Shown here: in pieces, positions 1 to 64,000 of the stretch | Position numbering within the stretch: the first letter of the stretch is position 1 | Layout: every line of letters begins with the position of its first letter | Source of the DNA: an uncultured Candidatus Saccharibacteria bacterium | GTDB lineage: Bacteria; Patescibacteriota; Saccharimonadia; Saccharimonadales; Saccharimonadaceae | DNA: 64,000 nt | Direction of reading: 5' to 3' | NCBI GenBank assembly: GCA_965241395.1 | Contig: CBDEOC010000059.1 | Span: forward strand, 5,198 to 69,197 | Notes under the pieces: generated by a model | Seen by the model: the letters and a program-made list of their open reading frames with translations, nothing else | What the model was told of the DNA's origin: nothing | Database searches by the model: none | Translations under genes and position numbers: made by a program

Positions 1-2
1 AT

Positions 3-335
3 ATCATCTTATGCATAGAAGATGATAGTTATGACTCGATCCCTGAAACATTTGAACGAAATGTTCAATCTCTAATGCAACAGTCGTATTTTCGCCAAGT
101 CAGAGCAATCTTGATCGGTCGTTTCCAGGGTAAGTCTCAAGCGACGGAAGATGTGGTCGGTGATATTATTCTTTCTAAGAACATTAGCCCAAACATTCCG
201 GTAATTGCCGGTCTTGATTTTGGTCATACCGATCCAAAGTTCACTTATCCGGTCGGTGGCTACTGTCACATTGTGGCAGAAGATGATAGTGCTAAGGTTG
301 TCATTTATTGTGATGATAAAAAGTGTATTAGATAA
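3..335 (+). CDS. LD-carboxypeptidase (peptidase S66, LdcA-like), C-terminal part; 5' end lies outside the window
   Basis: The frame is open from the window start (IILCIEDDSYDSIPETFERN...). AGLDFGHTDPKFTYPVGG matches the S66 C-terminal GLDFGH...P.G signature. Confidence 0.7.
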   Translation: MILCIEDDSYDSIPETFERNVQSLMQQSYFRQVRAILIGRFQGKSQATEDVVGDIILSKNISPNIPVIAGLDFGHTDPKFTYPVGGYCHIVAEDDSAKVVIYCDDKKCIR

Positions 336-461
336 GTAAGTCGGTCGCATACTGGGTATCTACGGCGATATGATTTCCTTGTCGAAGACCTCTTACTATG
401 ATTCAGGGATAATATTAATAATATAATCCAGTGAAGATAATATTATATCCTGCTTACTTAC

Positions 462-1088
462 TTACTTGCTTACTTGTGAACCTTGTTCGTGGTACCGCTC
501 AATTGCTCTGTTGATGTCGTCGTATCTGAAGCCGGCTCTAGCTAGATAGGCTTTGAGCTTGTTGATATCATCGTAACGATGATACTTCTTAGCGACCAGA
601 TTAGCCAAGGCATCATTATCGTCAGCCATGCCGGCTTCCTCGTCTAAGACTTGCTGAATAATCCGGTGACTAACACCCTTATTGACCAGATCTCGCTCGA
701 TTCGGCGACGGGAATATTTCTGAGCAGACTGACGAGAGCGAACGAAAGCTTGAGCGAAGACTAGATCGTTCAAGTAGCCTCTATCATACAGACGAGCGAT
801 GACCCGCTCGGTATTATCCTTACTCCACTGCTTGCGTCCGGCATAATCTCGGATCTCCCGCTCAGAGCGGAGTCGCCGGCTGATCAGATCGACCGCTCTG
901 ATGTAATTCTTACCAAAGTTCGACTCAGTCTGAAGCTCAGCCAGCTTAGCCTCGTCGATTTCCTGTCCACTATGGAGGCTATGTTGGACCAGCTGAAACT
1001 CGTCTAGGCTAAAGCTGTAATGACCGTCAACGAAGATATTATAGCGACCGGCAGTTCTGGCGGCTGGGGCAACCTTGGTGATGCGCAT
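462..1088 (-). CDS. recX: Recombination regulator RecX
   Basis: 208 aa, directly downstream of recA on the same strand. It has the repeated helical RecX-like pattern (YLNDLVFAQAFVRSR, KYSRRRIERDLVNKGV). Confidence 0.8.
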   Translation of the reverse strand: MRITKVAPAARTAGRYNIFVDGHYSFSLDEFQLVQHSLHSGQEIDEAKLAELQTESNFGKNYIRAVDLISRRLRSEREIRDYAGRKQWSKDNTERVIARLYDRGYLNDLVFAQAFVRSRQSAQKYSRRRIERDLVNKGVSHRIIQQVLDEEAGMADDNDALANLVAKKYHRYDDINKLKAYLARAGFRYDDINRAIERYHEQGSQVSK

Positions 1089-1101
1089 AGGCTAGGTAAG
1101 C

Positions 1102-2139
1102 TTAGAGACTCTCTTTGTCGGCGACTGACTGGCGAACTTTGCCGTCAATCTCGGCTAATTTATTGGGGTTGTCTTTAAGGTATTTTTTAGCTGCCTCACG
1201 ACCTTGCCCAATCGTCTCGTCATTATATTTATAAAAAGCACCTGACTTCTGAACGATATCGTACATGACTGCCAAGTCTAAAACATCACCGGTGGTAGAA
1301 ATGCCTTCGTTATACATGATGTCAAACTCTGCCTGGCGAAATGGCGGGGCAATCTTATTTTTGACGATCTTAACCCTGACTCGGTTGCCGATCACGTCGT
1401 CGCCCTGCTTGATCTGGCCGATCCGACGAATATCGAGGCGTTGTGAGGCGTAGAACTTGAGGGCGTTACCACCGGTGGTTGTCTCGGGATTGCCAAACAT
1501 GACGCCGATCTTCATCCGAATCTGGTTGATGAAGATGACCGTTGCCTTACTCTTATTGATGATGCCGGTTAACTTGCGGAGAGCTTGTGACATTAATCGA
1601 GCTTGGAGTCCGGGCAGGCTATCGCCCATATCACCGTCAATTTCCGCCTGAGGTACTAGAGCAGCGACGCTATCCAGCACTATCACATCGACGGCGTTGG
1701 AACGAACTAAAGTCTCGACTATCTCTAGAGCTTGTTCGCCATTGTCGGGTTGGCTGACCAGTAGGTCGTTAATATTGACACCCAGGCGACCGGCGTATTG
1801 TGGGTCAAGAGCATGCTCGGCGTCGATGAAAGCGGCGGTACCACTGGCTTTCTGAATCTCAGCTACGGCATGCAGGGCTAGGGTAGTTTTGCCGGACGAC
1901 TCAGGACCATATATCTCGATAATGCGCCCCCTGGGGTAGCCACCACCTAGGGCTAAGTCTAGCGACAGAGTACCTGATGGCGAGGTCTCGACATTGATCT
2001 TATAGGCGTCACCCAGCTTCATGATTGAGCCATCGCCGAATTGCTTGCTAATCTGACTAACGGCTAGATCCAGTGCTTCCTTCCTACCGCTATCGTCGGC
2101 TGATTTCTTTGCCATAGTCTTACTTTCCTTCTTCGCCAT
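1102..2139 (-). CDS. recA: Recombinase RecA
   Basis: Walker [13 protein letters not shown] and IDAEHALDP motifs, with RecA-like sequence throughout. GGAGGA sits 5 nt upstream of the ATG, and TGcTATAAT lies further upstream. Confidence 0.97.
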
Positions 2140-2190
2140 CTATCCTCCTCTAGTAATTAACTAAATTATAGCATGGCCTCGTGGTAAAAT

Positions 2191-2580
2191 ATGACCATGT
2201 ATCTGGCACTAAAGACTGACCAAGCCGAAGTGGAGTTATATCTACTGGCTAGTGATGGTGAAATAGCGAAGCAAAAGATCTGGCTGGCTGATCGGGAGCT
2301 GGCCCGGGATCTACCGGGTGAGATAGACGCTTTGCTCGGTGGTAAATATGAGGAACTAAAAGGAATAATTGTCTTTAAGGGGCCGGGATCTTTTACCGGG
2401 CTACGGATCGGAGCTGCTGTAGCTAATGCTATCGCCTATGCCAAGCAGATTAATATAGTAGGTACTACCGGGGATGAATGGCGAGCCGGTGGGGTTAGAC
2501 GCTTACGAGCAGGTGATAACGACAAAATCGTCCTACCGACTTATGGGGCGAGACCGCACATCACTTCAGCAAAGAAATAA
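2191..2580 (+). CDS. tsaB: Short TsaB/YeaZ-like protein (N-terminal domain only) of the tRNA t6A pathway
   Basis: The GPGSFTGLRIGAAVANAIAYA motif is present and the protein is only 129 aa. The true start may be the ATG at 2197, 6 nt after TGgTAAAAT. Confidence 0.6.
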   Translation: MTMYLALKTDQAEVELYLLASDGEIAKQKIWLADRELARDLPGEIDALLGGKYEELKGIIVFKGPGSFTGLRIGAAVANAIAYAKQINIVGTTGDEWRAGGVRRLRAGDNDKIVLPTYGARPHITSAKK

Positions 2581-2762
2581 ATAGCGATCAGCCTACCTTA
2601 GCTAAAATATTCGTTGACTAATTTGATTTAAGCAGCTAAAGAGCCCGGTCTGCCGGACCATGTATGCTACAATTAACGTAGGTAGACTTTTTTACCGCAT
2701 GAACTAAGTGATTAAATCTGATATATATTTCTAGCCTCGGCTAGAACCGGAAAGGAAGCAAT

Positions 2763-4250
2763 ATGATATATGTACTGATCGCCCTAGTGGCGTTTGCTAT
2801 TGGTGGCGGAGTAGCTCTGGCTGTCGCTAAGTCTCGTAACGCCAAGGCGGAGACGACTGTTGATCAGATGATCGCCGATGCTAAGAACAAGGCTAGTGAA
2901 ATCATCCTCAATGCCAGTCGTTCAGCCAAGAAAGAAGCTGACGATATTCGTCGTGAGGTCAAGAAGGCTGAAGACAAGGTGGCGGAGCGAGAGCACTCGT
3001 TGATCAATAAGATCAGTGAGCTGGACACCAGGTCGGAGAAGCTACGCCAGAGTGAGCAGGAGATAGAGGATTTGAAGGGTGAGATCATCCAGATCAAAGA
3101 GCAGGCTCATTCCAAGCTGGAGAAGATCGCCGGGCTGACCAAGAAGCAGGCGGCCGAGAAACTGATGAAGGCAACTGAGAAAGAGACCAAGGGTGACCTG
3201 GTTGAGCTGGTCGATAAGCTACAGCGAGATGCTGAAAGTGATGCCGAACAGCGGGCTGAGATGATCATCGTGACGGCGATGGAGCGTCTTGCCTCTGATG
3301 TAACGGCGGAGCGGACTATCACGGCGATTGAGCTGCCTGATGATGAGATGAAAGGACGTATCATCGGTAAGGAGGGGCGCAATATTCAGGCCCTACAACG
3401 AGCTACCGGGGTGGATATCTTGGTCGACGATACACCGGGCATGGTGGTACTAAGCTCGTTTGACCCGGTGCGACGCCAGATTGCTCGCCTGTCGTTAGAG
3501 ATGCTGATGAAAGACGGTCGGATTCATCCGGCTCGGATTGAGGAGGTGGTGGCCAAGGCGGAGCGCCAGATCGATAAAGAAGTTCAACGAGCCGGCGAGG
3601 ATGCTGCTCGGGAAGCCGGTGTAGTTGGCATCCCGACAGAGATGGTGCACTTACTGGGCGAGCTGAAGTTTCGTACCAGCTATGGGCAGAATGTTCTCAA
3701 GCATTCTATTGAGATGGCTCAGCTAGCCGGGATGATCGCCGAAGAGATCGGCGCCGATGTGCGCATTAGTAAGACGGCTGCTTTGCTCCATGATGTAGGC
3801 AAGGCGGTAACCCACCGGATAGAGGGTAAGCACCATCATATCGGGGCAGCACTGGCTCGTAAATACGGTATGGACGAGCGGATCGCTCATGCTATAGAGG
3901 CACACCATGACGATATCGAGGCGACTACGCCGGAGGCAATTATCGTTCGGGTCTGTGATGCTATGTCAGGTGCCAGGCCGGGGGCTCGTAATGTCAGCTC
4001 AGAGAACTTTGCCGAGCGGATGAAAGATCTGGAGAATATCGCTACATCATTTGACGGCATCGATAAAGCCTACGCCATTTCGGCCGGACGGGAGATTAGG
4101 GTGATGGTTAGCCCCGAGAAGATTGATGATCTGTCGTCGGTCAAACTAGCCCGAGATATCGCTAATAAGATTGAATCGACCATGCAGTACCCGGGTACGA
4201 TCAAGGTCAACGTTATCCGAGAGACTAGAGCGATAGAGTACGCTAAATAG
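2763..4250 (+). CDS. rny: Ribonuclease Y
   Basis: N-terminal TM helix, a charged coiled coil, a KH region (GRIIGKEGRNIQAL) and an HD domain (LLHDVGKA...HH). Confidence 0.93.
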   Translation: MIYVLIALVAFAIGGGVALAVAKSRNAKAETTVDQMIADAKNKASEIILNASRSAKKEADDIRREVKKAEDKVAEREHSLINKISELDTRSEKLRQSEQEIEDLKGEIIQIKEQAHSKLEKIAGLTKKQAAEKLMKATEKETKGDLVELVDKLQRDAESDAEQRAEMIIVTAMERLASDVTAERTITAIELPDDEMKGRIIGKEGRNIQALQRATGVDILVDDTPGMVVLSSFDPVRRQIARLSLEMLMKDGRIHPARIEEVVAKAERQIDKEVQRAGEDAAREAGVVGIPTEMVHLLGELKFRTSYGQNVLKHSIEMAQLAGMIAEEIGADVRISKTAALLHDVGKAVTHRIEGKHHHIGAALARKYGMDERIAHAIEAHHDDIEATTPEAIIVRVCDAMSGARPGARNVSSENFAERMKDLENIATSFDGIDKAYAISAGREIRVMVSPEKIDDLSSVKLARDIANKIESTMQYPGTIKVNVIRETRAIEYAK

Positions 4251-4438
4251 CGCAACGATCTCCTCGTTACACATTATTGCAAAAATGCATTTTTGTGTAA
4301 TGAGTGCTATAAGGAGTATTATAGAGCGAAGCTTCACAATACGATTCTGTCTACAGGACGAAGTTTATGGCTTTGAGAGATATCAGGATACTGGAGTACT
4401 ATATTAACAAGTAGTTAGAGTAAGAAAGGAAGTTTACT

Positions 4439-4990
4439 ATGGTGCTAAGAACAAACAGGTTAATCTTGCGTAACTGGAAAGAAAGTGATGCGGATGATCT
4501 GTATAAATATGCTAGTGACCCTGATATAGGACCGAGTTGTGGATGGCCACCACATCGGGATATCGCAGAGAGCCTTAACATTATCAAGAATGTGCTAATT
4601 GGGGAGGAGTCGTATGCGGTCTGCCTACAGGAAGACGACAAAGTCATTGGGGATATTAAACTGAAGCTAAAGCATAGCGATATAGTCAAGAGAGATGATG
4701 AATGCGAAGTCGGTTGTTGGATCGGCAAGCCTTTTTGGGGTCAAGGCTTAATGTCAGAAGCCTTAGAGGAAGTAATGCGACATGCTTTCGAAGATATTGG
4801 TATGAATAAGATATGGGCTTGTTACTACGAAGGTAACGATAGATCAAAACGCCTTCAGGAGAAAGCCGGATTCAAGTACCAGTGGAGTAATAAAGAAGCT
4901 GATGTTCCGCTGATGCATGAGAAGCGAACTGAGTGCGTGAACGCCATCACTAAAGAGGAGTGGCTTACTAAGCGGAGCTCTACAGCCTAG
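4439..4990 (+). CDS. GNAT-family N-acetyltransferase (RimJ/RimL-like)
   Basis: LILRNWKESDADDLYKYASDP at the N-terminus and WGQGLMSEALEEVMRHAF (acetyl-CoA motif A-like). An AAAGGAAG RBS lies upstream. Confidence 0.8.
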   Translation: MVLRTNRLILRNWKESDADDLYKYASDPDIGPSCGWPPHRDIAESLNIIKNVLIGEESYAVCLQEDDKVIGDIKLKLKHSDIVKRDDECEVGCWIGKPFWGQGLMSEALEEVMRHAFEDIGMNKIWACYYEGNDRSKRLQEKAGFKYQWSNKEADVPLMHEKRTECVNAITKEEWLTKRSSTA

Positions 4991-5015
4991 AGTGTAGTGG
5001 GCTAGCACCCTGCAT

Positions 5016-5043
5016 TTGCCATATTACAGATATCTGATATACT
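5016..5043 (+). promoter_or_regulatory. Candidate sigma70-type promoter for the two-tRNA unit
   Basis: TTGCCA (5016-5021), a 16-nt spacer and TATACT (5038-5043), about 18 nt before the first tRNA. The spacer contains the palindrome CAGATATCTG. Confidence 0.45.
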
Positions 5044-5060
5044 ACTTAACGTATTTGTCC

Positions 5061-5137
5061 GGCACCGTAGCTCAGCTGGTCAGAGCGTGGGACTCATAAG
5101 CCCGAGGTCACTGGTTCGAGCCCAGTCGGTGCTACCA
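5061..5137 (+). tRNA. tRNA with CAT anticodon (elongator Met, or Ile2 if lysidinylated), CCA encoded
   Basis: The cloverleaf can be drawn by hand: acceptor GGCACCG/CGGTGCT, anticodon loop CTCATAA, T-arm ACTGG TTCGAGC CCAGT. Overall it is most like elongator tRNA-Met. Confidence 0.85.
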
Positions 5138-5156
5138 AGTGGACTATACAATTGAT

Positions 5157-5234
5157 CGCGGGGTGGAGCAGTCTGGTCAGCTCGCTTGGCTCATAACCAA
5201 GAGGTCGTTGGTTCAAATCCAACCCCCGCCACCA
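5157..5234 (+). tRNA. Initiator tRNA-fMet (CAT), CCA encoded
   Basis: CGCGGGGTGGAGCAG...CTCATAA...GGTTCAAATCC closely resembles bacterial tRNA-fMet. It has an unpaired 1:72 position (C:C) and an A11:U24 pair. Confidence 0.8.
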
Positions 5235-5245
5235 AGGAATAATTT

Positions 5246-5273
5246 AGCCCTCCTAGCGGAGGGCTTTTATTTT
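5246..5273 (+). terminator. Rho-independent terminator after the tRNA pair
   Basis: AGCCCTCC-tagc-GGAGGGCT followed by TTTTATTTT. Confidence 0.75.
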
Positions 5274-5553
5274 ATCTTACCTATCGTCTGTGATATCAAT
5301 CTACCAGCTCGACGGTGGCGAGCCGAGCTAACTTCTTCTGAATAAAGCTGGTTAGCTCGGCGCTACTGCGTTGTCGATTCCAGCTATAGCTCCCTGTTTG
5401 GTTGGGAGTGCTTGGTTGATTTATTTTCTTCATCGGATGTCCTTTTATTAGATTGTTTATTTGTTGCAACTGCCAAGATAATAACAAATATAAGCTATAT
5501 TGTCAAGTACTAGACCATGTAGTATCGATAATGCAATATAGTAAAATACAGCT

Positions 5554-6468
5554 ATGACTAAGTATCTCCTAGCTGTGTCGGGCGGAGTAGACTCAATGGT
5601 GCTGCTGGACATGGTGGCGACAAACTATCATGGCTTACGGGAGAAATATCTTAGCGGAGCGCAATTTCCGGCAGACTTTGTAGTAGCACATTACGACCAT
5701 GGTATCAGAGGGAAAGTATCTGCTGAGGATGCCAAGTTTGTCCGGCAGCAGTGCCGTAACTACGGGGTGGTAGTGCAGTGCGGTTGCGGTAAGTTGGCTG
5801 CTGTTACCGGTGAGGCAGTAGCTCGTCAGTATCGTTATGATTTCTTCCGGCGGGTGGCGGAGGCGATAGCGAGAGATGATGAGCCGGTTTACTTGGTGAC
5901 GGCGCATCATCAGGATGATTTACTCGAGACCATCGCTCTTAACATAGTGCGAGGGACGGGCTGGCGAGGACTAGCGCCGATGAACCAGCCGCAAGTACTC
6001 CGACCGCTCCTTGATATAGCTAAAGCAGAGTTAGTTAGCTATGCTATAGAGCATGGTCTCACCTGGCGAGAAGATCAGACTAATGACAGCCCGAGATATC
6101 TGCGCAATCGTCTCCGGGTTTTGCTGGCTAGCCGGTCACCGGCCGACAAAGCGGAACTAACCCGGCTATATGAGAGGCAGAAGCATTTACGCTGGCAGAT
6201 TGAGCGAGAGTTAGAGCATTACTGTACTCGGCATATTACTAGAGATAAGCAAGGTCAGCTAGTGCTGCGCCGTTATGATCTGATCATGCTCCCGGCGGAT
6301 GTCGCCATAGAGATACTTCGCCGGTTGACGAAGGGGTGGCTCACCCGCCCGCAGCTCGGTCAATTATTACTCTTTATCAAGGTGGGTAAGCCAAGCAAAC
6401 AACTGAGCTGGAAGCGACTCAATGTCCGACTGGATGTGCGTCGGGTCTATTTTTACCCGGAAATGTGA
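5554..6468 (+). CDS. tilS: tRNA(Ile)-lysidine synthase
   Basis: PP-loop SGGVDSMVL, AHHQDD and TilS-like sequence throughout. TAAAAT ends 6 nt before the ATG. Confidence 0.9.
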   Translation: MTKYLLAVSGGVDSMVLLDMVATNYHGLREKYLSGAQFPADFVVAHYDHGIRGKVSAEDAKFVRQQCRNYGVVVQCGCGKLAAVTGEAVARQYRYDFFRRVAEAIARDDEPVYLVTAHHQDDLLETIALNIVRGTGWRGLAPMNQPQVLRPLLDIAKAELVSYAIEHGLTWREDQTNDSPRYLRNRLRVLLASRSPADKAELTRLYERQKHLRWQIERELEHYCTRHITRDKQGQLVLRRYDLIMLPADVAIEILRRLTKGWLTRPQLGQLLLFIKVGKPSKQLSWKRLNVRLDVRRVYFYPEM

Positions 6469-6472
6469 CTAT

Positions 6473-6534
6473 ATTTACCGGATAAAAATGCGAAAACTTC
6501 TCATTTTTACCAAGTTTTCGCATTTTTGCTGTTA
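6473..6534. repeat. 62-nt leader element of ATPase-1, containing a perfect 16-bp inverted repeat; a second copy lies at 17983-18044
   Basis: AAAAATGCGAAAACTT (6484-6499), a 12-nt loop and AAGTTTTCGCATTTTT (6512-6527). The copy at 17983-18044 differs at 2 positions. Confidence 0.85.
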
Positions 6535-6548
6535 TACTAGTATGTATC

Positions 6549-7754
6549 GTGAAGTATATAGAACGGGCAGAGTATCTGAAAACTCTGCGAGAGCTAAAGG
6601 ATAAACATATCATTAAAGTGATTACCGGTGTGCGTCGTGCCGGTAAGTCTACTCTGATGCAACTCTTCAGAGAAGAAATAGCCCAAAAAATAGATAAGAG
6701 TCGGATCCAGTCATACAACTTTGAAGATCCAAAGTATAATGACATGACTAGCTGGCGGGAAGTCTATGACTTGATAGATAAGAAACTAGTGAAAGGTGAG
6801 CTGAACTATATTTTTCTTGATGAGGTCCAGGATATTCCGGGATTCGAAAAGCTGCTTGATGGACTATATATCAACGAGAATGTTGATCTGTATGTCACCG
6901 GCTCAAATGCCTACCTACTTAGCTCCGAGCTGGCGACTATTCTGACCGGTCGGGCTTATGAAATAAATATCCTACCTTTTTCGTTCAAAGAGTTCGCTCA
7001 GACTTACGCAAACTCGGCTGACGATAGTATAAAGTTTGAGCATTTTATGCGCTACTCAGCCTTTCCCCAAGCTACCGAGCTAATGCATCAGAATCCTGCT
7101 CTGGTTGTGAATTATCTAAGAAGCGTATATGAAAGCATCTTGGTAAAGGACATGCTTCCACGTAAACAGATATACGCTGAGCGTAGTTTTGAGAACGTAG
7201 TTAACTACGTGATGGATTCGATCGGTTCAAGCTTGTCACCTAATGGTATTGCTAGGGTTCTCGCTAGTGACAATAAAACGGTCGACTCTCGAACGGTTCA
7301 TTCATACTTGAAGTCGCTCTGCGATAGCTTCGTACTTTATAAAGCTGAGCGGTTTGACATTAAGGGTAGGCAAAATCTAGCGACACAGGAGAAGTACTAT
7401 GTAGTTGACCTTGGCTTTCGTAACTTACTACTTGGTAAAGAAGTCGGTCAAGATGCCGGTCATTTGTTGGAAAATGTTATCTACTTAGAATTGAGGCGAC
7501 GAGGTAATGAAATATGGGTCGGTAAGATTGGCGAAAGGGAGGTAGATTTCGTTGCTCGTGATAATGAAGGGTATCTAACATACTATCAAGTGGCCTATAC
7601 TGTGCGAGATGAAGCAGTGCTGAAGCGTGAGTTGGCGCCCTTTGATAAGATCCCTGACCATAATCCCAAAGTTCTTATCACTCTTGATCCGGAAGAAGTC
7701 TCCCGGCGCGGGGTGCGGCAAGTCAACGCAATCAACTGGCTACTTAGTGATTAA
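6549..7754 (+). CDS. COG1373-type AAA+ ATPase with a DUF4143-like C-terminal domain (ATPase-1)
   Basis: Walker A VITGVRRAGKSTL, Walker B IFLDEVQ and a C-terminal EVDFVARD...YYQVAY module. GTG start. Confidence 0.8.
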   Translation: MKYIERAEYLKTLRELKDKHIIKVITGVRRAGKSTLMQLFREEIAQKIDKSRIQSYNFEDPKYNDMTSWREVYDLIDKKLVKGELNYIFLDEVQDIPGFEKLLDGLYINENVDLYVTGSNAYLLSSELATILTGRAYEINILPFSFKEFAQTYANSADDSIKFEHFMRYSAFPQATELMHQNPALVVNYLRSVYESILVKDMLPRKQIYAERSFENVVNYVMDSIGSSLSPNGIARVLASDNKTVDSRTVHSYLKSLCDSFVLYKAERFDIKGRQNLATQEKYYVVDLGFRNLLLGKEVGQDAGHLLENVIYLELRRRGNEIWVGKIGEREVDFVARDNEGYLTYYQVAYTVRDEAVLKRELAPFDKIPDHNPKVLITLDPEEVSRRGVRQVNAINWLLSD

Positions 7755-7842
7755 GTAAAGTTCGGGGTGGGATGCCTGCATTGACGACAGCGGACATTTC
7801 AACTAAGCTTATGTTTAATAGTAAGGATGGGAACGAAAAATA

Positions 7843-8535
7843 ATGGACACGTCGACTGGTGAAAAGGTAGCTTTAATTACTACCGAGTCACTGACTAAGC
7901 GTTATCGAGTGGGTGGCCATGATCTACTGGCGACGAACAATGTCTCGCTGTCGATTAACCGAGGTGAATTCGTGGCGATTGTAGGTGAGAGCGGTAGCGG
8001 TAAGAGCACTCTACTGCAACTACTGGGAGGACTGGACAAACCGACTAGCGGTTCGATTGTCGTTAATGGAGCGGAGGTCACCGGGTTGAGCGACGGCAAA
8101 CTGTCGCAATTTCGCAACCGGACGATCGGCTTCGTCTTCCAGTCTTTTTATCTCCAACCGTTCTTAACTCTGCGCCGAAACATCGAGGTGGCAGCTATGC
8201 CCAGCCGGATGAAGCGGGACACCAGGCGAGCTCGGACTGATCGGCTGGCTGAGCAAGTCGGATTGGCTGATCGGCTAGACTATTATCCTCGCCAGCTATC
8301 AGGTGGACAGATCCAACGAGCGGCGATCGCCCGAGCACTATTCAATAAGCCACCGATCTTGCTGGCTGATGAGCCGACCGGCAATCTCGACTCACAGAAT
8401 AGCCAAGGCATCATTGCCCTGTTTCGGCAGATCTGTGATGAGTGGGGTACGACTGTAGTGGTAGTGACACATAGCCGAGAGGTAGCGATGGTAGCGGATC
8501 GGGTAGTCACAGTAAAAGACGGAGCTATCGTATGA
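7843..8535 (+). CDS. ABC transporter ATP-binding protein (MacB/LolD/FtsE-like)
   Basis: [26 protein letters not shown] and LLADEPTGNLD motifs. Confidence 0.92.
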   Translation: MDTSTGEKVALITTESLTKRYRVGGHDLLATNNVSLSINRGEFVAIVGESGSGKSTLLQLLGGLDKPTSGSIVVNGAEVTGLSDGKLSQFRNRTIGFVFQSFYLQPFLTLRRNIEVAAMPSRMKRDTRRARTDRLAEQVGLADRLDYYPRQLSGGQIQRAAIARALFNKPPILLADEPTGNLDSQNSQGIIALFRQICDEWGTTVVVVTHSREVAMVADRVVTVKDGAIV

Positions 8536-10487
8536 TCAAGCTTGGCGATGTCGCTCTGCTCTCTCTGACCAAGCTTCATACTCGGAAGATTAGGACGATT
8601 ATCACGATACTGCTTACCAGCATACTGTTCGGTGTTTTGGTCATGGGGTCTTTGGTGACTAACGGTGTATTTCGAGGAGTAGATAGCTTTAAGCGGAACG
8701 GGCTGACCGGACGCTACATCGTTAGTGTTGCTAAAGCGTTTGATAGCAATGCCGGCACTACAACTTCTAAAGACCCTATCCTGATAGCCGAGGCGAAGAA
8801 GCGGTATCAACAGCTGGTCAAAGCTAAGACAGTGGAAGCGAAGCGACTGGGTATAGACTACTTGCAGGAAAGTGACGATCCGCCGTATTCACGCCTTGAT
8901 GATAACAGTGAGATGCTCAAGCCGAGCGATTCTAACGGCATCATTCACCGGCTTCTCAAGGAGAAGTTTAGCGGCCAGCCGGTTATCGACGAGACAACAC
9001 TTAGGAAGCGTGCCGGCAAATATCATAGCATCGGCATATATAAAGAGCTGTACTACACACCGGTGACAGGGTCATCTTTATTACACTTGAAAGACGGCAG
9101 AGAAGCTTTTTACGATATTTCCAAAGATGCGGTGAAGAATGCAAATGATATCAGGTCGCCACTTGGTGATGGTCGCCTGATAACAGCTCCGGACAGCCTG
9201 GTCAGCTCGTTTATCTTGCCACATAATGCCAGCTGGCAGCCGGACGGCCAGAGCTTGCCGATCATATTACCTCGGGATGTGGTCGAGCATTTACTGGGCT
9301 TGGGCAAGCTACCGGATAACGCCTCGACTAAGGAGCGCTTGGATCGGCTACACCTCATCTATGATAAGGCAAAAGACCTAACTTTTCAGATGTGTTACCG
9401 TAATGACGTATCGCAGGCACAGATCCAACAAGCTATCCGGCAACGACGGGAGATCAATGCTAATAAAGGCAAGAAGGACTATCAAATGCCTTCTCTGGTC
9501 TACGCTTTACCTGATGCAACTAAGTGTCAGAACGCCATCACTATCCGAGATACTCGGACGGCTGAGGAGAAGAAACAGGATGCTAATCAGAAGATATTTG
9601 ATGTTAGATTCGGCAAAAATACCGAGCCGATCAGTGCTATGGTGACCTTTAAGGTGGTCGGTGTGTCTCCGGCGATGAACGATAGCGTGACGGATCTCAG
9701 CCAGCCCGGCAAGAAAGAGCGTTCACGGAGCTTTAAGGATATAGTTAATGATCTATTGCGGGTGGATAGTATCGGGCAGGTCATACCCCAATCACTCTAT
9801 GACCGGCTCCCGAATAAGTATGCCTATGCCGGTATATTTAGCTACACGCCAACTTACACATTTGGTAATGAAGACAATGTGCTGTACTTCGTCGAGTTCG
9901 CTACGGCGAAAGATGCTCAGAAGTTTATCGATGAACAGAGCTGTAGGACGCAGTATGACGGCACTTGCAAGCCGAGCGGGAGACTATATATGGCGGATCT
10001 CGTCTTTAGTAATAGTTCGGCGATCGACGATATTCAGAAGCAAGTTCGGATATGGCTCCATTACGCTATGTTGGCGGTAATCGTGCTAGCGGTCGCCATC
10101 ATGTGGATCACGGTCGGTCGGACGATAGTTGATGGTCGGCATGAGACAGCGGTTTTTCGGGCGATTGGCTTTAAGCGGGTAGATATCGCTAGCGTCTATA
10201 TCGTTTACACCATTCTCTTATCATTGCTTGTTACCACCTGTGCTTTCGGGTTAGGTATTATCGGGGCGCATTTGTTGGACGGACAGCTATCGCCCGGTTT
10301 AACTGCCCAGGCGCAATATGGCTTTAATGAGCTGAGCTCAGCCAAACGGATCAGTCTGGTCGGTTACGATTGGCATCAGTTAGGGTTGATCGCTATCATC
10401 TGCTTGGCTACCGGTCTCCTTAGTGCCGTCTTGCCCCTGATCCGTAATGTCCGCCGTAGCCCGATCCGTGATATGCGAGAAGAGTAG
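8532..10487 (+). CDS. FtsX-family ABC permease with a very large extracytoplasmic domain
   Basis: Its start overlaps the stop of the ATPase gene by 4 nt. It has an N-terminal TM helix, an extracytoplasmic region of about 480 aa, and a C-terminal FtsX-like three-TM module (FRAIGFKRVDIASVYIVYTILLSLLV). Confidence 0.75.
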   Translation: MIKLGDVALLSLTKLHTRKIRTIITILLTSILFGVLVMGSLVTNGVFRGVDSFKRNGLTGRYIVSVAKAFDSNAGTTTSKDPILIAEAKKRYQQLVKAKTVEAKRLGIDYLQESDDPPYSRLDDNSEMLKPSDSNGIIHRLLKEKFSGQPVIDETTLRKRAGKYHSIGIYKELYYTPVTGSSLLHLKDGREAFYDISKDAVKNANDIRSPLGDGRLITAPDSLVSSFILPHNASWQPDGQSLPIILPRDVVEHLLGLGKLPDNASTKERLDRLHLIYDKAKDLTFQMCYRNDVSQAQIQQAIRQRREINANKGKKDYQMPSLVYALPDATKCQNAITIRDTRTAEEKKQDANQKIFDVRFGKNTEPISAMVTFKVVGVSPAMNDSVTDLSQPGKKERSRSFKDIVNDLLRVDSIGQVIPQSLYDRLPNKYAYAGIFSYTPTYTFGNEDNVLYFVEFATAKDAQKFIDEQSCRTQYDGTCKPSGRLYMADLVFSNSSAIDDIQKQVRIWLHYAMLAVIVLAVAIMWITVGRTIVDGRHETAVFRAIGFKRVDIASVYIVYTILLSLLVTTCAFGLGIIGAHLLDGQLSPGLTAQAQYGFNELSSAKRISLVGYDWHQLGLIAIICLATGLLSAVLPLIRNVRRSPIRDMREE

Positions 10488-10517
10488 CCTGCCTCGTAAT
10501 ATGCTAGAATATACAGC

Positions 10518-12416
10518 ATGAAACCGGATAACAATACTCCGCCGAGGCGCCCTGCCTCGTCGAATCGCAACAAGTCGGGTCATAGCCCGAAGAACTTGGT
10601 TTTCTACGCTGTTTTGATTATCTTTGCTGTGGCAATCTTTGGTCTGATCAAGCGAGAGGGGCAGTCAGCTGAGATATCTTTCTCTGAGCTGGTGAATCAA
10701 GTTAATCAGGGTAAGGTCGCTAAGATCGTCGAATCAGGGTCGAATCTGTCAGTCTACATGAAGAATAGTCAGGGCCAGGCAGAACAGTCACCATCCAAGG
10801 TATCTCGGATTCCTTCGGGGGCAAGCGCATCTGAGCAGGGATTAAAGCTCAGTAAGACCAAGTATGTGGTCGTCCCGCCGGATAACACTAGTGACATTAT
10901 CTGGAATATTGCTTCGATAGTCGTGCCTGTCCTGCTGATGCTCCTGCTGTTTGCCTGGATGATGCGCCAGGCCGGGGCGCAGAATAATCAGTCGCTTAGC
11001 TTTGGTAAAAGTAAGGCGAAGCTCTACGGCATGGACCGCACCAAGACCAAGTTTTCCGAGATCGCCGGTAACGATAACGCTAAGCAAGACTTAGCCGAGG
11101 TGGTCGATTTCTTGCGTCACCCCAGGAAGTTCCTCGGTCTCGGTGCCAAGATCCCTAAAGGAGTCTTATTGGTCGGTCCACCAGGGACGGGTAAGACGAT
11201 GATGGCTCGAGCGGTGGCCGGCGAAGCGGGCGTACCCTTCTTTAGCATCTCCGGCTCAGAGTTTGTCGAGATGTTCGTCGGTGTCGGGGCAAGCCGGGTA
11301 CGTGATCTCTTCGACAAGGCGAAGAAGAATGCGCCGTGTATCATCTTTATCGACGAGATTGATGCTGTAGGTCGCCGTCGTGGTAGCGGTATGGGTGGTG
11401 GTCATGATGAGCGGGAGCAGACCTTGAACCAAATCTTGGTGGAGATGGACGGCTTTGAGAAAGATCAAAATGTCATCGTCCTGGCGGCAACTAACCGAGC
11501 TGACGTACTGGACCCGGCTTTACTGCGCCCGGGTCGGTTTGACCGACGGGTGAATATCACCTTGCCGGAGCGTCAGGACCGCTTGGCTATCCTGAAAGTG
11601 CATTTCAGAGAGAAGCCGACTAACGCTGATGTCGACTTAAACGCCCTAGCAGCTAAGACGGCCGGTATGTCGGGAGCAGACCTAGCTAATATTGCTAACG
11701 AGGCGGCCATTCGGGCAGCTCGTCTGGACAAGAAAGAGATAGATAATTCTGATGTCACTGAGGCGCTGGAGAAAGTGGCGATCGGTCCGGAGAGGCGCAG
11801 TAATATCATGCGTGAGAAGGATAAGATCATGACAGCTTATCATGAAGGTGGGCATGCTCTAGTGGCGCAGGTACTACCGGATAGCGATAACGTCCATAAG
11901 GTGACCATTATCCCTAGGGGTGCTACCGGTGGTGTCACTTGGACGATCCCTGAGCATGATCGACCCTACACCAGCATGTCAGAGTATAAAGACGAGTTGG
12001 CACGGGCGATGGGTGGTCGGATCGCCGAGGAGGTTATCTACGGTCGGGATCATGTCACTAGTGGTGCCAGCTCAGATTTGCGCCATGCTACGGCGATTGC
12101 CCGGGATATGGTGATCGAACAGGGCATGGGTAAGCGACTGAGCGACCAATCTTTCCACGAAGACGAGGGTGGACTCATGATGGATCGGATTACCAGGGAG
12201 AAGCCCTACTCGGATAAAACCGCCGAGGAGATTGATCAGGAGATTCGTGACCTGATAGAAGAAGCGACCAGGCGAGCCCGGGATATCATCAAGACGAATC
12301 GAGCTCTGCTGGAGAAACTGAAAGATGCTCTCTTAGAGCATGAGACACTTGATGCTGATGAAGTAGCGGCAATCTTAGACGGTATGGTCTTACCGGAAAC
12401 GGCGAAGCTATACTAA
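10518..12416 (+). CDS. ftsH: ATP-dependent zinc metalloprotease FtsH
   Basis: [14 protein letters not shown], the second region of homology, and the zinc site HEGGHAL. Confidence 0.96.
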
Positions 12417-12426
12417 GAGGGGCGAC

Positions 12427-14127
12427 ATGTTATTTCTGAGCGGAGATAAGCTAGTCGCCGATCGTAATAAAATCCAGCGTCAACGTCGACGCAATCGGGC
12501 GCTGGTGGCTATCGCTCGAGCTAATCAGAAGATGAGTGTCCGCCTGGCGGCAGTCATCTTGTCCAGCTCGACTTTGGTCTCAGCTTTACTAGGGATCTAC
12601 CGAGATCGTTTGCTTAATTCGATGTATCTTGATACCTACAAGGTGGGGATAGATGCCTATACGGTAGCCTTTACCATCCCTGACTTCATGTACCTACTCT
12701 TAGTCAGTGGGGCGTTGGCAGTGACCTTTATCCCGGTCTTCAACTCTCGTCTGGCTAAGAACAATCGGGAGAGTGCCTGGCAGATGAGCACCAGCCTGAT
12801 CAACTTCTTAGCGTTGGTCACTATGGTGACCTCGGTGCTGATCATGATCTTCGCTCCGATCCTAGTTAAGTATGTCGTCGGACCGGGACTGTCGGAGTCG
12901 GGTCAAGAGTTGGCTATCAGTATGATGCGGGTGATCGCCATTAATCCCTTCCTGTTCGCTGTAGCGACGGTCATCTCTTCGGTGCAGCAGGCGGTTGGGC
13001 GGTTCGTCTTTAACGCCCTGGCTCCAACTATGTATAACTTAGGCATTATTATCGGGGCGATCTGGTTTACCGGCGGGATCAATCTATTCGGTCATCAGAT
13101 CTTTAGTGGCGGGATCATGGGTGTGGCGCTGGGGGTGGTGCTGGGGGCGGTACTTCAGCTAATCGTATCCAGTTTGGGATTGCTTGGACTGGGCTTCGAC
13201 TATCGGTTTAAGATTTACTGGCGCAATCGGGGCTTTCGCAAGATCCTTACTCTGCTGCCGGCTCGCTCGGCTGATCAGGGGCTTGACTATGTCAGCTCGA
13301 TCATTGACACTAATCTGGCTAGCCGGATGGCGGACGGGACGATCCGGGCTTATCAGCAGGCAAGTACACTATATAATATGCCGATTAATTTGGTAGGGGT
13401 GGCGATTGCTACGGCTGCTTTTCCTCAGCTGACTGAGCGAATCGGCGAGGGGCGCCGAGACCTATTTGCCAAGGAGCTTCGTTCGGCGATGCGGATGATC
13501 ATCTGGTTTAGTCTACCGATTGCCATGCTGATGTTCTTCTGCCGAGGCTATATTGTCTCTATCATTGACCGGGGTGGCAACGGAACTATCGCTATGCTCT
13601 TAGGCATCTTTTGTTTAGCTATCTTTCTCAGATCAGTTTTTCACATTATGTCGCGGAGCTTCTATGCTTTCCAAGATACTAAGACACCCTTATTAGTATC
13701 ACTGGTGACCTTAGCTGTCTCGGTCGGGCTGGAGATTTGGCTGGTCTTCGGCTGGCATATGGGAGCGGGAGGCATAGCCTGGGCACAAGTGATCTGGGCG
13801 CTTTTGGAGTTGACCAGCCTAACGGTACTAATCTTGCGTCGGGTGCCGAACCTATTTGATAGTCAATTCTGGCACAAGATCAGTCGGATGTTGATTGCCT
13901 GTGGCGTGATGTCGGTCGTTACTTACTTGATGGTACAGCGGATCAACCTGAAGTTTGAGAATCAGAATATGATCATGGTATTGATCCCGCTAGCTGTCAT
14001 CGGGACGGTCAGCATCCTGGTTTACCTCGGTGTATCTCGACTGCTGAGGATTGAGGAGGCGGAACCGATCATTACTAAGCTAGGTCGGATAGTGAGTGGG
14101 CGCTTCATGCTGGGTAAAGATAAATGA
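12427..14127 (+). CDS. murJ: Lipid II flippase MurJ (MOP superfamily)
   Basis: Polytopic membrane protein of about 14 TM helices. The N-terminal LLGIYRDRLL matches the SR.lG..Rd signature of MurJ. Confidence 0.8.
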   Translation: MLFLSGDKLVADRNKIQRQRRRNRALVAIARANQKMSVRLAAVILSSSTLVSALLGIYRDRLLNSMYLDTYKVGIDAYTVAFTIPDFMYLLLVSGALAVTFIPVFNSRLAKNNRESAWQMSTSLINFLALVTMVTSVLIMIFAPILVKYVVGPGLSESGQELAISMMRVIAINPFLFAVATVISSVQQAVGRFVFNALAPTMYNLGIIIGAIWFTGGINLFGHQIFSGGIMGVALGVVLGAVLQLIVSSLGLLGLGFDYRFKIYWRNRGFRKILTLLPARSADQGLDYVSSIIDTNLASRMADGTIRAYQQASTLYNMPINLVGVAIATAAFPQLTERIGEGRRDLFAKELRSAMRMIIWFSLPIAMLMFFCRGYIVSIIDRGGNGTIAMLLGIFCLAIFLRSVFHIMSRSFYAFQDTKTPLLVSLVTLAVSVGLEIWLVFGWHMGAGGIAWAQVIWALLELTSLTVLILRRVPNLFDSQFWHKISRMLIACGVMSVVTYLMVQRINLKFENQNMIMVLIPLAVIGTVSILVYLGVSRLLRIEEAEPIITKLGRIVSGRFMLGKDK

Positions 14128-15917
14128 CTAGTCCGGTGAACTTGCGCAACTTCTGCATCATTGCTCATATTGACCACGGTAAATCGACTTTGGCTGACCG
14201 GATGATGGAGCTAACCGGTACAGTAGAGAAGCGAGCCATGAAGCAACAGCTGCTTGACTCAATGGAGCTGGAGCGAGAGAAGGGTATCACCATTAAGCTA
14301 TCGCCGGTTAGGATGCACTATCAGGGCTATGACCTTAATCTGATTGATACGCCGGGGCATGTTGATTTCTCTTATGAGGTGTCACGTTCGCTGGAGGCTT
14401 GTGAAGGAGCAGTGCTGGTGGTTGATGCTACTCAGGGCATCCAGGCTCAGACTCTGACAAATGTCTACTTAGCGATAGAGGCTAACCTGACCATCATCCC
14501 GGTGCTTAACAAGATTGATTTGCCGGCTTCGGATACAGCCAAAGTCAGCGCTCAGCTGATCAGTCTACTGGGCTGCGAAGAGACGGATATTATCAAAGTT
14601 AGTGCTAAGACAGGACAGAATGTTGATCGGGTGCTGGAGGCGATCATCAAGCGCATTCCGGCACCGCAGGGCGACTCAGCAGCGCCGACCAGAGCGCTAA
14701 TCTTTGACAGCTACTACGACGATTATCGGGGTGTCGTGCTATATGTGCGACTGGTTGACGGACAGCTGGCTAAAGGTGCTTCTATCCGGATGATGGCGAC
14801 CGGGGCGAAGGCATTAGCACTGGAAGTAGGGCATCTGGCGCCGGGCATGATGGCTGATTCGGCTCTGACAACCGGTCAGATAGGCTATATCGTGACTAAC
14901 CTTAAGACGACTCGGGAGGCTCGGGTTGGTGATACGGTAACGGTCGGGTCGAGTGAGCCGGACTCGGCTAAGGTCAAGCCTCTACCGGGCTATCGTGAGG
15001 TCAAGCCGTTTGTCTATGCCGGCTTTTTCCCCACCTCTAATGAATACTACGATGCCTTGAAAGAGGCGGTCGAGAAGCTGAGCCTGAGTGATAGCGTTTT
15101 ACACTACACGCCCGAGAACTCACCGGTGCTGGGTTTCGGCCTGAGGCTTGGTTTCCTAGGGTTACTTCATATGGATATCGTGCGGGAGAGGCTGGAGCGG
15201 GAGTATGGACTGGAACTCATCGTCACCAATCCCTCGACTAGCTATCAGGTTAAGCTAACCGATGGCACAGCGCTAACCATTGAGTCGGCTGACGAGCTAC
15301 CTGATCGGAGCAAGATAATTAGTACCGCTGAGCCATGGATTGGTGGTGAGATAGTAGTGCCGGTTGATTACGTTGGTTCGGTCATCCAACTGATCGTCAA
15401 GAAGCGAGGGCTACAGAAGAACATTAGCTATATCGGTGAACGGGCGGTAATTGATTTCGAAGCACCGATGGCGAATCTGCTGACTGATTTTTATGACCAG
15501 CTCAAGAGCTTGACCTCGGGCTATGGGACGTACAATTATGACCTGATTGGCTACCGAGAAGGTGATCTGGTGCGGGTTGATTTCTACGTGGCCGGTGAAT
15601 TGGTGTCGGCGCTCAGTCTGATGTGTCATCGCTCCGAGTCGGCTAAGCTAGGGCGAGAGGTAGTTCGCAAATTAAAGGAGGTGATTCCCAGACAACAGTT
15701 TGCCGTCAGCTTACAGGCGGGTATTGGCGGTAAGTTTATCGCCCGAGAAGATTTATCATCTTATCGCAAGGATGTCACGGTTAAGATTCACACTGGAGAT
15801 CCCGACCGGCGAGCCAAGCTGCTTGACAAGCAACGGCGAGGCAAGAAGCGGATGAAGCGCTTCGGCAAGGTTGACATCCCCGCCGACGCCTTCACGGTGA
15901 TGCTCAAGCGAGATTGA
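14124..15917 (+). CDS. lepA: Elongation factor 4 (LepA)
   Basis: NFCIIAHIDHGKSTLADR, DTPGHVDF, NKIDL and the LepA-specific C-terminal domain. Confidence 0.96.
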   Translation: MTSPVNLRNFCIIAHIDHGKSTLADRMMELTGTVEKRAMKQQLLDSMELEREKGITIKLSPVRMHYQGYDLNLIDTPGHVDFSYEVSRSLEACEGAVLVVDATQGIQAQTLTNVYLAIEANLTIIPVLNKIDLPASDTAKVSAQLISLLGCEETDIIKVSAKTGQNVDRVLEAIIKRIPAPQGDSAAPTRALIFDSYYDDYRGVVLYVRLVDGQLAKGASIRMMATGAKALALEVGHLAPGMMADSALTTGQIGYIVTNLKTTREARVGDTVTVGSSEPDSAKVKPLPGYREVKPFVYAGFFPTSNEYYDALKEAVEKLSLSDSVLHYTPENSPVLGFGLRLGFLGLLHMDIVRERLEREYGLELIVTNPSTSYQVKLTDGTALTIESADELPDRSKIISTAEPWIGGEIVVPVDYVGSVIQLIVKKRGLQKNISYIGERAVIDFEAPMANLLTDFYDQLKSLTSGYGTYNYDLIGYREGDLVRVDFYVAGELVSALSLMCHRSESAKLGREVVRKLKEVIPRQQFAVSLQAGIGGKFIAREDLSSYRKDVTVKIHTGDPDRRAKLLDKQRRGKKRMKRFGKVDIPADAFTVMLKRD

Positions 15918-15934
15918 GCGAGAGGTGACATTCT

Positions 15935-15975
15935 TATTGACAATTTAGGTGACTTGCCACCGAAATTGTCAGTAG
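15935..15975. repeat. 41-nt palindrome-containing repeat, downstream copy flanking ATPase-2
   Basis: TATTGACAATTTAGGTGACTTGCCACCGAAATTGTCAGTAG is identical to 17346-17386. Internal hairpin: TGACAATTT.GGTG/CACC.AAATTGTCA. Confidence 0.9.
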
Positions 15976-16034
15976 ATACCGGGTTTTGTTAGACCTGGTA
16001 GAGTGATATCTCTACTACTAAGCTAATAGTTTAG

Positions 16035-17303
16035 TTATGACATCTCTCTATCTAGACTATCTTCATTTAGCAGGAAGTCTAGAATGTTCATGATGACAAT
16101 GCCGTTCTCTTCACGGCCCGGTAGCATCAGATCGCCGGTGACGATGATTCTTTTGAAGAAGTCGTCGATATTATTAAGCGGACGAGCCTCAATTGCTCTC
16201 TTCTCGGTATCGTTTATGGTGAGTGCTGACTGGATGTAATATTTACGGTCGCCCTGGTTGGCTACGAAATCGATTTCGACATGCTTCTTGCTCTTTTCCA
16301 TAGTCTTTAGGTTACGCTCATAAATCTCTACAACTCCGACATCAACCTGATAACCACGGTGACGGAGCTCATTATAGATGACATTCTCCATGATATGATT
16401 CTCTTCTATCTGGCGGAAGCCGACAAACGAGTTGCGAATACCGATGTCGGTGAAGTAGTATTTCACCGGAGTATCCATATACTGTTTACCCTTGACATCA
16501 AATCTCTTGGCACATTCGATGATATACGACTCTTCTAGCTTGCCGAGATAATCGTTGATAGTATTATGGCTCAGACTTACGTTTACCTTGCTCTTAAAAG
16601 TATTTTCCAGCTTATACGGGTTAGTCAGTGAGCCGACACTGGAGGCAACGATCTCGATAAGCGATCGGAGAGCAGTATCATTTCTCACGCTGTGACGTTC
16701 AATGATATCTTTGAGATAGATGTTTTGTTGAACCTCGTTTAGATAGGACATCTTTTGCCTGCTGTCGGAGTAGTGCATGATGAGAGGGAGACCACCATAG
16801 CGGATGTATTCCTGCCAACCATCATACTTATTACTATCATAAGCAGTCATAAACTCAGCAAAGCTAAGCGGATACATATGAATCTGCTCACTCCTGCCGC
16901 GAAACTCAGTCACGATATCACTCGAGAGAAACTTGGAGTTGCTGCCGGTCACATAAACATTCAGGTTGCCTTTAGCGAGGAAGCTACTGAGGACACTCTC
17001 AAATCTATTGACTAGCTGGATCTCGTCTAAGAGAAGAAAGTACTCGGAGTTATCCTTTACCTGATCTAAGATAAATGCGTGGAGAGCCTCACGATCGTGA
17101 AGCTTCTCATTTTCGAGTAATTCCAGGTTGAGATAGATGATATGATCCTCCGGCACTCCATCAGAGATCAGGTAATCCTTGAAGATAGGGTTTAAGAGAT
17201 ATGACTTCCCGCATCGACGGACGCCGGTGATTACCTTGATAAGGGGGATGCCTCTCCGATCAATTAGCTCCTTTAGATAAGTATCTCGTTTAATTTCCTT
17301 CAT
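16035..17303 (-). CDS. COG1373-type AAA+ ATPase with a DUF4143-like C-terminal domain (ATPase-2)
   Basis: VITGVRRCGKSYLL, LLLDEIQ and a C-terminal VEIDFVANQGDRKYYIQSAL module. AAAAGGAG RBS. It is a paralog of ATPase-1. Confidence 0.8.
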   Translation of the reverse strand: MKEIKRDTYLKELIDRRGIPLIKVITGVRRCGKSYLLNPIFKDYLISDGVPEDHIIYLNLELLENEKLHDREALHAFILDQVKDNSEYFLLLDEIQLVNRFESVLSSFLAKGNLNVYVTGSNSKFLSSDIVTEFRGRSEQIHMYPLSFAEFMTAYDSNKYDGWQEYIRYGGLPLIMHYSDSRQKMSYLNEVQQNIYLKDIIERHSVRNDTALRSLIEIVASSVGSLTNPYKLENTFKSKVNVSLSHNTINDYLGKLEESYIIECAKRFDVKGKQYMDTPVKYYFTDIGIRNSFVGFRQIEENHIMENVIYNELRHRGYQVDVGVVEIYERNLKTMEKSKKHVEIDFVANQGDRKYYIQSALTINDTEKRAIEARPLNNIDDFFKRIIVTGDLMLPGREENGIVIMNILDFLLNEDSLDREMS

Positions 17304-17345
17304 GTAGACTCCTTTTCTGCTCTAATTAAAGCACACATTTGTTCC

Positions 17346-17386
17346 TATTGACAATTTAGGTGACTTGCCACCGAAATTGTCAGTAG
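17346..17386. repeat. 41-nt palindrome-containing repeat, upstream (promoter-side) copy flanking ATPase-2
   Basis: Identical to 15935-15975. On the minus strand its right arm supplies TTGTCA, 18 nt before TTTAAT, ahead of the ATPase-2 RBS. Confidence 0.9.
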
Positions 17387-17461
17387 GAATATACTCGACT
17401 ACTGCTAGTGCGAGTAACTACATATGCTTGTTATATTGATTTTAGCTACTTCTTCCGGTGA

Positions 17462-17520
17462 GGTAACCCAATTTATGGGCTAACGACTGGTAAATGGGTA
17501 ACATTATTTATAAGATAATG
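17462..17520. repeat. Copy X of a ~60-nt repeat family (GGTAACC..TTATGGGCTAACGACT..AATGGGTAAC.TTATTTAT.AGATAATG)
   Basis: About 80% identical by eye to 34799-34858. I read it as a possible solo IS-end remnant. Confidence 0.6.
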
Positions 17521-17669
17521 CTGGAGTCTGCCCAGCTGATACCAAACAAAATCAGGGAGTAATGACTTATTGACCTATCCTGGATAAGGAATAGTTGTTG
17601 TATCTTGCTGGGACTTGACATGGAGCGCTATTTTGCTACAATTAAACTAATCACCATGACCAGACAGGC

Positions 17670-17936
17670 CTAAGGTTTCGACCGACCGCCGATGCTGGTC
17701 ATTTCATATTCCAGTTGATTTCTTGCTCCGCCGATAATATTGATGCGATTACGATATTCTCTCAGCAAGCTGGAATATCGTTTATTAGGGCACATTAGTC
17801 CTCCGAGCTTGCCTTTTCCTTCGAGGTATCTCGCCAAGCAACTAAAATCGCCGTCACCGGATACGATAATAGCTTTATCGCATTCCTTGAAACATCTAGC
17901 TGAGGCGTAAAGCACTAGCCAGCCATTCTCAACCCA
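17670..17936 (-). pseudogene. 5'-truncated NYN/LabA-like domain gene fragment
   Basis: AIIVSGDGDFSCLARYLEGKGK matches the C-terminal SGDgDF motif of NYN domains. The frame is closed by a stop at 17937-17939, and the N-terminal catalytic half is absent. Confidence 0.45.
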
Positions 17937-17982
17937 TCAAATATGAGTAAAAATGCGGGACTTTAGCTTGATGGCAGAGCTA

Positions 17983-18162
17983 ATTTACCGGATAAAAATG
18001 CGAAAACTTCTCGTTTTTACCAAGTTTTCGCATTTTTGCTGCTACATTATTAGACAAGATCCCTGACCACAATCCCAAAGTTCTTATTACTCTTGATCCG
18101 GAAGAAGTCTCTCGGCGAGGGGTGCGGCAAGTCAACGCAATTAACTGGCTGCTTAGCTACTG
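17983..18162 (+). pseudogene. Internally deleted remnant of an ATPase-1 paralog (leader plus last ~35 codons)
   Basis: 17983-18044 matches the 6473-6534 leader. 18056-18162 matches the 3' end of ATPase-1 (7647-7754, about 90% by eye), reading ...DPDHNPKVLITLDPEEVSRRGVRQVNAINWLLSY*. Confidence 0.85.
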
Positions 18163-18262
18163 AAGCTATAAGACCACGCCGTCGACGGACGGAGCTACTA
18201 CGTATCATCCAGCCACTATTCAACCTATGCTATCATCTATAGTATAAAGAGTCAGAGCAATT

Positions 18263-19024
18263 ATGGGTATAGCAAAGTTAGGAAAACAGATAAAGGAACA
18301 CAAGGTATTCGTAATCGTACCAATAGTTATCCTTATTGTAGTTGTGCTTGCCCGCACCTTTATCTGGAGGGATTACACCAATGAACGGGTGGAGATGGCT
18401 ATATATTTGAAAGATAAGTACGGTGGTCAAGAGTTCGTAGTCGGGAAGCCGGTGCGAGAGGGAGCAATGTTTGCTATCGAGGGTTATTTAGTTGCCATAG
18501 CCCACCCCGCCAATAACAGTAAAATAAAGTTCAGAGTAATACACTCGTCGTCAGCCAGATATGATGGATACGCCGGAGCTGTCTGGTCTAACGAGGAATC
18601 AAAGAGACTAAAGCCGGAGATATACCGCCTATTTGGCAGTGACACCGACTACACCGTCGAGATAAAGTCAGCATTGGAACTTCAAAATGCGCAGGTAAAC
18701 TTCCATGGTAAAATAATTGCCCTCGACGACATAGCCAAGATTTACGGCAAACAAATCCCCTACGGCTTAGCGATCAAAAGATTAAAGAAGAATCTGTCAG
18801 ATGATGAAAAGGAAGACATCGTAAATAAACTGATTGAACTATCGGCGTCACTGCCGGATAAAACGGATACTGCCGTCACATATATATCTGAAACAAGCGA
18901 GAAGAGAGAGTATGGCCTGGCGGTGCCACTTGATAACCTTCGTAAACTAAACAACAGACAGGATAAAATTAACCTATTCAGTGAATGGAAGGTAGGTGAA
19001 TCGCAGGATCAGGACTTATATTAG
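18263..19024 (+). CDS. Hypothetical N-terminally anchored protein
   Basis: 253-aa ORF with one N-terminal TM helix (VFVIVPIVILIVVVLA). I recognise no motif. It lies in the AT-richer island. Confidence 0.5.
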   Translation: MGIAKLGKQIKEHKVFVIVPIVILIVVVLARTFIWRDYTNERVEMAIYLKDKYGGQEFVVGKPVREGAMFAIEGYLVAIAHPANNSKIKFRVIHSSSARYDGYAGAVWSNEESKRLKPEIYRLFGSDTDYTVEIKSALELQNAQVNFHGKIIALDDIAKIYGKQIPYGLAIKRLKKNLSDDEKEDIVNKLIELSASLPDKTDTAVTYISETSEKREYGLAVPLDNLRKLNNRQDKINLFSEWKVGESQDQDLY

Positions 19025-19065
19025 GACGGATTTCATTAGTATTTAGCTTAAATCAGCAGAATTTC

Positions 19066-20337
19066 CTAATCTTTAGATATACGATGGCGGATGTAAGGTA
19101 TGAAGCCGGCGGCGGAAATTAATGATATTACAAACGCCGAGACGACCTCATGATTAGAGTTCCACAATGCACTCCAAAACGGCGGTGATGTCATGGACTG
19201 TAAAACGACCAGAAAGTTATTCATTGTATGTACGGGCAACAAATTATTAATGCAATAGGCGAAACCAACTATGGTACCGACAACGGCAATGATGCCGAGT
19301 ATAACTTGATCAAGGACTGCAGGATAACTTCTAGTAATTAATCCATATGTCCCCCAAGTGATAAGGGCGGTAAGAAGTCCCGTAATGCATGATACGGAGT
19401 GTTGTCGCCAAAGGAACGACCACACACCGATAGTGGCAGGTATACCTATCGCAGCCGCCACTAAAAGGGCGATACATCTAACGTAGTGCTTAGGTACAGA
19501 GTTGTTGAAAGGAAACTTCTCCGGCTTCTCTGCAGTAGTCGTAGTGCCGATCATGTGAGAGGAGTAGTACGGGACAGTGCACACCTCCCTGGGTACTTCC
19601 TCTTCGTGGGCGTGTTGTCGCAATTCTAGCTTAGATGCATAGAGCATACTCTCGGCGATTATTGTCAGAGCAGCGTCCGGCTTGATGATATCTCCGGCTG
19701 AGACAATGGCTTTTTGCAACATTACACCATAACAGCCGGGCCATTCAGATACAGATGGGATAATTCGCCTGAGGTGGTCTGTGCAACTATTCCATAGCTC
19801 GGTGATTGATTCTTTCGACAGCACCTCCGGGCGGTATTGATCAGGCATCCTGATGACACCGAATTTATCGCTACCCATGGTCTCCATACTGTATTTGATA
19901 CAATCCTGGATATCAAAATCACGAAAGACTTGTTCTTGTCCGATCTGCTTCATACCTCCACCAACGATAGCCCACGGCGAGTACTGTTCGCCAAACAGCT
20001 TTTGCAGGATCATATTACCAGCATAGTATGTCTCGCCGTCTTCAACTTGCAAGGTGAGGATGGCTTCTGGATCATCTGCCATAGCTGCCATCTGGCAGGC
20101 ACATCCAGCCATCAAGCTAGAAACATATAGAAGTAGCTCGATAGACATCATTTTATCTTTGGAGTTGTAAACTGGTCGCATAATGAAATCAAACATCTCT
20201 TGCCCGCCGAATTCCATACGTTCCTCCGGATTCAGCTGAGCAAGCTGATATCTGAGCGACTCGATCAATACATCGTTCGAGACCCCTGATGATTTATTCT
20301 CTATATCTGCCAGTGATTTTGTTTCCTTTGATGTCAT
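19066..20337 (-). CDS. Hypothetical protein: ~270-aa soluble N-domain plus a C-terminal multi-TM domain
   Basis: 423-aa ORF whose C-terminal third has about 4 hydrophobic helices. I recognise no motif. Confidence 0.5.
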   Translation of the reverse strand: MTSKETKSLADIENKSSGVSNDVLIESLRYQLAQLNPEERMEFGGQEMFDFIMRPVYNSKDKMMSIELLLYVSSLMAGCACQMAAMADDPEAILTLQVEDGETYYAGNMILQKLFGEQYSPWAIVGGGMKQIGQEQVFRDFDIQDCIKYSMETMGSDKFGVIRMPDQYRPEVLSKESITELWNSCTDHLRRIIPSVSEWPGCYGVMLQKAIVSAGDIIKPDAALTIIAESMLYASKLELRQHAHEEEVPREVCTVPYYSSHMIGTTTTAEKPEKFPFNNSVPKHYVRCIALLVAAAIGIPATIGVWSFLWRQHSVSCITGLLTALITWGTYGLITRSYPAVLDQVILGIIAVVGTIVGFAYCINNLLPVHTMNNFLVVLQSMTSPPFWSALWNSNHEVVSAFVISLISAAGFIPYIRHRISKD

Positions 20338-20583
20338 GATACCCTTGATACCTAGCTAATTTACAGACATTATACACGATGAGTGATAAGCGTGTACTAG
20401 CTTGTGCTAGTCTAGCGTGTAGCGAAATGCAGTACACTCCGCCAAATGAGTATTTAGCTTATGTCGCTAAAGCTGATACTTCCCTATCCGAGTCAAGTCT
20501 GTCTGACCTACCAATCATCAGGCAATGTGCACTATTTCACCAATCAGCTATTATATGGTATTATCTAGCTACTACCTCCCTGA

Positions 20584-20660
20584 GGGTCAGTAGCTCAGCT
20601 GGTTAGAGCACGGGCCTCTTAAGCCTGGTGTCGTGGGTTCGAGTCCCACCTGACTCACCA
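20584..20660 (+). tRNA. tRNA-Lys (CTT), CCA encoded
   Basis: Acceptor GGGTCAG/CTGACTC, anticodon loop CTCTTAA, T-arm GTGGG TTCGAGT CCCAC. Confidence 0.9.
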
Positions 20661-20825
20661 TAAAGGTATTATTTTCTGATCGGACTTTGGTCGACTATTT
20701 TCTCGGGCTATGAGCTAATCGCTAGAGTGTTTTATTGGCGGGCTACGGGTTATTAATTAGGAGCAGTCTTCCATATTTCATTCGGAGGTTGACTTATTTT
20801 TCGCAAGCGTTATGGTGGTTGTACG

Positions 20826-21899
20826 ATGAAGGTGAAAAACAGTGATATTGCGGTAGTTGATCTGTTCTGTGGAGTTGGCGGTCTGACGTGTGGACTTAAG
20901 AAAGCGGGACTTAATGTTGTGGCCGGTATTGATAACGATGTTACCTGTAAGTATGCTTACGAAGAAAATAATCAGGCCACTTTTATTGAGGCCGATGTTT
21001 CAAAGTTTGCTAGCTCAAGAGTTGAGAAACTATTCAAGAATGCAGAAATCAAGATTATGGTTGGGTGTGCTCCGTGTCAAAGATTCTCAAGTCAAGCGAA
21101 TAAATATAGGCGGAACATTGACACAAGGACTGATGTTAGGTGGAATCTGCTAAGGTCGTTTGCTCAGTATATTGAAGATATAAAGCCAGATATCGTATCT
21201 ATGGAGAATGTTCCGGAGCTTTGTAAGTATGATGTATTCGAAGATTTTCTGGAGAGATTGGATAAGTTAGGATATCATACAAGTTACAAAATAGTTGATT
21301 GCAGCAAATATGGACTACCACAAAAACGTCGTAGGTTAGTCCTTCTGGCATCAAAGTATGGAGAAATACAGCTAATATCAGAAGGGGCTATCAAGAAAAG
21401 ATTAACGGTTCGTGATGTATTGGCAGGGCTTCCTAAAATTTCTCATGGTGAAGTAGACAAAGACGATCCATTACACAGAAGTGCCGGATTATCAGATATT
21501 AATTTACAAAGAATTAAGCAATCCAAGCCTGGTGGCTCATGGCGAGATTGGGATGAAATGCTGTTGCCAAAATGTTATAAAAAACCAACCGGCAAGACCT
21601 TTGGCAGTGTCTATGGTCGAATGGAATGGGATAAACCGTCTCCGACGATTACGACGCAGTTTTATTCCTTTGGAACCGGGCGTTATGGTCATCCGGAGCA
21701 AGACAGGGCGCTTTCGTTAAGGGAAGGGGCTCTACTACAGACTTTTCCTGAAGACTATCGGTTCTTCGAAAACGCTGATGATATATCAATAACGACAATT
21801 AGTCGCCATATTGGAAATGCTGTACCGGTTGACCTAGGGAAGATCATAGGGTTGTCTATTAATGAGCATTTGGAGAATATAACCAATGGAAAACAATAA
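20826..21899 (+). CDS. DNA (cytosine-5)-methyltransferase
   Basis: Motif I DLFCGVGG, motif IV GCAPCQRFS, motif VI MENVPEL, motif VIII QKRRRLVLLA and motif X GNAVP. Confidence 0.92.
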   Translation: MKVKNSDIAVVDLFCGVGGLTCGLKKAGLNVVAGIDNDVTCKYAYEENNQATFIEADVSKFASSRVEKLFKNAEIKIMVGCAPCQRFSSQANKYRRNIDTRTDVRWNLLRSFAQYIEDIKPDIVSMENVPELCKYDVFEDFLERLDKLGYHTSYKIVDCSKYGLPQKRRRLVLLASKYGEIQLISEGAIKKRLTVRDVLAGLPKISHGEVDKDDPLHRSAGLSDINLQRIKQSKPGGSWRDWDEMLLPKCYKKPTGKTFGSVYGRMEWDKPSPTITTQFYSFGTGRYGHPEQDRALSLREGALLQTFPEDYRFFENADDISITTISRHIGNAVPVDLGKIIGLSINEHLENITNGKQ

Positions 21900-23571
21900 A
21901 CTTGTTTTAAAATTTGATCCACATACCATAGAACACCTAGGTATTAAAATGTATTCGCAGCTGCCTCATGCACTGGCTGAGCTTGTGGCGAATGCTTACG
22001 ACGCAGCGTCCACTAACGTGAGAATCCACTTATCAGATTCAGACCCCTCAAATAAAACCATTACTGTAATTGATGATGGTGACGGAATGTCATATGAAGA
22101 AGTCCAGGAGAATTTTCTAATTATTGGTCGCAAGCGAAGAGACTATGATGACACTCGCCTTAACTCAAAAAATAGACGAATTACTGGCAGAAAGGGTGTC
22201 GGAAAGTTGGCTCTGTTCGGTATAGGCAAAAATATACAAATCGAAACTACCAGACGTGGAGATGCTAACAAAACAGTATTCAACTTAGACTGGGATAATA
22301 TTCTGAGCGAAACTTCAGGCCAATACAACCCGCCATTTGAAATTATTAAAAAGAAAGATCCCGAAGAGCATGGTACAACTATCGTCTTGTCTCGCTTAAC
22401 TAGAGTCTCTGATTTTAACGAGAATGATATTGCTATCTCATTGTCAAAACTGTTTAATTGCTTCTCAAGCGACTTCAAGGTAAGCATAGCTCGAAATAAC
22501 TCAGAGCCCTTATTATTAACTAGGGATATGCTATATGATAATATCAATCAACAATTTAGCTGGAGAGTTGAGGACATAGTTAATGTACTAGATGGCGACT
22601 ATAGACATAAAGCCAACCTAAAAGGATTAATAGTATCATCTGAAAAACCGATAAAGCCGGATTTAAGAGGTATTTCGTTGTACTCTAACGGACGCTTAGT
22701 GAATACTGCTGGATTTTTTGGAGTACCAGAAGCTGGTCATACATTTACGTATCTATCAGGGTGGATAGACGCCGACTTCTTGGATGAAATGGATGACGAT
22801 TTAATCTCAACAGATAGACAATCTCTGAGCTGGGATTTACCGGAAACAAAAGCCTTGCAAGCATACCTTCAGAAGATTATGCGGTATCTGGTGAAGGATT
22901 GGAGTGAGAAACGAAAGAAAGTAAAAGAAGAACGGATGAACCAGCGTTCTGGCGTAAATATATCAAATTGGGCTAGTACTATGCCCGACGACATGAAGAA
23001 GCCCTTTCTTAAGGTTGTTGATAAAATCAGCTCTAGCCCGTCTATTGACGATGACGATTATTCTAATGTTATAAAAGATCTTCATGAAGCTTTGCCAGAC
23101 TACCCGATATATCATTGGCGCAATCTACATAGCAGCATAAAAAGCGTTAGTGAATTAAAGTATAAAAATGGGGATTATTACGGAGCGCTTACAGAGGCAT
23201 GTAAGGAGTACGTTAAAGCAGTTAGGGCTAAGTCAATCAGTCAAAATCCAAATCAAGCCCAAATGATCAGAGAGCTAGACGATAATCCTTTAATGATGAA
23301 GGTGTTTAATGAAAACCCGAAAAACGCTATGTTGCGCATTGCGCAATCAGCAACCCGTCCAGACGGGACGCCTTTTGATGATGAAACAAAGAAGAATCTT
23401 GAGAGTGCGCAAAGGTATTTATCTGCAGGTGTCGTCAGTGGTTATCGAAATCCTCTGTCTCATGAAACGCATAATGATTTATCTGTGGCGGGTGTCATTA
23501 CAGAACAACATTGCTTGGATGCTTTGAGTCTGCTGTCTTTACTGTGTACAAGATTGGACAAAGCAAAGTAA
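21886..23571 (+). CDS. GHKL (MORC/HATPase_c_3-like) ATPase fused to a C-terminal HEPN-type (TIGR02391/Abi_C-like) domain
   Basis: N-box ELVANAYDA, G1 DDGDGM and G2 GRKGVGKLALFGIG. The C-terminus has GYRNPLSHE (Rx4H, nt 23446-23463). The gene overlaps the methyltransferase gene by 14 nt. Confidence 0.7.
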   Translation: MENNKLVLKFDPHTIEHLGIKMYSQLPHALAELVANAYDAASTNVRIHLSDSDPSNKTITVIDDGDGMSYEEVQENFLIIGRKRRDYDDTRLNSKNRRITGRKGVGKLALFGIGKNIQIETTRRGDANKTVFNLDWDNILSETSGQYNPPFEIIKKKDPEEHGTTIVLSRLTRVSDFNENDIAISLSKLFNCFSSDFKVSIARNNSEPLLLTRDMLYDNINQQFSWRVEDIVNVLDGDYRHKANLKGLIVSSEKPIKPDLRGISLYSNGRLVNTAGFFGVPEAGHTFTYLSGWIDADFLDEMDDDLISTDRQSLSWDLPETKALQAYLQKIMRYLVKDWSEKRKKVKEERMNQRSGVNISNWASTMPDDMKKPFLKVVDKISSSPSIDDDDYSNVIKDLHEALPDYPIYHWRNLHSSIKSVSELKYKNGDYYGALTEACKEYVKAVRAKSISQNPNQAQMIRELDDNPLMMKVFNENPKNAMLRIAQSATRPDGTPFDDETKKNLESAQRYLSAGVVSGYRNPLSHETHNDLSVAGVITEQHCLDALSLLSLLCTRLDKAK

Positions 23572-23576
23572 GGAGC

Positions 23577-23874
23577 AAATATAATAAAGCGTTGGTCAGC
23601 AGAGGTAATATCTCTCTACTAATATCAGAAGACGTTATTAAAGATGGTCGCATTGTTCCACCCGGCAAGGCTAATCAAGCTGGCAGACCTAGGGAATACT
23701 CAGATGAGCTAATCAAGTTCATCTTAGCAATACGCACCTTGTTCAATCGCTCTCAGACAGACCAGCGGTTTCACTATATACTTATTTAAGCTAATGGAGC
23801 TAAAAGCTAGGGTGCCAAATTACACCACACTGTTTCGCAGAATGTCCAAGCTATTATTTAGCCTCCCCTCCTAG
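23577..23874 (+). pseudogene. IS5-family transposase N-terminal remnant (frame-shifted, DDE domain missing)
   Basis: KYNKALVSRGNISLLISEDVI...GRPREYSDELIKFILAIRTLF, then in another frame LMELKARVPNYTTLFRRMSKL. Both are typical of IS5-type N-termini, and no catalytic part follows. Confidence 0.6.
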
Positions 23875-23979
23875 ATCTCTGAATGAACTTTCTCTGTGGA
23901 TGGACTCAATTAGATTCAGGACTGACATGTGATCTTCGTATAGCTCGGTATTGTATATTAGCTGGATTACCGATACCGT

Positions 23980-24360
23980 TTACCGTCGCCTCTGGGGGTC
24001 GGCACTATATTGCTGTAGAGCTCTCTGTGCTGTAGTGAAGCAAGTTAGCCTGGTGGGATTAGACAGAAGAGAGCAATCGTGGGGTAGTAAGTCGCCAGCC
24101 GATAGGGCTAAGGCGTCAGCCAGAGGCTTGTCGGTAATTGCACCAATTAGCTTCTCGGCACCATAGGTGGCGATGCTACAGAGCTGACCGGTGTAGCTGG
24201 CTCCGGTGATGATACCGTCCTTGATATCCAGATACAGTTCGATCCGGTCGCCACAGCCGGGATTGCTGTCAGTCAGGGGAGATATATGAGCGAGTTCTCC
24301 TTGGTATCGAGGGTGACGATGGGTAAAGATGATGTCGTCCAGCAGACTCTGATCATTCAT
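23980..24360 (-). CDS. sufU: SufU/IscU-like Fe-S scaffold (NifU N-terminal family)
   Basis: NPGCGDRIELYL, GQLCSIATYG and a C-terminal conserved Cys (RLTCFTTA). It is the last gene of the suf operon. Confidence 0.7.
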   Translation of the reverse strand: MNDQSLLDDIIFTHRHPRYQGELAHISPLTDSNPGCGDRIELYLDIKDGIITGASYTGQLCSIATYGAEKLIGAITDKPLADALALSAGDLLPHDCSLLSNPTRLTCFTTAQRALQQYSADPQRRR

Positions 24361-24362
24361 GT

Positions 24363-25529
24363 CTAGCCGCCTAGCCGATTAAGGGCTTGCTCGTAGCCGG
24401 TGATGAAGCGGTCGATATCTTGCCGGGTGTTATAAATGCCGAGTGAAGCTCGGATAACGCCTCGGGTTTCGCCGAGGTGTTGCGCCGGAATATCGGCACA
24501 GGATTTGCCGGCTCGGACGATGATCTGCTGTGACTCTAGAAGCATGGCGATATCGTGGGGGTGAATGGTCGGGTGAGCCAGAGAAAAAATGGGGACACGC
24601 CGGGTGGTTGGGTCGGTAGGGCCGATGAGGAACCGGTCAAGCTGGTGTTGCCGGAGTTGATCAAGGAAATACTCGCCTAGAGCTTCTTCCTGGCGGCGAA
24701 ATGCCTTAAGCAGCTGGAGGCCCGCCCTTAGCCCCAATGCCCCCTCGATATTAGGAGTGCCCGGCTCGAACCGTCTGGCAGACGACAGTAGCTCATAGTC
24801 GGATCGGTCGATGCGGCTAAAGGTCTGGCTGCCATAGACCATCGGTACTAGGCTCTGAAGTTGGTCATCGGCGATGTATAGCACCCCCAGTCCGGTCATG
24901 CCGTATACTTTGTGAGCTGAATAGACCAGAAAGTCGCAGTTGAGACGGTCGATACTGACATCCAGGTGCGGTACGGCCTGGGTGGCATCAACTAAGACAA
25001 GGCCGCCCTGCTTTCTGATCTGAGCAGTTAAATTGTGATAGTCATAGACTTCGCCTGTCAGATTGGAGACCAGACTGTAGCTAAACAGCTTGACCCTTGA
25101 GAGGTCTGATAGGGGTAGCTCCTCCATATATTTCACCTGAGCACCGGTCTGCTTCGCTAATGCTAGCCAAGGCAGCAGGTTAGAATTATGCTCGTGGAGT
25201 GTCAATAAGATGATATCGCCGGGATGGAGAGTGTGCTGAATACCGCATCTCACCATATTGATGGCGTAGGTGCTGGAATAGGTAAAGACGATGTTATCGC
25301 TCTTCGCCCCGATTAGCTCCCCGGCGTCTTGGTGAGCCAGCTGATATTGCCTGGTAACCCAAGTCGACCAATCGGTACCACTGCGCCCGACATTCGTTAA
25401 GTGATGATGATAGTACTTAGCCAGAGCTTTCAGCAGCAAGTCAGATTTCAGGGTGGTATTAGCACTATCCAGGTAGACCAGCTCGGGATGGCTGGTTAGG
25501 ATAGGGAAGAGTGATCGTACTTTAATCAT
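24363..25529 (-). CDS. sufS: Cysteine desulfurase SufS (class V aminotransferase)
   Basis: YSAHKVYG (PLP lysine) and RAGKSCA (active-site Cys loop). It sits within the suf operon. Confidence 0.88.
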   Translation of the reverse strand: MIKVRSLFPILTSHPELVYLDSANTTLKSDLLLKALAKYYHHHLTNVGRSGTDWSTWVTRQYQLAHQDAGELIGAKSDNIVFTYSSTYAINMVRCGIQHTLHPGDIILLTLHEHNSNLLPWLALAKQTGAQVKYMEELPLSDLSRVKLFSYSLVSNLTGEVYDYHNLTAQIRKQGGLVLVDATQAVPHLDVSIDRLNCDFLVYSAHKVYGMTGLGVLYIADDQLQSLVPMVYGSQTFSRIDRSDYELLSSARRFEPGTPNIEGALGLRAGLQLLKAFRRQEEALGEYFLDQLRQHQLDRFLIGPTDPTTRRVPIFSLAHPTIHPHDIAMLLESQQIIVRAGKSCADIPAQHLGETRGVIRASLGIYNTRQDIDRFITGYEQALNRLGG

Positions 25530-25530
25530 C

Positions 25531-25956
25531 TTATAATCTTACTCCATTATGGTACCGGGCGGTCACCTCCGAGACTATTAGCTGCCAAGCCTGATCTTTG
25601 GTGAGGCCTCGGCTCATCAGGTAAAAGAGCTCATTCTTGCCGATATGCTTAGTGGTTAGGGCGTGTCCTGCCTGGCACTGATTATTATCTATCTCGAGGT
25701 TGGGGGCAGCCTGAACGGTCGCCCGGTCGCTGGTGATGACGATGATCTCGAGCCAGGCGTGGCTATCGACGGCAGATGACCTGATAGTGGTAGTAGCCTG
25801 CAGCTTAACCTTAGCCTGTTTACCGGCCACGATGCAGATAGAGATATTTGACCCGGTGTGAGGCTCTCGGTGGACGAAATGGAGCTTGACCGTCCGCTGT
25901 CGGTTAGTCCGGAGCAGATACTTTTGCTTGATATCGCCTATGATATATTGTCTCAT
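25531..25956 (-). CDS. sufD: Very short SufD-like protein (141 aa)
   Basis: I prefer the ATG at 25956, which overlaps the sufB stop (ATGA). HALTTKHIGKNELFYLMSRGLTKDQAWQLIV parallels the SufB/SufD C-terminal motif. The 194-aa track ORF would overlap sufB. Confidence 0.6.
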   Translation of the reverse strand: MRQYIIGDIKQKYLLRTNRQRTVKLHFVHREPHTGSNISICIVAGKQAKVKLQATTTIRSSAVDSHAWLEIIVITSDRATVQAAPNLEIDNNQCQAGHALTTKHIGKNELFYLMSRGLTKDQAWQLIVSEVTARYHNGVRL

Positions 25957-27281
25957 CCGACCGACCCCTCCATGGATAGCTCGATCAGACGGTTGAGTTC
26001 GACGGCGTATTCCATCGGTAAGTTGCTGATGATGGGCTCGATAAAACCTTGGATGATCAGGCTGGTGGCTTCGTCCTCGTCTAAGCCTCGACTCATCAAA
26101 TAAAAGAGCTGCCACTCGTTGATCCGTCCAGTCGTTGCCTCGTGACTGAGATTAGCGTCAGACCGCTTGATGACGCTGGTGGGATAAGTATTAGAGAGAC
26201 TGTCGCTACTTAGCAGAAGTGTATCGCATTTGGTAGCAGAGCGAGCGTTGGCGGCTTGGTCATCAATGACGATCTCGCCTCGGTAAGTACTGGAGCCGTC
26301 GCCGGAGCAAATTGATTTGGCAACGACGGTTGATGAAGTATCCGGTGCAAGGTGGATTGCCTTGCCGCCGTTATCTTGCTTTTGCCCTGACTTGGCGGTA
26401 GCTAAGGAGAGGATATTACCTCTGGCGCCTCGTTCAGCCAGTACGAGACAAGGGTACTTCATGGTCAGTTGTGAGCCGATATTACCGTCGATCCATTCGC
26501 CGATACCTTCTTCCTTGACCAGCATCCGCTGGGTGGTCAGGTTGATCACATTAGTCGACCAGTTCTGGATAGTGGTGTAGCGGGCTCGGGCATGTGGCTT
26601 GACGATTACCTCGACTACGGCGGCGTGTAGAGTATTCCGGCTAAAGACTGGCGCAGAGCAACCTTCGACATATTGCACGGTCGAGCCTCGATCGGCGATG
26701 ATCAGACTTCGTTCAAACTGCCCGACATTACTGACGTCAATCAGGAAATAAGCCTGCAGGGGGATGGTCAGATGTACGTCGGGCGGGACATAGATGAAGC
26801 TACCGCCACTCCAGACGGCGGTATTAAGGGCGGCGAATTTGTTATCTCTACTGGAGACAACAGTACCGAAATACTCCCGGAAGAGGTCGGGGTGCTGTCT
26901 CAGGGCGGTATCGGTATCGGTAAAGATTACCCCCTGACTCTGCCATTCTTCTTTGAGACAGTTATAAATAGCGGTGGAATCAGTCTGGGCTTGGCTGCCG
27001 GCTAAGTAGCGCTGCTCTGCCTCAGGTAGACCAATCTCTTGGTAAGTTCGTTTGATTTCATCGGGGATTTGATCCCAGTTATCCGCTACCTGCTCTCCGA
27101 CCGGATGATAGTAATCAATCGTGCTGAAGTCCAGGCTGCTCAGATCCGGGCCGAAGCTAGGCATTGGCCGGCGGACGAACTCGTGATAGGCCTCCAGACG
27201 AATATCCAGCATCCAGCTCGGCTCGTGCTTCATAGCCGAGATATGTCGGATAGTTGCCTCAGATAGATCGACCGTAGACAA
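25953..27281 (-). CDS. sufB: Fe-S cluster assembly protein SufB
   Basis: SufB-like sequence throughout (YVEGCSAP, HEATTGRINEWQLFYLMSRGL). Confidence 0.92.
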   Translation of the reverse strand: MSTVDLSEATIRHISAMKHEPSWMLDIRLEAYHEFVRRPMPSFGPDLSSLDFSTIDYYHPVGEQVADNWDQIPDEIKRTYQEIGLPEAEQRYLAGSQAQTDSTAIYNCLKEEWQSQGVIFTDTDTALRQHPDLFREYFGTVVSSRDNKFAALNTAVWSGGSFIYVPPDVHLTIPLQAYFLIDVSNVGQFERSLIIADRGSTVQYVEGCSAPVFSRNTLHAAVVEVIVKPHARARYTTIQNWSTNVINLTTQRMLVKEEGIGEWIDGNIGSQLTMKYPCLVLAERGARGNILSLATAKSGQKQDNGGKAIHLAPDTSSTVVAKSICSGDGSSTYRGEIVIDDQAANARSATKCDTLLLSSDSLSNTYPTSVIKRSDANLSHEATTGRINEWQLFYLMSRGLDEDEATSLIIQGFIEPIISNLPMEYAVELNRLIELSMEGSVG

Positions 27282-27283
27282 AG

Positions 27284-27946
27284 CTAGAGCTCCTCCAGGT
27301 TATAAGTGACGGTGGGCTTGAGCTCGTTTAATAGGTGGTCGTGATGGGAGATGACGATCAGACTGGTCGGGTAGTCGATAGCAAGTAAGCGTTCGGCTAG
27401 TCGACTAACGCTATCTCGGTCCAACCCCGAGTCCGGCTCATCGAGAAGGGCAAAGCGGGGGCGAATAGCCAGCATCTGAAGGATCTCAGATTTCTTTTTT
27501 TCACCGCCACTGAAGCCGGCATTGAGCTGACGCTGCGGGTCGAAGTCATCAAAGCCGAGCCGGCCGGCATCTTGCTTGAGCTCGTCCAGTACGTCGAAGA
27601 AATTGCGTTCACGGGTATCAATATTAGCCAGTACGGAGCGGAGAAAATTGCTATAGCTGATGGGGATTTCGATCGGCGACTGCATAGCCAGGAAGATGCC
27701 TAGCTTAGCTCGTTCGTTGGGCGGCAGATCGGTGATATCCGTCTCGTCCAGCCGGATTTGCCCTGAGATCACCCGGTACTCCGGCGAGCCCATGATGGCG
27801 CTGACCAGGGTAGTCTTGCCGCAGCCGTTATGACCGAGCAGGGCGTAGTTGGTCCGGTCACTAAAGTGCAGGGATATATCTTTGATGATCTGCTTACCGT
27901 CTTTGGTGGCTACGGTTAAATGTTTTATCTCCAACCCTTTTCTCAT
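27284..27946 (-). CDS. sufC: Fe-S cluster assembly ATPase SufC
   Basis: GHNGCGKTTL, FSGGEKKKSEILQM and LLDEPDSGLD. I prefer the second ATG (27946), which follows GAGGGAG. The track ORF starts at 27958. Confidence 0.9.
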   Translation of the reverse strand: MRKGLEIKHLTVATKDGKQIIKDISLHFSDRTNYALLGHNGCGKTTLVSAIMGSPEYRVISGQIRLDETDITDLPPNERAKLGIFLAMQSPIEIPISYSNFLRSVLANIDTRERNFFDVLDELKQDAGRLGFDDFDPQRQLNAGFSGGEKKKSEILQMLAIRPRFALLDEPDSGLDRDSVSRLAERLLAIDYPTSLIVISHHDHLLNELKPTVTYNLEEL

Positions 27947-28057
27947 GCTCCCTCTCATTTTAACCTAAGTAATCCGGTGCTTTTCCACAGTCCGGATTAC
28001 TGTCGCTATCTATAGCGTCTGTTGCAAAAAGCATAACGCTAATTGTGTGGTTACTTC

Positions 28058-28112
28058 TTGACTACACCATATCTTGGTGAGTACAATCTATCATACACGC
28101 AACATATAGCGT
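28058..28112 (+). promoter_or_regulatory. nrdD promoter (TTGACT-18-TACAAT) overlapping two NrdR-box-like palindromes
   Basis: TTGACT is at 28058-28063 and TACAAT at 28082-28087. The boxes are ACACCATATCTTGGTG (28064-28079) and ACGCAACATATAGCGT (28097-28112), with centres 33 bp apart. Confidence 0.35.
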
Positions 28113-28143
28113 ATGCAACAAACAAAGTCATAAGGAGGGCAGG

Positions 28144-30498
28144 ATGCTGAAGTCGGTGCAGAAGAGGGATGGCCGGATCGTCAGTTTTAATCAAGCGAAT
28201 ATCGCTACGGCTATCGCCAAGGCGGGGGCGGCTACCAAGGAGTTTAGCAGTAAGGAAGCAACTAAGCTGGCGGGTGAGGTGACGAACAAACTAAGTCAGG
28301 AGTACGATGGGACGATCCCGACGGTGGAGCAAATTCAGGACGAGGTGGAAGATATCTTGATGAACTCCAGCTACAAGACGACGGCTAAGGCATATATTGT
28401 CTATCGGGACGAACGGTCTAAAGTGCGCGGTTCAAAGTCTCGGCTGATGTCGCAATTTGATATCATTACCGGCTCACTAGCAAAGGACTCCAGCGACCTC
28501 AAGCGTTCTAATGCTAACGTCAATGGTGATACTGCTATGGGTAAGATGCTTCAGTATGGTGAGGAAGGGTCGAAAGAGTATGCTAAGACTTTCCTGCTCC
28601 GACCGGAGCATGTCCGAGCTCACGACGATGGCGATATCCATATCCATGACCTTGACTTCTATGCCACCGGAACGCTGACTTGCTGTCAGACCGACCCGCT
28701 GAAATTGTTTGCTAATGGCGGCTTCTCGACGGGGCATGGCTTCTTAAGGACGCCTAATAGCATCGGTAGTTATGCTGCTTTGACAGCGATCATCCTGCAG
28801 TCAAATCAGAATGAGCAACACGGCGGGCAAGCTATCCCCAACTTCGACTGGGCGATGGCGCCGGGCGTTAATAAGACTTACCGTAAAGCCGTTCAGTCAA
28901 ATGTCGAGCATTACAATGACTTTACCGGTAAAAAAATCAAGCTTGACCCGGCTAAGCTGGAGAAGCTGACCTATACCGAGCGGATCAAAGGCATCCCGGC
29001 TAAGATCTTTGACTTTGCTATCAAGGAGACCAAGCGCCAGACTTATCAGGCGATGGAAGGCTTGGTGCATAATCTGAATACGATGCATTCTCGAGCAGGC
29101 GCTCAGGTGCCCTTCACCAGCCTGAACTTTGGTACTGATACTTCTCCCGAGGGGCATCTAGCCAGTGAGCAATTCTTGCTAGCGACCGAGGCGGGGCTGG
29201 GACACGGTGAGACGCCGATCTTCCCGATCAGCATCTTCAAAGTAAAAGAAGGCGTGAATTACAATCCGGAGGATCCTAACTACGATCTATTCAAACTGGC
29301 GATGCGAGTCTCGAGCAAGCGACTCTTCCCCAACTTCGTCTTCATTGATGCGCCATTTAACTTAAAGTATTACAAGCCGGGTGATTACAAGTCTGAGATT
29401 GCCACCATGGGTTGTCGCACCAGGGTCTATGAGTCGATCTTTCCCGAGTCGAACGGTACTACGATCGGGCGAGGCAACTTATCCTTTACCAGTATCAATC
29501 TACCGCGACTGGGTATCAAGCATGGTATCTGCCTGGGTAAACGTAGTAAGCCGGACTGGAAGGGATTTTATAAAGAGCTGGATGATCTGATGGATCTGGT
29601 AGCCGACCAGCTATATCAGCGCTATAAGTTTCAGTCTAATATGCTGGTGCGCAACTTCCCCTTCCTGATGGGACAAGGCAACTGGCTTGGTAGTGAGAAG
29701 CTTGGTCCGGATGATCGACTGGAAGCGGTCACTAAGCACGGCACTCTCTCGATCGGTTTTATCGGGTTGGCCGAGACACTGGTGGCAATGACCGGTCATC
29801 ATCATGGTGAGTCGGATGAGATACAGGCTAAAGGGCTGGAAATCATCGGTCACATGCGTCAGCGAGCTGACTATTATAAGGATGAGAAGTACCATCTGAA
29901 TTATGGCATCTTGGGCACGCCGGCTGAGGGATTGTCGGGTCGTTTCACTCGGATAGATCGTCAGCATTTCGGCAAGATCAAAGGCGTGACCGACCGGGAG
30001 TTCTACACTAATTCCTTCCATGTGCCGGTTTACTATCAGATAGGAGCCTTTAATAAGATTGATAAAGAAGCGCCTTATCACAAGCTGTGCAGTGCCGGGC
30101 ACATCACCTACATTGAGCTGGATGGCGATCCCAGCCAGAATATTGAGGCTTTCGAGACGGTGATTCGCCATATGAAAGAGGCGGGGATCGGCTATGGTTC
30201 GGTTAACCATCCGGTTGATCGTGATCCGGTTTGCGGCTTCACCGGCATCATCTACGATGATGTTTGCCCCAGCTGTGGTCGACACGAAGCGGACGGACCC
30301 AGCTTTGAACGTTTGCGTCGGATCACCGGCTACCTGGTCGGTTCACTGGATCGCTGGAACGATGCGAAGCAGGCCGAGGAAAAGGCCAGGGTCAAACATG
30401 GAGTGACGGTCAATAAAAATGGTGTCTATACTACCGAGCAAAAAGCCGAGCGGGAGCTCCAGAAAGCTAATCAAGCTAAGATGATGGCTAAGGTCTGA
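28144..30498 (+). CDS. nrdD: Anaerobic ribonucleoside-triphosphate reductase (class III) with an N-terminal ATP-cone
   Basis: The ATP-cone begins VQKRDGRIVSF. There is a C-terminal Cys cluster CPSCG and the glycyl-radical motif RRITGYL. Confidence 0.93.
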   Translation: MLKSVQKRDGRIVSFNQANIATAIAKAGAATKEFSSKEATKLAGEVTNKLSQEYDGTIPTVEQIQDEVEDILMNSSYKTTAKAYIVYRDERSKVRGSKSRLMSQFDIITGSLAKDSSDLKRSNANVNGDTAMGKMLQYGEEGSKEYAKTFLLRPEHVRAHDDGDIHIHDLDFYATGTLTCCQTDPLKLFANGGFSTGHGFLRTPNSIGSYAALTAIILQSNQNEQHGGQAIPNFDWAMAPGVNKTYRKAVQSNVEHYNDFTGKKIKLDPAKLEKLTYTERIKGIPAKIFDFAIKETKRQTYQAMEGLVHNLNTMHSRAGAQVPFTSLNFGTDTSPEGHLASEQFLLATEAGLGHGETPIFPISIFKVKEGVNYNPEDPNYDLFKLAMRVSSKRLFPNFVFIDAPFNLKYYKPGDYKSEIATMGCRTRVYESIFPESNGTTIGRGNLSFTSINLPRLGIKHGICLGKRSKPDWKGFYKELDDLMDLVADQLYQRYKFQSNMLVRNFPFLMGQGNWLGSEKLGPDDRLEAVTKHGTLSIGFIGLAETLVAMTGHHHGESDEIQAKGLEIIGHMRQRADYYKDEKYHLNYGILGTPAEGLSGRFTRIDRQHFGKIKGVTDREFYTNSFHVPVYYQIGAFNKIDKEAPYHKLCSAGHITYIELDGDPSQNIEAFETVIRHMKEAGIGYGSVNHPVDRDPVCGFTGIIYDDVCPSCGRHEADGPSFERLRRITGYLVGSLDRWNDAKQAEEKARVKHGVTVNKNGVYTTEQKAERELQKANQAKMMAKV

Positions 30499-30499
30499 G

Positions 30500-31012
30500 A
30501 TGCAGCTGGCGGACGATGAAATTAGGTTAGCCTCGCCGGTAGTGGGCGATAGTATCGTTGATGGACCGGGGCTCAGAGCGGTGGTTTGGTGTCAGGGCTG
30601 TTACCGAGCCTGCCCCGGCTGCCACAACCCTGAGACCTGGGATGTCCAGGCCGGTACGGTGGTTAAGATTGATTGGGTCAAGCAAAAGTTGCGCCAGATG
30701 GAGGGGCAGACCGGACTAACGTTGAGTGGCGGTGAGCCGATGCTTCAAGCTAAGGCTTGTAAGGAGCTGGCCGACTGGGCACACCGAGAGATGGGCTGGA
30801 ATGTACTATCCTTCACCGGCTACCTGCATGACGACATCAAGGCGGGGCGAGACTGGTCAACCCCTGAGATGTGGGAGCTGGTCAAGTCGATCGATATGTT
30901 GATTGATGGACCGTTTATCCTGGCGGAGCGGGATTTATCGCTTAAGTTTCGAGGCTCTCGTAATCAGCGTTTACTACACCTCAAAGATGGCGAGATCGTC
31001 AAGGTTGAATAG
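30500..31012 (+). CDS. nrdG: Anaerobic RNR activating radical-SAM protein
   Basis: CQGCYRACPGCHNPETW cluster and LSGGEP, immediately after nrdD. Confidence 0.88.
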   Translation: MQLADDEIRLASPVVGDSIVDGPGLRAVVWCQGCYRACPGCHNPETWDVQAGTVVKIDWVKQKLRQMEGQTGLTLSGGEPMLQAKACKELADWAHREMGWNVLSFTGYLHDDIKAGRDWSTPEMWELVKSIDMLIDGPFILAERDLSLKFRGSRNQRLLHLKDGEIVKVE

Positions 31013-31035
31013 CTGAGTATGATAGAATATCAGCT

Positions 31036-32436
31036 ATGAATGCTGACGAAATCAGGCGACGATTCTTAGAGTGCGCCAAAGAACATGGGCATACGGTGAT
31101 TCCTCGTGCCAAGCTGGTGCCGGAGGATGATCAGACCACCCTATTTACCGGCTCGGGCATGCAGCCCTTACTCAAGTACCTGCTGGGCGAGCCTCATCCT
31201 CTGGGTACCAGGTTAGCCGACAGCCAGACTTGTGTTCGGGCGCAAGACATTGATGAGGTGGGAGATAATCGTCATACCACTTTCTTTGAGATGTTGGGTA
31301 ATTGGAGCCTGGGGGACTACTTTAAGCGAGACCAGATCACCTGGTTTTTTAACTTCCTGGTTGACGAAGTCGGTCTGGATCCACACCGACTATATGTGAC
31401 TTGCTTCGCCGGTGATCCGGAGAACGGCATCCCTCGGGACGATGAGGCAGCGCAGATCTGGCAAGAATTGTTCCAGAGTAAAGGGATCGAGGCTAAGTTG
31501 GCCGATATTGGCAGTGAGGCGCAGGGTGGTCAGCGAGGCATCAAGCCGGGTGAGCGGATCTTCTTCTATGATGGTAGCAAGAACTGGTGGAGCCGTAATG
31601 GTGGTCCGTCGACTACGCCGATGGGTGATCCTTGTGGCCCGGATAGTGAGGTCTTTTATGCCTTTGAGCATGTCGACCATGATCCGGCTTATGGTGATAA
31701 ATGTCACCCTAATTGCGATTGTGGTCACTACATGGAGATTGGTAACCAAGTCTTTACTCAGTACGTTCGTACTCCGGAGGGCTTCAAGAAGTTGCCGAAG
31801 CAGAACGTCGACTTCGGTGGCGGGCTGGAGCGGATTGCGGCGGCGGCGATCGACTCGCCGGATGTTTTCCGTACTTCTTTATTCATGCCGATTATTACTA
31901 AGCTGGAGCAGCTGAGCGGACGTAAATATGATGAAGAAAAACAAGCGATGCGGGTGATCGCTGACCATCTGAGAGCGGCTACCTTCTTAGCGGTTGATGG
32001 AGTTAAGCCGAGCAACAAGCAACAGGGCTATGTCATGCGCCGGCTAATCAGGCGAGCCATCCGCTTCGCCCTGGAGCTGGGGGTAGAGCAGAACTTCATG
32101 GAGGAGATCGTGCCGGTGGTAGCGGGGATTTACCGAGCGGACTTCCCTGAGGTAGAGGCAGGTCACGATGAGGTGGTAGCGGTACTGGTCAAGGAAGAAA
32201 AGGCTTTTCGTTGCACCCTGGCGAAGGGTCTAAGAGAGTTCGACAAGATGTCGGCTGATGGACTAACGGGTAGTGAGGTGTTCAAGCTATACGACACTTA
32301 TGGCTTCCCGATTGAACTATCGGTGGAGGAAGCGACTAAGCGCCGGCTCAGGATTGCCAATACCTGGCAAGCCGATTATAATGAGCTTATGAATCGCCAG
32401 CGCCAGCTCAGCCAAGCCGCAGGGAGGAAGTTCTGA
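31036..32436 (+). CDS. alaS: Alanine--tRNA ligase, aminoacylation plus tRNA-recognition domains only (466 aa; no editing or C-Ala domains)
   Basis: FTGSGMQP, GNWSLGDYFK and DFGGGLERI motifs. It ends in ...LYDTYGFPIELSVEEA...NRQRQLSQAAGRKF, roughly where the minimal active N-terminal fragment of E. coli AlaRS ends. The stop overlaps the next ATG (TGATG). Confidence 0.85.
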   Translation: MNADEIRRRFLECAKEHGHTVIPRAKLVPEDDQTTLFTGSGMQPLLKYLLGEPHPLGTRLADSQTCVRAQDIDEVGDNRHTTFFEMLGNWSLGDYFKRDQITWFFNFLVDEVGLDPHRLYVTCFAGDPENGIPRDDEAAQIWQELFQSKGIEAKLADIGSEAQGGQRGIKPGERIFFYDGSKNWWSRNGGPSTTPMGDPCGPDSEVFYAFEHVDHDPAYGDKCHPNCDCGHYMEIGNQVFTQYVRTPEGFKKLPKQNVDFGGGLERIAAAAIDSPDVFRTSLFMPIITKLEQLSGRKYDEEKQAMRVIADHLRAATFLAVDGVKPSNKQQGYVMRRLIRRAIRFALELGVEQNFMEEIVPVVAGIYRADFPEVEAGHDEVVAVLVKEEKAFRCTLAKGLREFDKMSADGLTGSEVFKLYDTYGFPIELSVEEATKRRLRIANTWQADYNELMNRQRQLSQAAGRKF

Positions 32437-33368
32437 TGTCATCTCTGCGAATGCAGTATCAGATGCCCATCCACGACCTCAATCGTTATCTTGCCGTAGC
32501 TAACGGTTACTATACTGTCAGGAAGATTACGAGAGCGCTGGAGACGCAAGCGTCGCAACGACATAGTATCCTATCTTGTAAAATACAATATAGTGTCGAT
32601 TATTATCGGATGATTCTAAACATTGAGTGTTGTAACGTTGACCAAATAAGCTCGGCTATCATGTCGGCTATAAGTGGTGGTCAAACGGTTGATAACGAGA
32701 TGATAAACAAATGCCTTAATCAGCTTCCGGCCAGGTTTGGAGAGCGTATTGAGTTGGCTAATGAATATATCCAGGAAAATATGACAAGCTTATGGCGAAT
32801 GGGGTGCTTGCCGATCATTGATACTGAGATAATAGAGGATATTTTGCCGGATAGCTTGTCTTCCGAGGACAATAAGACCTGTGTCAAACGTCGGATGCCT
32901 GTACAGCGGGGGATCTGGACGATTGATCTGGAGCTAAAACAGATAGATCTGACAGATCGAGTACTTTTGCCGATCATAATGACAACGATTGGTGGTCTGA
33001 TGGATAATATGGCATACTTGCACGGGCTACACTACCTGGGTGGTAAGATTATTAACGGTGATAGCGACAACGCATCACTTCGTTACAATTGTTACCACGT
33101 TCCATCCATTAGCTGTTCAATCGAAGACTTCCGATCTGAGTTGGAGCAGAAACTGGCGCAAGAAAGCTTTTATGATGAGGATGTCGACAATCTGATTATG
33201 ATGATCGAAGAGCAGATTATGTGCTTTGATCCGGTAGACGACTACCTTGAGACGGGCGTGCTAATTGATCGAAACAAGCTGATGTACCATGTGATGACCA
33301 AAGATAATCTAAATGCGACTCTGGCAAAGGTAAAGGTTAGATCTATAAGCAATGGAGGCATTGACTAG
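32436..33368 (+). CDS. M16-peptidase-like paralog A1 (no zinc motif)
   Basis: Paralog of 35139-36134 (RMQYQMP/RLQYQLA; LLPIIMTTIGGLMDNMAYLHG/LILPVVRMMINDQLDLLTRSFG). It has the shared C-terminal motif DNLNATLAKVKVR. Confidence 0.55.
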   Translation: MSSLRMQYQMPIHDLNRYLAVANGYYTVRKITRALETQASQRHSILSCKIQYSVDYYRMILNIECCNVDQISSAIMSAISGGQTVDNEMINKCLNQLPARFGERIELANEYIQENMTSLWRMGCLPIIDTEIIEDILPDSLSSEDNKTCVKRRMPVQRGIWTIDLELKQIDLTDRVLLPIIMTTIGGLMDNMAYLHGLHYLGGKIINGDSDNASLRYNCYHVPSISCSIEDFRSELEQKLAQESFYDEDVDNLIMMIEEQIMCFDPVDDYLETGVLIDRNKLMYHVMTKDNLNATLAKVKVRSISNGGID

Positions 33369-34392
33369 TATGAATGTGACTGACGGGATATCATCAGTAG
33401 AGACTCCGAAGAGACTGTTTGTCTTTAATGCCGAACTTGATGGGACGATAGATCTTTCAATCGTGGGGATATATCTTTTCTATCTTGCTGATCAACTAAG
33501 CAACCATTTATGCACCGAGCGTCACGTTAAGACTATTAGTAGCCTGTGCGGACTACGCTATTTAGGCTTTCGACATCGTATGATCGTCCGAGTTAATGTA
33601 TGCGATGAGATGGTGTATGGGCTAGTGCTACGCTTCCTTACCCAAGGTCTGAAAGCTCCTAATGACGAACAGCTGAGACGATGTATAGCCAAGCTTGAAA
33701 CTGCTTGGAACATCAATTATCTGATCAAGGACGAGAAAAAGTTTCGTGAGGAAGTAGAGCGACTGGTCCATACAAAGTTCTATAATCTAAGCGGTGACGA
33801 TACTATCTACTATGACAAGCCGACGGGTAAAGGATCCGACATAGAAGCTGACCGGTTAGGTTTCCAGCCTCCCAGTCGGCCGGTCATTCAGTTAGAGCCA
33901 AATATAACAATACTCAGACCGACAAGGACGGATTTGATTTTACTGTCTACTTTGACCGGTTATGTAGGTGGTGTACTGGCACAGGTTATGAGCGATAAGT
34001 ATAATGCTTACAAACTAGGTCAGGTTATGATACCGTCTAAAGCAGGATACAAGATGAAGTTCGGATATTTATTTAAGCAAGAGCAGGATCTGATATACAG
34101 TCTGCGGACTGATATAGAACGTATCCTGCGTGACCTGTCTAATAAGGGGGATGTAGCCGAGCTTGAACAGCTGGTAAGGAGCATTACCTACACTTCGTAC
34201 CGCTATAGCCCGGGAGCCGAGTACATTAATTCCGGTCTGGTTGTATCAACTAAGATTTTCTTAAAGAGGTATATGACGGTCGATAATTTACATAGCGCCA
34301 TTAGTAGACTACGGTTGAAGGACATAGAGAAGTTCCATTTTGGCGGAAGTCGTCATGGTGAGTCTGAGCCGGCGAATATCATTATTGGCTAA
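33352..34392 (+). CDS. M16-peptidase-like paralog B1 (degenerate zinc site)
   Basis: Aligns with B2, but has GIYLFY where B2 has HIYEH. The start is either 33352 (overlapping A1) or 33370. C-terminal motif DNLHSAISRLRLK. Confidence 0.55.
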   Translation: MEALTSMNVTDGISSVETPKRLFVFNAELDGTIDLSIVGIYLFYLADQLSNHLCTERHVKTISSLCGLRYLGFRHRMIVRVNVCDEMVYGLVLRFLTQGLKAPNDEQLRRCIAKLETAWNINYLIKDEKKFREEVERLVHTKFYNLSGDDTIYYDKPTGKGSDIEADRLGFQPPSRPVIQLEPNITILRPTRTDLILLSTLTGYVGGVLAQVMSDKYNAYKLGQVMIPSKAGYKMKFGYLFKQEQDLIYSLRTDIERILRDLSNKGDVAELEQLVRSITYTSYRYSPGAEYINSGLVVSTKIFLKRYMTVDNLHSAISRLRLKDIEKFHFGGSRHGESEPANIIIG

Positions 34393-34627
34393 GAGCTAAG
34401 GTAAGCTTTATCGGTTAAACTCAGCCGGGCTAAGTGAGCGGTATAGCTCAATAATCTTGTTTCAATGACTTTATCCACTAATCTATCCATGGTAACAACC
34501 AGGATAAATGCAACCTGTCTCCATGACACAAAGATCTGATCTGTAAAAAGAAAAAGAAGCAAAAAGAAAAACATCCTAGAAAGACAGAAGAGAAAGCTTA
34601 AACTAACAGACCAAAGTCTTAAATAGT

Positions 34628-34786
34628 TTAAAAATAGTTGTCCAATAACACCGACTTGCGGTTCATATTGGTAGCCGCCACAATGCCGTCTATTATGGCT
34701 GTCTTCTTGCTAATACTAGCCTTGCTGTAGGCTACAGCATGAAACCTAATTATCTCTTTCATACCCATTCTACTTATTCCTTTCAT
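34628..34786 (-). pseudogene. Transposase/integrase N-terminal HTH fragment (52 codons)
   Basis: MKGISRMGMKEIIRFHAVAYSKASISKKTAIIDGIVAATNMNRKSVLLDNYF* resembles the Y.KAS.KEK..ILDE....TG..RK N-terminus of Mu-like DDE integrases. No catalytic domain follows. Confidence 0.35.
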
Positions 34787-34798
34787 AACGCAGAACAG

Positions 34799-34858
34799 GG
34801 TAACCGTGGCTTATGGGCTAACGACTAGCTAATGGGTAACCTTATTTATGAGATAATG
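34799..34858. repeat. Copy Y of the ~60-nt repeat family seen at 17462-17520
   Basis: GGTAACCGTGGCTTATGGGCTAACGACTAGCTAATGGGTAACCTTATTTATGAGATAATG. It lies 12 nt upstream (minus strand) of the transposase fragment, consistent with an IS end. Confidence 0.6.
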
Positions 34859-34961
34859 GGGGCTTTATCGAAGAGAACATTTGTCGTATACTATTTGTAG
34901 TCCCGTTAATTCAGTAAACGGGGAAGGGGTGCTTTGCATCCTCGTACATTTGGAGGCTCAT

Positions 34962-35120
34962 ATGAGCAGAAGAGAACCAAAAGGTAAGCCCAAGTCGGAT
35001 CAATCTATAAAGAAGAGTCTTGATCGAAAGAAGGCACAAGGTAATCGACCATGCAAAACTATTGATAAGGGGGCGCATGGAACAAACACTGGCCAGAGTG
35101 GTCAACCACCGCGTAGGTAG
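34962..35120 (+). CDS. Small, very basic hydrophilic protein (52 aa)
   Basis: GGAGG (34952-34956) sits 5 nt before the ATG. The sequence is MSRREPKGKPKSDQSIKKSLDRKKAQGNRPCKTIDKGAHGTNTGQSGQPPRR. A promoter-like TTTGTCGTATACT lies at 34877-34889. The longer track ORF (34881) would begin inside that promoter. Confidence 0.45.
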   Translation: MSRREPKGKPKSDQSIKKSLDRKKAQGNRPCKTIDKGAHGTNTGQSGQPPRR

Positions 35121-35138
35121 TGTCTGAAGAGGGGTGAG

Positions 35139-36134
35139 GTGCTAGGTTCTTTTGGCGAGGTCGTCGCTGGTTTGTATTGTTGGCGACCTCGCTTTATCCA
35201 GGGTATTATGATTTATCGTCTGCAGTATCAGTTAGCTACACCGGGGCTTGATTATCGCCTGGGAGCGGTTAACAGTATCTGCGTGGCGACGAAGATTATT
35301 GACGGTTTGGCGGAAGCAGGTTTTCCTTATAGTAGCAGTGTCTGTTGGATCAGGCGAATGGCTTTTCAGCAGAGGCTAATTTTATACATTGAATGTATTT
35401 CGGCTCAAGTGGCCGAAGCTGTTGATCGGATTGTGCAGTCACACCACGTCCTTTCTGAAGCACAACTTGATAGCTGCCTGACTCAGGCGGAAGCGATGCT
35501 AGGGGAGACTATTTATCTAGATAAAGTTCGCTTTTATCAGGTTATGGCTGAGCTATTGAGCCGAGGGATGACTTCTCTTCCGAATGATCCGGGGGCAATA
35601 GCTGACCCGGCACTTGACCGGTCTTTTCGCTATGACTGGATTAGCTCTCGTCGTGACTATCGGTCTTTCCGACTTCAGATGATCTACCTCCGGGTTGTTC
35701 AGCCTGGCTTGACTGATCGTCTCATCCTGCCGGTCGTTCGGATGATGATCAACGATCAGCTGGACCTGCTGACTCGATCCTTTGGCGCTAGTTATAACTA
35801 TAGCTCGGTAATGGATTATGGTGATGACAACCTAACTCTACACTACCGATATCTGACAAGGCGCCAGCTTAGTCGTTGTCAATTCCGGCATCAACTGGAG
35901 CAACTACTGAGTCAATTAACGGTTAGCGAGCGAGACTGTGACTACTTTCGTCGATCAATTCAAGTCGGCATGCGTTACTTTAGCCCGGTGGATGTTTACT
36001 CTAGTAGCGGGTTGTTGACTGGGGCGGATGATTTGGTGAAGAATATCAACGTCGAGAATATAAATCGGACTCTACGACGACTCAGGCTCAGAGCGATTGA
36101 TTACTTAGAGGCAACTGAGGCTGACTATGCTTGA
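35139..36134 (+). CDS. M16-peptidase-like paralog A2 (no zinc motif)
   Basis: Paralog of A1. The start is either the GTG at 35139 or the ATG at 35208 (MIYRLQYQ, which aligns with the A1 N-terminus). C-terminal motif ENINRTLRRLRLR. Confidence 0.55.
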   Translation: MLGSFGEVVAGLYCWRPRFIQGIMIYRLQYQLATPGLDYRLGAVNSICVATKIIDGLAEAGFPYSSSVCWIRRMAFQQRLILYIECISAQVAEAVDRIVQSHHVLSEAQLDSCLTQAEAMLGETIYLDKVRFYQVMAELLSRGMTSLPNDPGAIADPALDRSFRYDWISSRRDYRSFRLQMIYLRVVQPGLTDRLILPVVRMMINDQLDLLTRSFGASYNYSSVMDYGDDNLTLHYRYLTRRQLSRCQFRHQLEQLLSQLTVSERDCDYFRRSIQVGMRYFSPVDVYSSSGLLTGADDLVKNINVENINRTLRRLRLRAIDYLEATEADYA

Positions 36135-37143
36135 TCAGTTGCCGCCCAGTGACCTGGCGTCAGGTAACGACCTGAAGAGGCTCTACTTTATCGTTAAACT
36201 TGACTCAAAGGTGATTGACAGTCGAGTGGCTCATATCTACGAACACTGCCTGGTAGAGCAGCTATCTGATTACCTACGTCGGGAGTGCCGGACCAGGTTC
36301 CCCGGTATCTTCCTCAGCTATGGAGCCACTACCTTTCTCGGCTATATCATGTTTCAGTTTGCTACTAGGGACGAGCAAGCGATGGGTCCGGTTCGGCAGT
36401 TCTTTCGGCAGAGTCGCTCTGTACCTGGACCTGCGATATTGGAGCAGTGTCAGCGGAGTGTCGAAGCCGAAGTGGGTATGACTTATCAGATTGATGACAG
36501 GGCGAAGTTTCTGGGAATGATTCACTTACTGACTGGGCTTCATTTTACCGAATTAGCAACCGGTCGGCCGGTTTATAGCGCAGTGACACCGGTGCGCCGA
36601 GCTTACCATGCTCCTTGGCTGCGCCAGCGGCAGGCTAATCGGTCTTTTCGGCGGATGCGGATCCACCTGGAGATCGCTGAGCCGAGCCTTAGTGACTATG
36701 TCATATTACTTAGCTTGACCGATCTACTGCGGGATTTGTGGCGGGAAGTGATGAATAGAACAGGAGCTTATACCCTTGAGCAATGGGTGGAAACTAATGG
36801 GGACAGGTTGGTGGTTAATCTGACTTACTTGGTACATCGTGATATCAAGCGACGACAGCTAACTAGCCAGCTGGGGCGAGCTTTATTGACTGAACTGAGC
36901 CGTGCTGAGCTAGATCGGTCGATTAGTGAGGTTAAGAGAGCCGGTTCGACTATCTTTTACCCCGATCAACTATATGACCTGACGGGTCGATTAATGACTA
37001 CCGAGGTGGCACTAGAGAAGTGCTTGACTGTAGAAAATCTGCGTCAGGCGCTAGGGCGGTTACGTCTAGCCGGAGTAGTCTACGAACCTCTTTCCAGAGA
37101 ATATTATGGCTACGATAATCAAAGTAGTGAGTATCCGAGATAA
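36127..37143 (+). CDS. M16-peptidase-like paralog B2 with an intact HxxEH...E zinc signature
   Basis: AHIYEH (H36, E39, H40; nt 36232-36246), GATTFLGYIMFQF and E106-x6-E113. It overlaps A2 by 8 nt, with GAGG 6 nt before the ATG. Confidence 0.6.
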   Translation: MLDQLPPSDLASGNDLKRLYFIVKLDSKVIDSRVAHIYEHCLVEQLSDYLRRECRTRFPGIFLSYGATTFLGYIMFQFATRDEQAMGPVRQFFRQSRSVPGPAILEQCQRSVEAEVGMTYQIDDRAKFLGMIHLLTGLHFTELATGRPVYSAVTPVRRAYHAPWLRQRQANRSFRRMRIHLEIAEPSLSDYVILLSLTDLLRDLWREVMNRTGAYTLEQWVETNGDRLVVNLTYLVHRDIKRRQLTSQLGRALLTELSRAELDRSISEVKRAGSTIFYPDQLYDLTGRLMTTEVALEKCLTVENLRQALGRLRLAGVVYEPLSREYYGYDNQSSEYPR

Positions 37144-37203
37144 CACCCCCGTGTTGCACGTATTTAATAGGCATAACCGATTATGTTGTATAATAGTTAG
37201 CAT

Positions 37204-38457
37204 ATGAAGCTTTTTTCACGGGTCGAGGAGACCGATCAGTATATCGTCGCCTTAGATATCGGGACGGTCTACACCAAGGCTCTGATCGCTAAACTGATTG
37301 ATGATAAGCTGAGGGTAGTCGGGGTTGGTCGGGCCCGCCAAGAGACAGGCAACATGTTTGGTGGAGCTATCGCTGATATCACCGGTGTAGTCAAGAACTG
37401 TGAGGTAGCGCTGGCCAAAGCGGAGGATCAGGCCGGTGTCCAGGCTAAGAAGGTGGTGATTGGTATCGCCGGCGAGTTCGTTAAGGGGATTACTTCAACT
37501 ATTCGTTATAAACGTCCCAACCCGGATCATCAGCTGAGTGAAGCGGAGATGCAGCTGATCATTGACAAGGTGCAAGAGAGGGCTGCCACTAAGGCGCAGA
37601 AACAGATCGCCTTTGAGACGGGCAATCCTGATGTCGAGGTCAAGCTGGTTAATGCTGCTATCGTCAGTATTCATATCGACGGCTACAAGGTTAGTAACCC
37701 AATCGGCTTCCAGGGTAAAGACGTGGCGATCCAGATCTACACTGCATTTGCACCGATGGTTCATATCGGGGCGCTGGAGCGGACGGCAACTGAGCTAAAC
37801 TTAGAGTTGGTGGCAGTGGCAGCCGAGCCCTTTGCGGTAGCTCGGGCAGTGCTGGGGGCAGATGAGAGTCCCAACTATACAGCGATATTGTGCGATGTCG
37901 GTGGTGGTAGTACTGATATTGCTGTGGTAAATGACGGCGGAGTGGAAGGTACCAAGTGCTTTGGCGTGGCCGGTCGATCCTTCACTAAGACGATCAGTGG
38001 CGACCTAAGCATTGGCTATGAGGCTGCCGAGAAGCTCAAGCTTAATATTGACGGAGGCAAGATCAAGCCTAACGTACTCCGGACGGTCAATGAGTCGATC
38101 GACAATACTCTAGATGTCTGGATTAGTGGTGTGCAGCTGGCGCTGAGCGAATTTGATGCTATCGACCATCTGCCGAATAAGTTCTTACTCTGTGGTGGCG
38201 GTTCGTCACTGGGTGCTTTAGTCGATCGTCTGGAGACATCAAACTGGTACAAGGACTTGCCTTTTTCGAGACGACCGATCATCAAGCACGTTCGCCCTAG
38301 CGATGTATCAGGCATAGAGGATGAGACCGGCGAGATCACCGACCACACTCTGATTACCGCCCTGGGGCTTTTGCGAGTAGGCTATGATACAATGGAGTCA
38401 GTCACGGGGACGAAGGAGACGTTCCGAGATAAAATAGATAGAGTACTAAGGATATAA
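37204..38457 (+). CDS. ftsA: Cell division protein FtsA (actin-like ATPase)
   Basis: ALDIGTVYTK, an SHS2-type insert and DVGGGSTDIAVV. The whole sequence looks like FtsA. Confidence 0.85.
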   Translation: MKLFSRVEETDQYIVALDIGTVYTKALIAKLIDDKLRVVGVGRARQETGNMFGGAIADITGVVKNCEVALAKAEDQAGVQAKKVVIGIAGEFVKGITSTIRYKRPNPDHQLSEAEMQLIIDKVQERAATKAQKQIAFETGNPDVEVKLVNAAIVSIHIDGYKVSNPIGFQGKDVAIQIYTAFAPMVHIGALERTATELNLELVAVAAEPFAVARAVLGADESPNYTAILCDVGGGSTDIAVVNDGGVEGTKCFGVAGRSFTKTISGDLSIGYEAAEKLKLNIDGGKIKPNVLRTVNESIDNTLDVWISGVQLALSEFDAIDHLPNKFLLCGGGSSLGALVDRLETSNWYKDLPFSRRPIIKHVRPSDVSGIEDETGEITDHTLITALGLLRVGYDTMESVTGTKETFRDKIDRVLRI

Positions 38458-38458
38458 G

Positions 38459-40228
38459 ATGGCGAAGCTTGATAGTCAGAGAGTCAAGGTCAGAGTAGCG
38501 AAGCGAGGGCGAGACGATACGCCAAGTTCCGGCTTACAGGGTCGGGGTCTGATCTACATTGATACTGACGACGATGTGACTTCTATCGTAGGCAAGATTA
38601 AGGCTGCCAAAGAGACAGTTGTGGCGCTAGTGCCGCCTAAGCGCATCGGAGTACTGCAGAGCGCAGTTAACCTGAAGCTATTACAACGAGCAGCTAAGCT
38701 GGCGCATAAGCGTCTCAGTATCGTTACCTTGGATAAGGCGCTGACCAACTTAGCCTCCGGCCTAGCCATTCCGGTGGCTAAGAATATCAATGCTCAGGCG
38801 AGATTACTGGAAGTTGATAACGTCGATGATGATGACGATGACATCATTGACGGGCGTAATGAAGCGATTGGTAGGCTGGATGACGTTGCCAGAGAGTCAG
38901 CGGGAGAGCGGATGGATGATGATATATCCGTGGCTGTGGCGGCTATCGAGACGGACGATCATATCAAGAACGACGCTGATGGTGACGGCGTGGCTGACGA
39001 TGAAGCCCCCGGAACGACGAAGCGGCCGACCGGTAAGCGAATCAAGATCCCTGATATCGGCGATCTGAGAAAGAAGATTTTACTAATCGGTGGAGGCTTG
39101 ATACTGCTGATTGGGCTGATCGTCTGGGCGCTCGTTATCGCTCCTCAAGCGATTATTACCATCAAGGCGAAGACAACTGCTGTTGATATTGAGCGGACAC
39201 TTAACTTAGTGCCGTCCGGCGAGCGTAATGACGAGCAGGGTATCCTGCCCCCGGTCATCAAGCAAAAGAAAGCTAACGAGATAGTGCAGTTCAACGCTAC
39301 CGGTACTAAGGAGGTCGGTACTAAGGCGACCGGTACAGTGGCTTTTTGCTATAACGCTACTCCTAATGACTCCTATAGCGACACACCGAAGAAGAATAGT
39401 ATTACCATTGAAGCGGGTACCAGATTATACGCTAGCGGCATGCAGTTCACGACTGACGGTGATGTGACGGTTATCGGCGGTAAAGATGCTTCGGGAGAGT
39501 GCAAGACTTATCATAGCGTCAAAGCGACAGCGGTGAACATCGGCCCCGAAGGCAATATCGAGAAGAATACCGCCCTTTCCGTCTCGGGCTATTCTTCCAG
39601 TAAAGTGACAGCCCTGGCTAAAGTGACCTTCAGTGGCGGTAATAAGCAGACGGTTAAGGTGGTGTCGCAAGCTGATGTCGATACGGCGGTAGCGGCGTTA
39701 AAGAAAAAAGGTGATAGTAATGCCGCTAAGAAAGACCTGGCCAGTCAAATGTCCGGCTCGGTAGTAACCATCAGTAACAGCTTTAGCGTCGGACAGAGTG
39801 AGGTGAAAGTATCGCCGGCGGTGGGCGAGCAATCGTCCGGTCAAGCGACCGCCAGTATGGAAATTACCTACACCCTGATGGGGGTTAGTCGGGGTGATCT
39901 AAAGGGGATGTTGTCTCACCAGCTGAATAGCAAAAAACGCCCTGACCAGAAGATTTATAGCGATGGCGTTAAAGAAATAGCGTTTAGCGGCTTCGCTCCA
40001 GCCCAGAATGGCTATGTAGTTGCTATTAAGACTACCGGTAAGTTAGGACCGCAAGTGGATGAAGCTAGCGCCAAGCGCCAGGCGACAGGTCGTAAATCAG
40101 AGGAGGTTAAGTCGCTGCTCAAGCAGACCGAGGGTGTTAGCGATGTTAACGTAGCGCTGTCGCCCTTCTGGGTTAGTCGGGTACCGGCTGTGAATAAGAT
40201 AAAGGTTGTTTATACGGTCGATCAATGA
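38459..40228 (+). CDS. Bitopic membrane protein: cytoplasmic N-domain, acidic linker, TM helix and a large external domain (possibly baseplate-J/gp47-like)
   Basis: Its ATG is 1 nt after the ftsA stop. There is a DDDDDD linker and a TM helix ILLIGGGLILLIGLIVWALVIAP. The external part has ATGTVAFCYN...ITIEAGTRLY, reminiscent of CPR proteins annotated as baseplate J-like (from memory, unverified). Confidence 0.5.
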   Translation: MAKLDSQRVKVRVAKRGRDDTPSSGLQGRGLIYIDTDDDVTSIVGKIKAAKETVVALVPPKRIGVLQSAVNLKLLQRAAKLAHKRLSIVTLDKALTNLASGLAIPVAKNINAQARLLEVDNVDDDDDDIIDGRNEAIGRLDDVARESAGERMDDDISVAVAAIETDDHIKNDADGDGVADDEAPGTTKRPTGKRIKIPDIGDLRKKILLIGGGLILLIGLIVWALVIAPQAIITIKAKTTAVDIERTLNLVPSGERNDEQGILPPVIKQKKANEIVQFNATGTKEVGTKATGTVAFCYNATPNDSYSDTPKKNSITIEAGTRLYASGMQFTTDGDVTVIGGKDASGECKTYHSVKATAVNIGPEGNIEKNTALSVSGYSSSKVTALAKVTFSGGNKQTVKVVSQADVDTAVAALKKKGDSNAAKKDLASQMSGSVVTISNSFSVGQSEVKVSPAVGEQSSGQATASMEITYTLMGVSRGDLKGMLSHQLNSKKRPDQKIYSDGVKEIAFSGFAPAQNGYVVAIKTTGKLGPQVDEASAKRQATGRKSEEVKSLLKQTEGVSDVNVALSPFWVSRVPAVNKIKVVYTVDQ

Positions 40229-40668
40229 AGCAGCTGGAACGATTAATGGCGCTGGATGTCGGGGCTCGACGAATTGGTGTTGCTTTTGGCGATAACGAGG
40301 TTAAACTAGCCTCACCGGCTGAAGCGGTTGAGAATGACGGGCAGGCTCTGGCTGAGATCTGTCGTTTGGTCGTAAACCACCGGATCAAGACAGTGGTGGT
40401 TGGCCTGCCTCGCAATGCCGAGGGGCTGGAGACTAAGCAGAGTGAGTACTGTCGTCAGTTTGCAGATGATCTGGGGGATGCTATGTCGGTTAGTTCCATT
40501 CGGGACGTTGAAGTGGTTTTTCAGGATGAGAGTTTGACATCCGTTCAGGCAGAGGCGATGCTTCGTCGGGACAAGAAGCACTTTAAGGAGCAAATGTTAC
40601 GAGACGGCACGCTGGATAGTCAAGCAGCGGTGGTTATATTGACTGATTATCTAGGTGGGGTGAAATAA
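40225..40668 (+). CDS. ruvX: YqgF/RuvX-family putative pre-16S rRNA nuclease
   Basis: MALDVGARRIGVAFGD, VVGLPRN.EG and the typical size (147 aa). Confidence 0.85.
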   Translation: MKQLERLMALDVGARRIGVAFGDNEVKLASPAEAVENDGQALAEICRLVVNHRIKTVVVGLPRNAEGLETKQSEYCRQFADDLGDAMSVSSIRDVEVVFQDESLTSVQAEAMLRRDKKHFKEQMLRDGTLDSQAAVVILTDYLGGVK

Positions 40669-40671
40669 GGT

Positions 40672-41883
40672 ATGAAGATAGAGGTGGGCAAGCTTAAGCC
40701 GGGTTATAAACGGGTGAATGTCAGTCAGGTTAAGCGACGACCGTCATTTGAGATAGCGAACGACTTCATGGAGCTTAACTTTAAGCCAATTATCGAAGCG
40801 GAGACTGAGGCAACGCTGAGTCGAGGTGAGCTGAGGCGTCGGCGCCGTCAGCAAAAGCGTCAAGCTCGGCGGGGCAGACATAGCATCTTGCGTAACAGCG
40901 CAGTCATCGCAGCGATCTTCATTGTTATTGCCGTTGCGACCGTCTTTGTTTGGTGGTGTAGCTCGTCCGAGCCGGTCAATGCAGCAGATAAGAGTGTCCG
41001 ACAGTTCGTTATTGATAAGGGCGCTACCACTGAAGAAGTGGCTAATGCTCTCCAGAAGGCGGGCTTTATTCGCAATACTCTGGCTTTTCGAATCTACAAG
41101 CGTCTTCATGGCGGGGATATCCAGGCGGGCACACATATGCTTAGTCCGAGCTACGGCATGACCAAGATTGTTGATAAGCTAGCCACCGCTGATAGTGATG
41201 AGGTTGACATCCAGATACCGCCCGGGCTGACTCTTAACGAGCTAAAAGAGGTCTTTAAGGGTTATGACTATACCGATGCTGAGATAGAGAAGGCTTTATC
41301 AGCTCATTACGATAGTCCGATCTTAGCTGACAAACCCGATAATGCCAGCCTGGAAGGCTACCTCTACCCCGATACTTACCGGGTGCTGGCCGGTGATGGG
41401 CTGGATAAGGTGATCAAGAAAGCACTTAATCAACTGGCGCTGGTCAGTAGTCGTAACAATCTCAAGGTTAAATTTGCCGGTCGGGGGCTGAGCTTTTATC
41501 AGGGCATTACACTGGCCTCAATCGTAACCAAGGAGGTCAAGAACCAAGCTGATCAGAAGCTGGTAGCCAGCGTCTTTTACAATCGTTTAGAGGCGGGGAT
41601 GAATCTAGGCTCGGACGTGACGTTCCAGTACGCCTACAAGATGGGGATGTGCAACACCAACTCACCCGACTGTACTTCGACCTATAATACCCGCAATAAT
41701 CCGGGGTTACCGCCCGGACCAATCGCCAATCCTAGCCTGAGTGCTATGCTGGCGGTGGCGGAGCCTCCGGCGAGTGGCTACTATTACTTTGTGGCCGGCG
41801 AAGATGGCAAGACATATTTCTCGGAGACGGCTGACCAGCACAATCAAGCTGTGGCTGACCACTGTGGCAAGCTGTGCAAGTAG
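40672..41883 (+). CDS. mltG: Endolytic murein transglycosylase MltG (YceG-like)
   Basis: N-terminal TM helix, LASIVTKE, YNTRNNPGLPPGPIANP and YYFVA..DGKTYFSET motifs. Confidence 0.88.
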   Translation: MKIEVGKLKPGYKRVNVSQVKRRPSFEIANDFMELNFKPIIEAETEATLSRGELRRRRRQQKRQARRGRHSILRNSAVIAAIFIVIAVATVFVWWCSSSEPVNAADKSVRQFVIDKGATTEEVANALQKAGFIRNTLAFRIYKRLHGGDIQAGTHMLSPSYGMTKIVDKLATADSDEVDIQIPPGLTLNELKEVFKGYDYTDAEIEKALSAHYDSPILADKPDNASLEGYLYPDTYRVLAGDGLDKVIKKALNQLALVSSRNNLKVKFAGRGLSFYQGITLASIVTKEVKNQADQKLVASVFYNRLEAGMNLGSDVTFQYAYKMGMCNTNSPDCTSTYNTRNNPGLPPGPIANPSLSAMLAVAEPPASGYYYFVAGEDGKTYFSETADQHNQAVADHCGKLCK

Positions 41884-41986
41884 CTTTCGCTACTACTGTC
41901 GATAGCTTACTCCACCCCTAAAGAGCATTGACACAACTACCTCCGGCTTGCTATAATCAATAGCGATTTAATCTAAATCACGAGCT

Positions 41987-43240
41987 ATGACTGATCGTAA
42001 TTTAATTAATTCTTCCAGCGAGAGAATCAAATCAAAGGCAAGTGGACGGAGCAAGAAGTTCCTACAACGGGCTTCTTACATCGCCGTCTTCATACTGGTA
42101 CTGACGTTAGTCGCTACGAGTTACACTCATGCTGACTCTATCACCCAGGTTAGCCTGCCGGGTGTGTCGACTAGCAATTCTATTGACGTTAATATCCTGC
42201 AAGGTCAGAAAGTTGGCCAGGTTAACCAGTCTAATGCTGTCGCTACCAGCTTGGCTGACAATACCGGCGGTCAGCTGGCAGGCGGAGCGGTAACGACAGG
42301 CTCGACTACGGCTGATGATGTCAAGTCGGCCAATATTGCTTCGGCGGTGGCGTCAGTGACCAATCTGTCGTCATCAAATAGCGTCTCCAGTAATGCAGAG
42401 TCGGTTAACGTAAGCGCCGAGATGGCACAGGCTGATGCTACCAGCGTTAGCAAACAGCAGATTGTGGCGCCGACGACTGAGTCGAAGGCTTTGGCGACTT
42501 ATGTAGTGAAGGAAGGTGACTCGGCGGAGACGATTGCGAAAGCACATGGCGTCTCAGCCCAGACTATCCGCTGGGCCAATGGTCTCAAGACTGATGCTAT
42601 GGCGGTTGGCTCGACTATCACTATCCCGGCTGTTGATGGTGTAGTCTATACCGTCAAAGAAGGTGATGACCTGAAAGCACTGGCTGATAAATACAAGTCG
42701 TCTACCGAGTCGATCACTAATATCAATAACCTCAATAGCGACAAGGTGGCGACGGGTACGGCTATTCTTTTGCCGGACGGTGTCTTGCCTGAGGAAGAGC
42801 GCCCGGAGTATGTTGCGCCTCAAGCCAGACGGCGCTATGGGCGGAGTTCGTACTCGTATGGTTATAATAATGATTCGTCGGGTGTTAGCACTACTCTAGG
42901 CTTCTATGTGCCGATCGTCAGCGGCAACCGCTATGCCTATGGTTACTGTACCTGGTATGCCTATAATCGCCGAGTTCAGCTGGGGCTACCGGTCAGCGGC
43001 GGCTGGGGTAATGCCAATACCTGGGATAGTGGGGCGAGGGCTTCGGGGCTTCTGGTCGACCACATTCCGTCAGTTGGGGCTATTTTCCAGACCAAGTCCG
43101 GCTACTACGGTCACGTCGGTATCGTCGAGCGAGTTAATCCCGATGGTAGCGTCTTCGTCAGTGAGATGAACTACGCCGGTTGGAACGTCCGATCAACCAG
43201 AACCATCCATAATCTAGCGGGCTACAAGTTTATTCACTAG
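41987..43240 (+). CDS. Secreted peptidoglycan hydrolase with two LysM domains and a CHAP domain
   Basis: N-terminal TM/signal segment, YVVKEGDSAETIAKAHGVSAQTIRWANGL and YTVKEGDDLKALADKY (LysM). The C-terminus has GYCTWYAY...GHVGIVE (CHAP Cys/His). Confidence 0.85.
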   Translation: MTDRNLINSSSERIKSKASGRSKKFLQRASYIAVFILVLTLVATSYTHADSITQVSLPGVSTSNSIDVNILQGQKVGQVNQSNAVATSLADNTGGQLAGGAVTTGSTTADDVKSANIASAVASVTNLSSSNSVSSNAESVNVSAEMAQADATSVSKQQIVAPTTESKALATYVVKEGDSAETIAKAHGVSAQTIRWANGLKTDAMAVGSTITIPAVDGVVYTVKEGDDLKALADKYKSSTESITNINNLNSDKVATGTAILLPDGVLPEEERPEYVAPQARRRYGRSSYSYGYNNDSSGVSTTLGFYVPIVSGNRYAYGYCTWYAYNRRVQLGLPVSGGWGNANTWDSGARASGLLVDHIPSVGAIFQTKSGYYGHVGIVERVNPDGSVFVSEMNYAGWNVRSTRTIHNLAGYKFIH

Positions 43241-43246
43241 GGGTTC

Positions 43247-44671
43247 ATGCGGACGTTCTTCTTTTATGATCTGGAGACGTCCGGATTTAGTGCCAGGTAC
43301 GACCGGATCATGCAGTTTGCCGGTCAGCGGACTGACGATGAGCTTGAGCCGATCGGTCAGCCGGTTAACTTGTTGGTCAAGCTGACTGATGATATCTTAC
43401 CTTCGCCGGGGGCGGTCTTAACTACTCATATTACGCCGCAAATGACGGTGGCTGACGGTATCAGCGAGGCGGACTTTTGCCGTTACTTTCTAGAGCAGGT
43501 TGCTACACCGGATACAACCATCCTGGGATATAACAGTACGAGGTTTGACGATGAGTTTATCCGTCACACCTTGTGGCGCAATTTTCATGATCCTTATCAG
43601 TGGGCATGGGCAGAAGGTCGTGACCGCTGGGACCTGCTGGATGTGACTCGGCTGGTACGAGCGTTGCGTCCGGAGGGAGTTAACTGGCCAACTAAGCGGG
43701 TAGCGGAGACGGATCAGCTGATTACTACGGTCAATCTGGTAGATATGGCGAAATGTAACGGCTTTGAGAATGACAATGCTCATGATGCCCTGGCTGATGT
43801 CAAGGCGCTGATTAACCTGGCGAGGCTACTACGTCGGAGTCAGCCGACAATGTGGCGCTACTTGCTGGATCACCACGACAAGCGCTCGGTACTTGATATT
43901 ATCACCCCCGGCCAGCCTAAGCCGTTTGTCTATGCCAGTGGTCGCTACTCGTCGAGCTATCAGAAGACGACGGTGGCGACGGTAATTGCCGAAGGGCGTA
44001 CCCCGAATAGCTATCTAGTTTGGGATCTGCGTTATGATCCGGTTGATTTCACCTCACTCAGCGAAGCGGAGATACTCAGTAATCTGACGGCAGATCGGGC
44101 GACTAGACGACAGGATGATTTCGTCCCTGTACCGATCAAGGAGCTGAGTATCAACAAGTGTCCCGCAGTAGCGCCTCTGGGGGTGTTGGACTCAGCTTCG
44201 GAAGTTCGGATTAGTCTAAGCCGGACTGAGGCAATGAAGCATTATCATCAGCTGAATAGCCAAGCCGGATTAATCAAACGACTGACTAGGGCTTGGTGCA
44301 AGCGTCCTGTCTTTCCGCCGGCTAGTGATGTCGAAGGTAAGCTGTATGACAGTTTTACGCCTAAGAGTGATCAGACGAAGATCCGCCTGGTCGCCGCAGC
44401 TGATTCAACCGGTCTGGCTGATTTACACCCCAACTTTGCCGACGAACGGCTGAATGAGCTGCTCTTTCGCTATAAGGCTCGCCAATACCCGGCTAGTTTA
44501 TCAGAGTCGGAGGAAGAGCGTTGGCAAAGGTTTCGCCGAGCCAAACTGGAGCGGGAGCTGCCGGCTTATCTGTCAGAGCTGAGCAAGCTGGCGAATAGTC
44601 CGGCAGCGGATCAGTTTATCTTAGAAGAGCTTCAGCTGTGGGCGGAGTCGATTGCACCGGTCGACTACTAG
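43247..44671 (+). CDS. sbcB: Exodeoxyribonuclease I
   Basis: DEDDh exonuclease motifs FFFYDLETSG, GYNSTRFDDEF and HDALADV, plus an SbcB-type C-terminal domain. Confidence 0.85.
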   Translation: MRTFFFYDLETSGFSARYDRIMQFAGQRTDDELEPIGQPVNLLVKLTDDILPSPGAVLTTHITPQMTVADGISEADFCRYFLEQVATPDTTILGYNSTRFDDEFIRHTLWRNFHDPYQWAWAEGRDRWDLLDVTRLVRALRPEGVNWPTKRVAETDQLITTVNLVDMAKCNGFENDNAHDALADVKALINLARLLRRSQPTMWRYLLDHHDKRSVLDIITPGQPKPFVYASGRYSSSYQKTTVATVIAEGRTPNSYLVWDLRYDPVDFTSLSEAEILSNLTADRATRRQDDFVPVPIKELSINKCPAVAPLGVLDSASEVRISLSRTEAMKHYHQLNSQAGLIKRLTRAWCKRPVFPPASDVEGKLYDSFTPKSDQTKIRLVAAADSTGLADLHPNFADERLNELLFRYKARQYPASLSESEEERWQRFRRAKLERELPAYLSELSKLANSPAADQFILEELQLWAESIAPVDY

Positions 44672-44729
44672 TTGCCGTTCAGCTACTTGCCAGCTCCGAT
44701 ATGCTTGTGTTAATTTATTAGGTAAGTAC

Positions 44730-46643
44730 ATGATCATCCACCGTATCCACCACTTAGCTCGTCAGCTTACTTTTGTGCTGGCGGGAGCTCTATGCTTTCT
44801 GTCGGTCCCGGCAAGAGCATTCTCAGTAGAGACGATGACGCCGACCAGCGGTTCGACCAGCGGTGGCACGCCGGTGGTGATCAATGGTAAGGGCTTTATC
44901 AGAGAAGAGAGTGAGAAGTTCGTTGACGTAGCGGCGGGCGTCGAGCACGCTTTACTTTTGTCGCAGAGTGGTCATATCTGGGCGGTCGGTAGTAATGCGT
45001 ACGGTCAGTTGGGCAGCAGGAAAGTAATTGGCTATACAGTTCAGCCTGTCGATGTGACAGCCAAGCTAAACTTAGAGGCGAGCGATCGGGTCGAAACGGT
45101 TGCGGCCGGCGACTATAGTTCGTACGCTATTAGTCAGAAGCATCGGGTTTTTGCCTGGGGCCACAATGATAGGGGTCAGCTAGGGCAAGGTGGTGAGAGT
45201 CGTCAAGATCGGAATCAACCGGTCGAGATCACTGACAAATTCACTCTGCGTCAAGGTGATTTCATTAGGTTTATTACTGCCGGCGCTAATACGGTCTATG
45301 CCCTGACCGACCAAGGCTATATCTACGTCTGGGGCGAGGTACAAGATTATATTGATGGTGATACTAATCGGAAGTACGCCGACAAGACTGCTCCGGTCGA
45401 GGCGGCTTGGCTGGGAGATAATATCAAGATGCTGGCAGCGGGTAACCGATCGGCAATCAGTCTGGATAATGTTGGCAATTTGCAAACTTGGGGTTGCAAT
45501 GATCACGGTGAGCTGGGGCGATCAAGGCGGGGTGAACCGAATAAGCTTGATCCGGCGATGTCGGCTTACTATATCAGCTCGCCGGGTACGGGCAGTATTC
45601 CGTCGCTTGGCGATGATACGGTGATCCAGGTTGCGGCCGGTAATGGCGTCATGGCAATCTTGACTAAGAATGACAGGCTGTTTATCTGGGGCAACCATCA
45701 GACCGGTATGCTGGGGATTGGCGATGACAAAGCTAATCCGGCTGATCACAGTAGCGGTGACAAGCTCTCTAGTGTGCCGATTGAGCTAACCAAGCGGTTT
45801 AAGGAGCTCCTGGAGAAAGACGATCGGATTAGCCGGATTAGTATCGGTAATTCTCATGTATTAGCTCTGTCGCAATACGGTAGAGTCTTTAGCTGGGGGT
45901 CTAATGACTATGGTCAGTTAGGTGATGGGTCAAATATTAGTCGGAATCGGATTAGCGAGATCACTGACCGGTTTACGCTACCGACGAAACCGAATCGACC
46001 CGACGGAACTGAGGACAAGGTGACTGTCCAGCAGGTACTGGCAGCAGGTGCCGGTGGCAGTCAGATAGCTAGCTACTCATATGCGCTTGATTCTGAGGGC
46101 AACGTCTATGCTTGGGGCGGCTCGGCGAAGGGCTTGCCCGGTATTAACGTCCTAGCTAACACTAATCAGCCGAAGCTAATTAGCAATCGTCTAATTGCTA
46201 AAGTATCTAACATCACGGCGATTCGCTTCGGCGATAAAGAGGTGGCGGATTATGAAGTGGGTGATGATTCGATCAAGCTTTTAACGCCGGCTAGTGATCA
46301 CTCCGGCGCCGTCGAAGTTACTTTAAGTGAGGATGAAGATCACGAGACTAAGCTGTCTCAGCTGTTCACTTACACTGATCCGGTTAATCCTGATGACGAT
46401 AAAGACAAGGATAAGGGCGGTGACAATGATCAGACCGGTGATAAAAATGACAACAAGGATAAAGACAAGTCCGGCGACAAAAGAGCTGACAATACTACCA
46501 GAAAGCCTACCGCCAGGAAATCAACCGGCGGCACCGGCTCGACCGGATCAAAGTATCGACTGGCTGCCCCGAATACCGGAGCCATCAACGAGCTAAGACA
46601 TATGGGGGTATGTCGGGTTTCACGCCGTCCTTGCATTGACTAG
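44730..46643 (+). CDS. Secreted RCC1-repeat protein with IPT/TIG-like modules and a Lys/Asp-rich tail
   Basis: I prefer the ATG at 44730, which gives a signal-like N-terminus (LTFVLAGALCFLSVPARAFS). Repeats include AVGSNAYGQLG, AWGHNDRGQLG, TWGCNDHGELG and SWGSNDYGQLGDG. The tail reads DDDKDKDKGGDNDQTGDKNDNKDKDKSGDK. Confidence 0.8.
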   Translation: MIIHRIHHLARQLTFVLAGALCFLSVPARAFSVETMTPTSGSTSGGTPVVINGKGFIREESEKFVDVAAGVEHALLLSQSGHIWAVGSNAYGQLGSRKVIGYTVQPVDVTAKLNLEASDRVETVAAGDYSSYAISQKHRVFAWGHNDRGQLGQGGESRQDRNQPVEITDKFTLRQGDFIRFITAGANTVYALTDQGYIYVWGEVQDYIDGDTNRKYADKTAPVEAAWLGDNIKMLAAGNRSAISLDNVGNLQTWGCNDHGELGRSRRGEPNKLDPAMSAYYISSPGTGSIPSLGDDTVIQVAAGNGVMAILTKNDRLFIWGNHQTGMLGIGDDKANPADHSSGDKLSSVPIELTKRFKELLEKDDRISRISIGNSHVLALSQYGRVFSWGSNDYGQLGDGSNISRNRISEITDRFTLPTKPNRPDGTEDKVTVQQVLAAGAGGSQIASYSYALDSEGNVYAWGGSAKGLPGINVLANTNQPKLISNRLIAKVSNITAIRFGDKEVADYEVGDDSIKLLTPASDHSGAVEVTLSEDEDHETKLSQLFTYTDPVNPDDDKDKDKGGDNDQTGDKNDNKDKDKSGDKRADNTTRKPTARKSTGGTGSTGSKYRLAAPNTGAINELRHMGVCRVSRRPCID

Positions 46644-46669
46644 TTAACTGCTTGTGCTAAATTAGATGT

Positions 46670-46936
46670 ATGGATGCCTTTCAAATACTAGTTCTGATCT
46701 TGTCGGTGTTTCTGGCGATATTCCTGGTGCTAGGCATCATTTTCTTAGTCTTGTCGATTCGGATCTCTATCCAGATTAAGCGTATCACCGATAATGTTGA
46801 GGACGCCAGTGATAGTCTGCGTTCATTCTTCGCTACGCTTAATCGGTTGGCTAATCCGGCGATAATTGCCAAGATTGTAGTAAAATATATCCGTAACCAT
46901 CTTAGCGGTAAAAGGAGGAAAAAAGATGAGCAGTGA
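46670..46936 (+). CDS. Small N-terminally anchored protein (DUF948-like)
   Basis: One TM helix followed by a helical tail. It is adjacent to and overlaps a YtxH-like gene, as in Firmicutes ytx loci. TGcTAAATT ends 6 nt before the ATG. Confidence 0.5.
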   Translation: MDAFQILVLILSVFLAIFLVLGIIFLVLSIRISIQIKRITDNVEDASDSLRSFFATLNRLANPAIIAKIVVKYIRNHLSGKRRKKDEQ

Positions 46937-47207
46937 CAAGAAATCATCAGGCGCAGGCAAGTTTGCCCTGGGGGCAGCTATCGGTACGGCCGTGGGTGTA
47001 GTGGCCGGTATCTTGACGGCACCAAAGTCAGGTAAAGAGACTCGGCAGGATGTCGCTCGTAAAGCCCGAGAAGTCAAGAAGGCAGCCGGTGACAAAGCCG
47101 GTGAGGCTAAGGCTTTCGCCGGTGAAAAAGTGCGGGATGCTAAGAAGTTCTTCGGTCAGAAGAAAGAAGAGCTGGACGACAAGATCGATAGCAAGTTAGA
47201 CGACTAG
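46926..47207 (+). CDS. YtxH-domain protein
   Basis: GAAIGTAVGVVAGILTAPKSGKETRQDV matches the YtxH signature (LfAPksGkEtR). Confidence 0.75.
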   Translation: MSSDKKSSGAGKFALGAAIGTAVGVVAGILTAPKSGKETRQDVARKAREVKKAAGDKAGEAKAFAGEKVRDAKKFFGQKKEELDDKIDSKLDD

Positions 47208-47227
47208 CAGCTACCGGCTAAGCTTCA

Positions 47228-47257
47228 ATAGACCCCGGATAAGGGGTCTATTCTTGT
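47228..47257 (+). terminator. Rho-independent terminator
   Basis: ATAGACCCC-ggataa-GGGGTCTAT followed by TCTTGTT. Confidence 0.7.
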
Positions 47258-47316
47258 TGCCCCCGGAGGGCCGGCAGCACCACAAATTAAGCATTATTTT
47301 GCTATAATAATTAGCG

Positions 47317-50300
47317 ATGAGTCAGGAGGGAGTAAAGACGAAAAAGCAGGATGATCGGACTGATGTACCGCCGATCTGCATTAGCCGTGAGGAAGCACGC
47401 AAGCACAAGTTTACCCCGAGTGACTTCGTCCATTTGCACAACCATACCACTTACAGCGTGCTGGATGGACTAACCAAGGTAGATGACCTCATCGGTAAAG
47501 TCAAAGAGTTTGGTATGGAGGCTGTGGCAGTGACCGACCACGGCACCATGGGCGGCGATCTAACTTTTTATAAAAAGGCGAAGGCGGCAGGTGTCAAGCC
47601 GGTTCTCGGCATCGAAGTGTACATGGCGACCCGAGGGCGCAAAGATCGTGATCCGGCGAAAGACAAGCAGCGTTTCCATCTGACTATTCTGGCTATGAAT
47701 AAGGCCGGATGGCACAATATGATGCGTCTCTCCAGTCTGGCTAACCTGGAAGGAATGTATTACAAGCCGCGGATTGACCACGAGATCTTGGAGAAATACA
47801 ACGAAGGACTAATCGTTCTATCGGGCTGTGCCAGCAGTGAGATTAGCTGCGCTCTAAAGACCGGTGATTATGACAGGGCGGTCGAGCTGGCGAAGTGGTA
47901 TCGGGGGGTCTTTGGTGATCGTTTTTACTTAGAGATGCAGGATCACGGTCACCCGAAGAGCAATACTCACTGGGAGATTCAGAACCGGATTAACGAAGGG
48001 CTGAAGCGGATGAATCAGGAGCTGGGCATTCCTCTGGTAATTACCTGTGACGGGCACTACCTGACCCACGATTGTCAGCAGGCACACGAGATCCTACTTT
48101 GCATCGGTACGGGCTCTTTCTTAAGCGACAAGAATCGCATGAGTCTGGCTGATTTTGAGCTGCATTTGACCGACCCGAGGGACATCATTGATCACTGGGG
48201 TGACGAATGTCCGGAGGCTATCCTTAATACCAGGCTGGTTGCCGAGCGATGTAATGTCGATATTGAGCTGGGGCAAGTGCTGATCCCGAAGTATCCCTCC
48301 CTACCGAAAGGTGATAGTGAGCACTCGTTCTTTCATAAGCTGGTTTATCAGGGTCTGCTGGTGCGTTATAACGGTGTGTCGCAGGCGGAGGCGGAGCAGC
48401 TGTCGGTTGAGCAGATTAAGCCGATGCTGTCAGACGAAGTGCGTCAGCGAGCCGAGCTGGAGCTAAGCGTGATCGGTTCGATGGGCTATGAGGGCTATTT
48501 CTTGATCGTTCAGGACTTCATTAACTGGGGCAAGTCGCAAGGCTATGTCTTTGGCCCGGGGCGGGGGTCGGCGGCGGGGTCAATCGTCTCGTACGCCGTT
48601 CGGATCACTGACCTCGACCCGCTGAAGTACAGTTTACTGTTTGAGCGCTTTCTTAACCCTGACCGCATTTCGATGCCGGATATCGATGTCGATATGCAGG
48701 ACACTTGTCGGGATGATGTGATCGACTACTGTGCTGATAAATACGGGCGAGATCATGTCTGCAATATCGTCACCTTCGGCACGATGGCCAGTCGCTCGGC
48801 GGTGCGTGATGTGGCTCGGGTACTGGAAGTACCATATGCTGAGAGCGACCGCCTGTCGAAGCTGGTGCCGACCGGACCGCAGTCAGCTCATATCGGTACT
48901 CTGCGGGAGATCTTGCAGACCGACCCGGATATCAAGCACGAGTATGAGACTAATCCCACGGCCAAGCGGGTTTATGACTTTGCCGCCCAGCTGGAAGGTA
49001 CGATCAGAAGTCACGGCGTTCATGCTTGCGGTACTGTGATTGCCCCCGAGCCGCTGATTGATATTATTCCGCTGGAGATGGCGCAGAAAGGCGTGATCAC
49101 TACTCAGTTCTCGGCGCCTGAGGTCGAGGATATGGGGCTGCTGAAGATGGACTTTTTGGGGCTGTCTAACCTGACTATCATTGATAACTGTCTGCGGATT
49201 GTTCGCAAGGTCTATGGTGACAAGATTGACCTCGATAACCTCCAGCTGGATGACGAGGAAGCCTACAAGCTTTTACAACGAGGCGAAACGACAGGGGTCT
49301 TCCAGCTGGAGTCTGCCGGCATGAAGCGCTACCTTAAGGAGCTGAAGCCGACTTGTTTTGACGATATTATTGCTATGGTGGCGCTATATCGTCCCGGTCC
49401 GATGCAGTTCATCGACTCGTTCATCGCTCGCAAGAACGGTAGAGAGCCGATTACCTATCCACACCCAACCATGGAGGATCAGCTGAAAGAGACCTATGGT
49501 GTATTGGTCTATCAGGAGCAGTTCATGAATATCTCTAAGGCAGTCTGTGGCTTTACCGGCGGTGAGGCGGATACTCTGCGTAAGGCTGTGGCTAAGAAGA
49601 AAGCCGACCTGATGGCGAAGATCAAGCCTAAGTTTATCGATGGGGCGGTCAAGACTGTCGGTGTGGAGCGAGAGCTGATGGAGAAGTTCTGGTCGCAGCT
49701 GGAAGACTTCGCCAACTACTGCTTTAACAAGAGTCATGCTGCCTGTTATGCCCTGATTGCCTACTGGACAGCCTATCTCAAGTCACATTATCAGGACGCC
49801 TTTATGGCGGCTCTGATGACCTCCGATTCGGGCGATACTGAGCGGCTAACCATCGAGATCTCCGAGTGTAATCGGATGGGGATAGACGTGTTAAGGCCTG
49901 ATATTAATGAGTCGTTCCAGGAGTTTGCTGTCGTTAAGGGGACGAAGAACATTCGTTTCGGTCTAGCTGGGATCAAGAGCGTCGGCTCGACGGCGATCGA
50001 TGACATCATCAAGCAGCGCAAGAAAGATGGGCTGTTTACCTCGGTGGAGGACTTTGCTCGGCGGGTCAATAGCCGGGTCTGCAATCGCAAGGTCTATGAG
50101 TCGCTGATCAAAGCAGGAGCTTTCGACTGTTTTACTGATAAGAGCGCTCCGGCCGGTACTTACTCCGGCTCACGAGCCGATCTACTCTTTAATCTAGATA
50201 GCATCATTGCTTTTGCTCAGAAGTCACAGAAAGAAGCCGACTCAGGTCAGGGCAACCTGATCAGCATGCTGGAGGGTGATACTAAGGGTGTAGTATCCAG

Positions 50301-51156
50301 CTTGGAATTGAGCGCAGCACCCAAACAAACTGACGCTAAGGAGCAGCTTAATTGGGAGCGGGAACTGCTTGGTCTGTACCTGTCGGCTCACCCGCTGGAC
50401 GCCTACGATGACTTTCTGAACGAGAAGACGAATCCGACTAACTCGCTTAGCTCCGACCAAGATGGTGGTCTGGCGACGGTTGGCGGACTGGTCAGTAAGA
50501 ATCGGACACTGGTGACCAAGGCCGGCTCGAAGATGGCATTTCTAACTATCGAGGATAAGTTCGGTGAGATAGAGGTGGTGGTCTTTCCTAAGACTTTTGA
50601 GGCTAATATGCCGGCGACGATCAACCCCAGTGACGTGGTCTTGATTAAAGGTCGGATCAGCGGTAAAGATAAAGAGGGCAACCGCCTGCCCGACCCATCC
50701 TTGGTAGCTGATTCGATTCAAGTTGTCACTGATGATGTGCTGAGTGCCTATCAGCCGACCGGTGTGCCGATGAGTGAAGTCAAGGCTGCTCCGGCTAGGT
50801 CAAGGCGTGGTAACAGTCGCCAGTATCAGGCGAAGCAGGTGGCAGAGAGTGGGCGAAAATATCATTCGGTAGCGACTAGAGCTAGCTCACCTGCTACTGA
50901 TATGTCGCTCTATGATATCGTTGAGGCAGACAAACCAAAAGTGATGTACATTCATATCAAAGATCCTACTGACGGTAAGAAACTGGTGGCGATGAGAGAA
51001 AAGGTTGATCAGTACCAAGGCGAAGATCAGGTTATCTTAGTGTTGGGTGAGTCTAAGAAGAACGCTGTGCGTATGCCGGTGCGCACTTCGGCTTGTGCTG
51101 AGCTGGAATCAGCGGTCGGGTCGATCTTCGGCGCTGATTGTGTGGCTATTCGTTAG
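47317..51156 (+). CDS. dnaE: DNA polymerase III alpha subunit
   Basis: PHP domain FVHLHNHTTYSVLDG, polymerase core PDIDVD and an OB-fold region. 1279 aa. Confidence 0.95.
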   Translation: MSQEGVKTKKQDDRTDVPPICISREEARKHKFTPSDFVHLHNHTTYSVLDGLTKVDDLIGKVKEFGMEAVAVTDHGTMGGDLTFYKKAKAAGVKPVLGIEVYMATRGRKDRDPAKDKQRFHLTILAMNKAGWHNMMRLSSLANLEGMYYKPRIDHEILEKYNEGLIVLSGCASSEISCALKTGDYDRAVELAKWYRGVFGDRFYLEMQDHGHPKSNTHWEIQNRINEGLKRMNQELGIPLVITCDGHYLTHDCQQAHEILLCIGTGSFLSDKNRMSLADFELHLTDPRDIIDHWGDECPEAILNTRLVAERCNVDIELGQVLIPKYPSLPKGDSEHSFFHKLVYQGLLVRYNGVSQAEAEQLSVEQIKPMLSDEVRQRAELELSVIGSMGYEGYFLIVQDFINWGKSQGYVFGPGRGSAAGSIVSYAVRITDLDPLKYSLLFERFLNPDRISMPDIDVDMQDTCRDDVIDYCADKYGRDHVCNIVTFGTMASRSAVRDVARVLEVPYAESDRLSKLVPTGPQSAHIGTLREILQTDPDIKHEYETNPTAKRVYDFAAQLEGTIRSHGVHACGTVIAPEPLIDIIPLEMAQKGVITTQFSAPEVEDMGLLKMDFLGLSNLTIIDNCLRIVRKVYGDKIDLDNLQLDDEEAYKLLQRGETTGVFQLESAGMKRYLKELKPTCFDDIIAMVALYRPGPMQFIDSFIARKNGREPITYPHPTMEDQLKETYGVLVYQEQFMNISKAVCGFTGGEADTLRKAVAKKKADLMAKIKPKFIDGAVKTVGVERELMEKFWSQLEDFANYCFNKSHAACYALIAYWTAYLKSHYQDAFMAALMTSDSGDTERLTIEISECNRMGIDVLRPDINESFQEFAVVKGTKNIRFGLAGIKSVGSTAIDDIIKQRKKDGLFTSVEDFARRVNSRVCNRKVYESLIKAGAFDCFTDKSAPAGTYSGSRADLLFNLDSIIAFAQKSQKEADSGQGNLISMLEGDTKGVVSSLELSAAPKQTDAKEQLNWERELLGLYLSAHPLDAYDDFLNEKTNPTNSLSSDQDGGLATVGGLVSKNRTLVTKAGSKMAFLTIEDKFGEIEVVVFPKTFEANMPATINPSDVVLIKGRISGKDKEGNRLPDPSLVADSIQVVTDDVLSAYQPTGVPMSEVKAAPARSRRGNSRQYQAKQVAESGRKYHSVATRASSPATDMSLYDIVEADKPKVMYIHIKDPTDGKKLVAMREKVDQYQGEDQVILVLGESKKNAVRMPVRTSACAELESAVGSIFGADCVAIR

Positions 51157-51300
51157 GGGTAATTATCACGACACAATATGCTAGGGCTTAAAGTCCCAGG
51201 CTTCATTCTTGCGGATAGATAAAGTTTGTCGTATAATTGCAACTGAAATAAGGTGAAAAACAAGTGAAATAAATTACTCAGCTGATGCGGAAAGGAGAGA

Positions 51301-52371
51301 TTGGTGGTCAAATCGCTTGATACCAGGGCAGAATTGACTGAGGCTGTCCAGTCGATCGTGTCATTTATAGAGCGGCCTCGAGAGGCGGATATTGTCACGC
51401 GGCGTTATGGGATCAAGGGTGAGCAAGAAACGCTAGAGCAAGTCGGTGAGACGATGCATATCACCAGAGAGCGGGTGCGTCAGATCGAAAAGGCGACCAT
51501 GATCCGGATCAAGCTGTGGCTGGAGAAAGGGTCCTGTCAGGCGTTTAATGTGGCGGAGATGGATATCGTCAAGTCGCTGCACGAGATGGGGCGAGCCGCC
51601 AAGGTCGGTGACTTAGCTGAGGCGGTGATGGGCGACTCCGAGAGACAAAGTCGAGCCTACGTCATGTTCTTAGCCGAGCTTAGCGGCAAGATGCTACCGA
51701 CTACGGAGAATGATAAATACCACGCCGGGGTGGTATTGACAAGCGACAAGGATGATCGCAGCGTTAAGGCGAGGATTGATGAGATTATCAAAGTACTCAA
51801 GGATAAGAAAGAGCCGGCTACTCTGGACGAACTATTTAAGTTAATTGGCAGTGGTTACGAGCATCCTAAGGAAATCGGAGCGATCGCTCGGCTGAGTAAG
51901 CAGGTGGCTAACCTGGACGATAAATGGGGCCTAGCCAAATGGGCGTCAGTCAATCCGCGGACCATTAGAGATAAAGTATATATTGTCCTTAAAGATAGTA
52001 AGAAGCCGATGCATTATAGTGAGATTGCCCAGCTGATCCGAGACCGAGGGCTTAATCGCAACAACTCCACCGACCCGGCAATTCACAACGAACTGATCAA
52101 GGATGATCGTTTCGTACTGGTGGGGCGGGGTATTTACGCTCTGGCTGAGTATGGCTATAAGAAGGGCTCGATCACTGATGTGATTACTGAGGTTCTTCGT
52201 CAGCACGGTCCGATGTACCGAGACGATATCGTCCGGGAGGTGCTCAAGGCTCGTCAAGTCCGAGAGACTACTATCCTGCTCAATCTACAGAGCCGACCGC
52301 AGTTTAAGCGAGTCGATAAGAATAAGTATGCTCTAGCTGAAGAAGTAGAGACGAGCCCGGCTAAGTCCTAG
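51301..52371 (+). CDS. DNA-binding protein with a sigma-70 region-4-like HTH and HARE-HTH-like C-terminal modules
   Basis: RYGIKGEQETLEQVGETMHITRERVRQIEKATM (region 4). Later MHYSEIAQLI...RFVLVGRGIYALAEYG and ...QFKRVDKNKYALAE (HARE-HTH-like). AAAGGAGAG RBS with a TTG or GTG start. Confidence 0.5.
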   Translation: MVVKSLDTRAELTEAVQSIVSFIERPREADIVTRRYGIKGEQETLEQVGETMHITRERVRQIEKATMIRIKLWLEKGSCQAFNVAEMDIVKSLHEMGRAAKVGDLAEAVMGDSERQSRAYVMFLAELSGKMLPTTENDKYHAGVVLTSDKDDRSVKARIDEIIKVLKDKKEPATLDELFKLIGSGYEHPKEIGAIARLSKQVANLDDKWGLAKWASVNPRTIRDKVYIVLKDSKKPMHYSEIAQLIRDRGLNRNNSTDPAIHNELIKDDRFVLVGRGIYALAEYGYKKGSITDVITEVLRQHGPMYRDDIVREVLKARQVRETTILLNLQSRPQFKRVDKNKYALAEEVETSPAKS

Positions 52372-52419
52372 GCCGGGTGATATCTGCCGATAGTCGATTT
52401 TGCCTGGGAACATAATTAA

Positions 52420-52548
52420 CTCACCTTGACGAAGGAACTAGTTTATCGCGCTAATGCTTGACAAATGCGGGGGGGTGTTACAGTGGACACCATCAGGTTG
52501 CATGTGAGACCAGCTCACATGGCCTGCGATCCCTAAGGAGGGATTAGG
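52420..52548 (+). promoter_or_regulatory. Cassette promoter and leader, copy 1 (G7 spacer variant)
   Basis: TTGACA (52458-52463), a 15-nt spacer containing G7 (52469-52475), then TGtTACAGT (-10 at 52479-52484). The leader hairpin is CATGTGAG-accag-CTCACATG, and the SD AAGGAGGG lies inside TCCCT/AGGGA. Identical to 54431-54523 except for the G-run length. Confidence 0.6.
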
Positions 52549-52818
52549 ATGGAACTTTCAAGCAAGTTTCTCTTCCGTCCTGTAAATTACAACAGGGGTG
52601 AGGTTGATTTTGACCTCATCCTCAGGGATGAAAAGCTTGCCGGAGAGATCCGGCAAGCTCTGGGCTCGGGAGGGAAAGTTATCCTCCGGGGCACAGAAAT
52701 CATCATCGCCCCTAGAAAGGGCGATGGTTCACGCTGGAAGATGCATGACGTCCTCCAGTTAGGGAAGGAGATTGACGACACGCCCGTGTTCGTCGGGCGT
52801 ACGTATGTCAAGATTTGA
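52549..52818 (+). CDS. Hypothetical 89-aa protein (cassette ORF1; weak SpoVT/AbrB-like stretch)
   Basis: GGAGGG is 6 nt before the ATG, and the ORF has its own terminator. LAGEIRQALGSGGKVILRGTEIIIAP is reminiscent of AbrB/MazE-type swapped-hairpin motifs, but only weakly. Confidence 0.5.
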   Translation: MELSSKFLFRPVNYNRGEVDFDLILRDEKLAGEIRQALGSGGKVILRGTEIIIAPRKGDGSRWKMHDVLQLGKEIDDTPVFVGRTYVKI

Positions 52819-52839
52819 CATACATATCGCCCTTCCCCG

Positions 52840-52870
52840 CCCCTTGCTTCCGAGCAAGGGGTTTTTCCTT
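52840..52870 (+). terminator. Rho-independent terminator of cassette 1
   Basis: CCCCTTGCT-tccg-AGCAAGGGG followed by TTTTTCCTTTC. Nearly the same hairpin follows cassette 2. Confidence 0.75.
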
Positions 52871-52875
52871 TCAGG

Positions 52876-52916
52876 GTAACTCCGGATTTTTCCTGAGTTT
52901 GACTCCGTGTTTTGCC
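52876..52916. repeat. 41-bp perfect direct repeat, copy downstream of ATPase-3
   Basis: GTAACTCCGGATTTTTCCTGAGTTTGACTCCGTGTTTTGCC, identical to 54274-54314. Confidence 0.92.
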
Positions 52917-52942
52917 GGGTACTAGGAATCTTGGACTATGAG

Positions 52943-54226
52943 CTAATTCTTTAGACAGCCAATCGGGACGATATAGATGCCGTCGTCTTGACGGTAGGCG
53001 TAGTTGGTGGTAGCTGTCAAAATCATTAGGAATGACGGCTGGCGCATGACTTCAGTGTCAACGCTATCGACGAATCGCCGCAGTGATCTCGAGCCTTCAC
53101 TGATGGAGGTCTCGTCTGACCCGAGCTTAATCTCAATGGCTCCCCATTTGCCATCCGGTAGATGAATGATAGCATCGCACTCTCGACCGGCTTTATCTCG
53201 ATAATAATATAGACGACCATCTAGGCTTTCGGCATAAATCTTCAGGTCACGTAACGCCATAGACTCAAAGACCAGCCCAAATGTCCGATAGTCCAGGCGC
53301 AGGTCATTCTCCGAAGCAAGTAGTGCTGCTACAACGAGTGACGGGTCGGTAAAGTTTCGTTTCCAGCCTGATCTGATAGCAGTCTTACTCCTTAACTGTG
53401 GCGACCAGGGTTCAACGTCGTCAAGGATATGTAAACGGTTCAGTGTCTCCAGATATGACGATAGTGTCTTGTCGCTGATCGTTTCACCCGAGCCGATAAC
53501 GTCATTCATGATCGTCTGACCGGTTACCGGTGAGGCGATGTTGCGAGCTAGGCTTCGTATGACGGCTCTCATCTTGGGAGTGGAGAAGGAGATGTCGTTG
53601 TCTAAGTCGGTCATCGATTCGTTAGTCAGGATGACCTCCAAGTAATCACGAGCTAACTTGCCGGCGTTGGTCGGATTACGCTTGACGCTAGCCGGCCAGC
53701 CACCACGGGTACAGAGTCGGGCAATATCCTCAGGTGTCAATCCGGCTTCTCCGGCGATATTTTCATTATCACAAAAAAGGCTTTTTAGTGAAACGGCGCC
53801 ATTAGACTCGCCGGATTCGTAGAGACTCATGGGGCGCATGATTAGTCGGACTATGCGCCCGGCGCCGGAGTGGGCGGGCTTGCTAACTTTAGGCGTGGAT
53901 GAGCCGGTCAAGATATATTGTCCGGTCAGCCCGGTCTTGTCAACATCGTAGCGAATAGCATCCCAGATAGCGGGCGTATCTTGCCACTCATCAATCAGAC
54001 GGGGCTTGTCGCCACTAAGTAGGATACCGGGGTCTGACTTGGCGATAGCCTTGTTGTTCTCGGCGGTAGTAGGGTTCTGCATCTCGATGGAGCTGTTAGC
54101 CAGCTGACGAGCAGTGGTTGACTTGCCACACCATTTACAGCCCTCCAACGATACGGCACCGTAAAGCTCCAAGTTTTCTCTGAGTACATCATCCATTAGT
54201 CGGGGGATATAGTCGCTGTCTTTCAT
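52943..54226 (-). CDS. COG1373-type AAA+ ATPase with a DUF4143/PD-(D/E)xK-like C-terminal domain (ATPase-3)
   Basis: Walker A LEGCKWCGKSTTA, Walker B LIDEWQ and a C-terminal RECDAIIHLPDGKWGAIEIKLG (D...E.K). It belongs to a different subfamily from ATPase-1 and ATPase-2. Confidence 0.8.
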   Translation of the reverse strand: MKDSDYIPRLMDDVLRENLELYGAVSLEGCKWCGKSTTARQLANSSIEMQNPTTAENNKAIAKSDPGILLSGDKPRLIDEWQDTPAIWDAIRYDVDKTGLTGQYILTGSSTPKVSKPAHSGAGRIVRLIMRPMSLYESGESNGAVSLKSLFCDNENIAGEAGLTPEDIARLCTRGGWPASVKRNPTNAGKLARDYLEVILTNESMTDLDNDISFSTPKMRAVIRSLARNIASPVTGQTIMNDVIGSGETISDKTLSSYLETLNRLHILDDVEPWSPQLRSKTAIRSGWKRNFTDPSLVVAALLASENDLRLDYRTFGLVFESMALRDLKIYAESLDGRLYYYRDKAGRECDAIIHLPDGKWGAIEIKLGSDETSISEGSRSLRRFVDSVDTEVMRQPSFLMILTATTNYAYRQDDGIYIVPIGCLKN

Positions 54227-54273
54227 ATCTTGCTTACCTTATTGTACCACGAGCGTTACCCATAGTCACTACT

Positions 54274-54314
54274 GTAACTCCGGATTTTTCCTGAGTTTGA
54301 CTCCGTGTTTTGCC
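54274..54314. repeat. 41-bp perfect direct repeat, copy upstream of ATPase-3
   Basis: Identical to 52876-52916. Confidence 0.92.
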
Positions 54315-54397
54315 TGATATAGTGTAAAACGATTCAGGTTGATAAGGGTGGTAATCGCTATATATAGCTATATATTCATAACGGTATCTCCGATCGG

Positions 54398-54528
54398 CTC
54401 GCCTTGACGAAATAAGCTTTCGATTACGCTAATGCTTGACAAATGCGGGGGGGGGTGTTACAGTGGACACCATCAGGTTGCATGTGAGACCAGCTCACAT
54501 GGCCTGCGATCCCTAAGGAGGGATGATC
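54398..54528 (+). promoter_or_regulatory. Cassette promoter and leader, copy 2 (G9 spacer variant)
   Basis: TTGACA (54436-54441), a 17-nt spacer containing G9 (54447-54455), then TGtTACAGT (-10 at 54459-54464). The leader hairpin and SD are the same as in copy 1. Confidence 0.6.
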
Positions 54529-55077
54529 ATGAGTAAAATCATGACCAAAGCGTCGGAAATTATCCTTTCTGGTCGTTATGACCGAGAGGGATGCCGTACC
54601 CGGGTAGTGATACCCAGGTACAAGCTCGGTCAGTGCGTGAACATAACGCACTGGCCGGAGCAGTCCCGGGAGTGCCTGGAGAAGGCTCTCCCCGGTCATC
54701 CCAATCTCGTCGACCTGGTCGACGGGATTGTCGGACGGCCTGGACTGTCCGAAGGGGTGAAACTTGGGAATACTTCCGAGTTTTACCCTGAGCTGCGCCT
54801 GGTCGCATATAGCCAGACGCAGTTCGTCGTAGAGTTGAGGTACCTCATCTCTGCAATCTACGAGCATTCTCGCCATTTGGCGAGAATGCTTGATCGGTTT
54901 TACCCGTTATGGGTTAAACCAAGAGAGGAGGATATTTCCTCCGACCTTGCCACCATTACGGTGGCTGAGGTTGGGTGCAAGGGGGATCGCCCTATTTGGG
55001 TGACCATTCCTTGTAGTTGGGAGGATATGTCTCCCAACGGAAGAGGGCTGGTGACGCCTGCCGGCGTTGCTGGGTAA
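54529..55077 (+). CDS. Hypothetical 182-aa protein (cassette ORF2), visibly GC-richer than its neighbours
   Basis: The ATG at 54529 has the same 6-nt spacing from GGAGGG as ORF1 (the track start at 54523 abuts the SD). It has its own terminator. I recognise no motif. Confidence 0.5.
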   Translation: MSKIMTKASEIILSGRYDREGCRTRVVIPRYKLGQCVNITHWPEQSRECLEKALPGHPNLVDLVDGIVGRPGLSEGVKLGNTSEFYPELRLVAYSQTQFVVELRYLISAIYEHSRHLARMLDRFYPLWVKPREEDISSDLATITVAEVGCKGDRPIWVTIPCSWEDMSPNGRGLVTPAGVAG

Positions 55078-55102
55078 TCCCTGCTCTACTCTTCCTCTCC
55101 TC

Positions 55103-55140
55103 GCCCCTTGCTTCCGAGTAAGGGGCATTTTCTTTTTATC
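55103..55140 (+). terminator. Rho-independent terminator of cassette 2
   Basis: GCCCCTTGCT-tccg-AGTAAGGGGC followed by ATTTTCTTTTT. Confidence 0.75.
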
Positions 55141-55179
55141 ATGTTATCTTTACGTTAGAACTGCTAAAAGTAATATGCC

Positions 55180-55221
55180 AGGGTAGCTCGGTAGCCTTGT
55201 TTATGAGCTAACGGTCACTAG
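55180..55221. repeat. Degenerate copy Z of the TTATG(G/A)GCTAACG motif family
   Basis: CAGGGTAGCTCGGTAGCCTTGTTTATGAGCTAACGGTCACTAG, compared with copy Y CAGGGTAACCGTGGCTTATGGGCTAACGACTAG. Confidence 0.35.
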
Positions 55222-55269
55222 GGCTGACTAGTGACAAATCAGGTAAAATATGCTAGGATACCCGAGATA

Positions 55270-58080
55270 ATGACAGAGGTGATACGTATCCAGGGTGCTA
55301 GAGTCCACAACCTGAAGGACATCAGTGTGGATATTCCTCGTGATCGGCTGGTGGTGATCACCGGACTGTCGGGTTCGGGCAAATCCTCACTAGCCTTCGA
55401 CACCCTCTACGCCGAGGGGCAGCGGCGTTACGTCGAATCGCTATCGTCTTACGCCCGGATGTTCCTGGGTCAGATGGAGAAGCCTGATGTGGATAAGATT
55501 GACGGGCTTAGTCCAGCGATCTCGATTGATCAGAAATCAACTAGCCGTAACCCTCGCTCGACGGTGGCAACCGTGACCGAGATATACGACTATCTGCGCT
55601 TGCTTTTTGCCAGGCTAGGTACCCCGCATTGTCCGATCTGCGGCAAGGAGGTGTACAAGCGGACTCCTCAAGCGATCATTAACGAGATCATGCAGCTGAA
55701 GGATCGACGGGTCTACATCTGCGCACCGATCGCCAAGCAGAAGAAGGGTGAGTTCGCTCATGTGCCGGAGCAGTATATGGCCCGAGGCTATGCTCGGGCT
55801 CGAGTAGACGGCATCGTCTATGCTCTAGACGAGTGGCCGGATATCGACAAGAAGTTCAAGCACGATATCGAGCTGGTGGTTGATCGTCTGGTCATTACCG
55901 AGCAAGATCTATCCAGGATATCCGGTAGTATCGAGCAGGCCCTGACTATCAGTGGTGGAATAGTCGAGGTGATCGATGCCGATAGCAACGAGCTAATGAC
56001 CTACTCAGAGCGCTATGCCTGTCCTGACCATCCCGACGAGCCAATCCCCGAGCTGGAGCCAAGGCTCTTCTCCTTTAACTCGCCTTTTGGAGCTTGTCCA
56101 ACTTGTTCGGGACTGGGTAGTCGAATGGTGGTCGATCCGGAATTAGTACTAAATGATCGTCTGACCATCATGGAGGGCGCCATCCGACCGTTCAACCGGA
56201 TTAACGTCGAAGCCTGGTGGATGAAGAAGCTGGCTAGTGTGGCGAAGGTACACGGCTTTGACCTGCGTACTCCGGTCAGTGAACTGGATGCTCAGACTCG
56301 TCGACTCCTACTGTATGGTACAGGCGACCAAGTCTATCCAGTTAGACTAGGTAGACGGACGATTCAGACGACTTACGAGGGAGTGATCCCTAATCTAGAA
56401 CGCCGCTGGCGAGAGACTGATAGTGATTTCATGCGGCGGAATATTGAGCGATTTATGCGAGAGCGAGAGTGTATGGACTGCCACGGCGCTCGGCTCAAGC
56501 CTGTAGTGCAGGCGATCACAGTACACGACTTATCTATCGTCGATATCTGTAACCTGTCGATTGACGACGCCCGTGATATCTTCAGTAAGATTGACTGGAC
56601 GGAGCGAGAGAAGCTGATCGGTAAGCAGATTTTTAAGGAGATCAACTCTCGTCTGGACTTCTTAAGAGATGTCGGACTGAATTACCTGGAGTTGGGACGC
56701 TCGGCTAATACGCTATCGGGTGGTGAAGCGCAGCGAATCCGCCTGGCAACGCAGATCGGTAGCGGACTGAGAGGCGTGCTCTATGTCTTGGATGAGCCTA
56801 GTATCGGCTTGCACCAACGAGATAATGACCGATTGATTGCCACCTTGAAGCACCTACGTGACCTTGGCAATACGGTGGTAGTGGTGGAGCACGATGAAGA
56901 TACGATTCGCTCAGCCGACTATCTGATAGATGTTGGGCCGGGTGCCGGGGTGCACGGTGGTGAGATTGTAGCGGCCGGCACGCCTGCCGAGGTGGCGGCC
57001 ACCCCCGACTCACTTACCGGCCGTTTTCTCTGTGGCGAGGAAAAGATTGCCGTGCCGGCTAAGCGTCGACCGGTCGATAAGGGCCGTCTGCTGACGGTAG
57101 TAGGGGCTAGAGAGCATAATCTAAAGAATATCGATGTGTCTTTTCCACTGGGGCTTCTGACAGTAGTGTCAGGAGTGTCGGGTTCGGGTAAATCGACCTT
57201 GATTAACGATATCTTAGGCCAAGAACTGCTGGCTAGGCTAAACCGAGCTCAGGCAGTGTCAGGAGCGCACCAGCGAATTGATGGCATAGAACAGCTAGAC
57301 AAGGTGATCGTGATCGACCAGAGTCCGATTGGTCGGACACCAAGGTCAAATGCTGCTACTTATACCGGCGTCTTCACTCATATTCGAGACTTATTTGCGG
57401 CAACACCTGAGGCAAACATCAGAGGCTACAAAGCGGGGCGGTTTAGCTTCAATGTTAAGGGTGGACGCTGCGAGCACTGTCAGGGCGATGGTGTGATCAA
57501 GGTGGAGATGCATTTTCTGCCCGATGTTTATGTTACCTGCGATGAATGCCATGGTGCCAGGTATAATCAGGAGGCGTTGGAGATTAAATGGCACGACAAG
57601 AATATTAGCCAAGTACTCCGGATGACTGTCGATGAAGCGGTGCAATTCTTTGACTCTATTCCGAAGATAGCAAACAAGCTGAAGACATTGCAGGAGGTGG
57701 GATTAGGCTATATTAAGATTGGACAGCCTGCTACTACACTGTCAGGCGGTGAAGCGCAACGAGTCAAGCTGGCGACCGAGCTAAGTCGTCGTGCCACCGG
57801 TCGGACATTCTATATCTTAGATGAGCCGACTACGGGCTTACACTCGGCGGATGTGCGCTGCTTACTAGGGGTGATGCAACGGCTAGTTGATACCGGCAAC
57901 ACTATGGTGGTGATCGAGCACAACCTTGACGTGATCAAATCTGCCGATTACATCATTGACATGGGACCAAATGGTGGCTTGGACGGCGGTCGAGTAGTAG
58001 CCAGTGGTACGCCTGAAGAGGTGGCGAAGAACCAAGCCAGCTTCACCGGACAGTACCTGAAGAAGATGTTGGCTAAGTAG
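55270..58080 (+). CDS. uvrA: Excinuclease ABC subunit A
   Basis: I prefer the start at [16 protein letters not shown]. Two ABC modules ([24 protein letters not shown]), zinc-finger Cys pairs and LSGGEAQR twice. Confidence 0.95.
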
Positions 58081-58103
58081 GGCGAGAAGCTTGCCTCGGC
58101 AGA

Positions 58104-59057
58104 CTACTTGGCGGAATGCAGGCTGTCGTATGCTTCAGCTAGGAGTTTGGCGCTATGGTGAAGTTTTCCCTCTTCCTCCTCTGAGATATAGGGGGCGATG
58201 ATCTTGACAATGCCGTGCTGACCGATGACGGCGGGCAGAGACAGGTAGACGTCTTTCAGTCCATACTGACCGGTTAGTTTGACTGACAAGGGCATGATCG
58301 ACTTTTCATCTCGCAGAATAGCCTCGGCTATTCTGCTAGCACTGGCGGCGATGCCGTAGTAGGTAGCTTTTTTACGATTGATGATCTCGTAGGCGGCGTT
58401 ACGAGTGTCGTTAGCCAGATTAATGTAGTCGTAGTCGCCCATTAACCCACCGAAGGCGTCGGACGCCTCGTTGATGTTCATGCCGGCGATATTGACGTTG
58501 CTCCAGGCGACAAACTCGCTGTCGCCGTGTTCGCCTAAGACATAGGCGTGGATATTGCGACTATCGATGCCAAACTTCTTGCTGAGTAAATAGCGCAGGC
58601 GAGCGGAGTCCAGGTTGGTGCCGGAACCGATTACTCGCTCGGCAGGGAAGCCGGTTACTTCCTGAACCACCCGAGTCATCACGTCGACAGGGTTCGATAC
58701 TACTAAAACGACAGCTTTGGGAGAGACCTGCTTAACCTGCTTGGCGACGCCGGTGACGATGGCGGCGTTGCGACCGATCAAATCCATCCTGGTCTCACCG
58801 GGGCGCTGGTTAGTGCCGGCGGTAATGATGACGATATCGGAATCAGCCGATGTTTGGTAATCGCCGGCGTGAATAAGCGACTCCTTAAAGAAGGGTGAGC
58901 CGTGCTCAATATCCATCGCTTCGCCCTCGGCTCGATCATTATCGACATCGACTAAGACGATCTCACTGGCGACTCCCTGTGCCACCATGGTGTAGGTGAT
59001 GGTGCTCCCGACTAAGCCTGCTCCGACGATAGTTGCTTTGATTGCTGTTTGTGCCAT
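58104..59057 (-). CDS. ldh: L-lactate dehydrogenase
   Basis: IVGAGLVGS Rossmann motif, ITAGTNQRPGETRMDL and GEHGDSEF (catalytic His). Confidence 0.85.
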   Translation of the reverse strand: MAQTAIKATIVGAGLVGSTITYTMVAQGVASEIVLVDVDNDRAEGEAMDIEHGSPFFKESLIHAGDYQTSADSDIVIITAGTNQRPGETRMDLIGRNAAIVTGVAKQVKQVSPKAVVLVVSNPVDVMTRVVQEVTGFPAERVIGSGTNLDSARLRYLLSKKFGIDSRNIHAYVLGEHGDSEFVAWSNVNIAGMNINEASDAFGGLMGDYDYINLANDTRNAAYEIINRKKATYYGIAASASRIAEAILRDEKSIMPLSVKLTGQYGLKDVYLSLPAVIGQHGIVKIIAPYISEEEEGKLHHSAKLLAEAYDSLHSAK

Positions 59058-59157
59058 TTGCCACCCTTCTCATATTATTTACTATTAACATAATAGCACT
59101 CTGCTCATAATTTGGGTGGCTAGCGGGAATTATGGTATATTATTGCTAGTTAATCAC

Positions 59158-59233
59158 GGGTCGATAGCTCAGTTGGCAGAGCACGGGCCTTTTAAGCCTG
59201 GTGTCGTGGGTTCGAGCCCCACTCGACCCACCA
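59158..59233 (+). tRNA. tRNA-Lys (TTT), CCA encoded
   Basis: Acceptor GGGTCGA/TCGACCC, anticodon loop CTTTTAA and a T-arm nearly identical to that of tRNA-Lys(CTT) at 20584. Confidence 0.9.
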
Positions 59234-59253
59234 CATCAGAATAAGCTAATGAG

Positions 59254-59284
59254 CCGCTCTTTTAGAAGGGCGGTTTATATTTTA
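59254..59284 (+). terminator. Probable rho-independent terminator after tRNA-Lys(TTT)
   Basis: CCGCTCTT-ttag-AAGGGCGG (one mismatch) followed by TTTATATTTTA. Confidence 0.5.
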
Positions 59285-59376
59285 GCCGGATGTTGCTAAC
59301 TGAACCAGCTATAGCTTCCATGAGTCATCGGTTATGGCTCTGACCACTCCAAGCTTATTGTGACATAATAAGCTTA

Positions 59377-60837
59377 GTGGGCTACTTGAAGGAGAAGACG
59401 CATGTCTCATGGGTGATCACGGCGATCTGCCTAGGTTTCTTGACCGGCGTAGCGGTAGTGCGGTGGTTTCCGGGAATAGACAAGTATGGCTTATGGTTGC
59501 TCGGCTTTGGGACAGTGCTTAGCTTGGTCTCGCTGATTAGCCGCTGGCGACTGATGGTTGTCGTAGCGGTATTGGGCGGTTTAGCCTTGGGGATAGTCAG
59601 GTCAAGTGGGTTGCTAGCCGGTATTGATCGCTATAGCGACCTAGTCGGTGATGAAGTGATAGTACAGGGTACAGTAGCTGATGCCCCGGCGATGAGTAAA
59701 GGGTTGACGACGATCAATCTCGATCAGCCGATATTAACTTTAGGTAGACGCCGGTATGACCTGGGTGGGCGAATCTGGGTATCAATCAAGGGTGGGCAGT
59801 CGACTAAGTTGCTTCGCTACGATCGAGTCAAGCTAAGCGGTACGTTGGACAGCGGTTTCGGGTCTTATGTAGCGACCCTGCCCGGGGCGAGGCTGGTCGA
59901 GGTGGCTCATCCGGCCGGAGCTGATCCGATGGGGCGGATACGGGAGCACTTTGCCGATGGTCTTAAGAAGGTCATGAACCGAGAGAATGCAGATCTGGGC
60001 ATGGGTATCTTGACCGGTCAGAAAGCCAACCTAAACGAGCGAATCAAAAACGCCTTTATGCTGGCGTCACTGACTCACGTACTGGTAGCTAGCGGCTACA
60101 ATCTGACGGTGTTGGTTCGCTTTGCTCGGCGTCTGCTAGCGAAGAGGTCTCGCTTAGTAGCGGTCATTCTATCGGTCACTCTGGTGCTGCTATTCACCCA
60201 GCTGACCGGCCCGTCAGCCAGTATGGATCGAGCGGTACTGGTGTCGATATATAGCTTGCTCCTCTGGTATGTCGGTCGCAAGTCCCACCCGGTGACTTTA
60301 CTGGCTATCGTGGCAACCGTGACGATCATGCTTGACCCTAGCCAGCTGTGGGGCGATGTCAGCTGGTATCTATCTTTCGGTTCATTCGCCGGGGTGATCA
60401 TCTTGGCGCCATTACTTCATGACCTGATCAAGGTCAAGTGGAGCTTGGTGCAGATCCTGCTGGAGACGGTCAGCGCCCAGCTAGTTACTTGGCCGATTAT
60501 AGCTGTGGCGATGGGTAAGGTTTCGCTTGTTGGTCTGGTGACTAATTTGCTGGTATTGCCGATGTTGCCTTTGGCTATGCTAGCTACTTTTGTGGCTGGG
60601 CTAAGTACTTTCTTTTTGCCGCTGGCCGGAGCTAACGTTATTGCCCTGCCGGCTAACGCTCTGCTGGATTGGGTGAAGGCAGTGGCTAGCTGGGGTTCTA
60701 CTCTCCCCGGAGCAGGGCTGGAGTATCGGCTAGAGCTGAGGATGGCGAGTGTATATTATCTGGCAATAGTTGCCGTCATTTTAGTACTAAAACGCTTGAC
60801 TAAGCACAATTTCTACGGTGATAATGTGATAGAATGA
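59377..60837 (+). CDS. comEC: ComEC/Rec2-family DNA uptake channel (no metallo-beta-lactamase domain)
   Basis: Polytopic protein with an N-terminal OB/DUF4131-like region and a Competence-domain pattern (LASLTHVLVASGYNLTVL). The GTG start is 7 nt after TGaCATAAT. Confidence 0.75.
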   Translation: MGYLKEKTHVSWVITAICLGFLTGVAVVRWFPGIDKYGLWLLGFGTVLSLVSLISRWRLMVVVAVLGGLALGIVRSSGLLAGIDRYSDLVGDEVIVQGTVADAPAMSKGLTTINLDQPILTLGRRRYDLGGRIWVSIKGGQSTKLLRYDRVKLSGTLDSGFGSYVATLPGARLVEVAHPAGADPMGRIREHFADGLKKVMNRENADLGMGILTGQKANLNERIKNAFMLASLTHVLVASGYNLTVLVRFARRLLAKRSRLVAVILSVTLVLLFTQLTGPSASMDRAVLVSIYSLLLWYVGRKSHPVTLLAIVATVTIMLDPSQLWGDVSWYLSFGSFAGVIILAPLLHDLIKVKWSLVQILLETVSAQLVTWPIIAVAMGKVSLVGLVTNLLVLPMLPLAMLATFVAGLSTFFLPLAGANVIALPANALLDWVKAVASWGSTLPGAGLEYRLELRMASVYYLAIVAVILVLKRLTKHNFYGDNVIE

Positions 60838-60849
60838 GGCGAGTTAGAT

Positions 60850-62118
60850 ATGATGTGGTTAGTGAGCCTGATTGGCAAGTGTTTGGTCTTTCTATCTCGG
60901 CGCCTGGGTGGCGGTCATGGCTCGGCTTTGCCGGGGCTAGTGGTCGAGAAACTGTCGCCCCACTTTCTCGGGCGATTACTTGCTAAATTGCCGGAGGGTG
61001 TAGTGCTGGTCAGTGGGACTAACGGCAAGACTACCACCACCAAGATCGTTACCGACCTTCTGCGGGCAGACGGCTACCGAGTATTTACGAACCCCAGCGG
61101 GAGCAACTTTGCTCGAGGGGTCATCTCGGCGGCTTTGCCGGTCATGCGCCGTGGGCGACTGGAGGCTGATGTCGCAGTGCTGGAGCTGGACGAAGCTCAT
61201 GCGACCCATTTCGTGGCACAGGTTAAACCACGCTACAGCCTGCTGCTCAATGTACTGAGAGACCAGCTTGACCGCTTCGGTGAGATTGATCAGACGGCTC
61301 GGCTGCTCTCATGCGTAGCCGAACAGACAACTGATGTAGTGGTGTTAAATGCTGATGACCCACGGCTGAGTCAGCTGGGTCAGAGTGATCGGCTGACGGC
61401 TCGACCGGCGTGGTTTGGCGCCAGTGGCGAGGCGAGTCAATTGTACCGTACAGATGAAGAGCTGCATACTAGTCAGCGAGCCAAACGCCCTAAAGGTGCT
61501 GCTGAGAACGTATTAACTCTGGATAGACTAACCGATCGTCGGGCGCAGTACCTGATCGATGGCAAACGATATGCGACCGAGCTGCGACTCTTCGGTATCT
61601 ACAATGCTCTTAACTGTGGAGCCGCCTTGAGCTTAGTGCGAGCAGTCGAGCAAGACCGATTTGATCCGCAGCGAGCAGTCGAGACGCTGGCCAAGATTAA
61701 ACCGGCGTTTGGGCGAGGTGAAGAGCTTAGTCTAGCTAAGGGGACTGTCCGATTAATCCTAGTCAAAAACCCTAGTGGCTTCCAGCTGAGTCTCGACTCA
61801 GCTGAGGCGCAGCCGACTTTGATCGCTATTAACGACCGGTACGCTGATGGCAGAGACGTCTCCTGGCTATGGGACGTAAAGATTGACTCACTAAGGCAAG
61901 ATGAAGTGAGTGTGACGGGCATTCGGGCGTACGATATGGCACTTCGGCTGGAGTATGATCAAGTGGTGCTCAGGTCGGTTGAGCCGGATATTGTCGTGGC
62001 GACTCGATCTTTTCTTGATCAGCTGGAGGGTGACGGACAGATCTTCGCTACTTATACGGCGATGTTAAAGATCAGACAGCTACTCCTAGCTAGGCAGAGT
62101 CGGGAGGAAAAACGATGA
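60850..62118 (+). CDS. murT: Lipid II isoglutaminyl synthase subunit MurT (Mur-ligase family)
   Basis: GTNGKTTT P-loop, a C-terminal DGRDVSWLWDV (DUF1727-type) motif, and pairing with gatD. Confidence 0.85.
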   Translation: MMWLVSLIGKCLVFLSRRLGGGHGSALPGLVVEKLSPHFLGRLLAKLPEGVVLVSGTNGKTTTTKIVTDLLRADGYRVFTNPSGSNFARGVISAALPVMRRGRLEADVAVLELDEAHATHFVAQVKPRYSLLLNVLRDQLDRFGEIDQTARLLSCVAEQTTDVVVLNADDPRLSQLGQSDRLTARPAWFGASGEASQLYRTDEELHTSQRAKRPKGAAENVLTLDRLTDRRAQYLIDGKRYATELRLFGIYNALNCGAALSLVRAVEQDRFDPQRAVETLAKIKPAFGRGEELSLAKGTVRLILVKNPSGFQLSLDSAEAQPTLIAINDRYADGRDVSWLWDVKIDSLRQDEVSVTGIRAYDMALRLEYDQVVLRSVEPDIVVATRSFLDQLEGDGQIFATYTAMLKIRQLLLARQSREEKR

Positions 62119-62876
62119 AACGACGCCAGCTTAACATCGTCCAGCTATACCCCGAGCAGATGAATCTCTACGGTGACTACGGCAATGCCCAGATCATCTG
62201 TCGGCGAGCTGAGCTGTACGGATATCGGGCAAGGTTGGTTAGTTATAATTCGGCACCGGATATGGCTAATCTGGTGAAAGCCGACCTAATCTTGGGTGGC
62301 GGCGGGCAGGACTCGGGGCAGAGGGCAATCCTGAGCGACCTGGTGAAGTTAAAGTCTGAGCTACCGAGTATGATAGAAGCCGGCGTGCCGATGTTGGTTA
62401 TCTGTGGGCTGTATCAGCTGATGGGTCATTATTTTCAGACCGGCGATGGCGATCGGTTGACGGGGTTGGGTATCTTTGATGCTGTCACGGTAGCAGGGCG
62501 GAAGCGATTGATCGGTAACGCAGTAGTCGATGCCGGCGATGAGCTGGGTGTGCTGGTCGGCTATGAAAATCACAGCGGTCGAACCGATCTTGGTAAGGAG
62601 CAGGCTCCGCTAGGGCAAGTAATCAAGGGCTGGGGCAATGACGGCGCTAGTAGGCTCGAAGGAGCAATCAAGCAATCGGCGGTGGGTACATATCTGCATG
62701 GTCCGGTACTGGCCAAGAGCCCTCGTCTGGCTGATTGGCTGCTGGCTAGAGCGAGCTACCGGCGCTACGGTGAGGCGAAGCTTGAGCCGGCTAATGGTCA
62801 TGCCGAGAAGGAGCTGGCTCGTCTGGAGCGACTGTCAGAGCGAGCCCGCCAGATTGCCTTGACCAGACCACAGTAA
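62115..62876 (+). CDS. gatD: Glutamine amidotransferase GatD (CobQ-type), partner of MurT
   Basis: Overlaps murT by 4 nt. It has LYGDYGN, ICGLYQLMG (nucleophile Cys) and GYENHSGRT. Confidence 0.85.
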   Translation: MKRRQLNIVQLYPEQMNLYGDYGNAQIICRRAELYGYRARLVSYNSAPDMANLVKADLILGGGGQDSGQRAILSDLVKLKSELPSMIEAGVPMLVICGLYQLMGHYFQTGDGDRLTGLGIFDAVTVAGRKRLIGNAVVDAGDELGVLVGYENHSGRTDLGKEQAPLGQVIKGWGNDGASRLEGAIKQSAVGTYLHGPVLAKSPRLADWLLARASYRRYGEAKLEPANGHAEKELARLERLSERARQIALTRPQ

Positions 62877-62884
62877 GCCGACGT

Positions 62885-64000
62885 CTAGTTGTGCACCCAG
62901 ACAGGCGTGCCGATTGATGCCCAGTCGTAGACTCGTTTGGCGTCACCGATAAACATGTTGACGCAGCCGTGTGAGATGCCTTGGCGGACGTTGCCGTTAG
63001 CGTAGTTCATCCACCAGGCTTCGTGGAAAGCGTAGCCGGACGATTGCCAGAAAGTAATGTAATGAATGTTACAGAGAGGCTCTTTGGCCGGCGGATTGGG
63101 CATACATTGCTGATATACTTTGTACCAAACTCTGAACAAGCCGGTGATAGTCGGAGTAGAGGGCTTACCCTGAGAAGTCTGATTAGTCGACCAGACTATG
63201 CCATTGCCGGCCCACAGGCGCACTTCATAGGTCGATCGATTGTATTCAATCCAGTGACCGTCTGCTGCTATGTAGGCGTCGGTCTGGAAGGGTGAATCCT
63301 TGGTGGTCATCTCAATTCGTTTACCGGAGCCATCCTTGAGGCCGGCGATGACTTGGTTAGCGATATCGTCGACATTGCTGGCTGTCTGACCGTTGCGCCC
63401 CGGGCGGATTACTTGTAGCACCTGCTTGTTACCATCGGTGATGGCTAGCTGGTTGACCGGTTTGTCACTCAGCTCGCCGGCAACCGTCTCGGTGATGAAC
63501 TTGGAAATCTTATCTTTATCAAAGGCGATATCGTAGCTTGATGTCGTATGATTAGGCTGGAATGATGTCCAGTCGGCAATTGTCCAGGGGTCGATCGTCC
63601 AGAGAGTTCGGTCGCCGTTAAAGATCTGGATTGATTGACCGAGCGACTGATTGATCTTATTAGCGGTCTCCTCGGCTGATTTGTCGCTGATAGTAGGATG
63701 GTCATTGACGGTAGTAATCTGATAACTGGTGATCTGGGGCGCCTTGAGGAGCTTCTCGACTTGACGGTATAGGTCAAGCAGCCGGACTGACTTGCCGACA
63801 GTGCCGGGTTGAACTCGGTAGCGGTTCTGATCCTTATCGTAGACTAGCTGGGCATCTTTAGGGTCAGTGGTTAGCTCGGGGAAGTTGGCATCGACGAAGT
63901 GCTTAACCTTCGTTTTGTCGTACGAGCCGGCCAGGTCGAAATGCTGATTGTTAAATAAGATGCCTAGTGGATTGTCTCGTCCGGTCCGGGCGGCTCTCTC
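62885..64000 (-). CDS. L,D-transpeptidase (YkuD domain) with an N-terminal accessory domain; 5' end lies outside the window
   Basis: The catalytic motif is ISHGCVNM. My hand translation shows this minus-strand frame stays open, with no stop, from 63421 to position 64000 (...YDKDQNRYRVQPGTVGKSV...DKPVNQLAITDGNKQVLQVIRPG...). The 178-aa track ORF is therefore only the 3' part. Confidence 0.8.
   Translation of the reverse strand, partial: ERAARTGRDNPLGILFNNQHFDLAGSYDKTKVKHFVDANFPELTTDPKDAQLVYDKDQNRYRVQPGTVGKSVRLLDLYRQVEKLLKAPQITSYQITTVNDHPTISDKSAEETANKINQSLGQSIQIFNGDRTLWTIDPWTIADWTSFQPNHTTSSYDIAFDKDKISKFITETVAGELSDKPVNQLAITDGNKQVLQVIRPGRNGQTASNVDDIANQVIAGLKDGSGKRIEMTTKDSPFQTDAYIAADGHWIEYNRSTYEVRLWAGNGIVWSTNQTSQGKPSTPTITGLFRVWYKVYQQCMPNPPAKEPLCNIHYITFWQSSGYAFHEAWWMNYANGNVRQGISHGCVNMFIGDAKRVYDWASIGTPVWVHN

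Follow-up and report, generated by a model that had tools for sequence, protein, structure and literature searches.

A mobile methyltransferase and GHKL-Ymh gene pair from a Saccharibacteria genome as a possible methylation-gated RNA-restriction module

A 64,000-nucleotide stretch of DNA from an uncultured Candidatus Saccharibacteria bacterium (hereafter, the window) contains a mobile two-gene cassette in which a C5-cytosine DNA methyltransferase is followed by a protein that joins a GHKL ATPase module to a C-terminal Ymh domain, a predicted RNase of the HEPN class. Our preferred reading, which we hold tentatively, is that the two genes form an autonomous mobile unit of the NmeAI type, similar to a restriction-modification system but with an RNase in place of a DNA nuclease, and that the second protein is an ATPase clamp, gated by CCGG methylation, that switches this RNase on; we place each of these two proposals somewhat short of an even chance. 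With slightly less assurance, we suggest that the cassette, whose family is widespread in bacteria and some archaea, may represent an “RNA-restriction” module in which the GHKL clamp turns a lack of CCGG methylation into RNA cleavage by the HEPN domain, and which could double as an epigenetic addiction module.

The two genes lie on the forward strand at 20826..21899 (357 amino acids) and 21886..23571 (561 amino acids) and overlap by 14 nucleotides, as a preliminary description of this DNA had stated. An SD-like GGTGG precedes the ATG of the first gene and a GGAG lies 10 nt upstream of the ATG of the second. A 165-nt leader (20661..20825, forward strand) separates the methyltransferase gene from the end of a tRNA-Lys(CTT) gene (20584..20660, forward strand; identified by ARAGORN and by Rfam RF00005, 68 bits). 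A sigma-70-like match in this leader (20789-20816) is no better than chance (10 promoter-like sites against 9.6 expected from shuffles), and the promoter and terminator scan as a whole gave counts no better than those for shuffled sequence. The GC content is 0.39-0.42 over 21-24 kb versus ~0.51 for the backbone, and a frameshifted N-terminal fragment of an IS5-family transposase (23574..23875, forward strand; ORFs 23511-23789 and 23794-23874; matches to NF033579, E = 1.7e-7, and, weakly, PF13737, E = 3.8e-5) follows the stop codon of the 561-amino acid gene and forms the right edge of the insertion, in agreement with the island context described earlier. The tRNA gene is the left landmark of this low-GC insertion and lies outside the system itself. 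Beyond the cassette, the only domain match in the island is in the IS5 fragment ORFs, which speaks against a hidden third gene; the island contains no other nuclease gene and no Rfam family except the tRNA, a search for integration-site repeats did not convincingly show the tRNA 3' end directly repeated at its flanks, and the ORF list includes no helicase gene in the cassette. Comparison by blastn with loci from other Saccharibacteria genomes (L007-L010) showed that 20848..23564 (forward strand) is the only stretch that they have in common with the window, with 78-81% nucleotide identity and in differing contexts, and no tRNA was found in these loci. Because similarity to other Saccharibacteria genomes is confined to the two-gene unit, we conclude that the cassette is mobile.

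The first gene encodes an NmeAI-type C5-cytosine DNA methyltransferase. The protein matches PF00145 over residues 9-345 (E = 7.5e-57; 193.6 bits, cutoff 22) and TIGR00675 (134 bits, cutoff 100.65), PADLOC reports it as DrmMII/MTase_II (~1e-90), and motifs I, IV, VI, VIII and X were located at FCGVGG (residue 14), PCQRFS (83), ENV (127), QKRRR (166) and GNAV (330), which bears out the m5C identity first proposed for it. The comparison locus from gonococcus is called NmeAI/NgoAXIV-type by its architecture only; its methyltransferase shares 48% identity with the window enzyme in the half that contains the target recognition domain (TRD; residues 191-350) and 35% over residues 1-177. M.NmeAI and NgoAXIV methylate CCGG (PMC4676702, PMC7973814, PMC6789123), and, based on the resemblance in the TRD half, we infer that CCGG is a candidate target of the window methylase as well. 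CCGG is not depleted in the window (O/E 1.24) and thus leaves no compositional footprint there; GTCGAC, which HgiDII recognises, is slightly underrepresented (O/E 0.68), which is unremarkable.

The second gene product is composed of a GHKL domain, a transducer, a linker and the Ymh (HEPN) domain (AF2 model of the 561-amino acid protein, mean pLDDT 77). Bergerat motifs I-IV assign it to the GHKL ATPase superfamily. The Bergerat-fold ATP-binding domain (residues 27-164; 21964..22377, forward strand) matches PF13589, HATPase_c_3 (E = 1.1e-23; 84.3 bits, cutoff 25), and contains ELVANAYDA (residue 32) and DDGDGM (63), the motifs from which a Bergerat-fold ATPase had been recognised in the preliminary description, along with GRKGVGKLA (101). 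Among 179 non-redundant family members, E32, N36, D39, D63, G65, G67, G101, K103, G104 and G106 are invariant (179/179), and T164 (GHKL motif IV, GT) is kept in 178. The domain is part of a larger module (residues 9-391; 21910..23058, forward strand) comprising the GHKL ATP-binding domain, a putative S5-like transducer and an extended linker of helices, and this module aligns with positions 4-408 of the 659 in NF050001 (E = 5.6e-64), the profile of the BbrUII/HgiDII restriction enzymes. It also matches phrog_6203 and the PADLOC REase_II models PDLC03419 and PDLC03485, and Foldseek aligned it with SMCHD1, Hsp90/TRAP1, PMS2/MutL, MORC2 and Topo VI-B over ~380-420 columns. The PADLOC REase_II matches are partial, no dedicated defence-system model in PADLOC spans the 561-amino acid protein, and there is one marginal match to PD-Lambda-3_B (E = 0.015). 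Within the transducer, an ISTDRQS loop (residues 307-313; 22804..22824, forward strand), in which T309, R311, Q312 and S313 are conserved at ≥98% in the 179 sequences, is kept also in BbrUII-type relatives and is possibly the ATP-sensing basic-residue loop; the candidate conserved basic residues of the transducer are R311 and R343 (178/179 each), placed on a monomer model in which residues 301-313 have low confidence (pLDDT <50).

Enzymes of the BbrUII/HgiDII family, which occur with m5C methylases and recognise GTCGAC, share the homologous module of ~390 amino acids and, like the window gene, are encoded directly after, or convergent with, the methylase. They end in a ~250-amino acid domain containing PWLxDP and D...(E/D)xK, whereas the window protein has Ymh in that place. 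The window protein is not a member of NF050001 (216.8 bits, cutoff 550, with D...(E/D)xK absent; a true member, L091, scores 800.8 bits), and its Pfam, PADLOC and NCBIfam profile matches include no known DNase domain. Relative to BbrUII/HgiDII, therefore, the window protein displays an effector swap, the D...(E/D)xK nuclease-like domain being replaced by Ymh. One relative gave a weak match to Shedu SduA_C. The earlier statement that the locus has no recognisable endonuclease holds for known DNase domains in the window protein, but it needs to be qualified by the homology of the N-terminal ~390 amino acids to Type II enzymes, by the listing of a putative R.NmeAIP in REBASE and by the presence of HpaII in some homologous loci.

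The Ymh domain (residues 412-557; 23119..23556, forward strand) is all-helical and matches PF09509 (E = 1e-15) and TIGR02391, the latter at 40.2 bits, barely over the cutoff of 39.45. The preliminary description had named it a TIGR02391/Abi_C type of HEPN domain, of which the first part stands and the second does not: even at E values as high as 10, Abi_C (PF14355) matched neither the window protein nor any of nine relatives, and the C-terminal domains of ten diverse family members match PF09509 only. The predicted RNase catalytic dyad is an Rx4H motif, R521-N-P-L-S-H526 (23446..23463, forward strand), correctly numbered in the preliminary description and located within GYRNPLSHE (residue 519). 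R521 and H526 are present in 179/179 homologues, E527 in 173/179 and N522 in 171/179, and both catalytic centres of the protein, that of the ATPase and that of the Ymh domain, are thus strictly conserved. An AF2 model of the domain on its own is all-alpha (pLDDT 90.8, pTM 0.84). Foldseek searches of PDB and BFVD with this model returned nothing significant (best E 0.9) and so did not confirm a HEPN fold, the HEPN structures of HepT (7bxo, 6m6u) and AF_0298 (2hsb) reached probabilities of only 0.12-0.23, and phmmer and profile searches of PDB sequences gave chance matches only. The predicted HEPN status of Ymh comes from the Rx4H motif and from the published classification, where Ymh appears among the HEPN families that have a conserved motif (Table 1 of PMC3710099).

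The architecture also invites a more conventional interpretation, implied by the label “R.NmeAIP”, in which the GHKL-Ymh protein is a DNA restriction enzyme proper that cuts or nicks unmethylated CCGG DNA, either with its Ymh domain or by way of a site, so far unrecognised, in its conserved middle part. The translationally coupled, Type II-like layout of methylase plus partner would fit such an enzyme, as would the homology of the N-terminal two-thirds to real restriction enzymes, the REase_II matches, the position of Ymh exactly where its cousins bear a DNase-like domain, and the conserved acidic and polar residues D300, D305, T309, R311, Q312 and S313 in the middle region. The middle loop, however, is common to BbrUII-type enzymes, which possess a D...(E/D)xK domain of their own, and is therefore more likely to be a feature of the ATPase module. 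Moreover, the HEPN domains that have so far been characterised are RNases (PMC3710099), and the literature searched, which did not cover the original NmeAI reports, contained no NmeAI restriction activity. We consider DNA restriction unlikely, and the family data presented below add a further argument against it.

The family comprises at least 1,789 homologues, and the sampled loci span many bacterial phyla and some archaea. The HEPN form is nearly absent from plasmids. It has no representative in the phage collection, in which matches are confined to the GHKL part, and a phage origin was therefore rejected. An m5C methyltransferase is located in the same gene cluster in 76 of 78 evaluable loci. 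Loss of methylase linkage and variation of R521/H526, either of which the preliminary description had named as refuting its proposal, are thus not what the family shows. In 66 of the 80 loci the methylase gene immediately precedes the GHKL-HEPN gene in the same orientation, 4 loci are convergent and 6 have accessory genes in between, and 34 of the 64 gene junctions measured are overlapping. The linkage to m5C methylases, putatively of the CCGG type, is therefore near-obligatory. Two loci (L060 and L078) have an intact GHKL-HEPN gene with no full-length methylase nearby, suggesting that the protein is not obviously lethal when unpaired, unless those genomes contain a CCGG methylase elsewhere. 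R.HpaII (PF09561) is encoded directly upstream of the GHKL-HEPN gene in L046 (E = 1e-110) and L036 (E = 6e-88); L046 also contains a non-orthologous HpaII-type methylase, while the L036 locus is truncated where its contig stops. A weak BsaWI-like ORF is present in L082, and L084 has the same layout. The GHKL-HEPN proteins of the HpaII and BsaWI-like loci are interspersed in the family tree, and these partners suggest that the family is tied to CCGG methylation and not to one methylase protein. If the GHKL-HEPN proteins of L046 and L036 were DNases, they would be redundant with an HpaII of the same specificity, yet they have kept RNxxxH, which argues for a function that is non-redundant with DNA cleavage.

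The same loci bear on a guard model of the PrrC/RloC style, according to which the HEPN RNase would be silenced by contact with the methylase or a restriction-modification complex and freed by phage anti-restriction attack, acting as a second line of defence that does not itself read DNA methylation. This role was proposed explicitly by Anantharaman et al. in 2013 (PMC3710099). The overlapping genes, which suggest co-translation and possibly a complex, are consistent with it, as are those loci that add a true restriction enzyme (HpaII) or ABC-type AAA_15/AAA_21 ATPases. In most loci, however, including that in the window, there is no restriction enzyme and hence nothing to guard. In addition, methylases from non-orthologous families have replaced one another as the partner: the HpaII-type methylases belong to another m5C family than the window enzyme, with ~26% identity to it in the catalytic half and a TRD that is not alignable, although their target is the one proposed for the GHKL-HEPN family. 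A specific protein-protein latch is hard to fit to such an exchange, whereas coupling through the DNA mark is easy, and we regard the guard model as improbable.

In 40 of the 80 loci, though not in the window, a gene for Vsr lies no more than 2.5 kb from the GHKL-HEPN gene, raising the alternative that the GHKL module is a MutL-like helper of very-short-patch repair that recruits or stimulates Vsr at the T:G mismatches left when methylated cytosine is deaminated. The cassette would then have no immune function and would consist of a methylase accompanied by a dedicated repair helper. Gonococcal MutL does stimulate Vsr, including V.NgoAXIV on CTGG/CCGG substrates (PMC6116569), and the fold of the N-terminal module resembles that of MutL/PMS2. 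But half of the loci do without Vsr, Vsr accompanies m5C methylases generally, and a repair helper would have no role for the invariant Rx4H domain or for the homology to nuclease-bearing restriction enzymes; we give this explanation very little credence.

According to the methylation-gated model that we favour, the methyltransferase would mark host CCGG sites with 5-methylcytosine, and the GHKL ATPase and transducer/clamp module of its partner, the module that in BbrUII/HgiDII sits before a D...(E/D)xK (PD-(D/E)xK-type) DNase-like domain, would bind DNA and detect CCGG sites that are unmethylated. ATP-driven dimerisation of the N-termini, the general GHKL mechanism, would then join two Ymh/HEPN domains into a composite Rx4H active site that cleaves RNA (tRNA, rRNA or mRNA) and halts translation. 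The trigger could be the entry of unmodified foreign DNA or the loss of the cassette together with its methylase (addiction). Binding to DNA, sensitivity to its methylation, recognition of CCGG by this methylase, cleavage of RNA and an abortive or addictive result are all predicted from sequence, as is the methylation-sensing, abortive-infection-like mechanism suggested in the preliminary description. Against the model stand the fold searches with Ymh, the lack of a CCGG footprint and the two loci with an unpaired GHKL-HEPN gene. The activity of HgiDII and BbrUII was historically found by ordinary restriction assays, which also counts against it by calling into question the role of ATP even in these DNase-bearing cousins. 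In its favour are the domain architecture, the invariance of both catalytic centres, the methylase linkage, the exchange of partners within one specificity, the effector swap, the island's lack of another nuclease gene, the coexistence with HpaII, the same functional proposal made by Anantharaman et al. (PMC3710099) and the existence of an experimentally tested analogue, VcSduA, in which ATPase and nuclease are both needed (PMC12137116).

The GHKL-Ymh fusion is not new, having been described in 2008 (PMC2441816), and the HEPN nature of Ymh, its linkage to restriction-modification genes and a PrrC/RloC-like role have been in print since 2013 (PMC3710099). What is new here is the quantified methylase linkage, the tie to CCGG and the domain-swap relation to BbrUII/HgiDII; their value is in sharpening an existing idea, not in discovery. 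If the mechanism holds, the self/non-self logic of a methyl mark would be wired to an RNA-degrading effector, making restriction and abortive infection less distinct from each other, and the family would represent a second natural effector variant on the GHKL sensor scaffold of BbrUII/HgiDII, an architecture also found in the Shedu-type VcSduA. Because the family is large, compact (two genes, 2.7 kb) and apparently directed at one site (CCGG), it should be an unusually tractable test case. For annotation, our results argue against the plain names “TIGR02391 family protein” and “Type II restriction enzyme”, and for the biology of Saccharibacteria (TM7) they point to a reduced episymbiont genome that carries a mobile cassette for defence or addiction.

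The closest known counterpart is the NmeAI/NgoAXIV system of Neisseria (M.NmeAI, putative R.NmeAIP and V.NmeAI in REBASE), in which, as in the window, the m5C methylase gene is followed by that for the GHKL-Ymh protein. R.NmeAIP was described as GHKL + Hypoth_Ymh by Orlowski & Bujnicki in 2008 (PMC2441816). The gonococcal counterpart, of which the copy examined has in-frame stops, aligns over the full 561 amino acids of the window protein with 34% identity, and, on the basis of adjacent, co-oriented genes that are both homologous over their full length, we classify the window pair as an NmeAI-type module. The systems differ in host (Saccharibacteria versus Neisseria) and in the additional Vsr gene of Neisseria, and the “R” activity of NmeAI is putative only. 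The window protein also falls within the paraMORC-Ymh fusions of Iyer, Abhiman and Aravind (2008) and Anantharaman et al. (2013), from which it has no substantive difference, since it combines GHKL and Rx4H beside a DNA methylase; the published description of these fusions, which places them in paraMORC, not MORC, and in restriction-modification neighbourhoods (PMC3710099), is purely computational and assigns no specificity. The literature searched, from which the original NmeAI reports were missing, contained no experimental test of the GHKL-Ymh family.

Other systems resemble the cassette in part. The HpaII system would share its putative target, with R.HpaII directly preceding the GHKL-HEPN gene in two loci, but the window has no HpaII endonuclease, while BbrUII/HgiDII share the sensor module and differ from the cassette in target, GTCGAC as against the proposed CCGG. 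PrrC and RloC, like the window protein, combine an NTPase with a C-terminal HEPN RNase and are linked to restriction-modification genes. Their NTPase, however, is ABC/Rad50-like and not GHKL, so the window protein is related to them by analogy only, and they accompany Type I/III systems with a real restriction enzyme, whereas the window protein accompanies a Type II-style m5C methylase. In VcSduA (Shedu type I-D, or paraMORC3, from the Vibrio cholerae WASA lineage), an N-terminal GHKL domain and a clamp-like middle domain control a C-terminal nuclease, and phage defence needs both ATPase and nuclease residues (PMC12137116). The window protein is not a Shedu protein, having Ymh at its C-terminus and no DUF4263/SduA_C or PADLOC Shedu match; the effector of VcSduA is a DUF4263 PD-(D/E)xK DNase and not HEPN, its gene stands alone without a methylase, and it protects directly, not by abortive infection. 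VcSduA is nevertheless the best experimentally tested precedent for the logic that we propose.

The mobile cassette comprises two same-strand genes, whose positions were confirmed as given in the preliminary description: 20826..21899 (+, 357 aa) and 21886..23571 (+, 561 aa), overlapping by 14 nt. The first encodes a C5-cytosine DNA methyltransferase (PF00145, E 7.5e-57, aa 9-345) that scores over the TIGR00675 cutoff and matches PADLOC methylase models at ~1e-90, and the canonical m5C motifs claimed for it (I, IV, VI, VIII and X) could all be located. The second encodes a GHKL-Ymh protein with an N-terminal HATPase_c_3 domain (PF13589, E 1.1e-23, aa 27-164) and a C-terminal Hypoth_Ymh domain (PF09509, E 1e-15, aa 412-557; TIGR02391 marginally over cutoff), and the peptides and the R521/H526 numbering quoted for it are exact. 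The surroundings are likewise as previously described: tRNA-Lys(CTT) ends 165 nt ahead of the methylase start, the island is AT-rich (GC 0.39-0.42 versus ~0.51 in the backbone), and a frameshifted IS5 transposase fragment starts directly after the stop codon of the second gene. Scanning the island revealed no other ORF with a domain match and no Rfam family except the tRNA.

The window derives from Candidatus Saccharibacteria (TM7); the closest species-level genome is that of oral taxon 488 (90% protein identity), and an identical protein is present in GCA_004138445.1 and many metagenome contigs, always with tRNA-Lys on one side and the suf operon on the other. Four other Saccharibacteria genomes resemble the window at the nucleotide level (78-81%) only over 20848-23564, which corresponds to the two genes, and there the context is unrelated and lacks the tRNA, indicating that the mobile unit is the two-gene cassette. 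The low-GC stretch (0.42-0.46) also reaches upstream of tRNA-Lys (16000-20500), where ORFs 18263-19024 (+) and 19066-20337 (-) match no Pfam family, with a gene for an AAA_14/DUF4143 ATPase still farther upstream; contig L002 carries an IS3-type transposase (rve) in place of this part, so this flank is variable too. Elsewhere in the window, a tandem tRNA-Met(CAT) pair occupies 5061-5234, with 20 nt between its members.

The 561-aa protein has at least 1,789 matches among database proteins, and the best 120 of these are all ~555 aa long with both PF13589 and PF09509, bar one fragment. Relatives are encoded at no fewer than 162 loci in species-representative genomes, 80 of which we retrieved for locus analysis; these span Bacillota, Bacteroidota, Campylobacterota, Patescibacteria, Spirochaetota, Alphaproteobacteria, Verrucomicrobiota, Chloroflexota and other bacteria, as well as the archaea Pacearchaeota and Methanoperedens. 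R521 and H526, on whose conservation the preliminary description had staked its reading, are invariant in 179 non-redundant members, as are the ATP-binding residues E32, N36, D39, D63, G65, G67, G101, K103, G104 and G106, and purifying selection acts on both enzymatic centres. When the C-terminal domain was searched exhaustively on its own, only 198 representative clusters came up, many of them fusions of 520-620 aa, with the shorter matches mostly fragments of the fusion; this Ymh sub-branch therefore occurs mainly as a GHKL fusion.

The homologues are clearly linked to methylases, as the preliminary description had anticipated. An m5C methylase gene lies directly upstream on the same strand in 66 of the 80 loci, and 34 of 64 measured junctions of this kind overlap. 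The remainder comprise four loci with a convergent downstream methylase (Campylobacterales), three in which accessory genes separate the partners, three with a different, HpaII-type methylase and an intervening restriction gene, two cut by a contig end, and two (L060 and L078) in which a full-length methylase was not found. A gene for the Vsr mismatch endonuclease occurs within 2.5 kb of the GHKL-Ymh gene in 40 of the 80 loci; none lies within that distance in the window. MutL does stimulate gonococcal Vsr on CTGG/CCGG substrates (PMC6116569). That the protein serves as a MutL-like helper in Vsr repair is very improbable, given that half of the loci have no Vsr and that the Rx4H motif is invariant.

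Several loci are elaborated. In L060 (Sphingobacterium pedocola, 5776-8617), a gene for a 405-aa HNH_2 endonuclease precedes and overlaps the GHKL-Ymh gene and no m5C methylase was detectable within 7 kb, and this locus may represent a methylase-independent variant. Between the partners, two Chryseobacterium loci (L056, 2354-8635, and L061) encode a histidine-kinase-like protein of 996 aa (GHKL/HEF_HK) along with a Response_reg_2 protein; two-component-like elements of this kind have been described with paraMORCs (PMC8011034). An ABC-type ATPase of ~590-600 aa (AAA_15/AAA_21, OLD/AbiEii-like), which may play an accessory part in an expanded form of the system, is inserted downstream of the GHKL-Ymh gene in L026, L030 and L077 and between methylase and GHKL-Ymh genes in L051. 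Vsr is downstream of this ATPase in all four, 0.03-0.3 kb beyond it in the first three and beyond the GHKL-Ymh gene in L051. The closest plasmid-borne homologue (L088, 5605-7287, Burkholderia sp. RPE67 plasmid p1) is followed by a gene for a SIR2-domain protein (PF13289, weak TIR match) in a defence-island-like neighbourhood.

The C-terminal domain had been described as of TIGR02391/Abi_C type, but none of ten diverse members matches Abi_C (PF14355); by sequence, the domain is Ymh/TIGR02391 and no other. Ymh (PF09509) is listed as a HEPN family with a conserved Rx4-6H motif (Anantharaman et al. 2013, PMC3710099), and the window protein has this motif in the canonical form R-N-x3-H, with E as the next residue. 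Modelled by itself, the domain is all-helical at high confidence (pLDDT 90.8). Foldseek with this model gave no significant match, the HEPN structures HepT (7bxo/6m6u) and AF_0298 (2hsb) appearing at a probability of at most 0.23, and searches against the PDB, by sequence and by profile, were likewise negative. We therefore take the HEPN assignment from the literature and the motif, both of which support it, and not from the fold.

The N-terminal two-thirds are related to restriction enzymes. The NCBIfam model for the BbrUII/HgiDII family of restriction enzymes matches aa 9-391 (E 5.6e-64), but the match takes in just positions 4-408 of the 659 in the profile and scores under the family cutoff, and the PADLOC REase_II models and phrog_6203 show the same partial N-terminal behaviour. 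The AlphaFold model of the full protein (pLDDT 77) resembles two-domain GHKL-transducer ATPase modules, with structural matches to SMCHD1, Hsp90/TRAP1, PMS2/MutL, MORC2 and Topo VI-B. The plasmid-borne relatives that we retrieved all adjoin m5C methylases, and one of them, from Halobaculum, is a bona fide BbrUII/HgiDII family member (800 bits). Aligned with BbrUII-type proteins, the 561-aa protein is homologous across the GHKL domain, the transducer, in which an ISTDRQS..W loop is conserved, and a helical linker. Beyond the linker, the BbrUII-type proteins carry PWLxDP together with D...(E/D)xK, a pattern characteristic of PD-(D/E)xK nucleases, and one relative shows a weak Shedu SduA_C match, whereas Ymh takes this place in the 561-aa protein and in its relative from Burkholderia. 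By alignment, then, Ymh stands where a genuine restriction enzyme has its effector. The strongest conservation outside the catalytic motifs falls at aa 301-318 (22786-22839), a stretch common to both groups, with D300, D305, I307, T309, R311, Q312, S313 and W316 conserved in or near it; AlphaFold confidence is lowest here (pLDDT <50 for 301-313), and the stretch is probably a mobile functional loop.

The TRD-containing half of the methylase (aa 191-350) is 48% identical to that of a gonococcal methylase, compared with 35% for the catalytic half, and the gonococcal locus has the family architecture (methylase, GHKL-Ymh, Vsr), by which, rather than by sequence identity to M.NmeAI, we call it NmeAI/NgoAXIV-type. 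Identity in the TRD region is at least 36% in all but two family loci. M.NmeAI and NgoAXIV methylate CCGG (PMC4676702, PMC7973814, PMC6789123). The gonococcal locus (NZ_CP119140.1, 1550491-1559684, in a record labelled plasmid that is actually a 2.17-Mb chromosome) has an in-frame stop in both the methylase and the GHKL-Ymh gene and an intact downstream Vsr (PF03852, E 7e-42).

Exceptions to the usual methylase lend independent support to CCGG specificity. A Flavobacteriaceae locus (L046, 4657-8623) encodes, in this order, an HpaII-type methylase, R.HpaII (PF09561, E 1e-110) and, directly after it, the GHKL-HEPN protein, and is a three-gene CCGG system with a DNase plus a predicted RNase; in an unclassified sheep-colon bacterium (L036, 2-2286), GHKL-HEPN comes directly after an R.HpaII gene (E 6e-88) that lies at the edge of the contig, the locus being cut by the contig end. 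L082 has, in this order, a methylase 70% identical to that of L046, a small ORF with a weak match to BsaWI (target WCCGGW) and GHKL-HEPN, and L084 resembles it in gene layout. That HpaII coexists with GHKL-HEPN in some loci, and that the HEPN precedent is an RNase, makes it unlikely that the GHKL-HEPN protein is itself a DNA restriction enzyme. The GHKL-HEPN genes of these loci are interspersed among NmeAI-methylase-linked ones, suggesting that the methylase partner was exchanged at least three times, each time within CCGG systems, which argues that coupling would run via the DNA mark and not via a particular methylase protein. That the protein is a guard of the PrrC type, latched to the methylase, is somewhat more doubtful still than that it is a restriction enzyme, both because of these partner swaps and because most loci have no restriction enzyme. 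CCGG is not depleted in the window (O/E 1.24). Over 1-64000, CGCG is avoided to an extreme degree (O/E 0.07; 22 observed on both strands, 312 expected), GGCC has an O/E of 0.37 and, among hexamer palindromes, TTTAAA has the lowest value (0.21); these words do not fit the CCGG theme of the cassette and probably reflect other restriction pressure that this Saccharibacteria genome has been under.

We tentatively favour, at somewhat short of even odds, a CCGG-methylation-gated module with an RNase effector, a mechanism that is plausible but hypothetical. The methylase would shield self DNA, and the GHKL-transducer clamp would bind unmethylated sites, a step that its DNase-bearing cousins must also take. 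Dimerisation driven by ATP would then build a composite HEPN active site that cuts RNA, and growth would arrest when unmodified DNA enters or the cassette is lost. Of this picture, the analysis demonstrates the architecture, its conservation, the methylase linkage, the effector swap and the mobility, whereas DNA sensing, sensitivity to methylation, RNase activity and the outcome for the cell are inferred.

As an idea, this mechanism is not novel. REBASE's putative R.NmeAIP was described as a GHKL N-terminus with a "Hypoth_Ymh" C-terminus (Orlowski & Bujnicki 2008, PMC2441816), and paraMORC GHKL families were defined in restriction-modification operons with cytosine methylases and Vsr (Iyer et al. 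2008). Fusions of Ymh to paraMORC ATPases near restriction-modification genes were then reported, with a proposed role like that of PrrC/RloC (Anantharaman et al. 2013); among the papers searched from 2019 onwards, none has both "HEPN" and "GHKL". Since the 2008 and 2013 papers already describe the architecture and propose the role, the preliminary description, largely right at the domain level, restates a published computational prediction, and what is new is Saccharibacteria as a phylum for a known, computationally described family. Interest in the cassette is thus moderate and does not come from surprise; its appeal is that it is widespread, compact and apparently bound to one simple site, with a role so far only predicted. 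Among proteins tested by experiment, the closest in logic is VcSduA (paraMORC3, Shedu type I-D), in which a GHKL ATPase is fused to a DUF4263 nuclease and phage defence depends on both the ATPase and the nuclease residues (PMC12137116).

Follow-up and report, generated by a model that had tools for sequence, protein, structure and literature searches.

Paired genes for reduced, M16-like proteins and a small cationic peptide in Candidatus Saccharibacteria

Four plus-strand genes (A1, B1, A2 and B2) in the window analysed here, a 64,000-nucleotide stretch of a contig from an oral Candidatus Saccharibacteria genome, encode one family of true paralogs laid out as two overlapping pairs, and structure modelling supports an M16 (clan ME)-like fold for that family. 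B2 alone keeps an intact zinc site, and pair 2 (A2/B2) is preceded by a gene for a small basic peptide. The overall account we favour, with modest confidence, is that A2 and B2 would form a reduced M16 A/B heterodimer with a dedicated cationic peptide, and that pair 1 (A1/B1) would be a non-catalytic cargo. The features on which the argument draws are these:

31036-32436, plus strand: AlaN, a truncated alanine-tRNA ligase of 466 aa with the catalytic and tRNA-recognition domains only
32354-32382, plus strand: promoter-like site, TTGCCA-17-TATAAT (11/12 matches), inside the AlaN 3' end
32435-34826, unstranded: variable cargo slot, here holding pair 1 and an AT-rich tail, drawn from blastn breakpoints and a presence/absence pattern
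32436-33368, plus strand: A1, 310 aa
33352-34392, plus strand: B1, 346 aa (340 aa if the start is ATG 33370)
34393-34826, unstranded: AT-rich tail of the pair-1 cargo, with two short minus-strand ORFs (34389-34574 and 34628-34786)
34827-34961, plus strand: promoter and 5'-UTR region of pep, with a TATACT -10-like box, two small hairpins and GGAGG, conserved with loci L066 and L062
34962-35120, plus strand: pep, a 52-aa cationic low-complexity peptide of net charge +9 (MSRREPKGKPKSDQS...HGTNTGQSGQPPRR), with a GGAGG Shine-Dalgarno sequence upstream
35132-35199, plus strand: stem-loop between pep and A2, with an inner 10-bp GC-rich hairpin (35157-35190) followed by a T-rich stretch
35208-36134, plus strand: A2, 308 aa from ATG 35208 (331 aa from GTG 35139, 35139-36134)
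36127-37143, plus strand: B2, 338 aa
36232-36246, plus strand: H36-I-Y-E39-H40 codons of B2, the predicted inverted zinc-binding motif, in which H36 and H40 are ligands and E39 is the catalytic Glu
36469-36471, plus strand: E115 codon of B2, the predicted distal zinc-ligand Glu (Glu in 52/56 members, and from HHalign)

The positions and lengths that an earlier note on this DNA gave for the four ORFs hold, all on the plus strand, as do its overlaps of 17 nt for A1/B1 and 8 nt for A2/B2 (ATGCTTGA). The start of B1 is uncertain between 33352 and ATG 33370, the latter having GGAGG 11 nt upstream and bringing the overlap with A1 to zero. For A2 the ATG at 35208 is more likely than the GTG at 35139, because the alignment with A1 begins there, because the strong stem-loop at 35132-35199 sits within the GTG-started extension, and because homology to other strains breaks at 35148-35223. 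Pair 1 is, as had been judged by eye, AT-richer (GC 0.435/0.440) than pair 2 (0.482/0.507), with the flanks at 0.51-0.54.

The paralogy is far beyond chance. BLASTP aligns A1 with A2 at 27% identity (E = 5e-22), B1 with B2 at 25% (E = 4e-18), A2 with B2 at 30% across 231 aligned positions (E = 2e-19) and A1 with B1 at 17% (E = 3e-5). The two elements from which a single family had been proposed, a C-terminal (D/E)N(L/I)...L.(R/K)(L/V)(R/K)(L/V) motif and an internal D..(I/L)L...(G)xY block, are found in all four paralogs, across which D190, L194, Y215 and N304 are invariant, and the family HMM matches A1, B1 and A2 with E-values of 3e-56, 4e-60 and 3e-76. The wider family, of about 300-340-aa proteins, is unannotated and absent from Pfam; the set used here comprises 56 members, whose alignment served for residue counts, profile searches and the AlphaFold model, and its consensus reads AHLYEH...E-x6-E. 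Proteases of different lineages share a mutual identity of only 15-25%. The A-type proteins form one clade, which has lost the zinc site, and the B-type proteins another; this division fits an active/inactive heterodimer of the MPP kind. The pairing described in the earlier note is conserved beyond this locus, the inactive A/active B arrangement being found in two further oral lineages, and in three lineages the overlap between the A gene and the B gene is 4-8 nt. Family members encoded by a single gene all have HxxEH.

The assignment to M16 made in the earlier note stands on structure and not on sequence profiles. No Peptidase_M16 or M16_C profile HMM match was obtained among the 56 family members, and NCBIfam and PDB sequence-profile searches were likewise empty, permissive thresholds included in each case; HHalign of the family against a canonical Saccharibacteria M16 gives a weak match (E = 3.6e-4, probability 37%). 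The AlphaFold model of B2, from the 56-sequence alignment, has a pLDDT of 88 and a pTM of 0.88 and displays a beta-alpha-beta-beta-alpha-alpha-alpha unit in two copies. Foldseek with this model returned 228 PDB matches at E <= 1e-3, the best 50 of which are all M16 with probability 1.0, among them bc1 core proteins, the H. pylori protease and IDE as well as the AlbEF homolog 7y8u, TTHA1264/1265 and PqqF. An earlier first structure model had an identical outcome, and the best Foldseek matches in the BFVD viral library are M16/M44 zinc proteases. The TM-scores are low (0.25-0.38 overall and 0.25-0.34 for the confident model, whose rmsd values are still 12-17 A), and the modelled likeness to M16 therefore holds at the domain level; the global packing of the domains may differ from that of canonical M16. 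Calling the proteins miniature, as the earlier note did, suits subunits of 300-340 aa but is a matter of degree, short M16B subunits being known already in AlbF/AlbE at 366/381 aa (PMC12731061).

HxxEH is kept, as had been claimed, in B2 only (H36-I-Y-E39-H40), and is absent from A1, A2 and B1. B2 also carries GATTF, E106, E113 and E115. The distal ligand had been placed at E113, within E106-x6-E113, a register that is off by two: the family E-x6-E maps to 108/115 and the predicted distal zinc-ligand Glu is E115. The spacing from H36 to E115 is 79 residues, and that from the His to the distal Glu in solved M16 enzymes 76-81 (PMC12731061). HHalign superposes AHLYEH on the PHLYEH of canonical Saccharibacteria M16 and E115 on its distal Glu. 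Of the 56 members, 49 have H36, 49 have E39, 51 have H40, 52 have E115 and 23 have Glu at position 108; in B2 position 108, the first of E-x6-E, is Cys and not Glu. Conservation does not extend to the Arg of the R/Y pair of M16, as only 6/56 members have Arg at position 211. Among orthologous alleles of B2 the HxxEH motif is invariant in 53/53, though overall dN is 0.13. In A1 the equivalent positions read VANGY for HxxEH and PAR for ExE, in A2 AVNSI and EAM, and in B1 the degenerate GIYLF and ETA, a state fixed in 21/21 copies. B2 is the proposed catalytic subunit, and by analogy with known heterodimers A2 is its proposed non-catalytic partner. The paralogs without a zinc site are intact ORFs at dN/dS 0.17-0.29, A2 being intact in 52/52 loci (dN/dS 0.17); dN across the module is 20-50 times that of neighbouring core genes, and no 30-codon window has pN/pS > 1.

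The link of pair 2 to a small basic peptide gene, also claimed earlier, reaches distant lineages. Homologous or analogous upstream peptides lie next to family genes in L062, L066, L056, L070/L072, L073, L074 and L077, and the order peptide, stem-loop, protease recurs in at least seven divergent lineages. Because of this recurrence the 52-aa peptide is probably a dedicated substrate of the family proteases. In 8-9 of 13 unique contexts the ORF immediately upstream is on the same strand, carries a net charge of +9 to +16 and is rich in G/S/N/Q/K/R, against a chance expectation of about 0.03 per upstream slot. Among 1482 small ORFs, six share an H(H/N)...[SG]QSG[QS] core, and all six are upstream of family genes. 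In L059, L068 and L069 no peptide gene was seen ahead of the family gene. Here the pep frame is intact in 35/36 loci (dN/dS 0.19), and about 16 of 52 related loci have an intact A2/B2 with no pep 5' of it. Alleles of the peptide, A2 and B2 freely recombine, and hence there is no allele-specific co-variation. The stem-loop at 35132-35199 is a terminator-like match (MFE -30 kcal/mol, z = -2.4), a putative attenuator or mRNA-stabilising element, and one lies between the peptide and protease genes in seven lineages, this one included (z -2.4 to -8.3). A hairpin 3' of the peptide gene is typical of precursor-peptide operons. The two small hairpins in 34827-34961 are statistically not significant.

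Pair 1 has a different history. The AlaRS upstream of it is indeed truncated, matching Pfam tRNA-synt_2c at 1.1e-108 over positions 1-431 of 552 and NCBIfam NF002436 over positions 1-439 of 595, and its stop codon TGA overlaps the A1 ATG by a single base (TGATG). In all the related loci that were recovered (38/38) AlaN keeps its whole 466 aa, and its dN/dS is 0.02. The suggested coupling of this gene to pair 1 is incidental: a blastn breakpoint at 32434 shows that the variable slot begins, on its left side, at the AlaRS stop codon; in sister genomes the slot is empty or holds either a GNAT gene or a Schlafen/AlbA_2-HATPase_c_4 gene (cargo read in L008 and L013); and family members of other lineages are not adjacent to AlaRS. 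The promoter-like site at 32354-32382, about 55 nt 5' of A1 and a consensus match only in a region where the count of such sites is not significantly above shuffles, may drive whichever cargo occupies the slot. Of the related loci with a readable slot, 21 carry pair 1 and the others lack it, and in the same 21 genomes dS is 0.014 for A1 and 0.030 for B1 as against 0.25 for AlaN and 0.21 for FtsA. With synonymous divergence 10-18 times below that of its neighbours, pair 1 has therefore spread recently between related genomes as a cargo. Acquisition through a mobile element had been proposed for the second module, but it is pair 1 and not pair 2 that behaves as recently acquired. No transposase signature was found between the pairs, where a remnant had been proposed, the ORFs of the tail at 34393-34826 having no Pfam or PHROG match; no terminal repeats of the tail were found, it occurs solely in genomes with pair 1, and GC over 34393-34961 is 0.397.

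As in the M16B heterodimers (MPP alpha/beta, TTHA1264/1265 and Sph2681/2682), adjacent genes here encode two homologous subunits, each with a two-domain alpha/beta fold in the models, one having HxxEH and a distal Glu some 79-80 residues on and the other lacking the site. Peptides of positive charge are favoured by MPP and rickettsial RPP, and pep, encoded alongside A2 and B2, has a net charge of +9. In contrast to those heterodimers the subunits are of 300-340 aa and not 400-480 aa, a Pfam M16/M16_C match is not detectable, B2 has Cys at the first Glu of E-x6-E and no conserved R/Y Arg, a glycine-rich loop is not obvious by eye, and the global Foldseek TM reaches just 0.25-0.38. AlbE/AlbF of subtilosin and the RiPP M16B pairs, the smallest M16B subunits described, are likewise paired and act on a co-encoded precursor peptide, and 7y8u_F is among the top Foldseek matches; however, no radical SAM or other modifying enzyme and no exporter is linked here or in other lineages, and the peptide here is long, disordered and Lys/Arg/Gly/Ser/Asn/Gln-rich, without a Cys-rich core or any sign of leader/core organisation. 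The single-gene members, all with HxxEH, are as expected for a homodimer with two active sites such as BHP/YmxG, from which this family differs in size, sequence divergence and its dedicated upstream peptide gene. Both members of pair 1 lack the zinc site yet are intact, like the cytochrome bc1 core I/II proteins, but they belong to a bacterial variable slot, as accessory cargo of recent spread, and not to a respiratory complex.

The proteins could instead be cytoplasmic oligopeptidases of general function, recycling peptides for an auxotrophic episymbiont, and the cationic ORF would then encode a small basic protein with no connection to them, such as a nucleic-acid binder, on a shared transcript. 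Prokaryotic M16B enzymes are generally regarded as broad peptidasomes (PMC12731061), and both the roughly 16 related genomes with A2/B2 and no upstream peptide and the single-gene members without an obvious one would suit this role. It seems unlikely even so, given that peptide and hairpin stay adjacent where the proteases are only 15-25% identical, far above chance, that other Saccharibacteria already encode a canonical 424-aa M16, and that the dN of the module is unexpected for a housekeeping enzyme. Rather unlikely as well is a non-proteolytic scaffold or chaperone, with all four proteins, B2 included, pseudo-enzymes that bind a partner and HxxEH serving a structural metal. Dead M16 pairs are established, for example yeast core I/II (PMC12731061), the paralogs that have lost the site, three of the four, are still intact under some constraint (dN/dS 0.17-0.29), and in B2 itself both the first Glu of E-x6-E and the Arg of the canonical R/Y pair are missing. 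Against this, E39, the catalytic Glu that is not a ligand, is as conserved as the ligands (49/56 in the family, 53/53 B2 alleles), a pattern expected for catalysis, beyond metal binding.

A role in defence, whether by degrading exogenous cationic antimicrobial peptides or as part of a defence island, with the variability reflecting an arms race, carries little probability. HrrP, an accessory-plasmid M16A of Sinorhizobium that degrades cationic NCR peptides, is its precedent (PMC12731061), being accessory, strain-variable and tied to small cationic peptides; the module's dN is elevated and its alleles are mosaic, and the Schlafen/AlbA_2-HATPase_c_4 gene in the adjoining slot of sister genomes matches PADLOC pAgo-associated models at 1e-23. 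HrrP, however, is a large single chain that acts on host peptides, whereas here the operon itself encodes the cationic peptide, which would be left unexplained; PADLOC and PHROGs gave no match to any of the four proteins, viral contigs gave none either, and pN/pS nowhere exceeds 1. An N-terminal hydrophobic signal sequence is not obvious by eye in any of the four proteins, which are therefore probably cytoplasmic. Next to no probability attaches to the reading in which H-x3-H of B2 is an AlaX-type zinc site that edits in trans for the truncated AlaRS. HIYEH does satisfy HxxxH, the neighbouring AlaRS has no editing domain, and the AlaX-type CGGxH motif is absent from the 64-kb window; but B2 lacks a CxxxH motif, the best 50 Foldseek matches include no AlaX, ThrRS or AlaRS editing domains, family members elsewhere do not adjoin AlaRS, and sister genomes carry unrelated cargo after its stop codon. 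The M16 fold effectively refutes this reading.

In the heterodimer account favoured here, the four ORFs would be a reduced form of the two-domain alpha/beta M16 fold (clan ME; pitrilysin, MPP), descended from a single gene with AHLYEH plus E-x6-E, whose duplication in oral Saccharibacteria would have given a tandem, translationally coupled pair in which A lost the zinc site and B retained it. By analogy with MPP alpha/beta and AlbE/AlbF, A2 and B2 would make one clam-shell chamber with a single active site, where H36, H40 and E115 of B2 would bind zinc and E39 would serve as general base, with A2 contributing the other half of the chamber. With the operon order pep (52 aa, net +9), stem-loop, A2, B2, the cationic peptide would be the dedicated substrate, either processed or degraded, and the stem-loop would keep it in excess over the enzyme. 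Pair 1, a copy without the zinc site in either member and carried as cargo of the slot, would most likely be a non-catalytic binder or regulator, which may act by peptide sequestration or by forming mixed dimers with pair 2.

Four open reading frames on the + strand make up two overlapping gene pairs, just as the earlier note had described them.

The two gene pairs in the window
32436-33368, + strand, A1 (A-type gene of pair 1), 310 aa
33352-34392, + strand, B1 (B-type gene of pair 1), 346 aa
35139-36134, + strand, A2 (A-type gene of pair 2), 331 aa
36127-37143, + strand, B2 (B-type gene of pair 2), 338 aa

The overlap is 17 nt for A1/B1 and 8 nt for A2/B2 (ATGCTTGA). That the four form one paralogous family is borne out by BLASTP similarities well above chance (A1 with A2, 27% identity, E = 5e-22; B1 with B2, 25%, E = 4e-18; A2 with B2, 30% across 231 aligned positions, E = 2e-19; A1 with B1, 17%, E = 3e-5), and in a full-length alignment of all four D190, L194, Y215, P279, Y283, G287 and N304 are invariant (B2 numbering, as throughout). 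Translation of A2 probably starts at the ATG at 35208 (giving 308 aa), because the alignment with A1 begins there, a strong stem-loop fills 35132-35199 and homology to sister genomes breaks at 35148-35223; B1 may have an alternative start at ATG 33370, with a GGAGG 11 nt upstream. Pair 1 is indeed richer in AT than pair 2, with GC of 0.435/0.440 against 0.482/0.507, the flanks being at 0.51-0.54.

Searched exhaustively with HMMER, 1.84 billion representative proteins yield 57 relatives, nearly all of 290-335 aa and matching along their full length, and a cluster look-up finds no name for family members in any source. Across a 56-sequence family alignment the consensus reads AHLYEH, then G(E/T)TF, then (E)-x6-E, with H36 kept in 49, E39 in 49, H40 in 51 and E115 in 52 of the 56 members. 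Only A1, A2 with its cluster representative, B1, and P0031 and P0037, which are A-type proteins from two other oral lineages, lack the motif; one more sequence is truncated at its N-terminus. In B2 the inverted zinc motif H36-I-Y-E39-H40 falls inside a predicted helix (32-53), and B2 is, as claimed, alone among the four in having HxxEH, with VANGY in A1, AVNSI in A2 and GIYLF in B1 at this place. The earlier note had further assigned the zinc Glu of B2 to E106-x6-E113. A distal Glu of the E-x6-E type is present, but that register is two residues out, because HHalign and the spacing both put the distal Glu at E115. This predicted ligand lies 79 residues past H36, within the 76-81 residues between His and distal Glu in solved M16 enzymes (PMC12731061). 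The HHalign comparison, between the family and canonical Saccharibacteria M16 proteins from three related loci (L059-L061), is weak (E = 3.6e-4, probability 37%, 78 columns), and in it AHLYEH falls on PHLYEH, E115 pairs with the distal Glu of the canonical proteins and C108 with the leading Glu of their E-x6-E, position 108 being Cys in B2 and Glu in 23/56 members.

The M16 profile match that had been proposed as a check on the family is absent: neither Peptidase_M16 (PF00675) nor Peptidase_M16_C (PF05193) matches any of the four proteins at E <= 10, the relevant Pfam models match none of the 56 members at E <= 1, NCBIfam has nothing relevant for the four, and PDB profile searches give no match, whether run with the profile of the orthologs or with that of the family. 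The structural check did return M16, with low TM. An AlphaFold2 model of B2 built from the 56-sequence alignment (pLDDT 88, pTM 0.88) has a beta-alpha-beta-beta-alpha-alpha-alpha unit twice, at residues 17-143 and 165-321. Foldseek with this model gives 228 PDB matches at E <= 1e-3, of which the best 50 are all M16 (probability 1.0, E 1e-7 to 1e-5) and include bc1 core proteins, the H. pylori protease, IDE, the AlbEF homolog 7y8u, TTHA1264/1265 and PqqF. A shallower first model gave an identical M16 result, and a BFVD search with the B2 model returns M16/M44 zinc proteases. With TM of 0.25-0.38 and rmsd of 12-17 A the similarity is best read at domain level, because the TM is low, and the overall packing may differ. 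A G-x-Y follows helix 198-210 (G213 in 39/56, Y215 in 48/56 and in all four paralogs), and Arg at position 211, a candidate for the R/Y pair if structural equivalence is assumed, occurs in 6/56. Overall, homology of the family to clan ME is very probable. Canonical M16 peptidases of 424-428 aa with PF00675/PF05193 are present at L059 (15325-16599) and L060 (15052-16338), in genomes that also have a single-gene mini-M16-like protein, and because both occur together the mini family is additional to canonical M16 and not a replacement for it; the 64-kb window has no canonical M16.

The window clade has a siteless A gene followed by an overlapping B gene carrying HLYEH, and so do two other human-oral lineages (L062-L064 and L065-L067), with an overlap of 4-8 nt in the L062 and L066 pairs, and all remaining family members are single genes with HxxEH. 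Both a neighbour-joining tree and the best BLAST hits group A1, A2, L062A and L066A as an A-type clade and B1, B2, L062B and L066B with two single-gene members as a B-type clade, and in the tree environmental single-gene members branch outside both. From this clade pattern it follows that A and B arose by an ancient duplication and that A lost the site once, both before the origin of pairs 1 and 2, and that the loss of the zinc site in B1 is secondary. In joining one active-type to one inactive-type gene, A2/B2 is like the M16B heterodimers of the MPP alpha/beta type; pair 1 is unlike these, since A1 and B1 are both of the inactive type, without the zinc site. By analogy we infer that A2 and B2 dimerise, and that they form an active heterodimer is reasonably likely.

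Linkage of pair 2 with a small basic peptide gene, pointed out in the earlier note, is substantiated by other lineages. The gene, pep (34962-35120, 52 aa), has a GGAGG Shine-Dalgarno and its frame is intact in 35/36 loci (dN/dS 0.19), the L054 homolog (about 8731-8967) having a premature stop (…SLD*KKAQ…) with A2 and B2 intact. L062 has a homologous peptide of 51-55 aa before its A/B pair, sharing ...PKGSPKSDQS...GQSGQQQRR with the window peptide, and its proteases are only ~20% identical to A2/B2. Cationic same-strand ORFs with net charges of +9 to +16 and a high content of G/S/N/Q/K/R also lie directly upstream of family genes at L066, L056, L070/L072, L073, L074 and L077, so that 8-9 of 13 unique contexts have one, against ~0.03 expected per upstream slot from a background of 0.2 such ORFs per kb with both strands counted. 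The core H(H/N)...[SG]QSG[QS], a motif defined after the sequences had been inspected, occurs in 6 of 1482 small ORFs, all six being upstream ones, and Pfam and NCBIfam have no family matching the peptides.

Gene order runs peptide, hairpin, protease in the window and in L062, L066, L056, L072, L073 and L074, and in these seven lineages the stem-loop between the two genes is strong.

Stem-loop between peptide and protease genes, z of folding energy
Window, -2.4
L062, -4.7
L066, -3.8
L056, -6.6
L072, -2.4
L073, -8.3
L074, -4.9

Such a layout resembles operons that make a small precursor in excess over its processing enzymes. In the 5' UTR of pep (window 34893-34961; L066 4422-4495; L062 347-413) a -10-like box is followed by two small hairpins, the first with stems CCCGTT/AACGGG, CCCAC/GTGGG or CCTGC/GCAGG and the second with GGGTGC/GCATCC or GGGG/CCCC according to lineage, changes which seem compensatory; the folding energies of these hairpins are not significant (z -0.6 to -1.3) and Rfam finds no structured RNA in 31000-37500.

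A scan of GTDB species-representative genomes gives 54 loci, all annotated Saccharibacteria, one of them from Candidatus Nanoperiomorbus periodonticus (TM7 G5, HOT 356) with B2 100% identical. The pairs are flanked by NrdD, NrdG and AlaRS(N), the truncated AlaRS, to one side, while FtsA, a 589-aa protein and RuvX lie to the other; these flanking proteins are mostly 98-100% identical (RuvX and NrdG fall to 95-96% in a few loci), against 69-100% for A2 and 62-100% for B2.

Divergence across loci (Nei-Gojobori estimates)
NrdG, AlaRS(N), FtsA and the 589-aa protein: dN 0.003-0.007, dS 0.22-0.31, dN/dS 0.01-0.02
RuvX: dN 0.016, dS 0.19, dN/dS 0.08
A2: dN 0.10, dS 0.62, dN/dS 0.17
B2: dN 0.13, dS 0.46, dN/dS 0.29
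pep: dN 0.12, dS 0.63, dN/dS 0.19

No window of 30 codons in A2 or B2 has pN/pS above 1, so these data do not demonstrate positive selection. Alleles of B2 are mosaics of blocks: residues 1-30, ~125-270 and ~300-338 each come in two haplotypes, which are combined in various ways, a sign that deeply diverged alleles recombine often. Residues 31-124, the catalytic region, hardly vary across orthologs. The window genome is itself a recombinant whose pep and A2 resemble L026-L032 and whose B2 resembles L001-L004. Because of the high dN of A2 and B2, the mosaic alleles and this recombinant genome, pair 2 is both fast-evolving and recombining. Allele-specific co-variation of peptide and protease is contradicted by the recombinant combinations. 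Among the neighbours the 589-aa protein that separates FtsA from RuvX (38459-40228) matches nothing in Pfam; it has an acidic low-complexity stretch, a predicted hydrophobic segment and 98-100% conservation across the clade, and may be a lineage-specific cell-division protein. Elsewhere in the window lie two tandem tRNA-Met (CAT) genes 20 nt apart (5061-5234) and three paralogous AAA_14 + DUF4143 ATPase genes (6549-7754, + strand; 16035-17303 and 52943-54226, - strand), an unusual number of that family for 64 kb of a very small genome.

Pair 1 occupies a variable cargo slot (32435-34826) whose left homology break is the AlaRS stop codon (32434) and whose right break is at 34827 in L008-type, 35148 in L013-type and 35208-35223 in L001-type genomes. 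Four contents are seen: A1/B1 with an AT-rich tail (21 loci); a 498-aa SLFN_AlbA_2 + HATPase_c_4 + Fic-like_C protein, which matches PADLOC pAgo-associated models at 1e-23; a GNAT acetyltransferase gene with the remnant of a Schlafen-like gene; and nothing. The equivalent cargo positions in sister genomes are 7185-8681 (L008) and 7958-8896 (L013). On these comparisons the slot is a gene-exchange hotspot. Pair 1 has spread recently across already diverged genomes, because dS in the same 21 genomes is 0.014 for A1 and 0.030 for B1, far below the 0.25 of AlaRS(N) and 0.21 of FtsA. Its closest relatives among the 1.84 billion proteins are A2/B2 at only 25-27% identity, and the donor lineage is therefore unsampled. 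A transposase remnant had been suggested between the pairs; Pfam and PHROGs give no transposase signature there and the cargo borders have no terminal repeats.

The AlaRS upstream (31036-32436, + strand) is truncated as had been noticed, with 466 aa comprising catalytic and tRNA-recognition domains, the editing and C-Ala domains being absent. It is thus shorter than the 'small-AlaRS' of CPR/DPANN, which has catalytic, ATL and editing parts (bioRxiv 10.1101/2023.05.29.542759). Since it is full-length in 38 of 38 related loci recovered, with dN/dS of 0.02, the 466-aa protein is a functional native form; an AlaX-type CGGxH motif is absent across the 64-kb window. The coupling of pair 1 to this gene did not hold up, as the adjacency is incidental because family neighbours in other lineages are unrelated.

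How the parts might work together can be set out as a model, which we favour by a small margin and by analogy, of A2/B2 as a chamber with a single zinc site acting on pep and of pair 1 as a siteless binder. A2 and B2 would build a reduced M16B-type chamber with its one site in B2, where H36, H40 and E115 would be the zinc ligands and E39 the general base, and the enzyme would process or degrade the co-encoded cationic peptide, with the stem-loop setting the ratio of peptide to enzyme. That pep is the substrate is an even call; MPP and RPP prefer basic peptides (PMC12731061), and a cationic substrate is consistent with this. Pair 1 would be a mobile siteless copy, most likely binding without cleaving or else forming mixed dimers with pair 2. 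A wider reading, held tentatively and less probable than the core model, is of an undescribed Saccharibacteria module of two or three genes, probably in other CPR too, made up of a self-encoded cationic disordered peptide, a stem-loop and a mini clan ME peptidasome. The peptidasome would mature or degrade the peptide, which would be an effector with a signalling, regulatory or toxic role, and the mobile siteless A1/B1 would modulate this, for example by antitoxin- or immunity-like sequestration of the peptide.

Of the other explanations a housekeeping peptidasome is the least improbable, though unlikely. Counting against the peptide link, ~16 of 52 related loci have an intact A2/B2 with no pep before it, and at L059, L068 and L069 no peptide was seen ahead of the family gene. 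A non-proteolytic scaffold seems more doubtful still. All 21 copies of B1 share its degenerate motif, and HxxEH and E113-A-E115 are invariant in 53/53 B2 alleles. A defence or immunity protease ranks slightly lower; the slot does carry a protein with pAgo-associated matches in some genomes, but PADLOC and PHROGs have no match for the four proteins themselves and the viral contigs scanned contain no relatives of the family. An AlaX-like editing factor can hardly be entertained: HIYEH fits the HxxxH of an AlaX/AlaRS editing site trivially, yet B2 has no CxxxH, and this assignment is rejected by the fold and by synteny. As for RiPP leader-peptidase systems of the AlbE/AlbF type, the pep-A2/B2 locus is like them in that a precursor peptide gene would adjoin peptidase genes and differs in that a linked modification enzyme or exporter is absent, both at pair 2, where the sole nearby radical SAM protein is the NrdG activase beside NrdD, and in other lineages, where the neighbours (rpsL, DHH, CYTH, lipase, HAD hydrolase) are unrelated.

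No prior description of the family was found in the literature searched. M16 proteins come as subunits of ~45-50 kDa or single chains of ~100 kDa. Because short M16B subunits are already known (AlbF/AlbE, 366/381 aa; PMC12731061), the family is best taken as an M16-type variant that is smaller than these and invisible to profiles, and two of its features had gone unnoticed, the conserved module with its putative cognate peptide and a mobile pair without the zinc site. A lineage of 35-39 kDa that escapes profile libraries yet retains the HxxEH/Glu site would lower the size limit of the clam-shell 'peptidasome' and would serve as a minimal model of how such chambers are constructed. The locus also illustrates a pseudo-enzyme pair as mobile cargo, and a gene-exchange hotspot right after an essential and unusually truncated AlaRS gene. 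To our knowledge the small genomes of Saccharibacteria hold very few recognisable peptide-based systems, and the linkage of protease and peptide across deep divergence offers a concrete and directly testable candidate for a pathway built on a regulatory or effector peptide in these bacteria; if true, the module would represent a protease-peptide system of a new class, found in ultra-small episymbionts.

Follow-up and report, generated by a model that had tools for sequence, protein, structure and literature searches.

The window, by which we mean the whole 64-kb stretch of DNA that was analyzed, derives from an oral Saccharibacteria bacterium of TM7 group G5. The segment of interest contains two genes on the forward strand, ORF1 and ORF2, and an ATPase gene between them on the reverse strand, and each of the two ORFs is enclosed by a promoter, a 5' leader and a terminator, which are together referred to as the shell. 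The features are as follows.

52426..52431, forward strand: TTGACG box of copy 1, within a ~30-nt partly conserved stretch 5' of the promoter
52458..52484, forward strand: promoter copy 1, with the -35 box TTGACA (52458-63), AATGC, G7 (52469-75) and the extended -10 box TGT-TACAGT (52476-84)
52494..52526, forward strand: hairpin 1 of copy 1, with a CAGGU/GCCUG lower stem, a UG bulge, a CAUGUGAG/CUCACAUG upper stem and an ACCAG loop
52528..52545, forward strand: hairpin 2 of copy 1, (G)AUCCCU-AAGG-AGGGAU(U), covering the ribosome-binding site GGAGGG (52537-42)
52549..52818, forward strand: ORF1, 89 aa, of an uncharacterised small-protein family
52839..52871, forward strand: T1 terminator, intrinsic, a GC-rich hairpin of 9 bp and then a T-tract
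52876..52921, forward strand: direct repeat D2a, 46 nt, the 3' flank of the ATPase insert
52943..54226, reverse strand: ATPase, 427 aa, AAA_14 and DUF4143 (Pfam), with its own promoter
54274..54319, forward strand: direct repeat D2b, 46 nt, 5' of the ATPase promoter, with a diversity of 0.009
54360..54375, no strand: palindrome ATATATAGCTATATAT, 16 nt, invariant in 21 aligned loci
54404..54409, forward strand: TTGACG box of copy 2, upstream of promoter copy 2
54436..54464, forward strand: promoter copy 2, with the -35 box TTGACA, AATGC, G9 (54447-55) and then TGT-TACAGT
54474..54506, forward strand: hairpin 1 of copy 2, the same sequence as in copy 1
54508..54525, forward strand: hairpin 2 of copy 2, with the ribosome-binding site covered
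54529..55077, forward strand: ORF2, 182 aa, of a family confined to this lineage
55103..55135, forward strand: T2 terminator, intrinsic, with a G·U replacing one G-C pair of T1

The shells at the two sites are homologous and are read as paralogous copies of a single promoter-leader-terminator unit. The repeated leader on which the sequence-only reading was built was located where it had been placed, the promoter and leader core being identical over 70 nt (52475-52544 and 54455-54524; 100%, 0 mismatches), and none of 100 shuffled controls gave a leader match. The partial similarity claimed for about 30 nt further upstream was also recovered, reaching 52420 and 54398 at 80% identity. Furthermore, both ORFs do start 6 nt past GGAGGG, at 52549 and 54529, and the terminators are nearly identical as described, sharing CGCCCCTTGCTTCCGAG(C/T)AAGGGG at 52838-52861 and 55102-55125. 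The enclosed coding parts were said to be dissimilar, and the 89-aa and 182-aa proteins indeed gave a BLASTP E value of only 2.4. ORF2 is richer in GC than ORF1, as had been noted, although "visibly" overstates a difference of only ~3 points (0.548 vs 0.519). The two palindromes reported by the same reading, at 52803-52823 over the ORF1 stop codon and at 54360-54375, were both found.

To place the shell in a wider context, a genome scan yielded 69 loci, all in Candidatus Saccharibacteria and including Candidatus Nanoperiomorbus periodonticus HOT-356, and these, together with loci fetched earlier, provided 104 promoter copies located before ORF1, ORF2 or an ASCH protein. Across ~50 Saccharibacteria assemblies, the cargo of the shell consisted of ORF1-like small proteins, ORF2, an ASCH-GNAT operon and a short acidic protein, and a metagenome scan and genomic-context look-ups added the MTKRAESATSS protein to the cargo of the genome scan. 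In a second oral lineage, the shells form tandem arrays of 3-4 per locus. In total, the leader was found before at least five unrelated cargo types in two lineages. The further gene types that carry the shell in related genomes, of which there are at least three, give it the appearance of a new small regulatory RNA element. An exact 30-mer of a further context, seen in run X2, had no match in metagenome contigs, and nothing on the shell element was found in the literature searched. It was also observed that the assembled contigs of runs flagged as possibly RNA break at the repeat.

The G-run is a homopolymer of at least seven nucleotides between the -35 and -10 boxes in both copies of the window (G7 and G9), and these two tracts are the only G/C runs of that length or longer in the 64 kb. 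Copy 1 has a spacer of 15 nt, which is under the optimum, and copy 2 has one of 17 nt, which equals it; a consensus promoter scan called copy 2 only. Over 130 distinct promoter contexts, the tract length ranged from 5 to 10 G, with uninterrupted tracts giving spacers of 13-18 nt (15 nt being the commonest) and tracts broken by substitutions, which are not slippery, giving spacers that cluster at 16-17 nt. Two loci (L023 and L036) have 7 and 8 G, respectively, despite 98.75% identity across an aligned region of ~3.1 kb, and the tract lengths of the two copies in one genome can differ; these lengths were read from assembled sequence (Logan contigs for the sequencing runs), and differences among the metagenome-assembled genomes could partly represent strain differences or homopolymer errors. 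A TGn element combined with a 17-nt spacer is used at nearby promoter-like sites, namely those of the ATPase and of uvrA, and by another type of promoter present in the second lineage. The pattern of tract lengths suggests that the shell promoter is possibly phase-variable via the spacer G-run. The spacing to the -35 box may be less important than supposed where the -10 box is extended. The literature searched yielded no account of phase variation in the Saccharibacteria themselves.

The leader was analyzed with a covariance model, which gave 52 matches, 37 of them distinct. In the 37 distinct leaders, 99.4% of the cells for the 13 pairs of hairpin 1 were paired, compared with 17-53% in shifted-register controls. 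Three of the 13 pairs showed compensatory changes (G-C/G·U/A-U, A-U/G-C and U-A/U·G/C-G), representing few independent events, essentially two haplotypes and a few single changes. A pair of the lower stem occurs as U·G, U-A or C-G, with U·G in 33 of the 37 distinct sequences. A few copies, namely those of L063, L077, L071 and L024, depart from the pairing by C·A mismatches or a bulge, and the sequence of the loop and spacer varies freely. About 6-9 nucleotides are predicted to be unpaired 5' of hairpin 1. The stem that had been claimed to sequester the Shine-Dalgarno sequence was borne out as hairpin 2, which folds in 24 of 26 distinct 3' tails in spite of sequences differing among contexts. 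The three-tier fold proposed for the leader held for its inner tiers; the outer GGA/TCC tier, which was neither predicted nor conserved, was rejected because its TCC belongs to hairpin 2, with which it clashes. In a search of Rfam, tRNAs alone passed in the window, and the leader had no match at the gathering score or at E values up to 10. Thus, the leader count and the covariation analysis gave more than two sites and compensatory changes, and therefore the outcome by which the proposal of a common cis-regulatory RNA was to fall, a leader confined to these two sites and devoid of covariation, was not what was found. The compensatory changes in hairpin 1 and the occurrence of the leader before unrelated cargo instead support that proposal.

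The terminators showed a similar pattern of structural conservation: four pairs differ between the two lineages, all of them compensatory and with wobble intermediates, and the T-tail is unchanged. Each terminator is a GC-rich hairpin with a U-tract directly past the stop codon and with a covarying stem, as is characteristic of intrinsic terminators. Of 32 distinct contexts, only 21 have a perfect palindrome over the ORF1 stop codon. The 16-nt palindrome, which is invariant in the 21 aligned loci and has a one-base deletion in two other contexts, may be an operator.

ORF1 and ORF2 are real genes and are hypervariable. The ORF1 family comprises at least 222 clusters at 90% identity, and the ORF2 alleles are mosaic and deeply diverged. 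The dN/dS ratio was 0.20 for ORF1 and 0.32 for ORF2, values by which positive selection over the whole of either gene was rejected; the high diversity of ORF2 arises because its alleles are old and recombining (dS of 0.81). Searches with ORF1, ORF2 and the small-protein profile found nothing in Pfam, NCBIfam, PADLOC, PHROGs or the sequences of the PDB, and the ORF2 profile retrieved only its own narrow family from 1.84 billion representative proteins. A look-up of the ORF2 of the window and of a 99%-identical relative (P0001) gave no match. AlphaFold2 models from shallow alignments were unusable, with pLDDT values of 48 and 43. The cargo proteins have neither a signal peptide nor a lipobox, and the cargo appears to be cytoplasmic.

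The ATPase is an insert, present or absent, between the 46-nt direct repeats. By its match to PADLOC family PDC-S01 (E = 2.4e-58, residues 5-425), it can be assigned to that family, which is a candidate defence family only. The ATPase is missing in L015 and L011, ORF1 and the ATPase in L047 and L076, ORF1 in L016, and ORF2 in L035. In L047 and L076, the ORF1-type upstream region is joined via the leader to ORF2, and the deletion junction of L016 falls at a common TTGACA. In the second lineage, a related 424-aa AAA_14/DUF4143 ATPase adjoins small genes that carry the leader, at another place in the chromosome where NYN and Schlafen-like genes are also present. Nothing on mobile DUF4143 genes was found in the literature searched. 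These results bear on the suggestion that the ATPase and the two ORFs work as a single functional unit, for example, of a defence or toxin-antitoxin-like type, in which the shells would give the two small partners a fixed ratio. The gene order is kept in most genomes, the ATPase resembles a candidate defence protein, and its counterpart recurs beside leader-bearing genes in the second lineage, which speaks for such a unit. However, any of the three genes may be absent with the others intact, the identities of ORF1 and ORF2 to those of the window rank the loci differently, and the ATPase lies between direct repeats of its own, as would be expected for an independent insert. Moreover, a fixed ratio is not maintained, because the two promoters usually differ in G-run length. 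An obligate three-gene module is thus weakened by the separate losses, even with the recurrence in its favour, and we consider a functional unit of the three genes rather unlikely.

A second alternative is that the shell is an evolutionary by-product, in which an ordinary promoter, untranslated region and terminator were duplicated and kept identical by gene conversion across the 2 kb that separate the copies, with the hairpins and the G-run having no special role. The two copies per genome do exchange sequence by gene conversion and recombination, as indicated by a rare variant, CAGGGGGG, in both copies of L057 and by upstream haplotypes shuffled between slots 1 and 2. In addition, housekeeping genes are only ~5% diverged among the genomes, so that some of the conservation is simply background. 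Nevertheless, leader 2 had a nucleotide diversity of 0.011 and terminator 2 one of 0.019, compared with 0.11-0.32 at third codon positions, which places the shell 10-30 times below adjacent synonymous sites, although the loci were found with patterns drawn from the shell itself and the apparent conservation of the promoter and hairpin 1 is inflated for that reason. The shell is also kept between lineages and at unlinked loci, such as the ASCH operon, beyond the homogenising reach of conversion; the changes that do occur keep the structure; and the G-run, the sole tract of its type in the window, is retained in several paralogous copies. For these reasons, an explanation by duplication and conversion is unlikely.

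It was also considered that hairpin 1 acts as a DNA palindrome, that is, an operator for a dimeric repressor just past the start site that co-regulates the shell genes. Such a site is matched by the inverted repeat at approximately +17 to +37, whose 8-bp arms are perfect and are separated by 5 nt; symmetric compensatory changes keep a DNA palindrome as well as an RNA stem; and the second palindrome, invariant in the aligned loci, is situated 5' of copy 2. On the other hand, the frequent G·U states, both at the predominantly U·G pair and at three other pairs with wobble intermediates, make sense in RNA only; the stem differs at three positions between contexts of one genome or locus, so that a single repressor would lose contacts; and the sequence of the loop and spacer is free to vary. 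This makes an operator quite improbable. As for the swapping of ORFs between fixed shells by an active, integron- or shufflon-like cassette system, which the sequence-only reading had offered as an option, homologous shells with unrelated cargo, several presence/absence breakpoints at shell edges and mosaic cargo alleles could be taken in its favour, but it is hardly credible given that slot 1 holds ORF1 and slot 2 holds ORF2 throughout ~50 assemblies, that nothing resembling an attC or inverted-repeat site for recombination was seen, that the breakpoints are heterogeneous deletions such as that of L016, and that the units, in contrast to integron cassettes, each bring a promoter of their own. 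The rearrangements present are ordinary deletions, leader-leader recombination and gene conversion, and the attachment of the shell to unrelated genes is an event of evolutionary time only. A MITE or Correia-type repeat was likewise rejected, as no terminal inverted repeats or target duplications were seen around the shells.

Taken together, we favour the reading that these are paralogous expression shells that were duplicated and recombined onto unrelated genes and that combine a G-run-tuned promoter with a regulatory leader, and we assign it a probability of about 0.6. In the mechanism proposed for such shells, a sigma-70-type promoter (TTGACA, G-tract, TGnTACAGT) would have its -35/-10 spacing set by the changeable G-run, and transcription is predicted to start ~7 nt past TACAGT. 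The resulting 5' untranslated region of ~60 nt would carry hairpin 1 as a bulged 13-bp stem, which may act as RNA, either as an mRNA stabiliser or as a protein-binding platform, followed by hairpin 2, which would lower translation initiation by covering the ribosome-binding site; the GC-rich intrinsic terminator would close the shell. Slippage of the G-run could vary the spacer over 13-18 nt, thereby switching or tuning each gene independently, as at contingency loci, and in the window ORF2 (17 nt) would then be ON and ORF1 (15 nt) low. The shell was presumably duplicated along with ORF1-like small accessory genes and recombined onto ORF2, the ASCH-GNAT operon and the short acidic protein, and its genes sit in variable, defence-island-like regions of oral Saccharibacteria. 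A bolder version, which we regard as possible yet doubtful, is that oral Saccharibacteria have a portable contingency shell in which a slippery poly-G promoter is combined with a two-hairpin leader and a terminator. This shell would have spread to the genes of a large and uncharacterised family of hypervariable small proteins and to further accessory genes, with each cell expressing a random combination of them.

Gene regulation is almost uncharted in Saccharibacteria, which live as obligate epibionts and have tiny genomes. In this phylum, the shell would rank among the earliest cis-regulatory elements to be defined, backed by covariation and by its reuse on at least five gene types, and its poly-G spacer represents a concrete and easily tested candidate for phase variation. 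If the bolder version is true, CPR bacteria would have their first described phase-variation system, along with a new cis-regulatory RNA motif, and random expression could adjust the interaction with the host bacterium or with phage. The analysis also highlights an unannotated small-protein family, the genes of which stand in arrays beside candidate defence genes, and the shell could be used as a native cassette for gene expression in the recently genetically tractable Saccharibacteria.

Among known systems, integron cassettes consist of promoterless cargo with an attC end and depend on the intI integrase. The shell units resemble them in being modular, in having different cargo and in forming tandem arrays in variable regions, but an integron gene cassette was rejected as an identification, because each unit has its own promoter, the sole 3' element is a terminator hairpin with nothing attC-like, and the content of the slots is fixed. 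Hairpins in the 5' untranslated region are known as the ROSE and fourU RNA thermometers and as the 5' stem-loop mRNA stabilisers of the ompA and ermC type. As in these classes, a pyrimidine arm pairs with the ribosome-binding site and a stable hairpin lies near the mRNA 5' end, whereas the leader of the shell lacks the ROSE G-bulge and any Rfam match, has its short unpaired stretch 5' of hairpin 1, and has two hairpins that travel with a specific promoter and terminator. The Neisseria meningitidis porA, opc and fetA genes and Haemophilus hif are single surface-protein genes of Proteobacteria for which the dependence on tract length has been measured. They share with the shell a poly-G/C or repeat tract in the spacer, around the 17-nt optimum and polymorphic among strains; the shell differs in belonging to CPR bacteria, in its extended -10 box and in its apparently cytoplasmic cargo, and is known from sequence alone. 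In the vlp genes of Mycoplasma hyorhinis and similar lipoprotein families, a poly-A tract lies in the spacer and a promoter and 5' region are conserved for each gene. In contrast to these, the tract of the shell is poly-G, the cargo has no signal peptide or lipobox and includes several unrelated types, the terminator is shared, and switching is inferred. The likeness nevertheless extends to several traits, as each gene has its own conserved copy of the promoter and 5' region, a homopolymer in the spacer, tract lengths that are independent among copies, and variable coding parts.

The promoter with its G-run, the two-hairpin 5' leader and the terminator (together, the shell) are present in one copy each on ORF1 (copy 1) and ORF2 (copy 2). 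A sequence-only reading had suggested for the pair a cassette system that swaps ORFs or a common cis-regulatory RNA, and all of the sequence features it listed were found in the window, where the elements concerned are arranged as follows.

52494-52526 and 54474-54506: hairpin 1 of leader 1 and leader 2, 13 pairs
52549..52818 (+): ORF1, 89 aa
52876..52921: D2a, 46-nt direct repeat copy
52943..54226 (-): ATPase gene (AAA_14 + DUF4143)
54274..54319: D2b, the other copy of this repeat
54529..55077 (+): ORF2, 182 aa

The leaders are identical over a 70-nt core (52475-52544 and 54455-54524), for which shuffled controls gave 0 matches, and the partial similarity upstream, which includes a second TTGACG box, extends at 80% identity out to 52420 and 54398. 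The G-run differs in length between the copies (7 vs 9), the near-identical terminators differ at a single stem position, where a G-C pair is changed to G·U, and each ORF starts 6 nt past GGAGGG, with no relation between the two ORFs; the direct repeat lies on both sides of the minus-strand ATPase gene. The impression that ORF2 is visibly GC-richer was correct in direction but not in size, ORF2 being just ~3 points above ORF1 in GC, and the outer GGA/TCC tier proposed for the leader hairpin was unsupported.

The locus neighbors are dnaE, a gene with sigma-70 region 4 and HARE-HTH, and uvrA, in an order kept in all related contigs. The upstream gene (51301-52371) has only the sigma-70 region 4 and HARE-HTH domain, resembles the RNA polymerase delta subunit and is conserved in all loci. 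Scanning genomes for the promoter pattern yielded 69 loci, all from Candidatus Saccharibacteria and including Ca. Nanoperiomorbus periodonticus (TM7 group G5, HOT-356). In the six related loci compared first, nucleotide identity to the window was about 95-96% for housekeeping genes, 84-93% for ORF1 and 79-92% for ORF2. The dN/dS in 25 complete modules was 0.20 for ORF1 (dS 0.42), 0.32 for ORF2 (dS 0.81) and 0.06 for the ATPase (dS 0.43), the values for the two ORFs indicating that they are real but fast-evolving protein-coding genes. ORF2 alleles are mosaics built from alternative blocks. No relatives of ORF2 were found outside its clade among 1.84 billion representative proteins, neither ORF matched Pfam, NCBIfam, PADLOC, PHROGs or PDB sequences, and their AlphaFold models were too low in quality for use. 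The same locus also occurs on a 464-kb contig (BNJU01000444.1, GCA_015471965.1; L008, L092 and L111), in which nearly all genes are fragmented and homopolymer tracts shortened, apparently the mark of an error-rich long-read assembly and not of real pseudogenes.

A covariance model built from 15 leaders and searched in 28 representative loci and the window matched 52 leader copies, 37 of them distinct, with none in the window beyond the two known; the leader had no match in Rfam. Hairpin 1 was paired in 99.4% of cells, compared with 17-53% in shifted registers. Compensatory changes were observed at three of its pairs (G-C/G·U/A-U, A-U/G-C and U-A/U·G/C-G), and one pair of the lower stem varies as U·G/U-A/C-G, although this covariation comprises few independent events and a few copies have a C·A mismatch or bulge. 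The high frequency of G·U states favors a helix formed in RNA over an operator in DNA. Hairpin 2, in which a pyrimidine arm is paired with the ribosome-binding site, forms in 24 of the 26 distinct tails despite their differing sequences (AUCCCU/AGGGAU, GUUCUU/AGGAGC, ACCC/GGGG, CCCCU/AGGGG and GAUUU/AGGUC). Furthermore, between the two lineages that carry the shell, the terminator hairpin changes at four pairs, with compensation at each (CCCCTTGCT-TCCG-AGCAAGGGG vs GCGCTATCT-TGCG-AGATAGCGC), and has wobble intermediates and a common TTTTTCCTT tail.

In the promoter, the G-run is located between TTGACA and the extended -10 element TGT-TACAGT, so that the spacer length is the tract length + 8, and apart from the two tracts no G/C run in the 64-kb window reaches 7. 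Among 130 distinct promoter contexts, pure tracts gave spacers of 13 nt (2 contexts), 14 nt (20), 15 nt (43), 16 nt (30), 17 nt (13) and 18 nt (1). Tracts interrupted by substitutions, in which slippage should not be expected, had spacers of mostly 16-17 nt (14/21). Other promoter-like sites in these genomes have TGn and a 17-nt spacer, and a consensus promoter scan of the shell copies in the window called that of ORF2 alone, with a 17-nt spacer. The G-run data fit a phase-variable or tunable promoter, and we infer that variation may occur within one population.

Nucleotide diversity was computed on 21 aligned modules; the search pattern included the promoter hexamers, whose invariance is hence by construction.

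Nucleotide diversity in 21 aligned modules
Leader 1: 0.047, mainly in the final 8 nt, which differ between the two ORF1 allele forms
Leader 2: 0.011
Terminator 2: 0.019
Repeat D2b: 0.009
16-nt palindrome: 0
Third codon positions: 0.11-0.32
Spacer from ORF2 stop to terminator 2: 0.38

The palindrome ATATATAGCTATATAT (54360-54375) has variable flanks; it is retained in genomes without the ATPase, has a one-base deletion in two other contexts and may be an operator. In addition, the motif TTATG(A/G)GCTAACG(G/A) is repeated in several intergenic regions (17473-17520, 34811-34858, 52922-52946 and 55187-55211).

Downstream of the 104 promoter copies parsed (from the 69 loci and those collected before that scan), the cargo was of three kinds. 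ORF1 appeared with two alternative N-terminal allele forms and ORF2 with several groups of alleles; the third kind, a 120-aa protein with an ASCH domain and, after it, a GNAT acetyltransferase, is found at an unlinked site close to the L10 and L7/L12 ribosomal protein genes. A metagenome scan with the hairpin pattern added a fourth, a short acidic protein with the N-terminus MTKRAESATSS, and also a second oral lineage with the shell. In this lineage, 3-4 tandem units, each with promoter, leader and shared terminator around a small ORF (some 55-90 aa), lie between pth and a tRNA synthetase gene of class II (tRNA-synt_2b), adjoined by a 424-aa DUF4143 ATPase and, at some loci, by NYN or Schlafen-like genes. 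These small ORFs are probably homologous to ORF1, as judged by profile-profile comparison (hhalign E = 6e-5, probability 65%, 52 columns), and a profile search placed at least 222 clusters at 90% identity in the ORF1-like family, none of them annotated.

A DUF4143 ATPase next to leader-bearing small genes is recurrent in both lineages. The proposal that ORF1, the ATPase and ORF2 form one functional module was weakened, the trio not being obligate and its members being lost separately in other genomes: the ATPase in L015 and L011; ORF1 in L016, with the junction at a common TTGACA; ORF2 in L035; ORF1 and the ATPase in L053, by a deletion running from the sigma-like gene's 3' end to D2b; and most of ORF1 in L013, where only its 3' part is left, joined to the leader. 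All three are therefore dispensable accessory genes. In L047 and L076, an ORF1-type upstream region and leader lead directly into ORF2, ORF1 and the ATPase being gone, an arrangement that is the expected product of recombination between the two leader copies. The shell copies within a genome also swap sequence; the rare variant CAGGGGGG is present in both promoters of L057, and upstream haplotypes are shuffled between the ORF1 and ORF2 slots.

The ATPase gene lies with its own promoter between the direct repeats (52876-54319), and the two ATPase-less loci (L015, 5850-5960, minus strand, and L011) are empty-site-like, with exactly one repeat copy, so that either the gene's insertion duplicated ~46 bp of target or the gene was lost via recombination between the repeats. 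A second AAA_14/DUF4143 ATPase (16035-17303, minus strand), very distant from the first (local identity about 25%), likewise lies between 45-nt direct repeats (15931-15975 and 17342-17386) with an unrelated sequence, which suggests that flanking repeats are a general trait of the gain or loss of these ATPase/PD-(D/E)XK genes. A third such gene (6549-7754; 6473-7754 with the upstream region) has its 70-nt upstream region and last 107 nt repeated side by side at ~18 kb (17983-18156, 93% identity), apparently the remnant of a copy with an internal deletion. The terminators of other cassettes in the second lineage are followed by short stretches copied from the ATPase 3' end (6968-6996 vs 8280-8308 in L115; small-gene terminators in L099 and L091), which suggests that ATPase genes were inserted or deleted in the past at several of the junctions between cassettes. 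One strain has a DUF3800 gene and a 173-aa ORF between the ORF2 terminator and uvrA (L006 6780-8021, L007 823-2064), which again marks the site as a hotspot for accessory or defense-type genes.

Active cassette swapping was unsupported. The evidence best supports a paralogous expression shell of poly-G promoter, two-hairpin leader and terminator, which would have been duplicated together with a small accessory gene family and also attached to unrelated genes. Through such a shell the genes would be regulated on the same principle, each of them being adjusted individually by its own G-run. Literature searches found no published description of the element. Its closest known analogues are the vlp-type gene families of mycoplasmas and those neisserial promoters whose spacer contains a homopolymer, in combination with 5' UTR hairpins of the ordinary kind that mask a ribosome-binding site.
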